This document shows, one piece after another, positions 1 through 64,000 of a stretch of DNA of 64,000 bases. Source of the DNA: a virus (lineage: Duplodnaviria > Caudoviricetes). The notes beneath the pieces are model-generated. The model worked only from the letters and a program-made list of their open reading frames with translations, made no database searches and was not told the origin of the DNA. Within the stretch, counting starts at the first letter, position 1, and every line of letters starts with the position of its first letter. The stretch lies in IMG/VR virus record IMGVR_UViG_3300036766_002286; one strand, 5' to 3'. The translations under genes and the position numbers were made by a program.

Positions 1-9
1 TACTGCAGA

Positions 10-333
10 CTAAGGGTCTGCATCAAAGAAAATTTTACGTTTTCGAATAATTTTATTACGAGCATCAGAAATCATAGAATTAGTGACCTTCTGCCACTTA
101 CCCTCAGTCTCCAATTTAGTCCTTAGCTTTAATGCACATGATTCAATAGACTCATTAGCGTTGAACATATCTTCAAGAAAGGACGATAAAAGATCCGGGT
201 GTCCTGCTGTATTGTCATGAATACTAAGCATATTAAGCTCTTCTTCAGTCAGACCTGTAACCATACGGCACACATCATCACACCAAGCAAAAAAAGTCAA
301 CATCTGCCCTAAAACGGTCTCTGCTTCCGACAT
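10..333 (-). CDS. hypothetical protein, paralog of 1534..1899
   Basis: Shares the FxWCDD...TGLTxEELxM and C-terminal KIF motifs with 1534..1899; AGGAG RBS upstream. Confidence 0.6.
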   Translation of the reverse strand: MSEAETVLGQMLTFFAWCDDVCRMVTGLTEEELNMLSIHDNTAGHPDLLSSFLEDMFNANESIESCALKLRTKLETEGKWQKVTNSMISDARNKIIRKRKIFFDADP

Positions 334-384
334 ATCTTATCTCCTAGCAGTTATCTCTGTTAAGGTTATTTATAAGATCAACAC

Positions 385-684
385 TCATCGCTTTACCTTG
401 TACATATTCGCCCCATAAAAACTAGCGCCCTCACACCGAGCATTCGTAAAGTTAGCATTGAGGCAGTTAGCACTAATGAAATTAGCGTCTTTTAAATTAG
501 CACCTTGAAAATTAGCGTCTTCTAAATCAGCACCTTGAAAATTAGCGTGGTATAGATTAGCGCCCTCAAAATCAGCTCCCCGCAAGTCGGCACCACATAA
601 AAGAATTTTTGGTAAATTGGCTCCACGTAAACTCTCTTTGGCCGCCACCTTTCTCACTATTTCTCTCTTTTTAGATCCAAACAT
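385..684 (-). CDS. pentapeptide repeat protein
   Basis: Tandem A(D/N)(L/F)xx repeats. Confidence 0.9.
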   Translation of the reverse strand: MFGSKKREIVRKVAAKESLRGANLPKILLCGADLRGADFEGANLYHANFQGADLEDANFQGANLKDANFISANCLNANFTNARCEGASFYGANMYKVKR

Positions 685-1533
685 TTGGTTCTCCCTTGTC
701 CATTTTCTTTGACTTGTTTGTATCTTATCTTCCAGTAATTATCTAAGTTAATGCCATTGCGTCCAAATTTATCTGTAAAATATTTCTTTAATTTAATATC
801 GTTCCCACGGCCACAGGCCTATGGATTTTCCTTTGTCTGTTATGGTATTAACTGCTTCCTGTACAGAGAGTTTTGATTCCCACATTTTCACAAAAAGTTC
901 ATTCGCATCATTCGTATTTACATCAAAAATCTACTCGAATTGTTCCTGTGTGCAACCCATAGCCACAAGTGCCTCACCTATCTTATCATACCAGCTCCAA
1001 TACGCCGCGTCCGCCGGGTCTCGCATTGCTTTTGTAATATCTTCGAGCATATCTGTACCAAACTCTGATTTAAACATATCTTGAAACTCTTTATATTCCT
1101 GCTCTATTTCAGCAGCTAACGCGTAGTAATTTTCCTCTATAATATCCCAGTTAATTCCAGCTGCGCTCGATGCTGGTTTCTTTGTGGGTTTCTTTGTGGG
1201 TTTCTTTGCTTTTGTCATATCCTTTCTCCTTTAATTTAATTGTTAGCGTTTTTCTGGTTTTCATTTCTGGCGTTTCCCAGGTCCACAACAACCGCTCCCG
1301 CAGTAAACGGCCGAACCCCCGCACCAAACATTGTTCTCAAAAGTTCAACATTATCGGCCACAACAGTAATATCATGGTCAAGCTGTTTTGCCGCAGCATA
1401 TACCTCATTACACCACTCAAAAAAGCCAGATTCTACCAATTGTAGCACCGTATTAGCAGCAGCTTCAAATCTTTTAGCCACCGTGTCTGATACTGTTGGT
1501 TCTACTTTTTCTGGCTCAATCATAATTCATCTC

Positions 1534-1899
1534 CTAGTAGTTGGGCATCGCTGGGGGTATTTTTAAATTCTGTTTTAATTTATCAGGATCAAAAATCTTA
1601 TAGGGCCCTAGCTTTTGAGCTTTCCAGCGATCTGTGAGCATTTTTGCACCTTCTTGTGTTGTCCGGCCAGCATTGTACATTTTCTCCAATTCCTCATTCG
1701 CATCCCATTCCATGTCTTCTTCAAAGGTAATCATATCCAATTCCTCTTGAGTGAGCCCAGTTGCGTCAAATGCATCGTCACACCACTTAAATTGCAAGAT
1801 GAAAGCAGCATCTATAGCTGCTATATCTGCTGGAGTTTTTGCATCTGCGTAAAACTCGGAATCATATAGAAACTCTGTTGGTTTAGTGTCATCATTCAT
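1534..1899 (-). CDS. hypothetical protein, paralog of 10..333
   Basis: QFKWCDDAFDATGLTQEELDM motif; GAGGAG RBS. Confidence 0.6.
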   Translation of the reverse strand: MNDDTKPTEFLYDSEFYADAKTPADIAAIDAAFILQFKWCDDAFDATGLTQEELDMITFEEDMEWDANEELEKMYNAGRTTQEGAKMLTDRWKAQKLGPYKIFDPDKLKQNLKIPPAMPNY

Positions 1900-3086
1900 A
1901 TTTTTCTCCTCAGTATTTGTTTATGTTACTATTGGCGCTAAATTTTAACTAAAGTTAAGCTAGACGGATCTCGACTTTTTTGGCTTCCCGCTACCACCTA
2001 TTTTACCTTGAATATAAGATCTTCTATTAGAACTTACTTTCTTTTTCCGGCGGCCTACCTCATTTCCAATAAAATCAATTCTTACCTCTTCTAAAAAAGT
2101 ATCTGGAGCCATTCGACGTTCGCTAGAATCTCTGGAAGCTTTAGCTCTTTTGTTTAGACGCTTTTGGCTTTTGGATATAGCCTTATTGCTCATTGGTTTC
2201 TCCTGCCATCTGTATGCTGCAACAGCTCATATTGCAAAGCAAATTATTCTTCCTCTTTGTTTACAGCGTCAGCTACAATTTTCTCTATTTTTTGACTTAG
2301 TTCTTTCATCACTTTATCTAAGGTGCATTGCAGTTCATTACGTTCTTCGCTTGGAGGAATGCGAAACAATTGTTGTGTCAAATCCTGGGCGCAGTCACCA
2401 ACCACCTCTGCAAAGTCTCTATAAAGAGTTTTTTTGTCGAATTTTGATTTTGTCATATTTGCTCCTTTTAGGTATTAACATTAATATACTGTCAGCGCCT
2501 ACAGCATAAAAACAAGTAGTTACTCAGACATATTGTTTTATATGCGCTTGAATTCTCTATCTAATTCCCACTCGCTTATAGCTACTGTAGGCAAGTCGCG
2601 GTCTGAGTCCATTACAATATACTGTCCTTCTCTAGCAGACATGCTGTCATTAGCCTCATCATAGTATAGACGTATATTAATAGCACCATAAGGGTCTATA
2701 CTAGTATCTGTTAAATTATATCTGTTGCGAAATTCATTTTGTCCACCGCACCACATAGCTATAAAATCACATTGTTCCAAGAATTCTTTTACAGCTTGTT
2801 CACTTTTATTTTTCGGGATCATAGGTACTTGCATAACACTAAACACCGCCGATGACATGTAGTTTCCGGGTTCTCGTGTTAAATCTTTGTTCATATAATT
2901 ACCTCGCGGTCGTACATGTCCTCCAGATCCTCATTTTTCTGCAATCTTTTTGCAATAGACGCTCTGCGTGCATTTATGATAGCTATTTCACTAGCATCTA
3001 GCTCGTCGGTATCCCAAGGTTGTAACAAAGTCAAGCTCTCTATAAGTTTTTGTTTGGCTTCATCTGGTGTTTGTTCTGTGGTCATT

Positions 3087-3378
3087 TTATTTCTCCTTTG
3101 TTTCTAGTGCGTGGATTATTTCGCGCAGATATTCGTCTTGCTCACGGATTTCTTTGAGGAAAAAATCTTTGAGCCACTGTTCACGCGGTGCTGAGTGGAA
3201 TGCAACCTCATTGCGTAGCCATGCGGCATCTCCTCGTTCCATGACACTTTCTTCACTCCAATAGTCGTCGGGTCGGGTGAAATAAGTTGCTCGCCATTCC
3301 TCGCGACTTCTCCCGTCTTCTTGACCAAAGTGCTTAAATCTTGGCTCGCTCATATTATTTCTCCTTTGTTTCTAGTGC
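3087..3378. repeat. 24-bp direct repeat (3087-3110, 3355-3378) forming identical gene ends (ALETKEK*) plus the RBS of the next gene
   Basis: ttatttctcctttgtttctagtgc occurs twice. Confidence 0.9.
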
Positions 3379-3996
3379 ATTAAAATTGATAAGCAAGTTA
3401 TGCAGGTCTGACTCCACTTCTGCTAAATCTGCTGTCATCGTCGCCAGGGCATTTGCGGCAATATCTACTCTTTGCTGTGCTATACGCTTCGCTTGGCGCG
3501 CGTCGCTTATTTCCTGCAACAGTTCTAAACGATTTTCGTCAGATGGCACATTCATTTTATTTTCCCTTTTTTAGTTCACTTTTAAGTCTTTTAATTTCGC
3601 GTTTCGCTTCCTCTAGTTGTTCTGGCATTTTCTCTTTTTTCTTTCGTTCTCTTTTTTTAGCTCTATCTTCTTTAATTTTTTCAAGCCGCACTCTTTCTAG
3701 ATTCTCATCATATTCTCGCAACAATCTGGCGCTAGTTGTACCAATAGGCAACTGTAGTACACAGTCCTGGACCTCAGGTGCGTACAGACTACTATCTTCT
3801 GAGTAAGCCTCTTCAGCATATTCTTCTAGTTCGCGTGCAATTTTTTCTCTGATATCTTTTTCTGTTTGTGACATATATCCCTCTTGCAGCTCATCCTTGG
3901 TTTATACTGTAATGGCTAGCTCCACTCCCCCAAATCTCTATTATATACTACCAGTCTTTAGCAGCACACTAAGTATCGCCAAGGCTCTGATGCTAC

Positions 3997-4024
3997 TTGC
4001 GCTGGTACCGTAAGCCGGTATAGT
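3997..4024 (+). promoter_or_regulatory. element-type promoter TTGCGC-N16-TATAGT
   Basis: Matches the recurring consensus; lies at a strand switch upstream of 4050. Confidence 0.65.
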
Positions 4025-4279
4025 AATACATAAACCCTGGAGGTTACAGATGAGCAGAGCAGACTACAAGAATCAGAAAGTTCCAAATGATCTAACAACA
4101 CCATTAGCTAATGTTCCTTTTAACGAAGTTCAAAAAAAGTCAGAAGAAGAATTCATGGCACTTTGTACAGAGGCAGAAAGACGTCTGACGACACCAGCAG
4201 CATTAGAGCAAGATCGCCGGTGCAAGGCAATCTTCCACGCAGCAGCTAAAGGTACTGCAGAACAAAAGGAGATATCAAA

Positions 4280-4612
4280 ATGAGTAACAGCAATCTCTCA
4301 AACCATAAACCATCCTTCAATGCTTCTCAACCAACCGGTTGCATTCCAGAGCAACTTATAGCAGCATATATCGAACGTGTACTCAAACACATTACACTTG
4401 AACTTCTAGATGACGGCACTTGGTTTGCTATGACTCCATTAATTACAGATGTTTGGGGCGCTGGGACAAATTCAGCCGCAGCCGAAGCTGACCTTCGTGA
4501 AGTCTTAGAAGAGTGGATTTTTATGACCCTAAGTGACTATAATAGTGAGGTACCAGTAATAGATGGCATGGACCTAAATGTAATCAGGCTAGCAAGCTCA
4601 CCTGGCCAGTAA
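4280..4612 (+). CDS. HicB-family antitoxin, no adjacent HicA
   Basis: YI...ELLDDGTWFAMTP...VWGAGTN...EADLREVLEEWI...VPVIDG matches the HicB partial RNase H fold. Confidence 0.75.
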   Translation: MSNSNLSNHKPSFNASQPTGCIPEQLIAAYIERVLKHITLELLDDGTWFAMTPLITDVWGAGTNSAAAEADLREVLEEWIFMTLSDYNSEVPVIDGMDLNVIRLASSPGQ

Positions 4613-4708
4613 ATATTTAATTTCAATGCCATGCAACAAAGCCTGTAGTACTTGCAGTTGTAGAATTTGCCATTACAGTAATAATATAGTTATTGAAGGA
4701 GAAGTGCA

Positions 4709-5359
4709 ATGAAACCCAATGTAAAATATACTGACCGCTATGGTAATTCCCAAGAATTACAATGGAACAAGTCATGGGAAGGTATAGATTTGGCCGGAGC
4801 TGACTTAAGAAACGTTAATTTGCGTGGTGCCGACCTGTCTGGCGCAAATTTACGTGAGGCCAATTTGCAGCATGCGAACCTATACAGTGCTCGTTTACAA
4901 AAGACTGATCTGCAGCATGCTAATCTATCTGATACCGACCTGCGGAGTGTTTATATGCACAGTGCTGATCTAAAAGGCGCTAATTTAAGCGGAGCAAACA
5001 CCGCCGGTGCTAATTTGGCTTTTGCTAACTTGCAAGGTGTTACTTTACATCCCAACAGTTTAAATGGCGTTACCCTAGGTGGAGCTAATTTGACTAATAT
5101 TAATCTATCTGGTATTGATTTGCGTTACACTAATTTTTTTGGTGCTTGTCTGGCTGGCGCTGATTTATCTAACACCGAGTTGCTCGCCACTGACCTGACT
5201 AACGCTGATTTGACTGACGCTAATCTTTACGGTGCTAATTTAGAAGGCGCTAATCTGGGCAATGCCATACTATCTATCAAACAACAAACCGAGTGCATCG
5301 GGTATAATCTAGCTTTACGGATAGACAAGTCACAGGTAAATTGCGGTTGTGATGAATAG
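4709..5359 (+). CDS. pentapeptide repeat protein (type I N-terminus)
   Basis: KPNVKYTDRYGNSQELQW head plus pentapeptide repeats; promoter TTGCAG-N16-TACAGT at 4652-4679. Confidence 0.92.
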   Translation: MKPNVKYTDRYGNSQELQWNKSWEGIDLAGADLRNVNLRGADLSGANLREANLQHANLYSARLQKTDLQHANLSDTDLRSVYMHSADLKGANLSGANTAGANLAFANLQGVTLHPNSLNGVTLGGANLTNINLSGIDLRYTNFFGACLAGADLSNTELLATDLTNADLTDANLYGANLEGANLGNAILSIKQQTECIGYNLALRIDKSQVNCGCDE

Positions 5360-5598
5360 TTTAACAAAAGTTACAGACGGGAGGCATCAATGTAATCTTC
5401 CTTATAAAAGTTCCGAGTATCCCAAGGGCGAGTATGGATACGCAGGTGATATTTACCAGTGCGAGTGTGGTATCTACTATCAAGTTAAAAGAGAAAGCGA
5501 ATATGGTAGGTTAATAGAATGGAAAAAACTTTCGAAAAGCATGGTCGCCTCTATGGTAAAAGGCAAGCAAATCACAAAGAAACTAAAAGGGCGGTCCA

Positions 5599-6015
5599 AT
5601 GGGTAAGAAAAATATAAACTATATTGATAGCCAAGGTACCAGACAAGAACTTATTTGGGGCGAATCTTGGGTAGGTAAAAACCTATCCAGTGTCGATCTA
5701 TATGGCGCTGATTTACGTGAAGCTGACCTATCCAGAGCAAACCTAGCGCATGCTAATTTGTCTTGTGCCGATCTGCAGGGTGCTGACCTGCATGTAGCTT
5801 ATTTGTATGGTATTAAGCTAAAAGGAGCAAACCTACGAGACGTTAATTTGAGTGGCGCTAATTTATCACATGCTAATCTTGTCAACGCTGACTTAACCAA
5901 CGCAGAGTTGCATGGTACCAATTTATTGGGCGCTGATTTAACAAATGTCGTATTGTCTGAGCATCAAAAAGAAGTAAGCATAAATTACAGCGAAACTATA
6001 GGACAAGCTCTATGA
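5599..6015 (+). CDS. pentapeptide repeat protein (type I N-terminus)
   Basis: NINYIDSQGTRQELIWGESW head plus repeats. Confidence 0.92.
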   Translation: MGKKNINYIDSQGTRQELIWGESWVGKNLSSVDLYGADLREADLSRANLAHANLSCADLQGADLHVAYLYGIKLKGANLRDVNLSGANLSHANLVNADLTNAELHGTNLLGADLTNVVLSEHQKEVSINYSETIGQAL

Positions 6016-6414
6016 AAATTGCAAAATTCAGTTTAACAGTACAGGCACCAAAATGACCGTTCTATCAACTGGTGCAGAAAAAAGAATTACTGATGCCCTC
6101 ATTAAAACGAATTTGGCGTTGGATGCAGTAATAAAAGCAAACAAGCAGCAGCTTGCAGCCAAGTCCGCGCTCCGCCTCGCAATCAAAGGTCCAACATCAC
6201 TAGGCAACACGAGTATTACAGGCAAAGTCACATTAGCCAGAACAGACGGGCGTCAAGTCATAACCCCATATAGAAGTTATTTAGCAGTTGATATTTCGTG
6301 GTTGGATTTTCTTGCCACCCAACCAGCCGCCGACTATATCCAAAAAGAGTGGGATGAAACAAAGCAAGGCGTTCTCCTTCGTTCCCCTGTTATTCGCCGC
6401 GGCAAGGAAGCATA

Positions 6415-6618
6415 ATGACCACACCACTAATAGACCTATCGCCTCTAGTCCTTCGAGACATTTTGTCTACTTATTTGACTGAACACCCCAGGCAATCCAT
6501 GTATGTGCTGCACGCAACATATATGCTGCAGCACCTCGTAGATGACAGGCAACAGTTGTAGGCCCGTGTTACAGAATTAGAAACCGAAAACAAACAACTC
6601 AAAGGAGAAATGAAATGA
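6415..6618 (+). pseudogene. first member of the PPTxAI/RIxELE cassette array, interrupted by TAG at 6559-6561
   Basis: Reads MTTPLID...DDRQQL*ARVTELETENKQLKGEMK; the C-terminus matches the neighbouring paralogs. Confidence 0.7.
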
Positions 6619-8450
6619 ATGAAACACAACAAGTGACTGCTCCACCAACCGACGCAATCTTGTGTTGCCTAGAACAAGTAAGATATCCATATTCTCGTGT
6701 CAAAGAGGCAAGAACAGAGCTGCAGGCATTACAGAATGCACTCGCAGTAAAAGACGGCATGTTGCAGGTAGCGAATGCAACAGTGAAAGCGCAAAGGGCG
6801 ACGATAGCGGAACAAGATGTGCGTATCGCAGAACTAGAAACCAAATGTTCGGAAGCTGCAACTATTCTTGCGAAATTTTCTTATATTCTAACAACAAAAA
6901 CTAGTGTCGAAAAAACGGTCGCATTGGCTCAACTAATAAAGGAATATCATCTATGATCACCAAAAACCAACAACTCAAAGGAGAAATGAAATGAGCAATA
7001 CGACCGCACCACCAACCACCGCAATTTATAAAGCTATCAAAGAGATGTGGGATCCTCGGGACAGAGAGGATGCCGCCAACGAGATGCGGGCGTGGATAGA
7101 TGACCGACATCGACTTCAAATCAGGGTTCTCGAACTAGAAAGCGCAAGAATGCTGTCTATCAGGGGGATAGGCATTCTCATTGATAAGTCAGACAACATG
7201 ACTGAAGCCGAAAAAGCTGAAGCTCGCAAATTGCTTTTGGGGACGCTATGATAACGCCACTAACTGACCCAATTCGAAGGGTGATTAACTGGGACGACGT
7301 TCAAGCCGAAGACGGACTTAGTGAACTCAAACTCGCAGTCGCCCATGCATGGAATGTTCCCGGATGTCAAAAGAGAGCTAAAGCTGAAGTGCAGGCATTG
7401 TTAGATGATAACCTGCAGTTACGAGCCGAAAACAAGCTACTCAAAGGAGAAAGTTAATGAGCAATGAAATCACACAAGCAATCGCCGCAAGCAACCACGA
7501 AGCGCTACGCCACCCGACCATTTCAGACAGCCTTATATACGGCGCAATCAGCGACTGTATTTATTGGGTTGATAATTCACAACTCGCGGACGAAACATCT
7601 CCCAAAGCGTGGGAGCAGTTGTGGAACTTGTTGAATTCCCGTGCAACCAAAGACGCACGAATAGCAAAACTAGAAAGGCAACTCAGACGTCCAACCGAGG
7701 CAACCAATCACGTTGCACTACTCAACGAGAGCCTTCTTATATATGACGCAAGCATCGAATGCATCAAGTTCGCTGATGGTTCAAAAGTCTGGTTCGAAAC
7801 AGTCCCCAAAGCGCGTAAACAGTTGCGAGACTTGTTGGTGGTGCTAACAACGAAAGACACACGAATAGTAGAACTAGAAAAGCAGCTCAAAGGAAAAAGC
7901 TAATGAGCAATGAAACCACACCACCAACCAACGCAATCCGCCGGGCAATTGAGCAAGCATGTGAAACCGGTTATGGTCCCAGACACAACGCGGACCACCA
8001 GTTGGATGCCTTGTTGGCTGCACTCAAAGAAACACAAACACTGGCTGGCAAGTTGTTGGATATGGCCACCGAAGCAGAAACGAAACTCACCATGAGGGAT
8101 GCACGAATAGTAGAACTAGAAAACACCATTAAAAGGACTGAAATGGAAACAGAAAGAGAAATGGAACTTGACGCAGAAATTGAGGCAGGGAAAGATTGGT
8201 GATGACTACGGAACTCCCACCAACCAACGCAATCCGCGAGGCTATCGAATTGGTTCAACTCGAAGATATAGAAAGTTGGCAAAAACTCGCAAACCAAGCC
8301 CCAGAGCAGTTGCAATTTTTGATAGATGACCACGCACGCGTGCAAAATCTAGTGACAGTGAACGGGGCATATAGTGATAACCCAGAAGCGGACGCTTACT
8401 GGGACTCGTGGAGGGAATGCCATGACAACATTCAAAGAACAACTGGATAA
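6615..8450 (+). other. tandem array of small genes with conserved termini and variable middles (6615, 6991, 7248, 7457, 7903, 8196)
   Basis: N-terminal PPTxAI and C-terminal DARIxELE(K)QLKG motifs; repeated DNA gcacgaatagtagaactagaaa and ctcaaaggagaaa. Confidence 0.75.
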
Positions 8451-9249
8451 AGATGTTAATGATGCGGTGAACGCCTGCATCGCTGCAAATGAAACATTTG
8501 GTGCTCTTAAGTATGCAGTACGACTTAACCCGGAAACAGCCAATGGTGCTCAAGAAGATCTTGAAACTGCTCAGGCAGCAGCGTGGCACTCACAATCAGT
8601 ACTCAGCAATGCAGTCTCGGCAAGGAACGAAGAAACCACCCGACTTGCACAAGGAGGTGCACCGCGATGAAATATATCTGGAGCCCAGGCAAACGCACGA
8701 ATAACAGAACTAGAAAACCAACCAAAGGAGAATCAACATGAGTAAACATACCAGTAAACAAGTCTTATCTAAAATAAGAAACAATAAGTTCGCTAGGAAC
8801 TACCTGGCAGGAGGCATCTAATGACTGATCAAATTTGGGCCGGCATTTATAGTGATAAGCTGGCAGCTCAAAGTAAATATGACACTGCTGTTTTTGCTAA
8901 ACAAGCAGCACTAGACACCGCCAACCAAGCAGATCAAGCTTGGGTTTCTGCCAAAAAAGTTCTAATTAATAATGAGAACGGTTGTTTAGATTCATATCAA
9001 GCAACTATTGAAGCCAAGAAAGTCTGCAATAAAGCATTTCATATTAAAATTGCGGCCCAATCTGTCTTAGATACAGCAGTTGCTTTTCTAATGGAAGCCA
9101 CAACCACACTCGAGACCGCAAATGCCAAATGGCACGCGGCTACGTCAACTTCAACACCAAGACACTTTCTAGCAGAGAGATCTGATAATGAGCACCAACC
9201 TCCAAATTGGTCTTGGCAAAATACCTAGTATCTAGCAAACGTCTGAATT

Positions 9250-9828
9250 ATGTCTAGAAAACCTAAACTTACTAGGGCCGATGTTATTGCATATTGTGCA
9301 GAGGGCATTGATTTATATAAAGCTGATTTACGTCATTTAGACTTTACAAATGCCGATCTAACCCATGCAAAATTTAACGAAGCTAACCTGTCTGGCTGCA
9401 ATTTAACTGGAGCAACGATGGCCGGCGCTGATTTATGCAATGCTAATCTTTCATCTGCTATTTTAGTAGATGTTAATCTCACTAGAGTAGCAGCTGTAGG
9501 TGCTAATTTTATTAATGCAGACATGTCCCGTATTAACATGTGCGGATATGGCGACTATTCAACTAATTTAGCCGTCTCAAAACTTGCGGGATGTAATTTG
9601 CACAACTCCGATTTGCGTGGAGTTATTTTACTACAAGCAGATTTACGTAAAGCTAATTTTAGTTATGCTAATTTACAAGGTGCGTATTTACGACAGGCGT
9701 ATTTGTCTGGTGCTAATTTTTCATATGCTGAGCTGCATGGGACCAATTTATGGGAGGCTGACCTGACTGATGTTATACTATCTGAGCACCAGAAAGCAGT
9801 AAGCAAACACTATGGAACAAAACCTTGA
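9250..9828 (+). CDS. pentapeptide repeat protein (type II KLTR N-terminus)
   Basis: KLTRADVI head, repeats, internal loop GYGDYS. Confidence 0.92.
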   Translation: MSRKPKLTRADVIAYCAEGIDLYKADLRHLDFTNADLTHAKFNEANLSGCNLTGATMAGADLCNANLSSAILVDVNLTRVAAVGANFINADMSRINMCGYGDYSTNLAVSKLAGCNLHNSDLRGVILLQADLRKANFSYANLQGAYLRQAYLSGANFSYAELHGTNLWEADLTDVILSEHQKAVSKHYGTKP

Positions 9829-9936
9829 AAAACTTGGTTGTATTGGCTATAATGAGACCAAAAACATCTAGAGAAGTCCAAAACTACGCACACTAGAAAT
9901 AACATCCAAAGATTTTAATACACCTATCTAATCAAA

Positions 9937-12607
9937 TTAATTATTCTTACGAGTTTTCTTTAAATTCAAAGCTAACCTAAGCCACTCCTGTAGTTTTTCG
10001 CCAAATTCTTTATTTAAGCCTGCTAAAACTTCCATATCATCAGCATCTAAAGCAGCAGACATTTTATTCAAATGTACACTTAAATCCATAGCCGCTATGT
10101 CAATAGCCTCTTTTAGCCCGACATCCGACCCCTCAGGCACTTCTAGTACTTCATCAATCTTGAAATGCATTACTTCTATGAGATCTCGTATTGCTATTTT
10201 TTCTTTATCGGTCATGTCATATTCATTGGTCATAATAAAATTTCTCCAATATATTTTATAGTTATATTTACTATACTATTTTTTCATATCCTCTGTGAGT
10301 CCTATCAGTATTTTATGTGCTAATATTGACCTGTCACAGGCTGCATTTATTATCTCATCATTGTCAGCACCAACCGCTAGTCGATAATTTTCCAAACACA
10401 CGCTCAACGTCATCGCTGCCACATCGATTGCTTCTTTAAGTTTTTTATCTTCACTACTCGCGGTCTCATCTATAGGCATACTTAAAGTCATGTTTATCCA
10501 ATTTTGATTAGTAGCTATTTCTGTCAAGATCCGTTCCTTATGTTCAAAATTCATATTAGTTCTCCACTTCTTCATTAAGCATAGCATTAGTCATAGCAGT
10601 TGTGCAGTCTCGTGATATTTTTAGTGCTAGTTCTACTTTTTCAAAAGCTGCACATATTTTATCATCGTCTCCATCAACTACAGCCAAGCGGTAATCTTCT
10701 AAACACACACTTACAGCCATAATCGCTACATTAAGTGCCTCTCTAAGCCATTTGCGCTCGGCGCTTATATATTCGTCTACAGGTACACTTAAAGCCATGT
10801 TCAGCCATCCCTGGCTAGCCTCTATAGATGCTATAACTTTTAGCGCATGTTCACTGTCCATAGCAACTCCCTAATAAATGTCTTAAGTAAACTAATAGTA
10901 TACACTATACTATAGCGGCAACTTTTTAGTATCAAAATATCAGAAGCCAACGGCCGGACGTCGCTACGTCACGTCAAATAGATGCTTTGTCTCTAGTATA
11001 ATACGATCTAAATCATCCATCGCACAACGAAATGCTTCACTGTTTCTCATTAGATGCGCAAACTCAGGGCTTTCATAATAAGTGTGAATGTCAGGTCTTC
11101 CAAACTTTATTAGACGTTCTTTTTCTTTAGCTTGATCCGCCAAAGATACATCATGCAGCCTCTCAGCTTTCTGAGTATATGTTTTTATAACTAACAGCGC
11201 TTCATCTACGGTTTTTATTTTTTTCGCAAGGATCACTACAGCAGGATTTTTTGGTGGAAATAAATGTTTTGTGGCAGTCTCATGCTCATCTAATTCATTT
11301 TTTATCATATCCCAGTTATCTCCATCCCCCTCAAGATAACGAGCCATTATCGCCTTTTGTGTATCAACGGCCTGTTGCATAGCTGCACGTTGTTCTCTCA
11401 ATTTGGCTATACGCTCTTCTCGTTTTTTCTCAAACATTTTAAGCCTCCCAATTATTGTTTAAAATTATTAAAAATATCTCGTACTATGCTTTTGAATGTA
11501 GTTTGGTTACCACTAGTTCTCTTCAGCCTGTTATACTCAGCCTTATATGGATAACTTGTTGTTCTTGACTCCGTTGTTGCTATTATGCATTTATTATTTG
11601 CCGCCTCAATTAGTTCAGGGTCACCAGTATCCATAGCGACAGCCAAATCGCTAAATCGTACGCTCATAATCATAAGACCGGTATCTGCGGCATCTTTAAG
11701 TTCGCGCAATGCTTCAAGCTCTAACTTGCCAAGGTTTGGCAGCGCGCTCAACGGCAATGCTTCTCCTGTCAGGAACATTTCTATATTTTTTTGCACATTT
11801 TTTATAGACGCTTTGGTTTGTTCCATATTGTTACTATCCATAATAATTCTCCAGATTAATGTTACTTACTAAGGACGATATATAGCTACCATCATATCGT
11901 GTTTAAAAATAGCACTATAGTCGCATAAAATGTCTAAAATAAGATCAAAAGCTTCTAAGTCACATCTAGCAATGTCAGCTTTTTCGAGCTCATTTTGCTG
12001 TCCTTGTGCTTTTGTTGCAGCTAGTTCACTGAGCATAGCAATTCCACCAGCACGCACTGCTTGCTTAAAAATTTCTACTCTCTTTTTCGCGGCAGTTTTG
12101 CGACTCTCTTCACTACCGCGTGTAAGTGCATTAAATTCGACAGCTGTTAGATCTGTATTATCATCAAACCGGAATCCTTCAAGTAACGCAATTTTCTCAA
12201 GCGTTGTATTTAGCATTTTTCTCTCCTTTATTTAGTTACGTCTAATACTATTAGCGCTTTTTCAGCATTTAGTTTTGTGCTACCACGTCCTGTATAATAG
12301 CTAACAAAGTTTCTTGTTGCTGGCCAGCCTTGGCGAGCGTTGTTATTAACAGCCAATTATCATCGCCAGTAGCAGCTTGCCTGGCGTCCTCTAAGCAAGC
12401 ACTAAGAGTTACTGCAGCTAAATCTACAGCATCTTTAAGTTCCGCGAAAGAGGAGCTTACCTTGCCTTTAAGCGGGATACTTAAAATTGTATTTAACCAG
12501 TCCTGCATTTCCTCTAGAAATATCAGCAATTGTTCCTTATCTAGAAATATCAGCAATTGTTCCTTATCTTCAAATGGCTTCATGCTTTCGTTTTGTATAT
12601 CACTCAT
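9937..12607 (-). other. paralog family of small helical proteins (9937, 10276, 10556, 11452, 12269)
   Basis: Shared L(K/R)(E/D)AxDxAxMxLSVxL...AxxxDD motif. Confidence 0.7.
12513..12569. repeat. 27-bp in-frame tandem duplication (DKEQLLIFL x2)
   Basis: tctagaaatatcagcaattgttcctta occurs twice in tandem. Confidence 0.95.
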
Positions 12608-14904
12608 AATAGTTCTCCTTCATTTTAAGCTCCTTTTATTTTATTGTTTTAGTAAATTTTATAGGCGTGAATTTATGTGCTTTTTCGGCCTCGGCCATTG
12701 CCGCTTCAAATGCCCACAAGTCGCACCACGCCTGATTAAGTTTTTCATCTTCATCTGGCTGTCCGCTACTTGCTTTAGCGGCTGCATTACTAGCAACTGC
12801 CCTGTCTCCGATCTTTAGTGCCTTTTCTAATAGTTCTTCAGCATTACGGAGTTCTTCAAATCCGAGCTCCATAGATTCTTTACTGGGAATATTGCGCTCC
12901 CCTAAAAGTGCTGCGCGAACGCGTTCTACCGCACGTACTATGATATTATTTTCTGGAAATATATTAGGGAAATTAAACATCTGTGTCCTTGTTAGTTTCT
13001 TCAGGTTTATTGGATATTTTTACGTTATTTAATATAAGCATGTATGTGTTGAATGCTGTCGTATGTCTGGCTACAGCTTTCTTCAATTTTTCTATATTAG
13101 CGTGATTCTGTTCAGTAGCGGCCGCAAATGTTTCAGTTGCTGCTTTTAAGACATTGATATTATGGCCTCGTGCAGCTTCCAGAGCTGCCGCTTCTGCTTT
13201 CTTTACAAGAATGCTACTCGCGTCTGTCTTTGCAAATAATATGGCGCATTCCGCATCCGCGTCCGTGTACTCTGCAAATGCTGCTTCCAATTTTACTGTG
13301 TTATCTTCCAAAATTCCTCCCTTCTTCAATATCTACAATTCTCTGATCAATCGTTTGAAATGGGCGTGCGCGGTTGGAATCCGGTACCATCCATATTACC
13401 TTTTTCGATACAGGTAGGACAACGTGTAGTTTCAAGCTCAACGATTCTAGCTGCCTGAGCCACATAGCTGTTTAAAATATCCTGTAATTGGTGACTGGCG
13501 GCTCTGATCTCGGCCGGTGTTCCATACTTATTTATAATATATTCTATTGCACTAGTTTGCCTTGAGAAGTCCATGACTATTTCTCCTGTTATTTGTTGTC
13601 TTTTTTATTATTGTCATATATTTTTTGTACTTCATATTCTACGTCTTCAGTTGCAACACCTGGATCTAATTTTCCTAGTTCTTTGAGTGCTCTAGATACT
13701 TTTGCCATTTTTCATACTCTGCTCCTTTCAATTACTACACTACTATACGGGCGGCAACTCGCTTGTCAACAGTTTTTCTATATTTTATACTAGGTATTGT
13801 TCTATATTATAGAGTCTAGTCAGTATCGTGTGCCAGCACACGCATGCAGGTTTCTTTTGGAATATCTATAGTCATCTCAAATCTTTTACGGTCCGCACGT
13901 GCCACATCTTCTTTTTCTTGGGCGTCTGGCCGGCCCACTGCGTTTTCCGCAGCAATTTTACTGGAAATTGCTGTGTGTAGTAATTGTTCTGTAGTATTGA
14001 ATGCTTGCATTCTCATTCTCCAAATTCATCGCATTATTTAAGATATTTTGTTAATTGACCTACGTGCTTGTAAAGTATTATAAATCTTGTCACATATTTT
14101 GACCGCAGCAAAATATGTGCCCTCGGCTTCTATAATGCCCTCGTACGCAATATCATCATGTCCTCTAGCGCCCACAAGAACACTTCTTAAACTTCTGGTC
14201 ATTTCAGATTCCACTCCATTTCTGACTGTTGTATCTAGCATATTGCTAGTGTATACGTCCTGCCAAGCCAAGTTTCGCGCACCGTTTGTTACGCAATATT
14301 TTTCTCGTGCTCCCACGAGCGTCAAATAGGTTTTCTCAAGGGCAATGTTGGCTAGTAACAATTCTTGTTCTAGTGATGTAATTGTATTATCGTCCACGAT
14401 TCCCTCGTATTTGTTCCGCCGTTTTCATCATCCCTAAAAACTGCTCTAGAGCCACCCAGCTATCAGTATGCTTAATGTAGGCGTCTCTAAGCAACTCAAT
14501 ATCATTTCCTAACTGTAGCCAGATTAAAATCATATTATCATGCCTGGCGTCTAGCTCTGTTCTGTCTAGATTGGCCCTATCTTTCGCTTGTCTAATTTTC
14601 TGGGCCGCTTGCACTGTCTGCCAAGACTCAGCAACCTGCCCAACTGCTGCTTCAATTGCTTCACCACTTGCAACATATTCTGCTTTTGTTTTTTCATCAC
14701 TAGCTACCTTCCATGAGTCGTCCATAATTATCATCCTCCCTTGCTTTTCGTAATGTATCTTTTTTAATAACGTATACCTCTGCTTTTTCTCGTGTTTTAA
14801 ATGCTTTTAAGGATCGTGTATATGCACCAATTTGTGGATCAAACTTATAGATTTCCCACGGGTCATAGCTATCTGAATTATACACAATAACTAATTTATT
14901 ATAG

Positions 14905-15057
14905 TTACTCATGTCGGTCCGGGGCCAGCTCTCTTAACATTTGTTTAGCTTCGGGCGACAAACCACGTCCTTCTGCTGATCCTACTGTTCGTGTTGGTTT
15001 GCTAAGTTTTCTAGCTCGCAATAAAGCTTTACCGGACAAAGTTCTCATTTTGTCCAT
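14905..15057 (-). CDS. small basic protein (50 aa), absent from the ORF track
   Basis: MDKMRTLSGKALLRARKL...SAEGRGLSPE; paralog of 15338..15496; AGGAG RBS. Confidence 0.65.
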   Translation of the reverse strand: MDKMRTLSGKALLRARKLSKPTRTVGSAEGRGLSPEAKQMLRELAPDRHE

Positions 15058-15337
15058 CAGCTCCTATTCTCGGATTCTCTTTTAATAATAAAACCCGCAA
15101 ATGCCTCCCAGGCATCGCTATATTTTGCACACGCTTCTTCAAACACCACAATCTGGCACTTCAAATGCTCCAAAACCAAGGCCGCATAAGCAAGCGTGGC
15201 TGCAGCACTAACTTTCACAACAATGTTAGGTGTCATTGCCTCATAAAACATATTCCAGTTATTCGTTAAAGTCAAGTAAGCAATTTCAAGTGCTGCACCA
15301 TTTGCAGCGCAGTCTGTTTTTAGTTCTGCTTCAGTTT

Positions 15338-15496
15338 TCATTGGCTAACTCCACGCATCGGTTTGCCTAGTTTCTTTATAAGCCGCCTAGTTTCAGCAGG
15401 TAACCCGCGCCCTTCGGCAGATGGTACTCTGTAGTGGGGTTCTTTCTCTAGTCTCTTACGTGCTCGCAGTAGAGCTTTACCAGTCAAAGCTTTCAT
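15338..15496 (-). CDS. small basic protein (52 aa), absent from the ORF track
   Basis: MKALTGKALLRARKRL...SAEGRGLPAE; stop overlaps the next ATG. Confidence 0.65.
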   Translation of the reverse strand: MKALTGKALLRARKRLEKEPHYRVPSAEGRGLPAETRRLIKKLGKPMRGVSQ

Positions 15497-16001
15497 ACTA
15501 AAGTTCTTCTCCTGCTACACCAGCGCTATAAGCTTTCTCTTTTAATTCTTTGACATATGTCTCAATATCGTCATAGGCATTATATACATAGTCCTGTGAG
15601 CTGCCTATCTGAAAATCAAGGTCATCATCCTGAAAATCATGGTCATCATCGTCATCATCATGCTCCTCACTTAGACCGACTCGCTGGTCTCCATATTCTT
15701 CTACTAACTCAAATAAATTCTTGTCCATAAGGGTCTCCTAGTTATTTAATTCCCCAAGACACTGCTCTATATTAGAATACGTTAAATCTATAGCATTCTG
15801 CAACCTCTTTTCGTCCAACCCGTCCAACCCTATTGAACTTGACATTGCAAGACTTTTACAGCGTTCTCCATATTCTCGCACCAATTCCAGCAGTTTTTCC
15901 TGAGTTATCTTTTCTTTACTATCTGCCATATTTAGTCTCCTAGTTTTGTATAAACACCCACACAAACCTTAAAATAACGCTGCCTGCTCTAGTTTTAATT
16001 T

Positions 16002-16253
16002 CTACTTTTTGCTTTCGGCTTTTATCTTAGCGTCTTTTATCTTGCCTTTAGCTTTACCTACTAATGCCTGCGCTCTATCTCTGGCAGTTTGTGTTTCTAT
16101 AACAACCAATTTGGCTGCTGCATATTCAGGGGTTATGGTGGCCTCTAGTGCTGTTCTTGCCGCACGTACAGCTTCTGATGCTTTAACCAAATCTGCTTCA
16201 AATTGCACCAAGTCTTCTTCACTATATTCTACTACATTTGCTGCATCACTCAT
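16002..16253 (-). CDS. coiled-coil hypothetical protein; source of the N-terminus of 16907..17731
   Basis: MSDAANVVEYSEE...IETQTARDR; own promoter TTGCTC-N16-CATAGT at 16300-16327. Confidence 0.7.
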   Translation of the reverse strand: MSDAANVVEYSEEDLVQFEADLVKASEAVRAARTALEATITPEYAAAKLVVIETQTARDRAQALVGKAKGKIKDAKIKAESKK

Positions 16254-16380
16254 TATCTTCCCCTCCCGGGTCTATAGTATGGCTTATGCCATATGTATTA
16301 CTATGTCGGCGTTTTTGCTCCGAGCAAGTATTTATATCTCAGTTACATGGATGAAAGTCTTAGAATATTCGAGCCAGCGC

Positions 16381-16764
16381 TTATCTTTTTTTGTCTTTCA
16401 GATACTTAATAATAAGATAGCGGTCAGCATTCTCATAGACGCTAATCTGATTATAAGGCGCTTCGTCCCAAACCCGCAGTTCGCTCGCACCGTCTCTGGA
16501 GATTCCTACTTCAATGTGTGAAAATTGTTTTTTGGGACGTTTCCATGCTAAGTCTATCTTACCACTACCAACCTGATTTGTAGGCCAAATATTATAAAAG
16601 TCAGGAAATTCAAGCTTTTCATGTGCTACCGCCTCAATTAAAGCAACCGCAGATACCACAGCTGCTTCAGTAACCATCCTACCATCGTCGGTCAACCAAC
16701 CCGTCTCGCTTTTAGATAATTTTATTAATTCGCCCGACTCACATTTTAAAGTAACCTCATTCAT
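16381..16764 (-). CDS. divergent member of the PxIYP...LxW domain family
   Basis: IWPT...GKIDLAW...IEVGISRDGASELRVW; promoter at 16810-16837. Confidence 0.55.
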   Translation of the reverse strand: MNEVTLKCESGELIKLSKSETGWLTDDGRMVTEAAVVSAVALIEAVAHEKLEFPDFYNIWPTNQVGSGKIDLAWKRPKKQFSHIEVGISRDGASELRVWDEAPYNQISVYENADRYLIIKYLKDKKR

Positions 16765-16906
16765 TATCTAACCCCCAAGGTTCATAGCCAGATTTCTCTC
16801 GTATAGGTTATTATGCGGGTATTTTTGCTCTGGGCAAGTATTTATGCACTAAAGTATGTTTTACCATGATAACGTGAAACACTAATAGCAATCGTTTTTG
16901 TCACCT

Positions 16907-17731
16907 TTATTCCATTGATGTACCAGGCTCCGTCGGTGCAGTTTGTGCCTCCTGCCTAGCCAAAAATCTACTTCCTATAATCCAATAACCAATCAAAGCC
17001 AATACAGCTAATATAATAACGATCGGAACTGTCGGAAATGATGAACCAGATCCCGCGCCACTTGCTTCACTAATAACAAAAAGGTCAAATGCCTCCTGTC
17101 CAGTGCCAGATAACGAAACCGTATCATCATCAACTTGAGTGAACGCTGGACTTGCTTCAACAATTTTACCTGGGAATGAGATCTCAAAATTCATTGACCC
17201 ACCAGTCACCTCCGAGGCAGAACCAGACGGGGCGTCTTGCTTGATCGAAAATTTAATACGACCGTCGGCCAAGACTTCTGCTTTCCCAAGGCCGTTCTCC
17301 AGATCTGTCAGTGGCATATCAACAAAAGTAAAAGTTTCCTCATAGCCGGTATCTGTTTCTTTTGTGGAAATGGAACTCCCGGCAGGCAGGGGCGAATCAC
17401 CGCTTTGCTCCACCATATCTTCAAACATTTGAGCATTCGTGATCCCAAAAGCTGAGGCTGCCTCTTTAGTAATTTCGAGCTTAAAAGTTCCGGATGCCAA
17501 GGCTTTGGAGTCGAGAGCTATTTTCATATCAATCTTAATACAACCAGACAATAAAAGAACAGCACTTCCCGCAAGAAGTGCTAGCCTAACAAGCCTTATT
17601 TTACCCGTCATTTTACGGATCAGTAGTTGCATTCTGTTTCGGGCAGTCTGTGTTTCTATGGTAACAATGTTAACACCAGACTGTACTACGTTTTCTTCGC
17701 TATACTCTGCCACTGTTGTTGCATCACTCAT
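16907..17731 (-). CDS. LppM/DUF3153-like lipoprotein with an element-derived N-terminal extension
   Basis: Lipobox LLLSGC followed by IKIDM; FPGKIVE motif; C-terminal TM helix. Confidence 0.65.
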   Translation of the reverse strand: MSDATTVAEYSEENVVQSGVNIVTIETQTARNRMQLLIRKMTGKIRLVRLALLAGSAVLLLSGCIKIDMKIALDSKALASGTFKLEITKEAASAFGITNAQMFEDMVEQSGDSPLPAGSSISTKETDTGYEETFTFVDMPLTDLENGLGKAEVLADGRIKFSIKQDAPSGSASEVTGGSMNFEISFPGKIVEASPAFTQVDDDTVSLSGTGQEAFDLFVISEASGAGSGSSFPTVPIVIILAVLALIGYWIIGSRFLARQEAQTAPTEPGTSME

Positions 17732-17920
17732 TATACTACCCTCCTAGGGTTTTTATAGTCCGGACTTTGCTTTGACTACTATGTCGATGTTTTAATTATG
17801 GGCAAGTATTTGTGTACTAAAGTATGTTTTGCAGTCATTTGGGGAATAAATATCCCAGCCTAATAGTTGTAATATAGTAATACTCCCAGACAGTATACTA
17901 GACCTATTTAGGAGATTATT

Positions 17921-18250
17921 ATGTCAGACAACATTATTGAGGCTACTTCTACTACGTTTGATGAACTTATTACGTCCTCTAAACTCCCAGTTATAATAGA
18001 TCTCTGGGCTCCCTGGTGCGGCCCTTGTTTGACTTTTGCCCCCATTTTAGCACAAGTCGCAATCAAATATAAAGATAAGTTAATTGTAGCAAAACTTAAT
18101 GTAGACGAAAACAGCGATATTTCAAATCGCTATGATGTTAAAGGAATACCCACTCTTTTGGTATTCAAAAATGCAAAATTACAAACCCGGCTTGTAGGTG
18201 CCAGATCAAAAATACAGCTTGAAGCAGATCTTAAAGAGTTTATCTCTTAA
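17921..18250 (+). CDS. trxA: thioredoxin
   Basis: WAPWCGPC active site, KLNVDEN, GIPTL. Confidence 0.96.
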   Translation: MSDNIIEATSTTFDELITSSKLPVIIDLWAPWCGPCLTFAPILAQVAIKYKDKLIVAKLNVDENSDISNRYDVKGIPTLLVFKNAKLQTRLVGARSKIQLEADLKEFIS

Positions 18251-18699
18251 TACGATTCAAACAAAGCATTCCAATTTTGATGTGCCCAGTCTTTTACGTG
18301 CGCAACAACCGTAGCTGTATCAATATTTTCAATAATTTCAGGCCTTCGCTCCGAGCTATTTGGGAAAAAGTCACCACCATAAAGCCATAGTTCGGCTTCA
18401 CCACTGCGAGCAATGTTTACTACAATATTTGTTTCTATCCGAACCCAATATAATTTGATTCCGCCCTCAGGCGTTGGATAGATATGAGGGCACGTGAGAT
18501 ATTCAGGGTCAACATTTTCTCGCCATAATACTATCAACATGTCCGAAGCTCTACGTATGGCGGCTTCTTCAACTTTTTCTCCACTAGGTGTCCAACCTTT
18601 CTCGAGTTTGCTAGTCGCCAACAACGAGTCCACGGCACTTCTAAAATACGCATCATTACAAATACCATCTGGCATTTTGAGTTGATACAGGTTTTCCAT
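18247..18699 (-). CDS. MENLY-family protein (PxIYPxxEGGIxLxW domain)
   Basis: GW...AIRRASD...PHIYPTPEGGIKLYW; leaderless promoter TTGCTT-N16-CACAAT-N7-ATG. Confidence 0.75.
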   Translation of the reverse strand: MENLYQLKMPDGICNDAYFRSAVDSLLATSKLEKGWTPSGEKVEEAAIRRASDMLIVLWRENVDPEYLTCPHIYPTPEGGIKLYWVRIETNIVVNIARSGEAELWLYGGDFFPNSSERRPEIIENIDTATVVAHVKDWAHQNWNALFESY

Positions 18700-18802
18700 G
18701 GTTTATATTGTGTCACCTCCCGTCTAATAAGCAACATTATAAATCCTCATAATACAGCTATAAAAGTCTTAAAGTTCCCGAGACAAGTCTCAATTTTTAT
18801 TT

Positions 18803-19212
18803 TCATATATTTCGCAGCATTTCAATAATAGTAGCCATATCAACATCTTCAGTAAAACTCCCATTACTATCCGTAAACTGATCATCGAGCCCGTCAACCC
18901 GCCAAACTCGTAAATTGGCACTACCAGTAGGACGGATCTCGACTTCAATATACTGTTTTTTAGGAAATGCCATTCTAGCTGTAAACCTCCCTCTTCGCTA
19001 GCATATATGGTTGGAGGTAAAAGTTTTCTTTGCCATAATTCTGTCATGATATCACTTGCCCGTCTAACAGTTGCTTCTGTAATTGCTTGGCCGCTGCCCC
19101 ATAACCACCCATCTTCGAGGGTAGCCAACACAGCTAGTCTGTCAGCTGAAGCTTTAAAATCACTATCATTATAAATAGCGTCCGGGAGTCCTATAGGATA
19201 CAAATTTTCCAT
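18803..19212 (-). CDS. MENLY-family protein with a frameshift near 18960 (error or pseudogene)
   Basis: Adding one base restores YIEVEIRPTGSANLRVW...DVDMATII as in the paralogs; promoter TTGACT-N16-TACAAT-N7-ATG. Confidence 0.7.
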
Positions 19213-19297
19213 GATTTATATTGTACCGGCCGCCTTCTTACAGTCAACAACCTTAACTTATCTATATTTGGGTAATTGGCTTTTGCTTACTTACTTT

Positions 19298-19705
19298 TTA
19301 GTATTGTATATCTAATACTTTCACGTGTCCAATAATAGTAGCCATATCGACGTCTTTCAAAGTTTCATCAGGACCACTTAAATTGCCACCATCATTTTCA
19401 TAAATAACTATATTGGCTTTACCATCGTTCTCAATTTCTATTCCAAAATCTCCTTTTACCAGATCCCAACTGATATAAGCACTGCCATCCCCACCTCTAT
19501 AAATACAAGGAGCCGGTAGTTTTTCACGAAATAATCCTATAAGTATATCTCCTGTGCGACAAACAGCCTGCTCTTCGATTCTATCACTCGTCCCAGCCCA
19601 GTTCGAACTTGATTTGGACAGCCTCATTAAAGCATCTGCGGCTTGTTTGAAGTGTTTATCATTACAAATATCATCAGGCAGTTCAAACGAATATAAATTT
19701 TCCAT
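19298..19705 (-). CDS. MENLY-family protein
   Basis: Paralog motifs; promoter TTGCCG-N16-CACAAT-N7-ATG. Confidence 0.75.
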   Translation of the reverse strand: MENLYSFELPDDICNDKHFKQAADALMRLSKSSSNWAGTSDRIEEQAVCRTGDILIGLFREKLPAPCIYRGGDGSAYISWDLVKGDFGIEIENDGKANIVIYENDGGNLSGPDETLKDVDMATIIGHVKVLDIQY

Positions 19706-19818
19706 GATTTATATTGTGCCAAATGCTTTCCTGCCGGCAACAACTTAAATCATTATATAATAGGTTTAATACTCCACCTAAATCTATCATATTTATTATA
19801 GAAACAGCCTCTATATAA

Positions 19819-20201
19819 CTAATCTCGCAGCTGTGTAATAATAGCAGCGAGATCAGTATCAATAATGGTTACAGGTTCCCCTTCAAAGTCTGTAACACTG
19901 AAACTATCTTGGGAAAACAATTGCGCACTCCCATCTGGTTCTATTTGTACATAAATATCTCGCCCCATTACGTCCCAGCTCAGCGAAACGCCGCCCCCAA
20001 AATTTCCGAATATGTATGGAGGCATAAGATTTTCCTGTAGCAACCCCACAAGCACATCACTAGCACGTCTAACAGCTGGTTCTGCAATTCCTTTATCTGC
20101 AGCCAAGTCTAAGAGACTCATCGCAGCATCACTATAAACTTCAGAATTATAAACAGCCGCCGGTAACTCAAAAGGGTATAGATTTTTATTGTCTTTTTCA
20201 T
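19819..20201 (-). CDS. MENLY-family protein, start probably frameshifted
   Basis: The frame upstream of 20121 reads KNLYPFELPAAVYN; the ATG at about 20200 is one base out of frame. Confidence 0.65.
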
Positions 20202-20223
20202 TTATTATTTTCAGACTTCTCTA

Positions 20224-20628
20224 TTAATCTTTGTTTGTTCCAAGTTTTAGATATGTAACAATATCAACAATAGTAGCGTTTTCTACATATATAGCAGCTT
20301 CCTCTCCCCAAGGTTTTTCACCCATAGCGTGCATACACGCCGCACCATTAGTGTCAATATTCACCGAAATATCTCGCCCGCCATGTTCCCACTCTAATTG
20401 TATTCCTCCTTCAGGCGTAGGATAGACAAGTGGCGGGGCAACATTTTCGCGTAGTAATTCTATTAAAATGTCTCCGGCCCGTCTAACGGCTATTTCAAAG
20501 GGTGTTTCTCCATCTTCATGCCAGCTTTCATCAATCTTGGATATTTCTATTAGGTTCGTAGCCGCTGCACGAAATTTCTTGTCCGCATAAAGGGCCTTCG
20601 GCACATCAAAAGTGAAGAGGGGTTTCAT
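20224..20628 (-). CDS. MENLY-family protein
   Basis: PPLVYPTPEGGIQLEW; promoter TTGCAC-N16-CACAAT-N7-ATG. Confidence 0.75.
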   Translation of the reverse strand: MKPLFTFDVPKALYADKKFRAAATNLIEISKIDESWHEDGETPFEIAVRRAGDILIELLRENVAPPLVYPTPEGGIQLEWEHGGRDISVNIDTNGAACMHAMGEKPWGEEAAIYVENATIVDIVTYLKLGTNKD

Positions 20629-20708
20629 ACTGTATATTGTGTCAAACAGTTCTCAATGTGCAATCAAGTATTTTTATTACTTTTAATTCAATGTAAATGT
20701 ATGTTCTC

Positions 20709-21086
20709 TTAGTTTTTCAAGACCGCAACCAGAGTTGCAATATCAATGTCTTTAGTAATCACAGCTGATTCATACATTCTAGTAGGGTTCAAGGTTCTAT
20801 CCCAGACATATAAGTTGGCACAACCATTATCTTTAAATCTCACCGCTATTTCTCCTCTTGCCACCACCCAGCTTAATACAAGCTCACCTTTTCTGTTAAT
20901 ATTAAAATATGGAGCAGGACAATTCTCAGCCACAAGACCTATAAGCATATCCCCGGCGCGGCGTATTGCCGCCTCTGAGTGCTCATTGTATTTAGCGGCC
21001 TCTAATAAACCGTTAACTGGAAAGCGGTAAGATTTATAGTTTATAACATTCTCCGGAAGTGCGAACGGGTACATGCTATTTTTCAT
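20709..21086 (-). CDS. MENLY-family protein
   Basis: MYPFALP...AIRRAGD...LSW...DIDIATLV. Confidence 0.7.
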   Translation of the reverse strand: MKNSMYPFALPENVINYKSYRFPVNGLLEAAKYNEHSEAAIRRAGDMLIGLVAENCPAPYFNINRKGELVLSWVVARGEIAVRFKDNGCANLYVWDRTLNPTRMYESAVITKDIDIATLVAVLKN

Positions 21087-21166
21087 TTCTTATACCACAC
21101 GGCGAGCATGTTTTTACAAGGGCGGAGGAAGCATGACATACTTTAGGTCGCCAATAAGGTCCTCTA

Positions 21167-22678
21167 CCGTTCCTTTTGAGTGTTGTTTAGTGACACTTTA
21201 GGAGCTCGATCTTGCGACCGAACAGTTCTTGTTTTATACAACCATTGCTGGTTGCTTTAAGATTGACGCTTCATCGGCCACAACGTTTATATCTGACATT
21301 AAAGATACTTTAGTTTTATGTAGGCCTCCGCGTCCAGTCCCCGAGCTACTCTCGGAGGTATTGCATAAACCCAACTTTGCTAGGTTTATTGCTGCGTTCA
21401 GATCTCTATCGATGATAAGCCCGCAGTTATTACATTTGAACTCTCGTTCAGAGAGAAGTAGTTTGGCTTTCACTACCTCACACCGTGAACAAGTCTTACT
21501 TGACGGATACCACTGGTCGGCTTGTATTAAAACAGATCCGTACCAGGCAGTCTTATATTTTAATTGCCGTATAAATTCCCCCCAGCCGGCATCATATATT
21601 GCTTTGCTTAAATGATGATTCTGGGCCATACCAAGAATGCCCAATGTCTCAACTACGATAACGTCACAAGTTTTGGCTAGAAATGTGGTGCTTTTGTTAA
21701 TGACATCCCGGCGGACGTTTGCGATATTGCGCTGAACTCTGGTTACTCTGCTGTTAGCTTTTTTCCAGCGTGCGGAAGGTTCCACTCCGGGAGCTGGACC
21801 TATCTTGCGGGCGGCCTTGCGTTGTGCTCGGCACAGTGACTGTTCTGATTGTTTAGTATGTTTAGGATTAGGAACGTCTAGTATAGTATTCCCATTACAG
21901 TCGGCTACCTTATATAGGGTTGTCACACCGAGGTCAACCCCAACTATTTTCACAGGGAGACGCGTCGGGGTGATCGCCGCTTCTACTTCTACCGTGAAGC
22001 TGACAAACCATTTCCCGCCCGAGCGCGAAAGAGTTGCACTCAAAATACGGGCAGTAGCTGCCTCAATTCTCCGAGCCAGCTTACGGGTACTTTCGTGAGT
22101 GCGGATCTGACCTATAACTGGAAGAAGTACATGGTGACGATCGACAGTCACCCCAATGTTCCCTGTCGTGAACCGAACACTCTCATGTTGGCCGCGTTTA
22201 TGGTACTTAGGAAACCCGACTGATTTACCTTTACGTTTTCCTGTTAAAGAATCGCGATGGTTCGATAACCCCAAAGATAATCGTTTAGTCCCATCCGAGT
22301 AGGCTTCTTTAGAGTTCTCTCTCCACCATGGAGCAACAATGTCTTTCTTTGCGTTCCAATGCTTTCTTAAATCATAATGTGAGCTTGGAAAATAGGGTGT
22401 CAGTTCATTTTCCGCCACACCGGAGGCGATCTCAGCTTTTCTTTGATCGCGAGCGGCTTTCACACAGCTGAGAAGATAATTGTAAGCATATCTGGAGGCT
22501 CCCACATGAGAATGAAATGCTCGCTCCTGAGTAGGGGATGGATCTAGTGCGAACTTGTAAGCTCGATGGATTACACTCATAAAGGTTTAACTTGTTCAAG
22601 TGCCAGCTTTGTCAGCCCAATCAGATGTAACATATACCTATTATCGTTACCAGATGTCATTAAATGACACTTGAGGCC
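21167..22678 (-). mobile_element. non-autonomous IS607-family element (tnpA internally deleted, tnpB intact)
   Basis: Right end ...GGAACGG; GG at the left end; cct(c/a)aagtgtca repeated at both ends; remnant SDWADKAG/ALEQVKPL overlapping the tnpB start. Confidence 0.65.
21234..22580 (-). CDS. tnpB: RNA-guided endonuclease TnpB (IS607 type)
   Basis: RAYKFALDP N-terminus; RuvC motifs GVDLG / VVETL / DRDLNAAINL; CxxC..CxxC zinc finger. Confidence 0.95.
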   Translation of the reverse strand: MSVIHRAYKFALDPSPTQERAFHSHVGASRYAYNYLLSCVKAARDQRKAEIASGVAENELTPYFPSSHYDLRKHWNAKKDIVAPWWRENSKEAYSDGTKRLSLGLSNHRDSLTGKRKGKSVGFPKYHKRGQHESVRFTTGNIGVTVDRHHVLLPVIGQIRTHESTRKLARRIEAATARILSATLSRSGGKWFVSFTVEVEAAITPTRLPVKIVGVDLGVTTLYKVADCNGNTILDVPNPKHTKQSEQSLCRAQRKAARKIGPAPGVEPSARWKKANSRVTRVQRNIANVRRDVINKSTTFLAKTCDVIVVETLGILGMAQNHHLSKAIYDAGWGEFIRQLKYKTAWYGSVLIQADQWYPSSKTCSRCEVVKAKLLLSEREFKCNNCGLIIDRDLNAAINLAKLGLCNTSESSSGTGRGGLHKTKVSLMSDINVVADEASILKQPAMVV

Positions 22679-22717
22679 ACTTGATCTTATACTGCTCGCA
22701 ACCCTATTTCTCTTTAT

Positions 22718-23885
22718 TTGAACCTCTCTACGGACTTCTCCGAGAGATTTCGGAGAATTATCCGACATGGCATAACTCTTTTATATTCGAGGCCAGCTCC
22801 TGGCCCAATATTAGAGTGTTCACAGCCGCGTTAATATCGCGATCGTGTTTGGTTCCACAACCACTACACTTCCAATGTCTTACTGTCATCATGTCCCAAC
22901 CTGTAGGGCCTGTTAAGGCCTCACAGTTTGAGCATGTACGAGTGGAATTCTTAGAAGGAACTTCAATATAACGCGTACCGAAGGCTCGGCTCTTGTATGC
23001 GAGTTGTCTTTGAAGCTCCCCGTGACTGGCTGCAGCCACTGACTTTCCTAGCTTTTTGCTATACCTCCAATATTATCTTTAGAGAATGCTATAAAAGAAT
23101 TTTCTTGTACTAGACGTAGTGACTGTTTATGGTTACGGTCTTTACACTGGTTTTTGGTTCGTTCTTGTATTCTGGCCGCCAGTTTACGATTTTTACCGCG
23201 TTGAGCTTGGCCTAGACGTTTTTGGGATTGTTGTGCTTCTTTAGGATGAGGAATTTTCTCACCAGTTGATAAGGTTAGTAAATCTATAAATCCGGGATCT
23301 ATACCAATTTTACCAAAAGCTTTACGCTCAATAGGTGCCCGGTCCGCATCAATAAAAAGACACAAATACCATCCAGAGGCACGTTTTAATATACGACCGC
23401 ATTTAATTTTACCTGTGGGAAGAGTTTGTTTATGAAAACGTACTTGACCTATACTCGGCAATTTAATGCAGTTACCTTCAGGCGCACTAATAGGGTCTGG
23501 AAATGGTATAGAGTTTAGCTTACGGCGGTTGCCTTTCAGTTTAGGTTTACCACCGAGTTTTTTGAAACACTTCTGCCAGGAGGTATAAACAGTATCTAAT
23601 ATGCCTTGAAGGGTGTGACTTGGAATACCAATTTTCTTTCCGTGGCCAGCGAGAAGATTTATGAAATCGTAGCGCGTATAATAAATACCATATTTAGCAT
23701 CTTGCTCGATCTTACGAATAGCCCAGTTATAAACTCCAGTAAGAGAAAATAACCAGTCGTTCATTTCTTTTTCTTGTTTCGGTGTAAGTCTGAGTTTAAC
23801 CTGGTGCTGGATCATATGATTGTTACGTACACCGTGCTCGTCTTGGATCTATAAATATTCACATAGAATATTGTGCATATATTTG
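22718..23885 (-). mobile_element. IS200/IS605-type tnpB-only element (left boundary approximate)
   Basis: Right-end hairpin CTCTC.GGA-GAAG-TCC.GTAGAGAG then TTCAA; upstream hairpin AATATTC-TATGT-GAATATT. Confidence 0.55.
22758..23815 (-). CDS. tnpB: TnpB split by a one-base deletion in an A-run at about 23053 (error or pseudogene)
   Basis: Adding one A gives AKKLGKSVAAASHG and joins the 255-aa and 93-aa ORFs; GIDPG, CSNC..CSGC, HDRDINAA. Confidence 0.88.
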
Positions 23886-25180
23886 ATATATATATACAAG
23901 TAACTAGCATGGTTATTTTTGTTTTCTAAGCCACTTGTGTGTCTTATCTTCAAACGGCTCAAAGTTATGGGCCTCTTCTGCGATCTCGAGTGCTATTTTT
24001 AGCGCTTGTCTATCAACTTGGGCACAGTTTAGCTTTTCTTGCTCATCTGGTTGTCCTTTTGCATGCAGTGCTGCTACATCACTAGCATACGCCTTATCCG
24101 CTGCAATGTACACAGCCTTGAGCGAATCTTCGGCAAAAACAAGTTTGTCGATTGCTACCTTGTTACGTTTCTCGAATCTATAGTCGCTCCAGCGTCCGCA
24201 ATAATATCTAATGCCTTCAAATATATCAACCATCAGGTTCTCCGATACTCGATAATTTCATCGCCGGATGTTACTAATAAACAGCCACTATCATCCCAAA
24301 CCTCTTGTCTATCCTCATGATACAATTGTCTGATATCAGCAGTATCATCTATCTGATCCCAATTATCTTTATTATCTGCACGAGGTATCGCATCTAAGGG
24401 TGTGTCAGCCATGACATCGCTAACACAGTGTATCAACTCGATTCGATGGACAGTATATTTCTTAAGTTCCATATTCACGATAACTCCTCTGTTTTTTTAG
24501 CGTAGTTAGCTAAAGTCAAATACTTAACACTGGCTTTTCCATGCCGGTCCACAGCGTCCCTTAATTTTTCCGTATTAGCTAAATTTCTTTCAACAATTAT
24601 TCTATATTTTTCTATCGCCACACTAAAAGCAAATCCAGCATCATACCGATTAGACATTTCACAAACGTCATGTGCCAATTTTTCAAGAATTTTACCTTCT
24701 TCAACTAATGCAAACAGCTCAACACACTCTGTCTCGGCCTGCCTATATTCCGCTTCAGCTATCTCTATTTCTGTCATTTTATCTTCTCCTGTGGGTATTT
24801 TTCTTTTAATTTATGAAATATATTCTTATAGTTAGTGAACGCTAAAGACAGCTTATCATCAGCCTCTCTTAGTTTCTCTAAGTTATCGTTGTATCTCTCA
24901 TCAAGTATTTTAAACTCTTCCACAGCTGTTGCTAAAACATCTGTACCGTGGTCTAAAGGTGCTCTTTCGGCAGCGAGTTTCGTCGCATGAAACAAGGGCC
25001 AAATTGCTCCAATTTCTCTATTAATTACCTCTTTTTCATTAAACATCTCAAAGAATTTTTTTGTGGCTGCATTTAGTTCTGTCATGTCATTATACAATCC
25101 CTCATCAAACGCCGACCAATCCGCACCAACTTCAAAGCGCTTTTCTCTGGCTGTTCTCAGCTCGCTAAAATTATTATATT

Positions 25181-25453
25181 TCATGTTTCACTCCTCAAGC
25201 CTTCAGCAAATGGTTCTATACGGGTGGGCAGATTCGTTCCTTTTAATTCATTAAATATAGTCATATAAACCAAAAATGCCGCATCAAGTTTGACTCTCGC
25301 GGCTTTCAATTTCTCGATGTCAGCAAATTTCTTTGTCGTAAGCATTCTAACCTCCTCTGCAGCCGCCGCCAGAACCTCTACATCTTGACCCAGAGCTGCC
25401 TTTTTGGCAGCGATTTGTGCAGCTGGCAAGTCAAATGAATATAGATTTTTCAT
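25181..25453 (-). CDS. chimeric gene: MENLY-family start fused to a coiled-coil family body
   Basis: MKNLYSFDLP head with a leaderless promoter; body resembles 12973..13329 and 24774..25184. Confidence 0.6.
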   Translation of the reverse strand: MKNLYSFDLPAAQIAAKKAALGQDVEVLAAAAEEVRMLTTKKFADIEKLKAARVKLDAAFLVYMTIFNELKGTNLPTRIEPFAEGLRSET

Positions 25454-25522
25454 AACATTTACTATATCGGGGAGTTTACTATAGACAACACTCTAAGCTC
25501 CTAACGTATTTCTCTTATTTAT

Positions 25523-25924
25523 TTAATTTTTCAGCTGTTCGATAATAGTAGATATAGTAGCATCACTATAGACGTCAATATTAGCAGTTTTCAGTTTCTT
25601 TCTCCAAACCAGCAACTCCGCAGTTCCAGAGTATTTGATTTCTACTTCAATATGTTGTTTTCTGGTGGAGTTTATGTTAAATAGCAGCTTTATTGGAATA
25701 TCCCATATTAAATGTATATTGCCAGTTCGAGCTGAATAAAATATATCTGGAGCTATAATCTTTTCTTGTACCAGGCTGATCAGTATATCTCCTGCACGTC
25801 TAATGGCAAATTCTCCGATTTCTTTTCGTTCAGGCATTGCTAGTAAGGTATTTGCAGCGGATTTGAACTCTTTATGATCTACAACGACATTCGGCAGCTC
25901 AAATAGATACATTATAATCTCCAT
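25523..25924 (-). CDS. MENLY-family protein
   Basis: YLFELP...AIRRAGDIL...APDIFY...LIW...IEVEI. Confidence 0.7.
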   Translation of the reverse strand: MEIIMYLFELPNVVVDHKEFKSAANTLLAMPERKEIGEFAIRRAGDILISLVQEKIIAPDIFYSARTGNIHLIWDIPIKLLFNINSTRKQHIEVEIKYSGTAELLVWRKKLKTANIDVYSDATISTIIEQLKN

Positions 25925-25952
25925 ATATCAGAACACTGCTAGAATACCTTAG

Positions 25953-26026
25953 TGGCGGAGGTAGGATTTGAACCTACGACCTCCGGGTTATGAGCCCGAC
26001 GAGCTGCCAAACTGCTCCACTCCGCA
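25953..26026 (-). tRNA. initiator tRNA-fMet (CAT), CCA not encoded
   Basis: Cloverleaf TGCGGAG...CTCCGCCA; anticodon arm CGGG-CTCATAA-CCCG with three G-C pairs; 1:72 mismatch; T-loop GTTCAAATC. Confidence 0.96.
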
Positions 26027-27609
26027 ACTACTACTATGCCGGCGATTTCCAATTTGACAACCAGGTATTTCATTAAATTCGCAATAAGGCAGTTTAGCTG
26101 TTTAATAGAGCTATGTCATCAGGATGAATACGCCCAATAGTTTTGCGCCAAAGCTCAGTAAGTGTACCATAGTGTGCTTGCATGAATGTACCATTAATAA
26201 GGTCACGAGCAACCAGGGCCAGACCACAGCCCACAACGACATCCCGAGTAAAATCCACAGAAGTAAGCAGCATGGCCTCTATAGGAACACTTCGAACCGC
26301 ATCCATCGTCGCGTTAAGAGTCCAACAGCGAGGAGCAAGATCTATGGTTAAACCAGCTGCAGCGCACGCTCTATCCAAATCAGTTCGATCAGCCACAGAA
26401 AGAGCAGTACCTAAAGTCTCAAGCTGCTTAAAATTTAACAATCGAAACGTTTCTAGCAGCTCTTCAATTTAGGGGTTTGAGGTCCATATCTGTCTTCCAT
26501 TATATTCTTCTTCATCATTTGTTGTACATTATTTTATTACAAGTCAGTCATCTTCTTCTGCTGTAGTAAGATCCCAACCCAAACACTCACCGCACATGTA
26601 CGCTCCGGTAAACTCATCTGTAACCCCATCGGTAGTAGAGTCATCTCCGCAGCCAGAACATATTTTTAGCGGATCCAAATCTTCATAAGTGTCATCAAAC
26701 ATCACGCACTTCCTTGCATGAAGTCTACTATAGCCTGGTAGGCTTTTTTTAGTTTGGTATTTGACTCTTGATACGACGCTTCCAATTGACTCGAGCAACC
26801 AGGCCCTCTATCTCTACTGAACAACTCCACGTCGCCCCACCAATGCGCATGCTCTGCTAGTAGGTCATTGAGCTTTTTTTCATCAAACATTAGATACACT
26901 CCTTTACATAATTTAATAACGCCTCTCTAGTCAAGTGACAGGCAAGTATAGCTTCAGTTTTATCTTCGACATTAATACATTCAGTTGAATGATGAAAATC
27001 AGCATCTATTGCTTCTTCGACTAATCCTTCAAAATGTGTCACATCAAATTTCATATTATTCTCCGTATTCTATGTATACAATAATGGCGCACCTGCTTGC
27101 CCAAACAATAATATTTTATAATGAATATATAGATTTTTAATCATCATTTTCATCGTCATCATCCTCTTCATCATAGTCAGAGATATTATCTTCTATAAAC
27201 ATGTTACCAGCGCTAACACCAGCCGATTCGCACACGTCCATAATATCGTCACCTAACTCATCAAATACTTTCGCACATTTTGCTTGTGACCAGTCTGGCC
27301 TTAGACAGGAAATATCTTTTACCGACCAGGAAATCGAAACTACCTCTGGGGGCGCGGTCGGCGTCGGCTTATTTATATGTCGCTTTGGCTTTACACGACT
27401 CTTTCGTTTTTTGTCATTTTGCATTTTTCTCGCTGTTTTTGGACTCACTACCATTTCTGCCTCCGTTAGGTTTATAGCTACAGTTTACTATTATGGCAAT
27501 CTTAGATAAAACAAGCAGGCATCTAGGTCCGCATCCAGTGTCATATTAAAAATATAAAAAGAGCCAGGTAATCCATGCCCGGCAGCTACATTGTAGGACA
27601 ATACCTAAT

Positions 27610-27894
27610 ATGCCTGATAATGACGCTATGATGAACCCGCCTATTGAAAAGTTACTCTCTAAAACAGGCAATTCTAAATTCGCACTTGTTACCTTAGCAG
27701 CCAGGCGCGCTCGCGAAGTGCATTTATATTTTAATCAAATAGGTGGCGGTCTAAGTAACGTAGTTCCGCCTCAAGTTGCATCCATGTCCCGTAAAGCACT
27801 TTCTATCGCCTTTGAAGAGATCGCCGAAGAAAAAATTAAGAGCGTCCCTTTAACAACTCTTGAAGTTACAGAAGCACCTGCATCAGACTCTTAA
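27610..27894 (+). CDS. rpoZ: RNA polymerase omega subunit
   Basis: NPPIEKLL...SKFALVTLAARRARE...YF...KALSIAFEEI, an actinobacterial-type omega. Confidence 0.92.
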   Translation: MPDNDAMMNPPIEKLLSKTGNSKFALVTLAARRAREVHLYFNQIGGGLSNVVPPQVASMSRKALSIAFEEIAEEKIKSVPLTTLEVTEAPASDS

Positions 27895-28216
27895 GTAAAA
27901 ACGACACTTGAGTTTTGGTTTACTTAAGCTAGCACATATAGTATATGAAAGGGCATAACAAAGGAGAACAATAATGAGAACAACTAAGCGACCTATTGAT
28001 GAAAAATTGGTTCTTGCACTCAAAGAAGTACTAAATCTCCCGCCGTACGCCTTCTATCACAGCCTAAACATTATTGAAGTTAGAATTGAAAAAGACAAAG
28101 CAACAATTGTAACGAAAGACTCATCATCTGTATCTATGGATGGAACAACTTATGCAGAAGCCAGATATTATGATTTATAACACCCGCACCAAAGTAAAAG
28201 CTACTAAAGGAGAAAA

Positions 28217-28909
28217 ATGAAAGAAAGAATAAAGTATATCGATGGCCAGGGCAACCCTCAAGAGCTAATAGGCGACCACCCCCAAACATCTATTAGTCTA
28301 TCTAATGTCGCACTCGCCGGCGCAGATTTATCTGGCGCACAGTTGCCAGGAGTTAGCGCATATAACATGGATTTGACGCGTATAAATCTATCCGGAGCAA
28401 ATCTAGCTAATGCGGACTTTTCTATGTCGAAACTCTCTTACGCCAACTTATCCGGAGCCGATTTGTCTTTTGCAGATCTTAGCGGGGCTGATTTGACAAA
28501 CGCTATTCTAACCAACACTAATTTGCGGTTTGCAATTTTAACAGACACAGACCTGTCTGGAGCTATCCTATCCGGAGCTGTTTTAGCAGACGTATCTGCT
28601 CTCCGTGTTAACTTACAAGACACCTATCTAAAACATGCTGATCTATCTCGCGCTTTTCTGCAGGAAGCAGAGCTATCAAATGCTGATTTAACTGACGCAA
28701 ATTTGACTAAAGCAGATCTCAGTGAAGCTAATTTATGTAAGGCCAACTTAACTAACGCTAATCTAACTGACGCTGATTTAGAATTAGCGGCCCTGGTTCA
28801 CACTAATTTAACTGGTGCTAATATAGAGGGCGCAAGTATAGAGCACAGTTTGCGTCAATCGACAATAATGCCAGACGGCACAACACAAGGTAATACTTAT
28901 ACAAAGTAA
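28217..28909 (+). CDS. pentapeptide repeat protein (type I)
   Basis: IKYIDGQGNPQEL head, repeats, TIMPDG tail. Confidence 0.92.
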   Translation: MKERIKYIDGQGNPQELIGDHPQTSISLSNVALAGADLSGAQLPGVSAYNMDLTRINLSGANLANADFSMSKLSYANLSGADLSFADLSGADLTNAILTNTNLRFAILTDTDLSGAILSGAVLADVSALRVNLQDTYLKHADLSRAFLQEAELSNADLTDANLTKADLSEANLCKANLTNANLTDADLELAALVHTNLTGANIEGASIEHSLRQSTIMPDGTTQGNTYTK

Positions 28910-28940
28910 GAACCAATACGGTAATAAGAGGAGAAAACTA

Positions 28941-29645
28941 ATGAGACCAAATGTAAAATACATGGATCGCAACAGTGATCCACAAGAGCTGCAATGGGGA
29001 GAGTCCTGGATAAATATTGATCTCACCCGAGCAGACTTAACCGGCGCCGATTTATCTCTTGGGGAACTGGGAGGAGTACGCATATCCGGAGCCAACCTTA
29101 CTAACGCTAATCTGTCTGGAGCATATCTTGAGGGAGTAGAGTTGATTCGAGCTAGTCTTTACGGTGCAGACTTATCTAATACAAATATTATGAATGGGCA
29201 ACTAGCTTATGCAAATTTATCTAATGCAAACTTGACAAAAGCTTACTTAGGCGGCGCCAACTTGAGCTATGCAAATTTTTCTCATGCAAATTTATCTAAT
29301 ACAGATTTTAAAGAAGCTAAGTTAATTGAAACAAACCTAGAAGCAGTAGATCTCTCTAATGCTGATTTATCGCATGCAGACTTAACTGGAGCAAATTTAA
29401 CAAAAGCACGTATGATTAATACAGACCTAACCTGGTCAAATCTAACAGGATCTAATTTAACTATGGCAACTCTAACTCATGTAAATCTAGCTAATTCAGA
29501 TTTAACTTGTGCGATCCTAGCTGGTACATTATTGGATAACTGTAATTTAAGTGACACAATCACAACTTATGTTGATTTGTTTAATATAAATTTAAGTACA
29601 TGTACGCTCGTCGGCGCTAATGGGTATTATCAGGTATGGAAGTAA
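28941..29645 (+). CDS. pentapeptide repeat protein (type I)
   Basis: RPNVKYMDRNSDPQELQWGESW head plus repeats. Confidence 0.92.
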   Translation: MRPNVKYMDRNSDPQELQWGESWINIDLTRADLTGADLSLGELGGVRISGANLTNANLSGAYLEGVELIRASLYGADLSNTNIMNGQLAYANLSNANLTKAYLGGANLSYANFSHANLSNTDFKEAKLIETNLEAVDLSNADLSHADLTGANLTKARMINTDLTWSNLTGSNLTMATLTHVNLANSDLTCAILAGTLLDNCNLSDTITTYVDLFNINLSTCTLVGANGYYQVWK

Positions 29646-29692
29646 TTAAAGCACCTATGCTAGTGTAATCATAACTCCATGTTTCAAGTTGA

Positions 29693-29720
29693 TTGCCATA
29701 TTGAAAAATCACAGCACAGT
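29693..29720 (+). promoter_or_regulatory. element-type promoter TTGCCA-N16-CACAGT, 8 nt before the ATG of the NAD operon
   Basis: Matches the recurring consensus; no Shine-Dalgarno before the ATG at 29729. Confidence 0.6.
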
Positions 29721-29728
29721 TAGTATCA

Positions 29729-30439
29729 ATGAGACATGAACCTATAAATAGAAGAGAAGTAATTGGCATTCTCGGCGGTATTGGTCCAGCTGCAACAGCT
29801 CATATATTTTCGCAGTTAATAAAAACTTTTCAAACAAACGGCGCTGTTTTAGATAACGATTTCCCCGCAATTCTTGTTCACAGTCTCAATATACCAGGCA
29901 CCCAGCCAACTGGTGTACATAGTCACCCAGATCTTGTACGTTCATTACAAGCTGCCGTAAGTCAGCTTATTACCTCTGGAGCGACTATTTTGGGAGTTGC
30001 TTGTAATAGTTTGCATGGAAAATTTGCAAACATTGGTATTCCATCTAACATAAAACTTTTAGACATGATACAGCTCACAGTTGATGCGGCTAGAGATCGG
30101 TCGTGGCGAAGAGTTGGAATCTGTGCGTCGCGATCGACTCGGTCCGAGCAGTTGTTTAATAATGCTTTTTCTGAATATGAAATTACTACTATTGATCTTC
30201 CAGAAGAATTGCAATGCGCACTCGACTCAGCAATTTTATCCGTGATGGGCAATAAGGATATTACGAATGCCAGCAATATTTTAAAAACTACTATAGATAC
30301 TCTTTTGCACATGGGAGCAGACGGGGTTATTGTAGGGTGTACCGAACTATCTATGATCGCACCTGTGGATTATAGGGTGCTTGACTCAGCAGAACTTCTT
30401 GTTGCAGCCCTACATTCAAATTCTAGTATAATCAAATGA
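29729..30439 (+). CDS. aspartate/glutamate racemase family protein
   Basis: IGILGGIGPAAT; catalytic Cys pair in ACNSLH and VGCTELS. Confidence 0.9.
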   Translation: MRHEPINRREVIGILGGIGPAATAHIFSQLIKTFQTNGAVLDNDFPAILVHSLNIPGTQPTGVHSHPDLVRSLQAAVSQLITSGATILGVACNSLHGKFANIGIPSNIKLLDMIQLTVDAARDRSWRRVGICASRSTRSEQLFNNAFSEYEITTIDLPEELQCALDSAILSVMGNKDITNASNILKTTIDTLLHMGADGVIVGCTELSMIAPVDYRVLDSAELLVAALHSNSSIIK

Positions 30440-30446
30440 GGTAACT

Positions 30447-31418
30447 ATGCGCTTTATACCATTCACGCACTCTGTCCAGCTGCACCAAGAGCTTTCACAT
30501 GTTCTCAAAAATATACGCGCTCAGCGTAACTTTAATGCCGAAAATGTCCTTATAGAAAAATGTGAGAGGCTTCAAGCCTACTTGTCTGCTTTTAATTTGC
30601 GTGCCCTAGTTGTTGGAGTTTCTGGTGGTATTGATTCTGCAGTTAGTTTAGGTATTGCATCCAACCTTCTTGAAAATGGACTTATAGACCGAGTTGTACC
30701 TGTACTTCTTCCTTTATCTGGAAATCTGGCTGCAACCGGTCAATTGGAGGCAACTACTCGCGGTATCCAAGTTTGTGCTAAATTCGCACTTAAACCCGTC
30801 ATTATTGAACTTGACCCTACTTTTGAAACAACCTGTTCAGCAGTAGAGTCCGCACTACAATTATCAGGAAACCCCTGGGCTCGCGGCCAGCTCACCTCTT
30901 ATATACGCACGCCTGCTTTATATTACACTGCAAGTATTTTATGGGCCAATAAATTACCTGCCGCCGTCCTTGGCACCACCAATAGAGATGAGGGTGCTTA
31001 CCTCGGATTTTTTGGTAAAGCCTCTGACGGTATGGTTGATATTCAGATTTTGAGCGATCTTCATAAATCAGAAGTATACGCTCTGGCTAAACAGCTAGAT
31101 ATTCCAGAAACAATAATTAATGCTATACCTACTGGTGATATGTACGATGGACGTATCGATGAAGAGGTTTTTGGTGCTCCATACGATTTTGTTGAATTGT
31201 TTTTAGCTATGCGTTGTATGACACCCATCAATCAATCTGTTATAATCAGCTCACTTGGCTCTCTTGCTCGCGAACAGTTTGATAAGTATTACTCAGCGCT
31301 TCAAGGTCTTCATAATTACAATGCACATAAATATCTCGTAGGCTCCCCCGCTATCCATTTAGATGTACTTGCCGGCCACGTCCCCGGTGGTTGGCGTTAT
31401 GCGGTGTGGTATGCTTAA
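30447..31418 (+). CDS. nadE: NAD+ synthetase (NH3-dependent type, no glutaminase domain)
   Basis: VVGVSGGIDSAV PP-loop, GTTNRDE, GFFGKASDG, DLHKSEVYALA, PTGD..DGRIDEE. Confidence 0.9.
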   Translation: MRFIPFTHSVQLHQELSHVLKNIRAQRNFNAENVLIEKCERLQAYLSAFNLRALVVGVSGGIDSAVSLGIASNLLENGLIDRVVPVLLPLSGNLAATGQLEATTRGIQVCAKFALKPVIIELDPTFETTCSAVESALQLSGNPWARGQLTSYIRTPALYYTASILWANKLPAAVLGTTNRDEGAYLGFFGKASDGMVDIQILSDLHKSEVYALAKQLDIPETIINAIPTGDMYDGRIDEEVFGAPYDFVELFLAMRCMTPINQSVIISSLGSLAREQFDKYYSALQGLHNYNAHKYLVGSPAIHLDVLAGHVPGGWRYAVWYA

Positions 31419-32157
31419 TAACATTCCAGAAGTTTTGATTAAGCACCCAGTCCCCGTTCAAGAATTTGATATAGATACAGCAAATTCTATTATTCAGCCC
31501 ACATCTACTATTTTACCAGGCACAACTGATGTTTTACTTATTAAAGGTCTTCTTGCTATAAACGAGGTGCAAGCTCTACTTTCAGCTGTCCCAGATTCTA
31601 AATTTGTAACAGCTGACTCTCACGGTGTTGCTGGAAACAACCAGAAAACAGGTTCCTATAGAGCTTCACTTTGGGCTCCAAATTTTGCTAGTATTTTATT
31701 TGAACGTATTAGACCTTTTATCTCAAATCCCCTAATTGTGAACCCTTTCACACCAACAGACGCTCATGACACTATCGCTTGGTCACCCGTTAGCATAAAT
31801 CCGCTACTTAGATTAATTCACTATAAATCAAGCGGAACATTAATCCCTCACTACGATGGTCCGGTTTTTTTCCAAGACGGTACTCGTACTTTATACTCAG
31901 TTATAATAGGCCTCACCTCTGATTCATCTGGAGCCACCAGGTTTCTTTCAGACCCAAAAAGAGATTTGCCTTTTACTCGCCGCAGTCACGGCGATCAAGA
32001 CAGGATACCAGAACCAAATGATGTCGATGCAATCATTGTCCTAGAGCCAACCGACGCCTTAATATTTCCTCATCGTATTTTACACGACACAGCTCCTGTA
32101 AATCTAAACAAAACTATTTTACGTACAGATGTCATTTATACGCGAATTTCATTATGA
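31411..32157 (+). CDS. 2OG-Fe(II) oxygenase superfamily protein
   Basis: HYD...GATRF...HRILHD...KTILRTD (HxD...H...R); ATG at 31411 overlaps the nadE stop. Confidence 0.85.
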   Translation: MLNNIPEVLIKHPVPVQEFDIDTANSIIQPTSTILPGTTDVLLIKGLLAINEVQALLSAVPDSKFVTADSHGVAGNNQKTGSYRASLWAPNFASILFERIRPFISNPLIVNPFTPTDAHDTIAWSPVSINPLLRLIHYKSSGTLIPHYDGPVFFQDGTRTLYSVIIGLTSDSSGATRFLSDPKRDLPFTRRSHGDQDRIPEPNDVDAIIVLEPTDALIFPHRILHDTAPVNLNKTILRTDVIYTRISL

Positions 32158-33848
32158 GTATAAATACGACTACCAGTTCCCAAGCCGATATTGATACTTA
32201 TCTAGCCTTAGACCCAATGTATAGTGCATGTGCTAAACATTACGGATACAATATGCTCGGCCCTGCCGGTTTTATTACTCATCCAGACCTACACGCTAGA
32301 GCCACAATCACTGATCATGCTTGGCTAAGCACTCCATTATTTAAGGTATCTGCTAATTTCGACACATCTTCATCCCGAACTAAAAAGCAAGCCGTACTTT
32401 TAACAACTGGAGCATTTTCTCCTCTTCATACAGGACACATTGAAATGATGGATTGTGCCAAAGTCGCTCTGGAAGCCTCAGACATAGAGGTTGTGGGTGG
32501 TTTTATTTCTCCTTCTCATGATGCCTATGTAACAAGAAAGGCAAAAGGTGACGCACAAATGCATGCAGAAATCAGAGTTGCCCTATGTGAAGCAGCTGTT
32601 GCTTCGTCCAGTTGGCTAGCAATAGATACCTGGGAAGCTCGCTATGTTCCAGACGAATGTAATTTTACTGATGTTTTTCGCCACCTTAAGGGTATTTTAG
32701 ATCATAATTTCGGTAAAGACGCAATTGAAGTTTGGTATGTATTTGGTAGTGATAATATCATGTTCGCAACCGTTTTCAAAGAGTCTGGTAATGCTGTTGT
32801 TGTACACAGAGGAGGCACAGAAAATCCAAGCAACACTCTGAAAGCATTGAATATGGATAGCACCAGAGTTATCGTATCAGACATTACTACTACAGCATCT
32901 TCCACCGAAATTCGTCGCGGTGATTTTACATTACTCCCATCCCCTATACGAGACACTTATCCGCGTTTTGTTGATCCAGCCCCCTTTCCATCTGGTGTTA
33001 TAATACTTCGCGATGATCTCACATATGCAACCAAACACTGGGCAACATCTTCAGTATTTGATAAAGCTCTTCAAACATTTTCCACAAATGTACAAACCGC
33101 ACTTATTACTGCTTACGATAGTAATTTTTCAATTGTGCTAGCACAAGTTGCAGACCAACTAACCGCGGCTTCATTCGCACTTTTTGATACGAAAACTATC
33201 TCTTTAGATGTGTATTTTAAAGGCACCGCACATTTTGAGATATCTAGAAGTTTTGGCTGTTCAGACGGTCAAGTGCGCACGTCCGGCATCATAGCTCGTC
33301 CAGGCTCAGCTTCTATTGCCGAGCAAATTTCACAAATTGCTCCCGGAGATTATTGTATTGTTGATGATGATATTGCCTCTGGAACCACTATTAAACAGTG
33401 CATTGAGATGCTGCCAGTTCACGTAAAGCACACAGGACAATATGCTATGGTAGAACATATCGGACTTCTTCGATCAAAAATTATTGATGTTTGTGACCTC
33501 AGAGACTTTCTTCTCGGCACCTTACATGGAGGCCTAGCAGTAATTCTCCCCAGCGGGTTTCACGGCCGTGCTCCTTATATGCTCCCGTACGTTTCATTAG
33601 TTTCTCGTGCTAGCATTCCTCCCACAAAACATCTACAATGCGCTCTCGATTTATGGATTGCAAACGAAGAATTTTTTCGCACCATACCGGTCACTTTGAA
33701 GCTTATCGATACTCCACAGTATACTCGCGATTTACTCACTTCTGCTGGCTTTACGCAAGATATCACACTTGCTGATATATGTGCCTATCATATTAAAATA
33801 CTTAGTCACAGTGTTTCCGCCCAAACCAAGTTTGCCCCGCGCCAGTAA
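32154..33848 (+). CDS. NMN/NaMN adenylyltransferase-like domain fused to a type I phosphoribosyltransferase-like domain
   Basis: TGAFSPLHTGH (HxGH), ISPSHDAYV, IDTWE, FGSDN, SSTEIR; PRPP-binding loop IVDDDIASGTT. Confidence 0.82.
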   Translation: MSINTTTSSQADIDTYLALDPMYSACAKHYGYNMLGPAGFITHPDLHARATITDHAWLSTPLFKVSANFDTSSSRTKKQAVLLTTGAFSPLHTGHIEMMDCAKVALEASDIEVVGGFISPSHDAYVTRKAKGDAQMHAEIRVALCEAAVASSSWLAIDTWEARYVPDECNFTDVFRHLKGILDHNFGKDAIEVWYVFGSDNIMFATVFKESGNAVVVHRGGTENPSNTLKALNMDSTRVIVSDITTTASSTEIRRGDFTLLPSPIRDTYPRFVDPAPFPSGVIILRDDLTYATKHWATSSVFDKALQTFSTNVQTALITAYDSNFSIVLAQVADQLTAASFALFDTKTISLDVYFKGTAHFEISRSFGCSDGQVRTSGIIARPGSASIAEQISQIAPGDYCIVDDDIASGTTIKQCIEMLPVHVKHTGQYAMVEHIGLLRSKIIDVCDLRDFLLGTLHGGLAVILPSGFHGRAPYMLPYVSLVSRASIPPTKHLQCALDLWIANEEFFRTIPVTLKLIDTPQYTRDLLTSAGFTQDITLADICAYHIKILSHSVSAQTKFAPRQ

Positions 33849-33871
33849 CCTGTCCCTGCAATAGTGCAATA

Positions 33872-34636
33872 CTATTGTACTATTTTGCTGTCATAGTATG
33901 TGCCGTCTTGACCGCAGAGTTCTATATATCTATGATAAGCACCTTGGTTGTTTGTAGTAACGTTCAATCTATTAGACCCGCTCACGTCGCATCCCAACAT
34001 CGTCGCTTCCGTTAGGTCCGCCCCTCTAAAATCTACATCTCTTAGATCAGACTTACTAAAGTCCGCTCCAGCTAATACACATCCAACCATACTAGCTCCT
34101 CTTAAATTGCTTCCTCTAATATTAGAAACAAGCATATAAGCACCGTCCAAGTTAGCATATTGTAAATTAACATCGTCTAAACAAGCAGCTATCAAGCCAG
34201 CACAGAATTTATCAATTCCAGCCATATTTATTTCACTCATATCAGCGCCCGTAAAATTTGCTCCATTTGCGCAAGCTCTAGTCAAGTTTGCGCACTTTAG
34301 ATTACTTTTTGGAAACTGGGCTTCTTCTAGTATAGCTCCAGATAAATTAGCACGCCTTAAGTTAGCGCTTGCAAAAATAGCTTTTCCCATTGCAGATCTA
34401 ACCATAGTGGCAGAAGCCAAATCAGCAAAACTAAAATCTGCACCCGTAAGCTTAGCTTCGTCTAAATGTGTTCCAATTAGAATAGCGCCTTTCAAATTCG
34501 CTCCATTCAAATTCGCACCACGTAAATCTAAGCCGGACAAGTCTATATTGGTTAGATCCCGCCCGCTCATCTCAATTCCACAAGCCACGTTTTCCAGCAC
34601 CTCTTGTCGGCTTATTTTCGCACTCATCGAAGTCAC
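33872..34636 (-). CDS. pentapeptide repeat protein (type II)
   Basis: KISRQEVL head, repeats, loop GIDKFC. Confidence 0.92.
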   Translation of the reverse strand: MTSMSAKISRQEVLENVACGIEMSGRDLTNIDLSGLDLRGANLNGANLKGAILIGTHLDEAKLTGADFSFADLASATMVRSAMGKAIFASANLRRANLSGAILEEAQFPKSNLKCANLTRACANGANFTGADMSEINMAGIDKFCAGLIAACLDDVNLQYANLDGAYMLVSNIRGSNLRGASMVGCVLAGADFSKSDLRDVDFRGADLTEATMLGCDVSGSNRLNVTTNNQGAYHRYIELCGQDGTYYDSKIVQ

Positions 34637-34648
34637 AGCATCTTAAGG

Positions 34649-35077
34649 TTATATTAATTGCTCAGATGTTAGAAGCATGTCATCGTCTAACTCAGCTGGT
34701 GTTGGTAGCATTCCAATCAACTTCTTAGTAGGAAATAATAACGGAGAGGCTTCCCGGCTGATTCGTGCCGCACCACCAGGTTCACTAAGAGTTTGCTGGC
34801 GTGCTTGTCCATTTTCTCCAGTCCCACGCAACCACACTAGCATAGCTTCTAGGCCTAGTGTCTTTTCGAGTCCGACAATAACAGCGTCGATCTCAAAAAG
34901 TTGTCGTAGTGCAGCTAAAGCGTGCTCGCTGGGTGCATCAATCCAATTTTTAATAGACTCATAGTCAATTCCTGCAAGTTCTGAGGCACGTTTTTCTGAT
35001 ATATCAAACGTGTTGGAGATTCGTTCAATGGCGGATGCAACTCTTGTTTTCATACTATTTACTAAGTCCGGTAACAT
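34649..35077 (-). CDS. Xre/MbcA/ParS-like antitoxin (HTH plus C-terminal WL motif), no toxin adjacent
   Basis: HTH SEKRASELAGIDYESIKNW; LG..AMLVWLR. Confidence 0.5.
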   Translation of the reverse strand: MLPDLVNSMKTRVASAIERISNTFDISEKRASELAGIDYESIKNWIDAPSEHALAALRQLFEIDAVIVGLEKTLGLEAMLVWLRGTGENGQARQQTLSEPGGAARISREASPLLFPTKKLIGMLPTPAELDDDMLLTSEQLI

Positions 35078-36846
35078 ATGCTACTATAGCCAAAAATGTC
35101 GTATCTATAGCCTTTTCTGCTCTTTGCATGTCACCATCATAATCCTCACAGGATAGTTCCGTTACATTAAAACGATCCATATAGCATTCACCATATTGTT
35201 CTATTAGCTTAAATAATTTATCATCTTCTGACAGAATAATTCCCTGGTTTGTAATGAACGTTTTTATAGCTAGCATTCCGCTCGCCGCATCCTTTTCTGC
35301 TTCAGGAATGTCAGTACGATTAATTGACATCTCCAACTCCCTAGCAAGCTCCTCACAGCATTTACCATATTCTTTTATTAATTCAAATAATTTTTTATCC
35401 TCGACCATCATATCCTCCTAGTTTTTGTATAAACATTTCCACATCTTCAAATGCCAATCTTACTTTGGCTACAGCCACCTCATGCTCACGGGTCAAAAGT
35501 CCATATGTATGTATGCTAAGTTCTCTTTCCATTATAAGGTCCTGAAAACGAATTAATAGCGCCCATAGTCGGTTATCTTCAGTTTTCCCTATAGAAGCAA
35601 CTTTCCGCGCGAAGGCTTCTATAGCATCTACCGCGGTACTTACTTCCCCGACACTTTCCTTGTACCATTTACTTTCTAAGCCTTGCTCAAATTTACCCAG
35701 CTCTCGACCATATATAGCTTCATCTAAGGTCATCAGTAAAATATACATTTGCTCTGATTCATTTATAGGTTTGCATCCAAAATATGTATCCATACTATTG
35801 CTCCTCTGTTCTATTTACGTCACTAACGTCATTCCACAGCGGGTTATCAGCATCCATAGCAAATGTATCCCCGCCTACCTTTTTTGGCCATATACTTGTC
35901 ATCAGGTGTGGCTTATCCTTTTCATCTTTTTTTGATCCATCCCGATTCAGCCAACCAGCGATTGCAATAATTTTTCTGGTAGCAGAGTCCTCATCACTAC
36001 CGCCATATCCGTGAAGACTATGAAGGTTTGCATCTATCCAAAATTGAGTTGGCCCGTGTGGGCGCATTCCAGTTCTGTTACAATCAAGACAATCGTGGGT
36101 GATCACCTGCACGCTAGAATTGTTGGCCGGCAATGTTGTAAATCCACAACCACCACAATTTGGGCATTTTTCAGGCGTTCCTAATCGTATTCTTCGATTA
36201 TATTGAATGGCGCCTCGCAAGCAAAGAAACTATAACCACCCGCTATTAAACAGTCTCGTTCAATAATTGATACAAAATCCGTACAATCCTCACGTCGGAA
36301 AGTTGTTGTTAGATCAGTCATGCTTTGCACATCCCCGCTCACCAGGTCCACCGAAAAGCCAGTCATTAAAATTTTCTATTAAAATTATATTTTTCCCATC
36401 GTTATGTAAACCAATACCTTCCCAAAAACATTTGAGAACTTTGATTTTATCCTCTGGCTCCGCAATTCATTCCTCAGCACCCTCTTTTGTTAGAAATGCC
36501 CACTCGTCTAGTTTGTTAGGAATTACCCCGTACTGGCCTTCTTCATATTCAAAACGCACAATATATAGGTTTTTATCATCACGGACAATACTAAGTCCAG
36601 CAGTCCAGCCGCATTGCGCATGAATTACAGCAACCCCCATTGTTTGTTTCCAGTCTGGAACATACATTTCAGCTGGATGCTCATCTGGTTCTATAGGTCT
36701 AAAACATAATTCACAAATATCTTTTATTTTCCTTGTCTCCGTGCTTTCATTCATATTACTGCTCCTTGTTCTTAAAATTATTATATATTAAACTATAGTT
36801 GCGTTTTGACTACAACAAAACAAATTACAAATGTCTACATTTAATA

Positions 36847-37551
36847 TCAAATTATCTCTCCCATTGGCCCTAACTGGATCGTCTCCAGGCCTGTGCCACC
36901 CAAGGTTGCCTGTGTAAAGTTAGCACCGCGCATAAGATTATTTTCTGGAAGTATAGCGTAACTCAAATCAGCTCCGTAAAAGTCTGCTTCTGTTAAATTT
37001 GCGCAAGTAAAATTACAATTATTCAGTTTCGCGCCTGAAAATACAGCCCTATACAAATCTACTCCTAACATATTTGCATCTAGAAGATTCGCCCCAGTAA
37101 ACTTCGCCCATCTCAAATCTGCACTATAAGATGAAAGTCCCGCCAGCATCGCATTACTCAGATTTGCATCCGCAAATGATGCAAATCGAGCCTCACTCCT
37201 AGTTAAATTAACAAAACTCATGTTAGCACCATTCAAGATACCACAAACCAAATTTACTCCAGCCATGTTAGCTCGAACCATAGTTGCGCATCTGAAGTTA
37301 GCCCCCTCCAGGTTAGCTCGAACCAATATCGTTTCAAATAGGTTTGCGCCTATAAAATTTGCCCCATGGCAATTTGCAAAGCTTAAATTAGCGTAACTAA
37401 GATTTGTCTCAATCATTTGTGTATTATGGAGCTCTAAATAAGACATGTTAATATGAGACAAATCTAAACCGCTTAAATTTTTCTGCGCCATTGATTTGCC
37501 AGTTTTAATATTATCTATGACATCTTCTCGAGTTAGTTTTTTCTCCAACAT
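36847..37551 (-). CDS. pentapeptide repeat protein (type II)
   Basis: KLTREDVI head, repeats, loop GLSSYS. Confidence 0.92.
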   Translation of the reverse strand: MLEKKLTREDVIDNIKTGKSMAQKNLSGLDLSHINMSYLELHNTQMIETNLSYANLSFANCHGANFIGANLFETILVRANLEGANFRCATMVRANMAGVNLVCGILNGANMSFVNLTRSEARFASFADANLSNAMLAGLSSYSADLRWAKFTGANLLDANMLGVDLYRAVFSGAKLNNCNFTCANLTEADFYGADLSYAILPENNLMRGANFTQATLGGTGLETIQLGPMGEII

Positions 37552-38264
37552 GAAACCTACTTTAAGTCTTCAGTATTAGTATACTTGATACCAAATGTTA
37601 TCATGCACATCGAACTTCCAAAATATGCCGTCAACATATTCTATTTTTCCAAATCCAGACATTGGCCGCCTAGCTCCCGCCCCTCTTGTACCTAAATCTT
37701 TAGGTATTCTATTCGGGTCTCTATGGTCATCATATTCTCCTGCACCCCTCGTATCGAAATCTGCTACACCGCTCGTATCAAAATTCGTCGCCATTCCTTG
37801 CATAGCAGGATCTGAACTTTTGTTAGGGTCTCCTTGCATAGCAGGACAGCCAGAAACTGAATTTCCTGAGTTATTGTTGCTCATGTTTTTCCTCCGTTTG
37901 TTCTGTTATATCTAAACTCGCAAGTAAACACAAACCAATTTCTCTAGAAGTTTCTTCGTCATGGACGCACGGAGCCTCTAGTCGCGCCCATCGTGCAGCA
38001 TCTGATTCTAGTCGCCATGCTTTTAACTCAGCAACCCCGTCTATAGGAATTTGTGGGTCTTCATTGGTTTCACAACAGTCAGTCATAGGGCTCCTCTCTA
38101 TATATTGTTAGCAATAGTCAAATTTATGCAATTAGCTATACTATGATTTTTTAAGCTGTTAGCTACTTTTTAGAGGCTTTAATATGATGCACAAATTGCG
38201 TAGGTAAAAAGGTTACCGGGGACACAAGGTGCTAGTTACTTGTGCAGGGCGCTAATTAGAGCAT

Positions 38265-39166
38265 CTAATTACAGTAGTCGCTAGTTTTTCCATTAGTGCC
38301 ATCCCGCGAGGGCAGATTACGAACTATGATTGCACTTTGCGCATCGAGCAAATCAAACCAACAAACGGCATGTGTGGCCATCTCATCGTCGCCGGGGTGT
38401 TGGGCAGTCCAGTCGGGATTCGATGAACTCGTGTTAAATTTGCGCATGTCGTACACACCAAAATCAACGAAAATGTTTCTAGTTAGTTTCGTAAGCCCTA
38501 CTTCAGTCGCTAATTTCTCTCCCTCCTTGATCAGTAGCGGAGGATTGAAATTTGTGCTGGCCGACGACTCACTTGCGCTTGGCAAAGTATTAGCCAACGT
38601 TAGAAGCTTCGGGGTCAGAGTTAGCAGATGATCTACACGATACATAATACCACAGGTACTGATTACGTCAAACGTATATTGTATTTCACCGCTCTCAATA
38701 TATCGTGAACCCCGCATAACCATTCCAGTAAGGGGGCAACAACATTAACAGCCTGACCAAGGTTACTGTCAAAACCAAATCCTCCGTGAGGCTTGTAATT
38801 ACCGCCACGATATTGCCCTGGGTAAAGAATTGAAATGACCGCGGTGAGGTTAACCGGGGATAAAATTCTCAACGGACTTGGGCAAGCCGGTGGTTTGGCT
38901 GACGGCTTCCATCCATCATTAGTTTGGCTCCAAGTGACATCAGACCCATTACCCACGGCCGGCACGACCACAACCCACCTCATGACACTTCCGCTTTTTT
39001 TACATATCAACTTTTTGTTGGCAATTGTTACAGTCGCATCTACTTTACCACACTTTGCGCCTTCCTTGTTGGCTGCCAACGCGGGCGAACTAAGTGCCAG
39101 CAACAAAGTCGCCACAAACGCCACAATAACAACTCTGTTAAATGCCGGCCAGCCTTTACGCGGCAT
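38265..39166 (-). CDS. secreted protein, probably host-derived, split by a one-base deletion in a C-run at about 38732
   Basis: Signal peptide, GAKCGKV...KKLICKKSG..W module, YKPHGGF; adding one C joins the two ORFs (APLTGMVMRG). Confidence 0.65.
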
Positions 39167-40309
39167 TTAGGTGGAAGATTCTTTCATAGTTATTCATTAA
39201 TAATCTCCTCAGTATGTAGTGTCAGCACCCAGTATCTATAAGCAACCAAGCATAGCACTCTTTCTATGCTGTTGCAATTATTTTTTAGAGGCTTTAAGTT
39301 GTGCTACAAGGCGGTCGCGTCTCCATTCCTCTATACTGTCGCAATTCTCTACCATATCAGTTATTCGGGTTTCTCCCTGTCTATTTATTTTACTAATAGC
39401 CAGTTTTCTTTTGGCTGTCTTTACTGCTAAATGTTGTTGATTTTCAAAAATCTTCCAAAGCACCTCATCCATATGTGAATTAAAGATACCCAGAACCTGC
39501 AGCGTACCGGGGCTCACGTCCCCATTGCTGATAGATTTTTCTAAAGATATAATACCAACATGAGAGTTCATAACATCTTCCCACATTGCGGCCTGTGCGT
39601 GTTTGAGGGTACTCTCCCGTTTGGCATTTAGGCCAGCTATTCCTAAGCTCACAGTAGCTTTAATACTAAAACCAGCTACTTTAACAGAAGTTTTTAAAGT
39701 GCCTTTAGCGAGTTTTCCTAGTTTACGAGTTATCATTTTTCTTTTCATATCTTAAATTGTCCTCATACTCCAGATAAGTGCACGTTACCAGCAGCTATAG
39801 GCGCAACCAGGGCTATATGTAGGCTTTTCCTTTCAGTTATATCTACCGTTATCATACCAATCAAACACACCCGCACAAGTCAAAGTTATTTCTATTTCTT
39901 AGCTGATTTACGCTCGGCTTTAGGCCTAAAGCCCCCTTCAATTTTTAATGGTGTGATATAATACATCAGCCGTTCATAGTCTGTTTTACTAACTTTAGTT
40001 TTAGGTACAATTCTCTCCTTTATGAAATTTTGAACCAATCCCTTAAGTACTCACTTGACAGCTTAGCATCACTATTCTTTAACTAATTTTGGGGAGTCTT
40101 TATCTAGACCGGTACCTTTGCAAGTTGGACACACGATCATTTGTAGAGAGTCCATAAAGACTTCGCGTTTGCCTTTACAGTCACTGCACCAAACATTGAT
40201 ATATTTCATTCCCTCAGGCGCCTCTGGTAAATTTGAGCTAGTTTTGCTGTACATTATTACCTCCATTTCTAGCTAAATACTATAGCGGCGATACAGAGCT
40301 ACTAAAACT

Positions 40310-41035
40310 TTATCTAGCATATGCTTCAATAATTTTCTTAGATAATTTCTCTGGTAATACCTCAAACTTTGCAAAGTCTCCTATATTATCACGCTTTAAA
40401 TGTAGCTGACCTTCGCCACTGTTTCCTCTATGCTGACCAGTAGAATAAGCTTTGTTACCTTCAACCTCTTGTGATGAAAGTACCCAATACTTTATTACAT
40501 CTTTCCATACACCAACCCAGATAAAAACATCACAACATTTTGGTTTAATCTGCTGAAAGTTCATGTCAAAATATTTTTTCGAATTCCACTCAAGAGCTTT
40601 AACATACAGCGGTTCTCGGCTATTAAAATCAACTGCTCGTGAAGCTTTAACTTCGATTTTTATCATTTTCTTATCTAGCTTTGGGTATAAGAAGTCATAC
40701 TGTCCGGAGTAGCTTTTTTCTATTTTTTTAGTTGGTTTGATAAGCCCCGGTACGAGTATTTTTAAGTGCCCCTGCGCCCATTTTTCACCAAACATTCGGG
40801 GAGCCGAAATTTCAAAAAGAGGGAGAAACACATTGCGCTTCATATATTCTTCCCTCATATTGAGATAATCAGCAAGCGTGATAGCTCCCAGGGCTAGTAA
40901 ATTGGAAATAATATACTCTTGATCATTAAATGGGTACGAAGAGGTTAGCTCGCCAAAATGTTTTTCTATGGTGTCTCGATCGGCTGCGGGCAGAGAATAG
41001 ATTATCTTTTCTAGCTGGGCTTTTAATATTTGCAT
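40310..41035 (-). CDS. putative PD-(D/E)xK restriction endonuclease
   Basis: YDF...IEVKASR motif; directly downstream of the methyltransferase. Confidence 0.65.
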   Translation of the reverse strand: MQILKAQLEKIIYSLPAADRDTIEKHFGELTSSYPFNDQEYIISNLLALGAITLADYLNMREEYMKRNVFLPLFEISAPRMFGEKWAQGHLKILVPGLIKPTKKIEKSYSGQYDFLYPKLDKKMIKIEVKASRAVDFNSREPLYVKALEWNSKKYFDMNFQQIKPKCCDVFIWVGVWKDVIKYWVLSSQEVEGNKAYSTGQHRGNSGEGQLHLKRDNIGDFAKFEVLPEKLSKKIIEAYAR

Positions 41036-41036
41036 A

Positions 41037-43028
41037 TTATTTATTGAACTCCTTAATGTAGTTTATCTCTTTTTGGTTAAGAGAGTACCTCTTCATGATA
41101 TAGTCATCTAATTTTTCAAAGTTAGTTTTGTCTTGTATAGTTTTATCAACTAACCTAATAACCTCAGACAAAGTTTTTTTGTCCCAAAGTGGTAGAGGCA
41201 TTTTTTCTATATGACTACGTAATACTTTTATACTTGAGAACTTTTTCTGAAAAATAAATTGATATAATGAAGAATTTAGCAATCCTGCAATAACTTTTAT
41301 TGGATAGTTTGGAATAGTTGGAATTAGTATATTTGCACTATTTAGAGTCAGTTTCTGCTGGTTGTCATAAGCAAAAACCAAATATTTTGAAATGAATTTA
41401 TAAATTAGTTTCTCTTTTGCGCGATATTTGTTGGTAGGAGCGACCTGCTGAAACTTTTTTGGCGTGAATTTAATATAACTCTTGGGGTCACCAAGCACAA
41501 AGTTTTTAACGTCTTTGCCTTTATAAATGGGTTCAAATCCTTTTTTCTGTTTATTTGAAATAAATTTACTATTATTACCAGTCACAACCCCAAGCGCCCA
41601 GTCGGCATTGTTTTCTAAAGTTGTATGTTTGACGTTATATATTTTATCTATGATTGCAATATCAAAATTGTTTGAATGAATATCAAAAATAAAATCTTGA
41701 TTATTCAACCAACGAGCTTGTTTTATTTTATACTTCATTTTCTCTTTGCATACCTGTATACTGGCATCTTTCTTTCCTCCCTTTTTTATGTCCATTCTGA
41801 TAACGGGAGTAAAGACATTTTTGAAAACCCTGTTAAGATAGGTGATTTTTGTAATCTGAGAGCTTTTCAAAATTATTTCTCTTATATCTTTATGTGTTCT
41901 TACATTCGAAATAGACTCCGGTAAAATAAAGGAAATCATCCCACCACTACGAGCCAAGTTAATACTTTTCTCTAAAAAATAAGAAAATGACTCAAAAGAC
42001 ATGATTGTAGGATATAGTTTTTTTAGTTTTTCAATATCCCCGCCGGAAAAGTGTATTCCCCAGGGAGGATTCGTTGCTATAATGTCAAAATCCTTCATAT
42101 TTTTATCGTCAATATCAAGAAGTGTATTTTTACAAACAATATTAGGAACAAAGTCTATATTTTTAAATTTTATTAAAATGTTAATACGAGCAATCATAAC
42201 TGCAATATTATCAAAATCAATTCCATAAATATTAGACGGATCTTCTATAACATCAGAAAAAGCCAACAAAAATTGCCCCGTCCCGCAACAAGGATCAAGA
42301 ACTTTTGAATATTTCTGAGTATGCTCGGCAACCATTTCATTAGTTATACTTGGTGGAGTATAATATGAACCATTTTGGGATTTTTGCCCTTCGAATAGAA
42401 GAGATTGATATAGGAGTCCGAGAAAATCCCGCTGTACGGGAATAGCACACTCAAGCAAGAAAGAAAAACTTTTCTTTATTTTCCGTGTATCTACCTGTGA
42501 AAGCCATGCTTTTATTTCTTTTTTTATTTGTTTATTTGATACGGGCAAGGACTTTTTTGTCTTAATATCTTGTATTTTCACAGTCGGTATTATTTTTTCT
42601 TTTTTAAGTAAGTTCAAACAAACCAATAAGAGAGCACTACTTGTCTCAATATTATTACTTTTTATAAAATCAAGTATGACATTTAGTTCATCAATACCTG
42701 ATTTATCTTGCGAGTATTCTTCTGGTACGAATGTTTTGCTGGATTTTATTTTGTTTGCTCGCTTGTTTAATTTATTTAAACCGCCGTCTTTAATTTTTAA
42801 TTTCGCACCTTCAAGGTCTTTTTTATGAAAGAAATAGTCGACACCTTTATCAGAGGTTTGCAGGTGACCACATTTAACCCAATTTTTAACTGTCGCTATA
42901 GAAACACCTAATAATACGGCAGCATTTTTAAGGTCAATAAGGGGTTGTCCTTTATTTATAACCAACTTGGCTTGAGACTTACTTATAACCGACAGCTTCC
43001 TGCTGGCTACTGGTGGCATTTTTTTCAT
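41037..43028 (-). CDS. N6-adenine DNA methyltransferase (TaqI/Eco57I-like gamma group) with N-terminal HTH
   Basis: GSYYTP, LDPCCGTGQF, NPPWG, C-terminal TaqI-like target recognition region; noticeably AT-richer than its flanks. Confidence 0.9.
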   Translation of the reverse strand: MKKMPPVASRKLSVISKSQAKLVINKGQPLIDLKNAAVLLGVSIATVKNWVKCGHLQTSDKGVDYFFHKKDLEGAKLKIKDGGLNKLNKRANKIKSSKTFVPEEYSQDKSGIDELNVILDFIKSNNIETSSALLLVCLNLLKKEKIIPTVKIQDIKTKKSLPVSNKQIKKEIKAWLSQVDTRKIKKSFSFLLECAIPVQRDFLGLLYQSLLFEGQKSQNGSYYTPPSITNEMVAEHTQKYSKVLDPCCGTGQFLLAFSDVIEDPSNIYGIDFDNIAVMIARINILIKFKNIDFVPNIVCKNTLLDIDDKNMKDFDIIATNPPWGIHFSGGDIEKLKKLYPTIMSFESFSYFLEKSINLARSGGMISFILPESISNVRTHKDIREIILKSSQITKITYLNRVFKNVFTPVIRMDIKKGGKKDASIQVCKEKMKYKIKQARWLNNQDFIFDIHSNNFDIAIIDKIYNVKHTTLENNADWALGVVTGNNSKFISNKQKKGFEPIYKGKDVKNFVLGDPKSYIKFTPKKFQQVAPTNKYRAKEKLIYKFISKYLVFAYDNQQKLTLNSANILIPTIPNYPIKVIAGLLNSSLYQFIFQKKFSSIKVLRSHIEKMPLPLWDKKTLSEVIRLVDKTIQDKTNFEKLDDYIMKRYSLNQKEINYIKEFNK

Positions 43029-43094
43029 ATACTATATTGTTACGTGACACACAAAAAATACATACATTATCTTTTAATATTCTCCTATTAAACA

Positions 43095-43345
43095 CCTCTA
43101 GTACATAATGTACCCAGTTCAAGGTGGCTGCTAATAAATCACTATAGTTTCCAGAGGCGGTCTCTTTATCGTAGGCATCAATCCCCTCTTGGGACACCTA
43201 GGCATCACGGAGTGCACTTTCTACCACCCACAAGATAGAAAAGGCATTATCATCTTCGCCTGTGCGTTTTACACGAATATGTGGATATTTACAGCCAGCA
43301 ATATCAAGCCCGCAAGAAAAGTCGTCTTCATACTTATCATCATTC
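43095..43345 (-). pseudogene. decayed phage-type small protein (KYP..V...GED.NAF.I...SG.Y..LL) with internal TAG
   Basis: In-frame TAG at 43198-43200 and no in-frame start; abuts the R-M module. Confidence 0.5.
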
Positions 43346-43899
43346 TGACTCCTGTTCTTTATCTCTCAAGGCTGCATTTTGTTTCCCTACTGCCCGGCCA
43401 ATTTCGTACTTGACATTTTCCGGTACCGCAACTTCTATTGAACCCACTTCTGTTCTGGGGCCGCACAAATACTGCTTCATCATCTTTTTTCGCTCTTTAT
43501 CTAATACAAGTCTTGACATTATGGTCTCCCATTTCTCTTTACTCTATGTATTTTCACCCTCAGCTTATTCTGAAGATTCAAATCGCTCAATCTCCTCAAA
43601 AGCACCAGCCTCCTCATTTTTTACTAACACTACAAAAGGACGCAAAATGACCCGATCATCAAAGTCATCTTCTACGATAGTAAATTCTACTGTATCTAGT
43701 GCCGTTTGTGCCATACCTGCAGCCTCCTCTTCTTTAGCCATGGCTTCATCACTAAAATAATCATATTCTGCATCACTCATTACAGCACCCTTCCGGGTTC
43801 ATAGTCTGGCTTCTCTTATGTTCAGTACTATGCCGGCGTTTTAGCGTCCCGCACGTATTTAGCTGAAGATACTTCTACTCAATTCTATGTACCTTAATT

Positions 43900-44907
43900 T
43901 CAAGATGATTGCTTGACTAAAAATGCATTTGAAATAGCTTTAAAACATCCACGCCCATCTAGCTCATCAAACATTTTACCATTAGTTTCATGCCAAACAA
44001 TCCCTTCAGCTAAACGTTCTGGGTTGATTAAAGATTTAATACCATCGGATAACGCGATCGTAGCTTCAACTGTTTCTGGTAGTTCTAGATCGAATACTGG
44101 AGCAGCCATTTTCAAAAATTTCTCTGGCCATTTTGCTCTTGGGACAAGTTCTCTGTTTTCCCACAGTGCGAATGCAGCAAACCTGTGGCCTGTTACTTTA
44201 AGGATATTTGAATGTATACCCACCCCGTACATTTCGCCTTGAAGGGCCCAGCCGGGCGCAAGAGTAGCAAGAATGTCTAACTCTTTTGCAACTAACCATT
44301 GAGTCGTCTCATGGCTAGCATCAAGCTCCCAGTTACGCGTGCATACTCTCAGCACTCCTGCATCATTAATGTATGTAACAGATGAGCCATCTATTTTTTC
44401 AGTAGCTATCCAGCTACCATTGTCGTGAAGTACATCAAACACTTCTACTAGGTTTTGTACTCGTTCAGCATTAGTTTTGGGAGCAAACTGACTAGCAAAT
44501 ACTCCAGCACATAAACCGTTTAGTTCAGCTGGGATTGGTGGCTCGTATTTGAAAATACCTAACACAGCACTCATATCTGGGCACGTGTCGTTTAATTCTG
44601 GAAAATCTGCTACAGACATAACTAAACCTTGACTGCATACTTTACGTAATTTCATAGTTTTTAGTACATGGCCAAGAGCACCATTTACAGTTTTTACATT
44701 CCTGGTTGCTAGAAAAGCAAATCTCGGATCACTGATAGGCAAAAAGCTGTCTATTTCAAAATATACGCACGCATCTCCTACAGCAAATTCACCTTTGCGC
44801 ACAACCACATTCCATCCACGCACCTGCACAATTTCTATAGCATCCGCATTAGCAATAGGCTTTACTGCCAAAACCCGCTCTATTGTTACTAATCGTCGTT
44901 CGCTCAT
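43900..44907 (-). CDS. ATP-dependent RNA ligase, Rnl2/DRB0094 family
   Basis: N-terminal IANADAIE...VYFEIDSFLP; motif I TEKIDGSS; QGEMYG; EGIV; FKAIS. Confidence 0.9.
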   Translation of the reverse strand: MSERRLVTIERVLAVKPIANADAIEIVQVRGWNVVVRKGEFAVGDACVYFEIDSFLPISDPRFAFLATRNVKTVNGALGHVLKTMKLRKVCSQGLVMSVADFPELNDTCPDMSAVLGIFKYEPPIPAELNGLCAGVFASQFAPKTNAERVQNLVEVFDVLHDNGSWIATEKIDGSSVTYINDAGVLRVCTRNWELDASHETTQWLVAKELDILATLAPGWALQGEMYGVGIHSNILKVTGHRFAAFALWENRELVPRAKWPEKFLKMAAPVFDLELPETVEATIALSDGIKSLINPERLAEGIVWHETNGKMFDELDGRGCFKAISNAFLVKQSS

Positions 44908-45096
44908 TGCTTTAAGTCCTAACCAGATTGGCTCTTATGCTCTATATATAATTGTGCTTATTAAACTTAGATTCGCAATTAACAGACTCACTTCAAAGCA
45001 TCCAATCATCTGTGACGATCCTTTAAACGTTGGGGTTCATATAGTGACATATGTAACAGTAACTAAAAATATGCTCTAATTGTAATTCTCTATCAG

Positions 45097-45596
45097 TTAG
45101 CGTATTTGGGCATAGAAACGTCCGTCTGGCATAATAGTAGTACTGTTTAGTCTTGCCTTCCAGAGGTTACAGCCATATAAATTTGCTTTAAAAAGTTCGC
45201 TCCGTCTAGCCTCGCACCATCAAACTCCGCGCGCGCCAAGTTTGTGCCCATAAAAATAGTGCTAAAACAGCAGGCTCCAACCAAGCTAGTCTCTCTAAGG
45301 TCAGCTCCCTCAAAGTTACAACAAGTTAAATTCGCATTGCTAAGGTCAGCTCCTCTAAGGTTCGCGCCTCTAAAATCAGCAGATCTAAGGTCAGTATTAC
45401 CAAGCTTTGCATAACTAAGATTAGCTCGTTTTAAAGAAGCTTGGGCCAAAATAGCAAAAGTTAGTACAGCATAATTAAGGTCTGCATCATCTAAATTAAT
45501 ACCAACCAAATCTTTTCCAGTCCAATTATAGCTCCAGTTGAGTACACCTTTGTCGCCGTTGGGATAAGAGTATTCAATATCCGGTCGTTTTGTCAT
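45097..45596 (-). CDS. pentapeptide repeat protein (type I), frameshift in a T-run at about 45192
   Basis: Adding one T restores ANLYGCNLWKARLNSTTIMPDG. Confidence 0.8.
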
Positions 45597-45616
45597 AAAA
45601 AAATCCTTTTGTATCC

Positions 45617-46306
45617 TTAGTATATTTTTCCAGAAGATCTGCATCCATCGGTCATAGTAGTGTCCCCAGACTGTGCACCCTTAAGTTTTGTTTTATGAAG
45701 GTTTGCGCATGTGAAATTTGCCCAACGAAGGTCAGCTCCCTCGAAGTTTGCTGCCATTAGGTTTGCTCCCTTAAATTGGGTGGTGTGACATGATGCATTT
45801 TTAAAATTCGCAGAAACTAGGTCAGCGCCATCGAATTTGGCGTGATCACACCTAGCGCCGCTAAGATCTGCTCTCTTAATGGTTGCATCTTTTAAGTTAG
45901 CATACCTCAAGTCACAACGAACAAGTATAGCATCAGTTAAATCAGTTTTTATTAGTTCAGCAACATTCAGTTTAGCACCTGTCAAATTAGCTGATCTTAA
46001 GATAGCTCCCCACAGATTCGCATTCCACATATCGCAATCAGTTAAATTAGCACCTGTAAAATCAACTTCACCAATACCAGCCTTTTTAAGGTTCGCACCG
46101 CACAACGTAGCATTTTTTAAGTTAACATAATAAAGATCCGTGTCACTAAGATTCGCACCTCTAAGATTCGCACCGCTCAAATCAGTACCTTCAAAAAAAC
46201 TAGCACTATGCAAATCAATATTTTCCCAATTATCTCCCCAATGTAGACATGCGTTCCTGCCATTACGATCAATATACTTAATATCGACTTGTTTATAATC
46301 AGACAT
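45617..46306 (-). CDS. pentapeptide repeat protein (type I)
   Basis: IKYIDRNGRNACLHWGDNW head plus repeats. Confidence 0.92.
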   Translation of the reverse strand: MSDYKQVDIKYIDRNGRNACLHWGDNWENIDLHSASFFEGTDLSGANLRGANLSDTDLYYVNLKNATLCGANLKKAGIGEVDFTGANLTDCDMWNANLWGAILRSANLTGAKLNVAELIKTDLTDAILVRCDLRYANLKDATIKRADLSGARCDHAKFDGADLVSANFKNASCHTTQFKGANLMAANFEGADLRWANFTCANLHKTKLKGAQSGDTTMTDGCRSSGKIY

Positions 46307-46391
46307 TTCTATCTCCCATTTTTACTGCATTATCTGATTATACTATTATGGCGTTTTTCCATATGCTATGTATGCAAGTCTATATCTTCTA

Positions 46392-46982
46392 TTATACAGA
46401 TATAAGTTCAAATGATTTGTCTACCCACCATATAGTCTCATCGCCGCAAGCAAGTTTCACATCGTCAGGCATCACCATTCTATTAAGAATTACTCTACTT
46501 TTATGGGCACACAGCAGATCTGCATTCGTGAGAACTGCAGAAGTCAAGTTTGTGCCTATGAGATACGCTCCAGCAAAATTCACGTAGCGTAAATCAGCAT
46601 TCGAAAAATCTGCCGCCCACAAACTCGCCCAAGTCATATTTGCAAAAACAAACGATGCATTAGTACATTTAGCTTTGTAAAAGCTGGCACACAGTAAATT
46701 TGTATTATCTAAAGCTGCTCTCGATAGATCTGCTCCAAAACAGTTTACACTATACATATTGGCGTGAGTGAGATTTGCACCCTTTAAATTACAGCCTTTC
46801 AGAGTTGCTCCCCGCATGTCTGCGCCTTTAAGATCTGCGCCTCTTAAGTTAGCAAAGTCAAGTTTCGCCTCACGTAGATCAGCACCACTAAGGTCCATGG
46901 AAGCAAGATTCAAAGCTCTAAGGTTCTCTCCTCTCGCAATTTTTGCTTCTAATTGGTTGCGTGTTAGTTTCTTTGCAGTCAT
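46392..46982 (-). CDS. pentapeptide repeat protein (type II)
   Basis: MTAKKLTRNQL head after a GGAG RBS, then repeats. Confidence 0.9.
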   Translation of the reverse strand: MTAKKLTRNQLEAKIARGENLRALNLASMDLSGADLREAKLDFANLRGADLKGADMRGATLKGCNLKGANLTHANMYSVNCFGADLSRAALDNTNLLCASFYKAKCTNASFVFANMTWASLWAADFSNADLRYVNFAGAYLIGTNLTSAVLTNADLLCAHKSRVILNRMVMPDDVKLACGDETIWWVDKSFELISV

Positions 46983-47000
46983 TATTTCTCCAAAATTCAA

Positions 47001-48437
47001 CTATGCAGAGATTACAGGTTCATCCACGTTGTTTATCTTAGTATGATGTACTGGAAGTCTTACCACAAATTCGCTGCCCACTCCGATTTTTGAACTAAAG
47101 GTGATCGTACCTCCATGTTCTTCAACGATGGCATGCACCAGTGATAGTCCAATCCCAAATCCCGGAATTGATGCTTTAGTTGCACTACTTGCTCGAAAAA
47201 AACGCTTAAACATATTAGGAAATTCAGATTCCGCAATCCCAATTCCGGTATCTGCGACTTTTATTTCAACAAAATTACCAGATCCGCGGTCTCGATGTGC
47301 AGTTATTGTTACTTTACCGTCTTTCGGAGTAAATTTAACAGCGTTAGATATTAGATTAACAAATAGCCGCTCAATTTGACTTCCGTCTCCATCCACAAAG
47401 AGCTCGCCTCCAGTAACCGGCAGTAATAACATTATGTCGATATCGTTTTTAGTAGCGTCTAGTTCTATAGATTTGACTATATTACCCAATAGTTTGTTAA
47501 TATCTACCGGCTTAACGTCCACTAATCCCGCGCCAGCATCGGTTTTTGATAGCTGCATCATATTTTCTATTAAACCTTGCAATCTAAGAGCATTTCGCTG
47601 TACAACCGTAAGGGAGCTTACTAGCTTAGTGTTAAGTTCTGGATCAATTTCTTCAAGTATCATCTCCATATAGGCAATAATAGAAGATAAAGGAGATCTG
47701 AGCTCGTGGTTCATGCTTTCAATAAAATCATTTTTAGATCTATTAATATCTTCCAAGTGACCTATTTGTGCGTCGTTTTCTGTAGCTAGTAGACTTTGTT
47801 TTAATAACGATGCATGTATACAAACACTTGCCGACTCACTGGCTAACTTTCGCACAAGAGAAACCTCGACCATATTCCAGGTGCGTATATCGCGCGCCAT
47901 TATTAAAAGCAGTCCTAATATTTGAGATCCGTCTCCTACTGGGACAAGTAGCCAACTATTAGCGTGGTCATCTATAACCTTTTCAAATCCGCCCACGCGC
48001 TCTACACCAGGACAGGTGAAAAGTGTTTTATCTGAAATAAGAACACCATCTTGTTCCCACAGAGTAGTGGCTAAGGCAGTTAGTTGTACAGCATATTTGT
48101 CGAACAACGTCTCGTCTGGTAACATCCCGTGATTGTTACGGTACTGTTTAAACATTTTCGGCAGTGTTCCTGATACAAATGAGTAACCTATTACATCAGC
48201 CGACAGTGTTCGCCCCAAACTGTCCACAACTACTTCGGCAATTTTTTCTGGATCCATTAAATTTTTAAACTCAGCAGTGATTGTTTGGGTTGTATTCTCT
48301 AGCCACTTATTTTCAGATTGTATAAGCCGATCAGCTTCTCTCTCTTTTTCTAGTTTTATACGAAGTTGTTTAAAATGTCTGAACCATATAATGAGTAACG
48401 CTCCTCCAGTAAGAATTATCAGAGACGTTGCTATCAA
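47001..48437 (-). CDS. sensor histidine kinase (TM-GAF-HisKA-HATPase), no response regulator in window
   Basis: HELRSPL, NLISNAVKF, DTGIGI, FKRFFR, GFGIGL. Confidence 0.93.
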   Translation of the reverse strand: MIATSLIILTGGALLIIWFRHFKQLRIKLEKEREADRLIQSENKWLENTTQTITAEFKNLMDPEKIAEVVVDSLGRTLSADVIGYSFVSGTLPKMFKQYRNNHGMLPDETLFDKYAVQLTALATTLWEQDGVLISDKTLFTCPGVERVGGFEKVIDDHANSWLLVPVGDGSQILGLLLIMARDIRTWNMVEVSLVRKLASESASVCIHASLLKQSLLATENDAQIGHLEDINRSKNDFIESMNHELRSPLSSIIAYMEMILEEIDPELNTKLVSSLTVVQRNALRLQGLIENMMQLSKTDAGAGLVDVKPVDINKLLGNIVKSIELDATKNDIDIMLLLPVTGGELFVDGDGSQIERLFVNLISNAVKFTPKDGKVTITAHRDRGSGNFVEIKVADTGIGIAESEFPNMFKRFFRASSATKASIPGFGIGLSLVHAIVEEHGGTITFSSKIGVGSEFVVRLPVHHTKINNVDEPVISA

Positions 48438-48710
48438 AAAATAACAGACTGTCAGAAAATATTAGGATTCCGATGGAACTCGATGAGCTTGAGATGCTTA
48501 TAAAAAAGGTTGAAGCATGTGATATTTCTTGGTCTCAAAAAAGTAGACAGATAATAATAGATACAATAACCAACCAAAGTGCAAATCTTGCCATCTTAGC
48601 TGCGCTTATTGATAAAGCGAATTAGGATCACAAAAGAGCTTCCATATAGAACCCGGACGCTGGGTGTATACGCTGTTACAATAGACACCAAAGTATCAGG
48701 CACAGCCCGA

Positions 48711-49091
48711 TCAGCTATCTTCGTCATATTCGCTAATAGTGATTCGATATTCTCTATTCCAAGGCTTCTCGGTAATAAAGTATCCTAATCGGCCGTAAAC
48801 ACGCCAGCCTTCAACAATGAAAGCATACTCATCATCATCGCCATCAATATAAGTCCAAATTTTATGCTTTTGCTGATCACTTATGAAATCCAGTTCGCGC
48901 TCACTGCACTCAAATAGGGTTCCATCCCAGGCAGCATTTTTGTCAATATGGTTTACGATCGGTTTAAATTTTTCAACCCACTCAGCTTCTGTCATGTCAC
49001 AGATTACTGGTTTCTTCTCTTTATTTTTGACTTTTGCTGGCTTTTTCTTAGCACTTTTCGTAACCGCCGGCACTGATTTTTTCTTTTTCAT
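48711..49091 (-). CDS. hypothetical protein, paralog of 54607 and 56533
   Basis: W.E.F.P..NHI...FE...WTY...R.GYF.T..PW. Confidence 0.7.
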   Translation of the reverse strand: MKKKKSVPAVTKSAKKKPAKVKNKEKKPVICDMTEAEWVEKFKPIVNHIDKNAAWDGTLFECSERELDFISDQQKHKIWTYIDGDDDEYAFIVEGWRVYGRLGYFITEKPWNREYRITISEYDEDS

Positions 49092-49148
49092 TGTACTGCT
49101 CCGTTTCTTTTAATGTGGAATTTTCTTCGTTTATAATAAGGCACAAGT

Positions 49149-50318
49149 TTAGTTTGAGCTAACCAACGCTTTCAAAAATCTTCTAGCTAGCTTTATATCT
49201 ATATCTACACTAGGGCTGTTCTTAATCAACTTGTGTAGCACATCTCCATCTAGCTGGGTCACTCCTCTCGAGTTTCGTCCTGACCAGTGTTTTTGTATAG
49301 TAGTTGTTTTTAGAAGCTCGGCTTGAAACATTGAAGTCATAGCAGTAGTTATAGAGCCGTTCGCTCCTAAACCTACGAAGTAAAATACAAATACAGATTT
49401 TGGCGTCGACAAAAATTCAAGAATTTTGTCAATATTATACGCCTTGGGATTAGAGTGTAATGCCATTACCTTTGTTTTAATATCCACGTCCACATTATAG
49501 TTAGAATCTCTCCGCTCAAAATCTCCTAGAGCGTTCTCTGTTTTAAATACAGGCAACTCATCAATATTGGACTCTAAGGCATTACAAATCTTTTTTATTA
49601 GCACACAATCAACCCCGGAAATTAGGTATTCTATAACTCTGCCCCTAATATTCACGTTTTCAATTTTTGAACTAAGAGTTATGTATTTTGCATACTTTTT
49701 GACTCTCAAATCTAAATCTTTTTTCATCAACAATGAGTTTTTGGAATCAAGAAATTTCACGGTTCGTGCGGGCGAGTCCATAATAGTGGCTAATTGTTCT
49801 TTGCTCCCTATAAAGGCTTTTCCGGTGGGAACAATGCCATGGGTGGCGTCTACAAGACGTTCCAAGTTGCCCATAAAACCAATTTTTGTGTGCATCTTAA
49901 ATAACTCTATTATATTAGCGCTCATGTTTTTTATACCATTAAGTTCGCTTTTAATATCACTACCATTAAAACTTCCTTTGATGTTATCCATACATAGGTC
50001 CTGTGAACTGTGACTAATCTTTCGCAACAAAGTTGAGTTCGCAAGTCTCGCACTTACCCCAGTTGGCGTAATCAAACACACCACAACCGGTCTGTCATCA
50101 ATCTTTTGTAGAGCTGACAACGACAAAACCGTGTTCTTAAAGCTCGAGGTGTTTGAAGTACTGAAGCGCACAGCTAGGCTGGTAGACTGGTACACTGCTC
50201 GATCGCGCGCAAGATTGAACTTAGATGCTATCCCACCCATGACTGCTTTTTTATTACAAATAAATTTTATAGATTCTAAATGTAAAATGAGTTCATTTAT
50301 TTCTTGTTCTACTATCAC
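49149..50318 (-). CDS. putative restriction endonuclease
   Basis: LGDF...VDIKTK PD-(D/E)xK-like motif; downstream of the methyltransferase. Confidence 0.55.
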   Translation of the reverse strand: MIVEQEINELILHLESIKFICNKKAVMGGIASKFNLARDRAVYQSTSLAVRFSTSNTSSFKNTVLSLSALQKIDDRPVVVCLITPTGVSARLANSTLLRKISHSSQDLCMDNIKGSFNGSDIKSELNGIKNMSANIIELFKMHTKIGFMGNLERLVDATHGIVPTGKAFIGSKEQLATIMDSPARTVKFLDSKNSLLMKKDLDLRVKKYAKYITLSSKIENVNIRGRVIEYLISGVDCVLIKKICNALESNIDELPVFKTENALGDFERRDSNYNVDVDIKTKVMALHSNPKAYNIDKILEFLSTPKSVFVFYFVGLGANGSITTAMTSMFQAELLKTTTIQKHWSGRNSRGVTQLDGDVLHKLIKNSPSVDIDIKLARRFLKALVSSN

Positions 50319-50332
50319 TATAAGTCCAATCT

Positions 50333-51283
50333 CTAGCTTTTAGTTTTTTGTGCACTCAACGAATTACGTTCCCAGAAATGCCCATCATGGTAACCTTGAA
50401 TATTTTTACTCAAACCCGCGGCCTCTATTCTAGCCATAGCTACTTTGCAATATTTGTCTTCTCGTTCAATTCCTAGGAAATGGCGCTCAAGTTTTTTTGC
50501 TACCACACTAGTAGTTCCAGATCCTACAAATGGGTCAAACACCATATCCCCTACCTTTGAACTAGCTAGAATAAGTTTCGCTATTAATTTCTCTGGTTTC
50601 TGTGTAGGATGTTCGGTATTTTCCGGCATTGACCAAAATGGCAGAGTTATGTCTGTCCACAGGTTCGATGGATGAGTTAATCTAAAATTACCATCATCTG
50701 TTTCATCCCAGTCTTTAGGCTTTCCGGAGTCCGTCCGGTAGGGCGCAATCACTTTTCGTTTTAATTTTACAGCTTCCACATCAAAGAAGTAATCGTCACT
50801 TACCGTACAAAACCAAACATCTTCTGAGCAATTTTTCCAATTTGCTTTAGCTCCCCTACCTTTTTCGCGCTCCCATGTTATTCTATTTCGCACTATAAAG
50901 TGACGCTCTAGTACTGTTTGTACAGATTTTGACGACCGCCAGTCACTGCATACATAGATAGATGCAGTATCTTTCAGACATTTTTTCATTTCCACTACCC
51001 AGGTCTCTAGCCACGCCTCGTATACGGCATTGCCAGTTTTTGAGAATTTATTATTACCATATTGTTTAGTTAGATTATATGGCGGGTCTACTATAAGTAA
51101 ATCTACGAAACTATTTGGTAGGAATTTTAGAGCTTCTAAAGTGTCTTGGAACAGGATTTTATCGACTAGGTCTTTTTTTGAAGCGTCCTTTTTAAGAGTC
51201 AGGCATTTTTTGATCAGTTTTTTACCGGCTTTTGCACTCACAGTAATCGTCTGATTTCTTGGGGATTTCTTTGCCATAGGCAT
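50333..51283 (-). CDS. site-specific DNA methyltransferase (N4-C/N6-A, beta group)
   Basis: DPPYN, HPTQKP, DPFVGSGTT. Confidence 0.93.
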   Translation of the reverse strand: MPMAKKSPRNQTITVSAKAGKKLIKKCLTLKKDASKKDLVDKILFQDTLEALKFLPNSFVDLLIVDPPYNLTKQYGNNKFSKTGNAVYEAWLETWVVEMKKCLKDTASIYVCSDWRSSKSVQTVLERHFIVRNRITWEREKGRGAKANWKNCSEDVWFCTVSDDYFFDVEAVKLKRKVIAPYRTDSGKPKDWDETDDGNFRLTHPSNLWTDITLPFWSMPENTEHPTQKPEKLIAKLILASSKVGDMVFDPFVGSGTTSVVAKKLERHFLGIEREDKYCKVAMARIEAAGLSKNIQGYHDGHFWERNSLSAQKTKS

Positions 51284-51615
51284 ACCTGCTATAGAGTTTT
51301 ATTGTCTATATATAATTGTGCAGCAATTTCGGCATATAGCACATATTAGTAGGCCAGTTGAGGTGTGACATTAGTATCACTATAATCTCCTTTAAATAAG
51401 CCAAACTATATTTAGAATTATTGAACTATTAACAAAAAGTTTCTGTCACACTCAAATTACATAAGAAAAAGCATTGGGAGGTCTTTGTACTAAATGCTCT
51501 TTAGCCCGACGCTCTATCAACCAGCATTATGGTAGCATCTAGGTGGTCAACTAAAATTTCCAAACTTGGTGTTTTTTCAAAGCCCTAGTAGTATCACTTA
51601 ACAAAGGAGTATATT

Positions 51616-52125
51616 ATGGAAGAAAGAATAGCTCATAACAAAAAGGCGATCGGTACCCTAATAACTAATGCAAGACAGGGCGATGACTTACTAGCCAGCG
51701 AGCTGCTTTGCTTGCAGGCCGGTATCGCAGGTTGGACCGATCAAGATGTTACTACTTTTGTTAAAGTCTTAGCTGAAGTTGCTCTTGTAGGTAAAGTAAT
51801 TGCCCTCATGGATGAGGGTGACCACCTTCTAGGGGCTGATGAATTTATTGAGTTTCTTGGGACACTCACGACAAAGCTTGCAGCAGGTGAGGAGCTATCT
51901 GCGTCTGATAGAGCATATATGCAAGCAGACGACGCTGATGATGTCATTGATGTAATCGCAGGGAAGCTCGAAGCGGGCAAGAAGCCGTCTGCTTCTGAGA
52001 TGGCATATTTAGAAACATGTGATTTTGATTGGCTCCAAGGCAATAAAGAAACAATAATAGAGGTAATAAACGATATAGAAACCAATCTTAGTACCTTAGA
52101 TGCGCTTGTTGCCAAATTGAATTAG
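51616..52125 (+). CDS. G..LS..D.AY repeat family protein
   Basis: Internal repeats KLAAGEELSASDRAY / KLEAGKKPSASEMAY; paralogs at 53724, 54187, 55647, 58267, 60244, 61281. Confidence 0.65.
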   Translation: MEERIAHNKKAIGTLITNARQGDDLLASELLCLQAGIAGWTDQDVTTFVKVLAEVALVGKVIALMDEGDHLLGADEFIEFLGTLTTKLAAGEELSASDRAYMQADDADDVIDVIAGKLEAGKKPSASEMAYLETCDFDWLQGNKETIIEVINDIETNLSTLDALVAKLN

Positions 52126-52390
52126 GGTTGATAATCTATTTACGGTTTCGTCTTATTTTTTTTAAAGCGTCAAGAATATATTAAATAAAGAATATTCTGT
52201 AATCTCTATTTCTGCTATCCTTTTAATCAGCACGCCACCGTCCGGTCATATGTCACAGTGCCCAGTCAAAGGCTGAAATCAAAGTTTTTATGTATACTCT
52301 AATTGCAAAACACTAGCCTAGCAGACACAATAATACATACAGTAACATTATGACTATATATACAAAAACTTTCAACAAGGATACACAAAC

Positions 52391-53575
52391 ATGGCAATTC
52401 GAGATCAAGATGTTCTATACTGGGCACCCGATCTAGAGCCCCATGCCCTGGAACAAACCAAACGAGTGTCACGACTTAGTTTCGTAGAAAAACCAGTTGC
52501 CTTAATGGCGGATGCTCATTTCGGACCAACAGTATCTGTAGGCAGTGTAATTGCCACCAATGGCGCAATTATTTTATCGGCGGTGGGCAGCGATATCGGC
52601 TGCGGGATCCTAGCAGCTAGGCTTAACATTAAAGCAAAACATCTTCCAGATAATCTTAAAAGTATTCATGACGGAATCACTAAACTTATTCCAGCTGGAG
52701 TAGGTAAAGGTTTTGCTATTAAAACAAACCCGAACATAACAAATCCGTGGTGGTTCGGACCTAACCCGCCCGCCACCGAGTTTAGTGCCCGGCATTGGGT
52801 CACAGCCGAAACCCAAATAGGTACGCTGGGTGCAGGAAATCATTTTATTGAAATTTCTCTCGACACACAGAACCGAGTGTGGCTTGTAATACATTCGGGT
52901 TCTCGCGGCATTGGTAGTCAACTAGCACAAGATCATATTGCTAAAGCAAAAGGATTAATGAAAGATAGTTCGATTCAGCTTGAGGATCTTAATCTCGCTT
53001 ACCTTACTGAAAGAAGCATAGAATTTGAAAACTATATAGCTGACCTGCAATGGTCACAAGATTATGCAGCTTCCAACCGCAAAGCAATGCTTCAGGCCGT
53101 AATGAGTGCTATACGTAAAGAATTACGCCCACGGTTTCGAGACATTACAATAGAACAAACAATAGATACCTCTCACAATTTCACTCGTAAAGAACATCAT
53201 CATGGTAAAGATCTCTGGGTTACCCGCAAGGGTGCAATTAGCGCAAGCATTGGTGAGCCCGGCGTCATCGGAGGATCCATGGCAACGGGAACTTACATCA
53301 CAACTGGTCTCGGGAACCCTGATTCCTATCATTCTTGCTCTCACGGTGCGGGCCGAATCATGAGCCGCGCTCAGGCCCGCGACTCTTTCAGCGTAAAATC
53401 ACTGAACAAAGCAATGTCTGGCAAACAATGGAATGCAGATGCGGCTGGTAAACTGCTTGATGAACACCCCCGGGCTTATAAAAATATTGAAGAAGTAATG
53501 GCCAATCAGAAAGATCTGGTTCAAATAGACGAAAAACTGACACAAATACTAAACTACAAGGGCGCGGATCGTTAA
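52391..53575 (+). CDS. rtcB: RtcB RNA ligase
   Basis: MADAH, DIGCG, GTLGAGNHFIE, HSGSRG, HN, RKGA, HGAGR, AYK. Confidence 0.96.
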   Translation: MAIRDQDVLYWAPDLEPHALEQTKRVSRLSFVEKPVALMADAHFGPTVSVGSVIATNGAIILSAVGSDIGCGILAARLNIKAKHLPDNLKSIHDGITKLIPAGVGKGFAIKTNPNITNPWWFGPNPPATEFSARHWVTAETQIGTLGAGNHFIEISLDTQNRVWLVIHSGSRGIGSQLAQDHIAKAKGLMKDSSIQLEDLNLAYLTERSIEFENYIADLQWSQDYAASNRKAMLQAVMSAIRKELRPRFRDITIEQTIDTSHNFTRKEHHHGKDLWVTRKGAISASIGEPGVIGGSMATGTYITTGLGNPDSYHSCSHGAGRIMSRAQARDSFSVKSLNKAMSGKQWNADAAGKLLDEHPRAYKNIEEVMANQKDLVQIDEKLTQILNYKGADR

Positions 53576-53723
53576 CAATACTAATAGTCTAAGAGCTTTT
53601 ATTCACTACTCAAGCACAACCACCCAAAACAGCAACCAGAACCTACTTGCATACACCCGCGACAACCGCACTGTTGCTTCAAAGAAGAGGCTTTTTCCTC
53701 TTTAAGATCATAAGGAGTTTTTT

Positions 53724-54594
53724 GTGTCACAGTTCTTCTCAAATAAGATGATTAGCATGTTAGCAGATCGCGCAAAAAACGAGGGCCGGGGTTTAGACGC
53801 AGCCGGACTTGCCTATATAAATGCCGGAGTCCCAGGCTGGTCTGAAGAGGACGCTTCGGCCTTTATTGAGATGACGGGTATACTTGTATCTGCAAAAGGC
53901 GCGCTCGCTACATTTGAAGTTTCACACCAACAAGATCCATATACAGCAGATTCCGGTGTTGATATAATTTTAAAGAAGGCTGTATATGGCAATATCATAA
54001 CGGAGGGCGACCGGGCTTATTTAGCAGCACTGGATATCACTTGGGTAGATGAATATATAAAGCTCCTATCTGATCTAAACACCGCTGACAGCAAAGCCTA
54101 TTTAAAACTTCGTATTAAAGCAGGACGCGAAATATAAACCTATTATCAAAAGAGTAATCACCAAAAACTAACAAAGGAGTTAAAAAATGTCTGCAAACAC
54201 AAGTGGAATGATTAGTATTTTAATAAAACAAGCTTCAGAGGGTAAAGAGTTAAATGAAGCCGGCCAAGCATACATACGCACTAGTAAAGAAAATGCATCT
54301 TACGCGGAGCAGGTCTATTGGAATGAGTTTTCTGGGCACCTGAGTACTATAGTCCGAACGTCTATTATGATGCAAAAATTAATTACGCAGCAGAAAAACA
54401 TTGATGAAATTGATGAAGGTTCTTTGTGTCTATTTGCTCAGACATCGAGCGGAATAAGCCTTTCAAAAGCAGATAGCGCCTATCTAGAAGCTAGTGGTAT
54501 GATCGGCCTCACCCCTGATATAATAGAAGATTTGAATAAAAGAGCTGAAGCAATTAGACAGATATACCTATTAGAAAAAAAGTTCTACGAATAA
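53724..54594 (+). other. two G..LS..D.AY family genes (53724..54137, 54187..54594)
   Basis: MIS.L...A..G..L..AG.AYI motif. Confidence 0.65.
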
Positions 54595-54606
54595 AGGAGC
54601 TAACAA

Positions 54607-54933
54607 ATGAGCAATCTACCAGAAGAAAATATCACAACCAACCTAACTGTTGACGATTGGGAGGAACAATTTCACCCACGCATAAATCATATTGACCCTA
54701 ACGCGTCTTTTGGTGGCGATGATGGCGGGTTCATGTTCGAAACTTACGGTGACGAATTGGCCTTTGTAGCTGCTCAAGACGAGCATTACGTATGGACATA
54801 TGTAGAGGCTAGTGGTCCGACCTATATTGTAAACGGGCGTAGGTTTGTAGATAGAATAGGATACTTCGTAACAACCGTTCCCTGGCGTAAAGAATACGAG
54901 ATTTTGGTTAATAGCGAAGAAGATTTTGAGTGA
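54607..54933 (+). CDS. hypothetical protein, paralog of 48711 and 56533
   Basis: WEEQFHP.INHI.P.ASF...FETYG. Confidence 0.7.
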   Translation: MSNLPEENITTNLTVDDWEEQFHPRINHIDPNASFGGDDGGFMFETYGDELAFVAAQDEHYVWTYVEASGPTYIVNGRRFVDRIGYFVTTVPWRKEYEILVNSEEDFE

Positions 54934-55089
54934 TACGGATAGTAAGAAGTAGATTATCATCTGGCCGGTCTTTAGGACACTAATGGTATATTAAAACTAA
55001 ATAATATATCACGAATAAAATAGTTGTTTCTTACACGTTTGCCTACATAGTATGTAGCATCAGAATTACTATAACTATAAAGGAGCACA

Positions 55090-55575
55090 ATGAGTAAGCC
55101 AAATGTGAAATATATAGACCGTAACGGTGTACACCGAGAATTACGGTGGTCAGATTCTTGGATAAATATTGATCTGGCTGGTGCCAATCTTCAAAATATT
55201 GATTTAAGTGGAGCCGACATGCGTGGCGCTAATTTACACAGGGCAGACCTAAGTTTAACTCTTTTCACAGAAGCAAACTTGCGTGAAGCCGATCTTAGCG
55301 ATACTAATCTAAGTTTTACTAACTTAGATAGAGCAAATCTAGATAAAGCCGATTTGCGTAATGTCATTTTTCTCGAGACAAGTATGTTGTGCGTCTCTTT
55401 ACAAGGAGCTAATCTAGTCGGTATTAACCTAAGTAACTCCGATCTGACTGACGTTACTCTAACAGACGCTAATCTGACGGATGCGGATCTAAGCGATGCC
55501 AATTTAATAGGCGTTAATTTAACCGACGTTAATTTTACTAAAACCATCATGCCTGATGGAACTGTACATGAATAA
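55090..55575 (+). CDS. pentapeptide repeat protein (type I)
   Basis: KPNVKYIDRNG head, TIMPDG tail. Confidence 0.92.
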   Translation: MSKPNVKYIDRNGVHRELRWSDSWINIDLAGANLQNIDLSGADMRGANLHRADLSLTLFTEANLREADLSDTNLSFTNLDRANLDKADLRNVIFLETSMLCVSLQGANLVGINLSNSDLTDVTLTDANLTDADLSDANLIGVNLTDVNFTKTIMPDGTVHE

Positions 55576-55646
55576 CTATTATACAATAAAATAAAGAATA
55601 CCTAAAGAAAATAAGTGCCGAGAGTACATTAGAACTAAGGAGTACC

Positions 55647-56030
55647 ATGAGCAAAGAGATGATTATTTTACTTATAGATCGCGCAAAGGATGGGTATCCC
55701 TTAAACGTTCCAGGACTAGCTTATATAAATGCCGGCATCAAAGGCTGGTCTACGGACACGGCAAACACTTTTATTAAGGCGTTAGACGAAACAGCGAATC
55801 TATCAAGGTTTATAAGTAGGGCAGACGTAGACAAATTAACACAAGGTAGTGACAGCGAAGTCACAGCATTGATTGTGCATAAGATTGTGCACAAAGCAGC
55901 ATTATCTGTTAACGACATAGCATACCTAGATGCGTCTAATCTTTCTTGGTTTGAAGAGCATAGAGAGGAAATAATTAATGCAGCCTTTAATAACAATACT
56001 TTAGAAGAACTGTTAGATGTGCTAAACTAA
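55647..56030 (+). CDS. G..LS..D.AY family protein
   Basis: GLAYINAGIKGWS, LSVNDIAYL. Confidence 0.65.
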   Translation: MSKEMIILLIDRAKDGYPLNVPGLAYINAGIKGWSTDTANTFIKALDETANLSRFISRADVDKLTQGSDSEVTALIVHKIVHKAALSVNDIAYLDASNLSWFEEHREEIINAAFNNNTLEELLDVLN

Positions 56031-56060
56031 AATTATTAACATGCGCTCGAGATCAAAGCT

Positions 56061-56465
56061 ATGATGCAAGTTAGCTCATTTAGATGGTGCGATTATGTTA
56101 AACGCCGTTTTGCTGATCTCAAACTAGAAGTAGATGATGAAATCTGTGATGAAATTATTCCGCCTTCTACAGAAACCCTAAACAAGGCCTGGATTTTTAT
56201 ATGTGGCCTACTCGCTCCCCAGGCAGCAACACCGTCAGTGATGCCATCTGGTGACGGCGGCGTACAGTTTCACTGGCACAAGAACGGTTGGAGTGTCGTA
56301 ATTGAAATACCCGCACTAGGTGAGGTACTTGTCTGGACTAATAATCGTCTTTCTGGTGATGGGTACTACGGCAACTTCGATGAGTATCGTGACAAACTTC
56401 TTGATATTCTTCGGACTATATCTGAAGATAAACTAAATAACTCACCAGCAGTACCTTCGAACTAG
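56061..56465 (+). CDS. distant MENLY-family domain protein
   Basis: PSVMPSGDGGVQFHW...VIEI. Confidence 0.55.
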   Translation: MMQVSSFRWCDYVKRRFADLKLEVDDEICDEIIPPSTETLNKAWIFICGLLAPQAATPSVMPSGDGGVQFHWHKNGWSVVIEIPALGEVLVWTNNRLSGDGYYGNFDEYRDKLLDILRTISEDKLNNSPAVPSN

Positions 56466-56556
56466 CTGTCCTGGCCTACTTGCTTGTGCATATCCGGTCC
56501 GCACAGTTTTTCTCTAGAAGACGCTTAGTCTTTTGTATATCTATAAGGAGCCTATC

Positions 56557-56880
56557 ATGAGTGACATATTAGAAGAAAGAAACCCAACCAGTTTAACGTA
56601 TGATGCGTGGGAAGAACAATTTCACCCGGTTATAAATCATATTAATCCAGACGCATCTTTTGATAATGGCACAGGCAATGGAGGAACTTTGTTTGAGACT
56701 TACGGCGCCGAACAGGATTTTGTACGCACTCATGACGAACACCATGTATGGACATATCTAGAGGCTGGCGCTGCGACCTGTATTGTAAATGGTTGGGTGT
56801 ATGCAAATAGAATAGGATACTTTGTTACAGCCACGCCATGGCGTAAAGATTTTGAGATTTGGGTTGCTATCAATTATTAG
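56557..56880 (+). CDS. hypothetical protein, paralog of 54607
   Basis: WEEQFHPVINHINPDASF; ATG after AAGGAG. Confidence 0.7.
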   Translation: MSDILEERNPTSLTYDAWEEQFHPVINHINPDASFDNGTGNGGTLFETYGAEQDFVRTHDEHHVWTYLEAGAATCIVNGWVYANRIGYFVTATPWRKDFEIWVAINY

Positions 56881-57576
56881 AAAGTAAAAAGCGCCCTTTG
56901 GTTTTTATTAAAGCCCTGATAGTATACTTGAAATAAGGAGAACACTATGAGTAAATGGAAAATCACTATTCCACGATCAACAAAGCGCACTGAGTCTGTG
57001 ATTCGCTCTTTGCAAGACATACTCCCCAAAGTTAATGGAAAGCCATTATTTACTGCTAGTTATCATGCAAAATGCGACCAGTGTGGCAAGCAAAGCACTC
57101 TCGGATACGAGAGCATTGCACTTTCTGCAGAAGAAACAAAGAAACTCGGTTGGCAACATAATGATGACTTCACCGACTCAACTTGTACTGAATGTCTCAC
57201 AAAAGGTTCCAGCCATGAGTGAAATAAATGAAGCAACAGAAGGTAATTTCATAGGCCGCCGCCGCTCATTTATTAAAGCAATACGCTTCACAAACTGGGA
57301 AGACCCAGAGATAATCGCATGGGTAGCAGAGCATGCGGGCTCGCGCATAAACCCGGCGCACTACAATCCTATGGAAGGTGACTGGATATATGTAGATGCC
57401 GGGCTGTCCTCGCCCCACATTAGTTATATATCCGATGAAGAGTTTCGCGATGTATATATGTCTATACCAGAGGGAACCTTACTATACGAGGCCTCCAGCA
57501 CCCCAGGCTCGCGTAGGCGTAGTGGTCAAGACAAATCTTTTTGGTCAAGATAAATCTCGTAAGCAGAAATACATAA

Positions 57577-58014
57577 ATGTCTACAGAAGAAATAAGAGAA
57601 TTTCAAGGTCAATATCGCTGGCTATCTAATTTCTGGCCAGCTCCAATATCTTATGGTCATGATATATATCCTACAGTCGAACATTTCTATCAGGCTATGA
57701 AAACAACTGATCAGACCAAACGCAAAGCCATTATCACGCTTCCTCATGCAGCCGCGGTAAAAAAGTTTGCCAAAACTATTCAGCTACGCGACGACTGGGA
57801 AGACATTAAGCTAGATGTTATGCGGTTGGCGATTGCAAAAAAATTTGTTGCAGGGTCAGCACTTGCGGATCTACTATTACAGACAGGGCACGCAACCCTG
57901 GTAGAAGGCAACAATTGGGGCGATACTTTCTGGGGTGTATGCAAAAATAAAGGCGCCAATCATTTAGGTTTAATTATAATGGCTCACCGCCAACTTTTAT
58001 TAGATAGTCAGTAA
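57577..58014 (+). CDS. NADAR (YbiA-like) family protein
   Basis: WLSNFW, TVEHFYQAMK, R.DWE, LVEGN.WGDTFWG, G.NHLG. Confidence 0.92.
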   Translation: MSTEEIREFQGQYRWLSNFWPAPISYGHDIYPTVEHFYQAMKTTDQTKRKAIITLPHAAAVKKFAKTIQLRDDWEDIKLDVMRLAIAKKFVAGSALADLLLQTGHATLVEGNNWGDTFWGVCKNKGANHLGLIIMAHRQLLLDSQ

Positions 58015-58544
58015 TACTGGTAATAAGAGAAGAAACCTCTAAGTAGCACCCATCGCCTTTCTGCGTAGTTCACTAAGGGACTGTTTTGCTTCCGCCAGTT
58101 CTACAAGGGATTCTTTCAGGTCTTCCCATCCTGGTATACGACTCACATCTATAGACAAAACCTCTTTCATAGTCAAATCGTCTCCTGCTTTTACTTTTAA
58201 CATGAGCGCCTCAGTTTTAATGACCAAATAATCAATCTCAAGGTCTGCTGTCTTACAGTAGTTATCTTATATTGCCTGCGTATGGGTATTAAATGGCCAT
58301 CTTCGGACTTCTTTTTTATAGTAGTATTCATCAAGGACTTTATATACTTTAGACAGGGTTTCAATATTGCAAGTAAAGACATGCGCATCTTCTTTCGTCC
58401 AGCCCGGTATTGTACCGTTAATATATGCCAAGTCAGACTCTGATAGTTTTTTGTTTTTCATTGCTCTAGTTATTAATGCATTTATGGTATCTGTACTCAT
58501 TATATCTCCTATTTTGTAGTATTAATTATTGAGGTATATTTGTC

Positions 58545-58904
58545 CTATCCGTGTTGATGCGTGCTCGGGGCATACTCCACGCTCCCATCTGGCACTATTG
58601 TGTTTGCATAATTGTTAAAATATGGTACATTTATATTTATTTCAGCACCCAACATATTAGCCGCACAAAAAGCCGTCTCATCGAGATCAGCATCTTTAAG
58701 ACAGGCATTTCCCAGATTTGCGTGTGCAAAGTCAACTTCACTTAAATTTGCACCCTCAAGATTAACCCCAGTCAAGTTTGTCCGAGTAAAATTCGCACAA
58801 AATATCCACTCAAATTTTTGTTTACCGGGTTTCTCTGTCTTTGTAAATAATACAGGTTGCCACCTAGATTCTATGCCCTGAATATGTTCTATGTTAAAAC
58901 TCAT
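58545..58904 (-). CDS. short or degenerate pentapeptide repeat protein
   Basis: Repeats plus TIVPDG tail. Confidence 0.75.
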   Translation of the reverse strand: MSFNIEHIQGIESRWQPVLFTKTEKPGKQKFEWIFCANFTRTNLTGVNLEGANLSEVDFAHANLGNACLKDADLDETAFCAANMLGAEININVPYFNNYANTIVPDGSVEYAPSTHQHG

Positions 58905-59457
58905 TTATTTCTCGCAAGTAAACTTCCCAACAATGTGTTGGCCACCACGTCCCATTCCCAGCGCTATTCCCAAATGGTTCATATTGAAAAAGATAAGGCA
59001 CAATAACTTCTTGCCACTCGGACATGCGCATACATCCACCGTAATCAATTGCATTTACATCAAACACTTGCTCACCATCTATAGCTATCCAATGAGTGTG
59101 ATAGTAACGATCCGCCACCGGAACACCAGATGCTGTCCACGGCCCGTCAAATTGTATCCTAACAAGTCCGTGCTCTGGATATTTTGGATTGCGGGCTCGT
59201 CCACGACCAAGACATCGGTATACTCGAGTGAAGCTATATCCAAGCTCAACAATTGCTTGTTGCATCATCGAGGGGTTGGTGTAATGTTTCTTGTCAAAGT
59301 TTCTCAAGTGAGGAATAACTTTTTCTGGTTTCAATTTTGTGACTGCACATAAGGCACTGTGACCACAATTAAAAAATTCGTGCGCAGCGAACATCTCGGC
59401 TCTAGTAAAATCAGCTTTATTTATAATTTCTTTCCGAGTTAATCTCTCCATGGTCAT
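58894..59457 (-). CDS. papain/C39-like fold hypothetical protein
   Basis: NCGHSAL...HWIA...VFDVN (putative Cys-His-Asp). Confidence 0.4.
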   Translation of the reverse strand: MTMERLTRKEIINKADFTRAEMFAAHEFFNCGHSALCAVTKLKPEKVIPHLRNFDKKHYTNPSMMQQAIVELGYSFTRVYRCLGRGRARNPKYPEHGLVRIQFDGPWTASGVPVADRYYHTHWIAIDGEQVFDVNAIDYGGCMRMSEWQEVIVPYLFQYEPFGNSAGNGTWWPTHCWEVYLREINEF

Positions 59458-61987
59458 ATATTGCCTCCCGGCTAAGAATATACTGTACGGGCTATGAATT
59501 CAAAGTCAAGAATTTTTATAGAACACCTCTATATCTTCATGCATTATAAATGGACCAAATTCTCCAGATTCGTGCTTTTTAGTACATACTGCTTACAGTT
59601 ATATGCAAGGGAAAATATTATGCCAAATAATTATATATACCGTATTGATCTCCATATGATACGAGACTACAATCTGACAATAGCGCTCCAGCCTGAAAAT
59701 CGGCCTAAAGATTTTCTTGTCTGGGTGGGACAGAAGGTGACTGTCAGAGATGAAGACTACTATCTCTATGATGCTATCATTGAAACTGTTGTGGGATATA
59801 CCCATGTATATTTACGGATTATTTGGACAACTAAAACTATAGAAAGCTAGTTGTACCTCTATCTTTTGCCATAAACATCAATAATTTGGCCGGCCCAAAC
59901 TACCGCCAATAGTTATATATATATAGAGTAACATTCGTTATTCTATGAAGCAGGAGAAACACCATGGCAACCTATTTCGTAAAAGGAACAAATTATTACA
60001 CAGTCGAAACAGACGACACTAAAACAGAAGCAGAAATCCTAGAGATTATGGACAATATGCCACTAGAAGGCGGAGAGGACAGCTCTACCAAAACACTGGT
60101 TACATTAGATGATGTGGACTATGAGATAACAAAGAAATCAAACAGATAGTTCTGCTTGGTTATTCACACGTGTACTACTCATCAAATATTTACGTAAGGA
60201 TTATTACCGTCAATAGTTATAAATATATAACAGGAGAAACAATATGACAACATTTCCAGAAGCAAATTTAGTTGTAAAAGCAATAGGACGTAATATTCGC
60301 AATGGAGGCGGTCTCCGTGAAGAGGATCGCCAATATCTAGCTTCCACCCTCGCCGCAGACGAAGCCACAGCGAAAGCTACCCTAGACAGCCTCCCCAAAA
60401 AGTTGCGCTATCGCGGTGACGAGATAAGGATTGGTGGATGGCGCCCCACTCTTGATAAAATTATTACAGCAGCAAATGATATAAAATCTTACGATCACAT
60501 TCTAGACCAAGATGGGATTCTAAATGTGTTAAAAGGCAATTCAGTAGCCACTGCCATTTTCGAGCAAGCAGGTAACGGTAAAAAACCAACAGACGTAGAT
60601 ATAGACTATTTAAATAGTTTTGCTCTTCGTAGTAAACTCTCTCCTGAAGCAAGAACCGCCCTAGTAGGTATGGCTATTTCAGTAGCATATATCACCAGAC
60701 TTTTTAATATACCAGACTCGCAATAAAAAAAGAGAACCGCACAAATGTCAGATAACCACATTTCCGAACATACTGCAGTAGGCTTAGAGATAAAAAGAGT
60801 TTTAGATGCTTTTGCTGTTGCGGGTACAGCTAAAGTTATAGCCGAGGAGACTTTACTAAATAAGATGGCAATTTTAGAAAAGCTTCAAGCTACTTCACAG
60901 GCCGCCAGCCAAAAAGAGATCAACATCGCTTCGGGAAGTGTAATTTTAGCCAACGAGACGCTAGACGCAGCAGCTCTACAAGTCAGTATCGTTCATGGGC
61001 AAATGTGTGACCTGCGCAAATCCGCCCTAGATTATTTAAATAACACAGAGTATAGTGGCCCACAAAACGAAAATCAATTCATCTCTGAACTAGACCGAAT
61101 CATTTTTACAGCCTCACTGTTAATGCGTAGGGATGATAGTTTAAGTCCGTCTGACCTAACTTTTTATGATATTATAGGTGAAAGTTAGTATAAAGGTTCG
61201 AATTTTAGCTATTCAGTATAGCGCCAAAGGTTCATAAAGTAAAGCAGTTAAGAGCATTTAACAAAGCATAGGAGGCTACGATGGCAGTTAGCGATATTGT
61301 TAAAGTAATAGGTCGAAAAATTCGTCACGGTGAGGGCCTGTCCGCAGCAGACATTGCCTATTTAGATACCGAATTATTCGTAACTAGCCCAGCCGGTACT
61401 AAATATGAAGTCCTGGACGCAGCATTCAATTTAAAAGTCTTCGAGAAAAAATCAACTAAAAGTAAATTATCTAAACTGTTAAAGACCGACTCAGTTGCCT
61501 CCGAAATTTTTCAACAAGCTTATAGAGGCTTCTATCCCAGTATAGCAGAGTTAGATTATTTACAAACAGTAGTTTCTGAGCAATCCCTAGATGCAGACAC
61601 CGCTGCTGCCTTAATAGGAACACCGGGAGCCGTGTCCTGCGTTGTCACCCTATTTGGACTAGATGCCATAGAGCATTTCTACATATAAGTACAAAGGACA
61701 ATTCCTATGAACGACCTAGATCTCCCTCCAGCGGTTCCCCTACTAAATCATGCTATAGTACAAGCTTTGGTAGATTTTCAGCTCGCATCTGGTGTGGTGC
61801 TTGATTATGACCAAACAGAACTTCTTGTCATAAAAGTAGCTGAGTTAGTAAAACTTGCGTACGATCTGTGTAATGGTAAATAAAGTAACCAAATCGGGAA
61901 TCTAAAATAATCACCGCCAGCCTGCATTATTAATATTCGCAAACAAACAGCATTGCTTTCATCAATAAACACGGCACTATACTACAT

Positions 61988-62590
61988 ATGGATACCATAC
62001 TAAATAAAGTACGCAAAGCAGTTGAACAGCTCTCACTAGGCACTCCTTTTACGGCCAAGCATTTTTCAACTATAGCCGCCCCGCAAGTTATAGATCAGGC
62101 CCTATCTCAATTAACAGATCGAGAAATTATTGTTAGAGTGTGCGATGAAGTATTTGTGCGTCCAAAATTCAGTAAATGGGTTGAAGGTCCATGTTTGCCA
62201 CCAGCCCACGATGTAGCTAAAGCTATAGCTGATTCTCAAGGTGACGTTATAAGTATTGCTGGTGCGACAGCTGCAAATCGGTTCCATCTAAGCACCCAAG
62301 TTCCTATGCGAGAGATATTTTTAACCTCTGGCCCAGAGAGGTTTTTTATATTAAAAAACCAGAAAATTGAGATGCGCCACGCGCCGTCAGAAATGCTCGT
62401 TTTAGCAGGTACTCCAGCAGGCGAAGCTCTCGTTGCATTGCTTTACTTGGGTGAATCAGAGGTCACAGTATCCACGGTAAAAATAATCAAAAAGGGACTT
62501 GCACCAGAACAATTCACTATTCTGTGCTCAACTTCCACCAGTAAGCCAGCTTGGCTAAGCGACTTGCTTATCACAGCATATAGTCAATAG
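61988..62590 (+). CDS. AbiEi-like/DUF6088 type IV antitoxin family protein
   Basis: wHTH (FTAKHF...IDQALSQL...IVRV), GATAANRFHLSTQVP; leaderless promoter TTGCTT-N16-CACTAT-N7-ATG. Confidence 0.85.
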   Translation: MDTILNKVRKAVEQLSLGTPFTAKHFSTIAAPQVIDQALSQLTDREIIVRVCDEVFVRPKFSKWVEGPCLPPAHDVAKAIADSQGDVISIAGATAANRFHLSTQVPMREIFLTSGPERFFILKNQKIEMRHAPSEMLVLAGTPAGEALVALLYLGESEVTVSTVKIIKKGLAPEQFTILCSTSTSKPAWLSDLLITAYSQ

Positions 62591-62654
62591 TTATGCTTGT
62601 TTGTGATATCTTAAAATACTTGTATTCTAGTATAAGGCCATAACAGTAATATCT

Positions 62655-63038
62655 ATGAAATCAGTTTTTAATATTTTTCGAAGCCGTAATCATATAAGTA
62701 GTGATGATAAGCTACGGGTGCATGGGCATTTGAACCGCATAATGGAAGCAATAGGGCGTATAAATGTTTCTGTGGCAGGCGTGTCGAAAAAAAACTTTCT
62801 CAATGACGAAGAATTACCGCGTCTTATATTTGAAGATCTTTTTATCATAAAAAGAGCCTGTAGTGATATTATAGAACACCATCCCTGGTTCGACAATTCC
62901 GATTCAGGAAGTATCTGCAAGCGAGGGCTAGACACATGGTATAAAAGCGTCATAGGTTCAGCTAGCATGTGGGATTCAATTCACAGCGACTTACCTAAAC
63001 TAGCAACAGAAATCACATATGCACAGATACTCCTATGA
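62655..63038 (+). CDS. DUF86/HepT-like HEPN protein lacking catalytic residues
   Basis: HL.RIMEAI.RI...FLND...W..IHSDLPKL; no RxxxxH. Confidence 0.7.
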   Translation: MKSVFNIFRSRNHISSDDKLRVHGHLNRIMEAIGRINVSVAGVSKKNFLNDEELPRLIFEDLFIIKRACSDIIEHHPWFDNSDSGSICKRGLDTWYKSVIGSASMWDSIHSDLPKLATEITYAQILL

Positions 63039-63409
63039 GAAAAGATCCCGGCATACGACCAGTAAAATATTTAGAGTACATAGAGGAAGCTTGCCTCAAT
63101 GCCTGCGAGTATATAAAAGGAATGTCAAAGAGTGATTTTCTTAACGATAAAAAAACCATTGCAGCCGTAACTAGTTCCTTTGATACTATAGGAAAAGCTT
63201 GCCACGACCTCATAAAGTACCACGCTCCTTTTATAGACTATCGCCCAGTAACTTATTGGTTTGCACGTAAAATGTGCGAGTTGTTCCCGACAGAGCATTC
63301 CTACACAACAGATCCAGACATCCTTTGGAATATTGTTCGTAATAATTTACCAGAACTGTCTAGCGACGCCTCTCGTGTGCTAGTAGCCGCCACTGTTAGT
63401 GAGCAGTAA
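63035..63409 (+). CDS. DUF86/HepT-like HEPN protein lacking catalytic residues
   Basis: YLEYIEEA...GMSKSDFLND.KT..AV...IGKA...D.DILWNIVRNNLPEL; RxxxxH replaced by CELFPTEH. Confidence 0.78.
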   Translation: MRKDPGIRPVKYLEYIEEACLNACEYIKGMSKSDFLNDKKTIAAVTSSFDTIGKACHDLIKYHAPFIDYRPVTYWFARKMCELFPTEHSYTTDPDILWNIVRNNLPELSSDASRVLVAATVSEQ

Positions 63410-63424
63410 GAAAGGCGTTTTTAT

Positions 63425-64000
63425 ATGACTATTAAAGATACCATTTTAGCTAATGAGCCGCGTCGTTTTTGGCGAGTGTCTGATTTCAAAGACTCAGCTG
63501 AAAATATAAAAACAACCTTAGATGCTTTGGTTGCCTCTGGCAGTCTAAAACATGTGCATGAAGATATTTATTGGCGAGGTGTAGACACCCGCTTTGGTAT
63601 GTCCCCGCCATACATTGGAGACGTTGCTCTTCTGCTCGGTGGCCCCGGAACTGGCCCGACTGGCTATTCTGCTTCTAATTACCTTAGTTTATCTACTCAA
63701 GTGCCTAATAAATTATATATCGCATCACCAAGCCCCTGTCCAACAAATTTATCTACAATAAATTTTGTTGCTCGCCCCATTATTCGGCGCGAACTCCAAT
63801 GCACATATACCGAAGTGGCTCTATTAGAAATTTTACAAGATCCTGGGTACCTGGAAAGTTCATGGCCTGACGTAATAAAGAGAATAACCACTCTTATTCA
63901 TGAGGGCTATATTCGCAACTATATTATTTCCACGGTTGTAGCTAATGAAGCTATGCCTGGAGTTCAAAAGAAGTGGTCTGAAATATTACAGTCCAGCTAG
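63425..64000 (+). CDS. AbiEi-like/DUF6088 family protein
   Basis: FWRVSDF...L..LV..G.L...IYWRG..TRFGM, GYSASNYLSLSTQVP, EVALLEIL. Confidence 0.8.
   Translation: MTIKDTILANEPRRFWRVSDFKDSAENIKTTLDALVASGSLKHVHEDIYWRGVDTRFGMSPPYIGDVALLLGGPGTGPTGYSASNYLSLSTQVPNKLYIASPSPCPTNLSTINFVARPIIRRELQCTYTEVALLEILQDPGYLESSWPDVIKRITTLIHEGYIRNYIISTVVANEAMPGVQKKWSEILQSS

What the first reader, a model, noticed from the sequence alone, without database searches (positions are those of the whole stretch)
29693..33848. Four-gene NAD module (racemase, NadE, 2OG-Fe(II) oxygenase, NMNAT::PRTase) under the element's own promoter: candidate new NAD+ reconstitution or NAD-analogue pathway
Seen: four tightly coupled genes (7-nt gap, then two overlaps) with intact catalytic motifs, preceded by the element's TTG-N16-CACAGT promoter. 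Established: phages counter NAD-depleting defences (Thoeris, DSR, SIR2-HerA, short pAgo) with NARP1 (ADPR-PP synthetase plus Namat) or NARP2 (Nampt plus Nmnat). This gene set matches neither. Inference: PRTase, then adenylyltransferase, then NadE would be a complete deamidated (Preiss-Handler-like) route to NAD+, but with a type I PRTase fold in place of the usual type II NAPRT. The oxygenase and racemase have no role in known NAD synthesis. They may recover a modified precursor (for example by N-demethylation), or the glutaminase-less NadE may ligate a (D-)amino acid to make an NADase-resistant or inhibitory analogue. The adenylyltransferase motifs (ISPxHDAY, IDxWE) resemble eukaryote-type NMNAT more than bacterial NadD.
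Basis: partly seen in the sequence, partly recalled or inferred. Interest (0 to 1): 0.9.

Follow-up and report, generated by a model that had tools for sequence, protein, structure and literature searches.

The report
Conserved NAD module with oxygenase partner
Four tightly packed genes on a giant sediment element carry a widespread but undescribed NAD-making gene set (NAD synthetase, iron oxygenase, adenylyltransferase fused to a phosphoribosyltransferase-like domain) that is often fused into one protein elsewhere and swaps its oxygenase for a radical-SAM enzyme in anaerobes, which points to an unknown chemical step in NAD synthesis.

Summary
Four co-oriented genes lie at 29729-33848: an Asp/Glu-racemase-like gene, an NH3-type NadE, a 2OG-Fe(II) oxygenase and an NMNAT::PRT-like fusion. 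They are separated by a 7-nt gap and two overlaps, and their catalytic motifs are intact.

The decisive evidence is comparative.
- NadE lies next to the fusion in 43 of 52 related loci, from Streptomyces, myxobacteria, Obscuribacterales, Armatimonadota, many CPR lineages and IMG/VR huge phages.
- The oxygenase is present in 34 of those 43. It is fused to NadE in about 17 loci, and six loci have all four domains in one ORF.
- All 8 complete loci without the oxygenase have a radical-SAM gene instead. Six of these are RaSEA-like.
- The racemase is accessory: 9 loci of the 52, plus 4 in a second set.
- In some 1-Mb genomes the module holds the only NMNAT and NadE. In others it sits beside a full canonical Preiss-Handler set.

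It matches none of NARP1, NARP2 or NARP3, and I found no description of it.

Best reading: an NAD+-forming module with an extra oxidative C-N cleavage step tied to NadE, with an amino acid as amide-nitrogen donor. That mechanism is inferred only.

The scan had noted this same stretch in an overlapping window. It had not noted it on other DNA.

The parts
29693..29731 (+). Promoter-like element with a short or absent leader: TTG-N19-CACAGT-N8-ATG
   Evidence: Sequence read. The motif class is enriched in the window, 9 occurrences against about 1.4 expected. It is not detected by the sigma-70 consensus scan. Function is untested.
29729..30439 (+). Asp/Glu-racemase superfamily gene of the aspartate/cysteate-racemase type. 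It is an accessory member of the module.
   Evidence: PF01177, 80.8 bits. CuyB-like at 1e-37 and TIGR00035 at 82.8 bits, both below their cut-offs. Both catalytic Cys are conserved. Present in 9 of 52 fusion-seeded loci and in 4 radical-SAM-seeded loci (L054 and L066 may repeat L040 and L039).
30447..31418 (+). NH3-type NAD synthetase (NadE) with no glutaminase domain and a conserved C-terminal extension
   Evidence: PF02540, 107.9 bits. TIGR00552, 107 bits against a cut-off of 63.65. PP-loop SGGIDS is present. 16-sequence alignment A5. The best solved relative is 3fiu_A, E 1e-18.
31399..32157 (+). 2OG-Fe(II) oxygenase of the P4H-like 2OG-FeII_Oxy_3 type. The start codon is 31399 or 31411; the longest ORF starts at 31363.
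   Evidence: Orthologues pass the PF13640 cut-off. H-x-D, H and R are invariant in 31 sequences. The profile hits prolyl-4-hydroxylases at E 1e-3. Atlas feature and structure neighbours are PF13640 clusters.
32154..32984 (+). NMN/NaMN adenylyltransferase domain (residues 1-277 of the fusion), of eukaryote-like type
   Evidence: PF01467 and TIGR00482. The model has pLDDT 90.5. Foldseek best hits are fungal, fly, plant and human NMNATs at E 1e-10, ahead of NadD at E 1e-6. H92, H95, S250 and R254 are invariant.
32985..33848 (+). Divergent type I PRT-like domain (residues 278-564) with a family-specific C-terminal extension
   Evidence: PRPP loop VDDDIASGTT. Profile A2 hits APRT/HPRT loops at E 3e-3. 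The model has pLDDT 92.8. Foldseek against the PDB finds nothing. By VIA-align, most of the top 25 matches are type I PRTs or PRPP synthetases, at Z 5-7.1. One Atlas sister cluster carries PF00156 in 14% of its members. The family has 1,189 clusters at 50% identity.

Best explanation
The stretch is one operon. It carries a conserved, horizontally mobile NAD+ biosynthesis module as cargo on a 616-kb sediment element that is probably a huge phage.

The core is three genes, which many organisms fuse into one polypeptide: a glutaminase-less NadE, an Fe(II)/2OG oxygenase, and an NMNAT fused to a divergent type I PRT-like domain. The racemase is an optional fourth part.

Proposed course:
1. The PRT-like domain joins a pyridine carboxylate to PRPP. 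This is inferred.
2. The NMNAT domain adenylates the mononucleotide. The family assignment is well supported.
3. NadE activates the carboxylate by adenylation. The family assignment is well supported.
4. The amide nitrogen comes from an amine or amino-acid donor, not from free ammonia or glutamine. The C-N bond of that donor is broken oxidatively by the oxygenase. In anaerobes a RaSEA-like radical-SAM enzyme does this instead. This step is inference.
5. Where present, the racemase would supply a D-amino acid of the aspartate type as donor. This is inference.

The product is NAD+ itself.

My odds:
- The genes form one conserved NAD-metabolic module: about 0.9.
- The end product is NAD+: about 0.6.
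- The oxygenase and the radical-SAM enzymes are isofunctional: about 0.6.
- The amine-donor plus oxidative-cleavage mechanism as stated: about 0.3.
For: Linkage:
- NadE lies next to the fusion in 43 of 52 loci, across at least 8 phyla and IMG/VR contigs.
- The oxygenase is in 34 of those 43.
- NadE::oxygenase is a single ORF in about 17 loci. NadE::Oxy::NMNAT::PRT is a single ORF of 1114-1591 aa in 6 loci.
- Further architectures exist: NadE-NMNAT-PRT, Oxy-NMNAT-PRT and the four-domain form.

Alternation of the partner enzyme:
- All 8 complete loci that lack the oxygenase have a radical-SAM gene beside NadE. Six are RaSEA-like (TIGR01210, E 5e-54). Two belong to another radical-SAM family.
- In the reverse direction, 14 of 18 close metagenomic relatives of that radical-SAM enzyme sit next to the fusion or NadE. 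None of the 62 distant relatives does.
- One locus, L062, has both enzymes.
- Hosts fit oxygen use. Streptomyces and myxobacteria carry the oxygenase. Microgenomates CPR and gut Clostridia carry the radical-SAM enzyme. Lifestyles are from general knowledge.

Chemistry precedent:
- RaSEA removes the lysine moiety from the preQ0-Lys adduct, so lysine is the nitrogen donor where NH4+, Asn and Gln are not used (PMC11298593).
- PurC/PurB and PHM/PAL are textbook parallels for making a primary carboxamide by way of an amino-acid adduct.

Amino-acid enzymes recur as neighbours:
- Asp-type racemase in 13 loci (9 fusion-seeded, 4 radical-SAM-seeded).
- A DAP-decarboxylase-like gene in L013.
- A cyanophycin-synthetase-like ATP-grasp gene in L018.

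Link to NAD:
- NrtR-like regulators are adjacent in 6 loci.
- In G002, G006 and G008 the fusion is the only NMNAT-like gene; in G009 it is the only strong one (38.5 bits), beside two hits under 20 bits, one of which (C7:58548) lies between that genome's pncB and pncA.
- In G002 and G006 the module's NadE is the only NadE, and no NAPRT or QPRT is found.

I found no description in the papers searched.
Against: - No biochemical data exist. The mechanism rests on gene context and analogy.
- L035 is a 1.2-Mb Saccharibacteria genome. It carries NadD, a glutamine-dependent NadE, PncA and PncB in the same island as the module.
- The huge phages also carry a second NadE and a NAPRT-family gene. L046 carries NadV and NadM-Nudix.
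- A module that differs only in its nitrogen donor would be largely redundant in those genomes. That favours a different precursor or a different product.
- NadE's active-site motifs look canonical.
- The RaSEA-like hit is below the family cut-off (183.6 against 212 bits). Radical-SAM relatives can perform other chemistry.
- The NadE tree forces only about one swap between oxygenase and radical-SAM enzyme. The alternation could therefore partly reflect shared ancestry.
- The PRT fold assignment is weak, at Z 5-7.
- The sole-copy argument relies on MAGs that may be incomplete.
Confidence: 0.35

Rival explanations
1. Salvage of an unusual precursor. The module converts a pyridine compound other than nicotinate or nicotinamide into NAD+. 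The compound could be an N- or C-substituted or partly reduced pyridine carboxylate. Dedicated PRT-like, NMNAT and NadE activities carry the modified intermediates. The oxygenase, or the radical-SAM enzyme in anaerobes, removes or oxidises the extra group.
For: This explains why the module coexists with a complete canonical PncA/PncB/NadD/NadE set in a 1.2-Mb genome (L035). It also explains coexistence with NadV/NadM or PncB in phage records. It fits the alternation between oxygenase and radical-SAM enzyme. An MFS transporter and a MarR regulator flank the Streptomyces copy. The PRT-like domain is distinct from NAPRT and most resembles orotate- and purine-type PRTs.
Against: No candidate precursor can be named from the data. 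The most frequent fusion is NadE::oxygenase, which ties the oxygenase to the amidation step and not to the base-supplying PRT. It does not explain the recurring amino-acid enzymes such as the racemase, the ATP-grasp and the decarboxylase-like genes. In G002 and G006 the module seems to be the only route, so it would have to use a common precursor there.
Confidence: 0.2
2. Synthesis of a modified dinucleotide. The module makes a hydroxylated or amino-acid-bearing NAD analogue that serves as a signal, an inhibitor or an NADase-resistant cofactor.
For: The module is an accessory, sporadically distributed and mobile. It occurs on a Streptomyces plasmid and in huge phages. It coexists with canonical NAD genes. 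The oxygenase has several invariant Arg residues that could bind an anionic nucleotide.
Against: In G002, G006 and G008 the fusion is the only NMNAT-like gene (in G009 the only strong one). In G002 and G006 the module NadE is the only NadE. The enzymes must therefore be able to give ordinary NAD+. NrtR-like regulators of NAD homeostasis are adjacent in 6 loci. There are no export, immunity or target genes conserved with the module.
Confidence: 0.12
3. Ordinary Preiss-Handler or NAD-reconstitution genes of a jumbo phage. NadE and NMNAT do the known reactions. The oxygenase, the racemase and the PRT-like domain are unrelated passengers or regulatory add-ons.
For: Jumbo phages are known to carry pncB-nadD-nadE clusters and other NAD routes (PMC11662467). 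NadE and NMNAT motifs are canonical. An unverified note on the same element reports pncB/pncA about 87 kb upstream.
Against: Passengers would not be fused in-frame to NadE and NMNAT in dozens of unrelated lineages. They would also not be replaced by a radical-SAM gene whenever absent. The PRT-like domain is found at the C-terminus of an NMNAT-containing protein in most of the 150 best-scoring representatives (by length and match position), out of 1,189 family clusters.
Confidence: 0.08
4. ADP-ribose recycling, in the manner of NARP1. The PRT-like domain resembles PRPP synthetase as much as it resembles PRTs. It would act on ADPR or an activated ADPR, so that NAD+ is rebuilt from NADase products.
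For: VIA-align also lists PRPP synthetases (3mbi Z 5.8, 4twb Z 5.4, 1u9y Z 5.2). ADPR-responsive NrtR-like genes and Nudix genes are neighbours. The module occurs in huge phages.
Against: There is no Nampt/Namat-like partner in the module. This scheme gives no role to NadE or the oxygenase. The domain is a single PRT-like core, not the double domain of PRPP synthetase or Adps.
Confidence: 0.05

Closest known systems
Preiss-Handler pathway (PncB, NadD, NadE), including the pncB-nadD-nadE clusters reported in jumbo phages (PMC11662467)
   Same: Both have an adenylyltransferase of the NMNAT/NadD superfamily and an ATP-dependent NadE amidation. Both are NAD-related and occur on very large phage genomes.
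   Different: The module has no type II NAPRT. Instead a divergent type I PRT-like domain is fused to the NMNAT. The NMNAT is of the eukaryotic structural type. NadE has an obligatory oxygenase or radical-SAM partner. The module coexists with canonical PncB, NadD and NadE in some genomes.
[quoted passage not shown]
   Same: In both, a NadE synthetase core is physically coupled to a second catalytic domain or a clustered subunit.
   Different: The partner here is a 2OG-Fe(II) oxygenase or a radical-SAM enzyme, not a glutaminase. That survey mentions no oxygenase partner (0 occurrences).
ArcS-RaSEA in archaeosine synthesis
   Same: A RaSEA-family radical-SAM enzyme is the alternative partner in oxygenase-less loci. 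The proposed logic is the same: an amino acid adds as nitrogen donor, then radical cleavage of its C-N bond leaves an -NH2 group.
   Different: The substrate would be a pyridine nucleotide, not tRNA-bound preQ0. There is no ArcS homologue. The hit is below the RaSEA cut-off (183.6 against 212 bits). The window itself has the oxygenase, not the radical-SAM enzyme.
Phage NAD+ reconstitution pathways NARP1 (Adps+Namat), NARP2 (Nampt+Nmnat) and NARP3 (PnuC+NadR)
   Same: All are NAD-forming genes on phage genomes. All could plausibly offset NAD-depleting defences. An Nmnat activity is shared with NARP2 and NARP3.
   Different: The module has no Nampt/Namat, PRPS-like Adps, PnuC or NadR kinase domain. 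It contains NadE and an oxygenase, which none of the three has. It is mostly found in cellular genomes.
Francisella NMN synthetase route (NadE* amidates NaMN, NadM then adenylates)
   Same: The best solved sequence relative of the window's NadE is 3fiu_A. From memory only, I take that entry to be the Francisella enzyme. The order of amidation and adenylation could therefore be reversed here as well.
   Different: There is no evidence on substrate preference. The Francisella route has no oxygenase or PRT-like partner.

Membership tests
NAD synthetase (NadE, N-type ATP pyrophosphatase) | PP-loop SGGxDS and a match to the NadE synthetase domain model above its cut-off | tested here: met
   SGGIDS is present. 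TIGR00552 scores 107 bits against a cut-off of 63.65. PF02540 scores 107.9 bits.
Glutamine-dependent NadE | Fused or clustered nitrilase-like glutaminase domain | tested here: not met
   The protein is 323 aa with no CN-hydrolase hit. No such gene lies in the operon.
NMN/NaMN adenylyltransferase | HxGH and ISSTxxR motifs, and a nucleotidyltransferase fold closest to solved NMNATs | tested here: met
   H92, H95, S250 and R254 are invariant. PF01467 scores 29.4 bits against a cut-off of 21. The top 50 Foldseek hits are all NMNAT or NadD. TIGR00482 is below its cut-off (45.4 against 112.45 bits).
2OG-Fe(II) oxygenase (PF13640, P4H-like) | HxD...H iron triad and a 2OG-binding Arg on a DSBH fold | tested here: met
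   H139, D141, H213 and R230 (numbering of window:31435-32154) are invariant in 31 sequences. Orthologues score 29-34 bits against a cut-off of 27. The window protein itself gives no Pfam hit. The Atlas model's neighbours are PF13640 clusters.
Type I phosphoribosyltransferase | PRPP-binding loop (hydrophobic run, two acidic residues, then xxxTGxT) on the PRT core fold | tested here: inconclusive
   The motif YCIVDDDIASGTT is present and D405/D406/G410 are invariant. The profile hits APRT and HPRT only at E 3e-3. Foldseek finds nothing. VIA-align gives Z 5-7.1 to many PRTs over 83-141 residues. The window protein has no PF00156 hit.
Type II NAPRT/Nampt (PF04095), as required for Preiss-Handler, NARP1 (Namat) or NARP2 | NAPRTase-family domain | tested here: not met
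   None of the four proteins has a PF04095 hit. No Nampt-like match was found in the window.
NARP3 (PnuC + NadR) | PnuC transporter and a NadR-type ribosylnicotinamide kinase domain | tested here: not met
   Neither family is hit in the four proteins beyond a 15.8-bit NadR NMNAT-domain match. The definition comes from PMC13464706.
Aspartate/glutamate racemase superfamily | PF01177 fold with two catalytic cysteines | tested here: met
   80.8 bits against a cut-off of 31. C92 and C204 are conserved in all genuine racemase rows. The specific subfamily models stay below their cut-offs in the window protein: asp_race 82.8 against 93.1 bits, and CuyB 129.9 against 190 bits.
RaSEA (TIGR01210), the partner in oxygenase-less relatives and not in the window | Match above the equivalog cut-off and association with ArcS | tested here: not met
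   183.6 bits against a cut-off of 212.15. The neighbours are NadE and the fusion, not ArcS. It is a paralogous family that may work like RaSEA.

The most novel reading that the evidence does not exclude
NAD's amide nitrogen can be installed in a third way, besides free ammonia and glutamine. NadE couples an amino acid or amine to the activated nicotinate nucleotide. A dedicated Fe/2OG oxygenase, or a RaSEA-like radical-SAM enzyme in anaerobes, then cuts the donor off oxidatively. Huge phages carry this module to rebuild NAD+ independently of host nitrogen metabolism.
Probability: 0.3. Interest if true: 0.9.

Novelty: new variant of a known kind. Interest (0 to 1): 0.8.

Why it matters
NAD biosynthesis is regarded as fully mapped. 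Its enzymes are drug targets and have become a central battlefield between phages and bacterial defences.

This module is widespread. The PRT-like domain alone forms 1,189 clusters at 50% identity. RefSeq leaves the fusion as 'hypothetical protein'. The module links NadE to an oxygen-dependent enzyme, or to a radical enzyme, in a way that no known pathway explains.

Working it out could reveal:
- a new enzymatic step or a new nitrogen donor;
- how CPR bacteria with minimal genomes make NAD;
- a further phage NAD-reconstitution route.

It would also give names to hundreds of unannotated genes.

Tried and rejected
- DNA and protein searches of the phage and plasmid collections with the stretch or the fusion found nothing.
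- No whole genome is held for the window.
- Foldseek of the C-terminal domain against the PDB gave no match at E <= 1e-3.
- Complex prediction of the L010 NadE with its RaSEA-like neighbour returned 'no answer', score 0.00. This counts neither for nor against binding.
- The look-up of sequencing runs listed one sediment DNA run, which is probably the source. No RNA holder was listed.
- The profile of the roughly 290-aa protein coupled to the radical-SAM gene hit nothing solved. It gave only faint methyltransferase Pfam hits.
- Literature searches for a NadE-oxygenase or NadE-radical-SAM link found nothing. One search failed on a syntax rule.
- Standalone or split PRT-like homologues (L134, L135) turned out to be split versions of the same module and added no clue.
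- I considered that the oxygenase replaces NadB or HAAO in a de novo route. I rejected this because no NadA- or NadC-like partner is conserved with the module.
- I considered that the window is a small bacterial genome. This was not settled. Related complete IMG/VR records with terminal repeats argue for a huge phage.

Full report
**What is there**

Positions 29729-33848 hold four + strand ORFs of 236, 323, at most 264 and 564 aa. They are separated by a 7-nt gap, an 8- to 20-nt overlap and an ATGA overlap.

- The first is an Asp/Glu-racemase superfamily protein: PF01177, 80.8 bits. It is closest to the cysteate and aspartate racemase models but below their cut-offs. Both catalytic cysteines are conserved.
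- The second is a NadE with no glutaminase domain. TIGR00552 scores 107 bits against a cut-off of 63.65, and the PP-loop SGGIDS is present.
- The third has no Pfam hit itself. Its orthologues pass the 2OG-FeII_Oxy_3 cut-off. The HxD...H...R set is invariant in 31 sequences. A profile finds prolyl-4-hydroxylases. Its Atlas model's neighbours are PF13640 clusters.
- The fourth is an NMNAT fused to a domain carrying a PRPP-loop motif.

The full-length model has pLDDT 90.5. Its N-terminal half matches fungal, fly, plant and human NMNATs (E about 1e-10) ahead of bacterial NadD (E about 1e-6).

The C-terminal domain, modelled alone, has pLDDT 92.8.
- It has no Foldseek match in the PDB.
- By VIA-align, most of its best 25 matches are type I PRTs and PRPP synthetases, at a modest Z of 5-7.1.
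- A profile touches the APRT and HPRT PRPP loops at E 3e-3.

I call it PRT-like, not a PRT.

That pattern class recurs 9 times in the window against about 1.4 expected. It does not fit the sigma-70 consensus.

**Setting**

- The contig is 616,293 bp and comes from a sediment metagenome.
- The window is full of small ORFs and pentapeptide-repeat genes. It also has an rpoZ-like gene, RtcB, an RNA ligase, methyltransferases and IS605-type transposases.
- Nothing around the four genes is shared with any related locus. The four genes therefore behave as a transferable cassette.

**Comparative evidence, the core of this report**

The fusion has 119 homologues at 25-39% identity. Its C-terminal domain family counts 1,189 clusters at 50% identity.

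I fetched 52 loci: 2 assemblies, 39 named genomes and 11 IMG/VR contigs.
- NadE lies beside the fusion in 43.
- The oxygenase is present in 34.
- The racemase is present in 9.
- NadE and the oxygenase are one ORF in about 17 loci.
- All four domains are one ORF of 1114-1591 aa in L007, L012, L016, L026, L034 and L041.
- Other combinations also exist: NadE-NMNAT-PRT, Oxy-NMNAT-PRT and NMNAT-PRT-GNAT.

Hosts are:
- Streptomyces, including a 497-kb plasmid on which RefSeq names the three genes 'NAD(+) synthase', '2OG-Fe(II) oxygenase' and 'hypothetical protein';
- myxobacteria, Obscuribacterales, Armatimonadota, Gaiellaceae and proteobacterial MAGs;
- many CPR lineages.

Five IMG/VR huge-phage records of 277-465 kb were searched. 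Two have terminal repeats and four have CheckV completeness of 90-100%. Each carries the fusion, plus an adjacent module NadE-oxygenase pair lying a few kb to about 14 kb from it (roughly 4, 6, 6, 13 and 13 kb by the coordinates). Four of the five also carry a second NadE and a NAPRT-family gene; G015, the 60%-complete provirus record, shows neither.

**The oxygenase has an anaerobic counterpart**

Nine loci have NadE but no oxygenase. Eight of them have a radical-SAM gene next to NadE. The ninth, L003, is cut by its contig end.
- Six of the radical-SAM genes are RaSEA-like: TIGR01210, E 5e-54, 183.6 bits against a cut-off of 212.
- Two gut Clostridia MAGs have a different small radical-SAM gene that overlaps nadE.

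A metagenome scan seeded with the RaSEA-like protein gave 80 loci.
- 14 of the 18 close relatives (32-57% identity) sit beside the fusion or NadE.
- None of the 62 distant relatives does.
- One locus, L062, has both the radical-SAM gene and the oxygenase.

On a quick NadE tree the radical-SAM type is mostly one clade. Well-supported branches force only about one swap. The second radical-SAM family is nested inside that clade, which implies a second replacement.

An O2-dependent enzyme in aerobes and a radical-SAM enzyme in anaerobes at the same place in an operon is the classical signature of isofunctional enzymes (general knowledge: HemF/HemN, AcsF/BchE).

**What the module makes**

Evidence for NAD metabolism and for ordinary NAD+:
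- NrtR-like regulators are adjacent in six loci.
- In G002, G006 and G008 the fusion is the only NMNAT-like gene; in G009 it is the only strong hit, beside two under 20 bits, one of them between that genome's pncB and pncA.
- In G002 and G006 the module NadE is the only NadE, and no NAPRT or QPRT is found.
- These are MAGs of about 1 Mb, so absence is not proof.

Evidence against plain redundancy:
- L035, a 1.2-Mb Saccharibacteria genome, places the module in one island with NadD, a glutamine-dependent NadE, NrtR, PncA, PncB and a Nudix gene.
- L046 places it with NadM-Nudix and a NadV-like gene.
- The huge phages also have a canonical pair.

The module is therefore not simply a stand-in for PncB/NadD/NadE.

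**Mechanism**

RaSEA finishes archaeosine by removing the lysine that ArcS added to preQ0. Lysine is thus the nitrogen donor where NH4+, Asn and Gln are not used (PMC11298593). A 2OG oxygenase can give the same net N-dealkylation by hydroxylating the carbon next to nitrogen (established chemistry of AlkB/JmjC-type enzymes; PHM/PAL follows the same logic).

Three facts point the same way:
- the partner enzyme is always tied to a glutaminase-less NadE and is most often fused to it;
- Asp-type racemases, a cyanophycin-synthetase-like ATP-grasp gene and a DAP-decarboxylase-like gene recur nearby;
- PurC/PurB is a textbook precedent for making a carboxamide by way of an aspartate adduct.

I therefore favour this course. 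NadE activates the nicotinate nucleotide, an amino acid supplies the nitrogen, and the oxygenase or the radical-SAM enzyme cleaves the donor. A close variant is that the partner frees ammonia from the amino acid for NadE, as a glutaminase would.

This is inference, at about 0.3. The main rival, at 0.2, is salvage of an unusual pyridine precursor. It explains better why the module coexists with canonical genes. The NAD-analogue, passenger and ADPR-recycling readings are less likely, for the reasons given under rival explanations.

**Comparison with what is known**

- Jumbo phages with pncB-nadD-nadE clusters and NR salvage are published (PMC11662467).
- NARP1 and NARP2 and NARP3 = PnuC+NadR (PMC13464706) are published. 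The module matches none of them.
- The NADS family survey does not mention an oxygenase partner (PMC3376133).
- The Aravind survey of viral NAD systems mentions neither NadE nor 2OG enzymes.
- Searches combining NadE, 2OG or radical SAM found nothing.
- The library covers open-access papers only, so a prior description elsewhere cannot be excluded.

**Verdict**

The stretch is a real functional module, not a chance neighbourhood. It is widespread and undescribed, and its key step is unknown. I rate it a new variant of a known kind (an NAD biosynthetic route), with a realistic chance of new enzymology. Interest 0.8.

Noticed in passing
L020:8639-9511 (-), L055:5114-5986, L057:5113-5982, L058:2791-3702, L064:2527-3390, L063:7035-7970, L061:2374-3231, L065:352-1257: A protein of about 290 aa of no known family is translationally coupled to the RaSEA-like radical-SAM gene in 12 loci. 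Its motifs are LDxCPGxAPK and GNHIIDDL, with faint methyltransferase-like Pfam hits at E 0.008-0.09. These are loci that lack the racemase. It may be another accessory part of the anaerobic version.
   Followed up: partly
L035:1-11451 (Saccharibacteria MAG, 698-kb contig): A complete NAD island in a 1.2-Mb genome: NadD, glutamine-dependent NadE, NrtR-like, racemase, NadE::oxygenase, NMNAT::PRT-like, a histidine-phosphatase-like gene, PncA, PncB and a Nudix gene.
   Followed up: yes
L046:2074-8996 (IMG/VR contig, 95.7 kb): A NadM-Nudix-like gene, a NadV-type PRT (PRK09198, 548 bits), NadE, the fusion, a 202-aa unknown and the RaSEA-like radical-SAM gene all lie on one strand. This is a NARP2-like pair next to the module.
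   Followed up: partly
window 28217-29645, 33872-34636, 36847-37551, 45617-46306, 4709-5359: Stand-alone pentapeptide-repeat genes flank the operon on both sides and recur through the window. Earlier notes report dozens more on the same contig.
   Followed up: no
window 27610-27894: A lone rpoZ-like gene (PF01192, 39.4 bits) about 1.8 kb upstream of the operon, without its usual neighbours.
   Followed up: no
window 18697-18734, 19703-19740, 20626-20663, 48725-48762, 61953-61990: A recurring TTG-N17-19-CAC(A/T)(A/G)T motif ends 7-8 nt before an ATG. This suggests leaderless or very short-leader transcripts on this element.
   Followed up: partly
window 52391-53575, 43900-44907, 47001-48437, 21234-22580, 25952-26026: RtcB-type and a second RNA ligase, a histidine kinase, an IS605/TnpB-type transposase and a lone tRNA-Met are scattered among the small ORFs.
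   Followed up: no
P0131 (705 aa), P0119 (616 aa), Atlas row 1: The PRT-like domain also occurs fused to a C-terminal GNAT acetyltransferase. In Gottesmanbacteria-type proteins it occurs with a HAD (Hydrolase_3) domain in place of the NMNAT.
   Followed up: no
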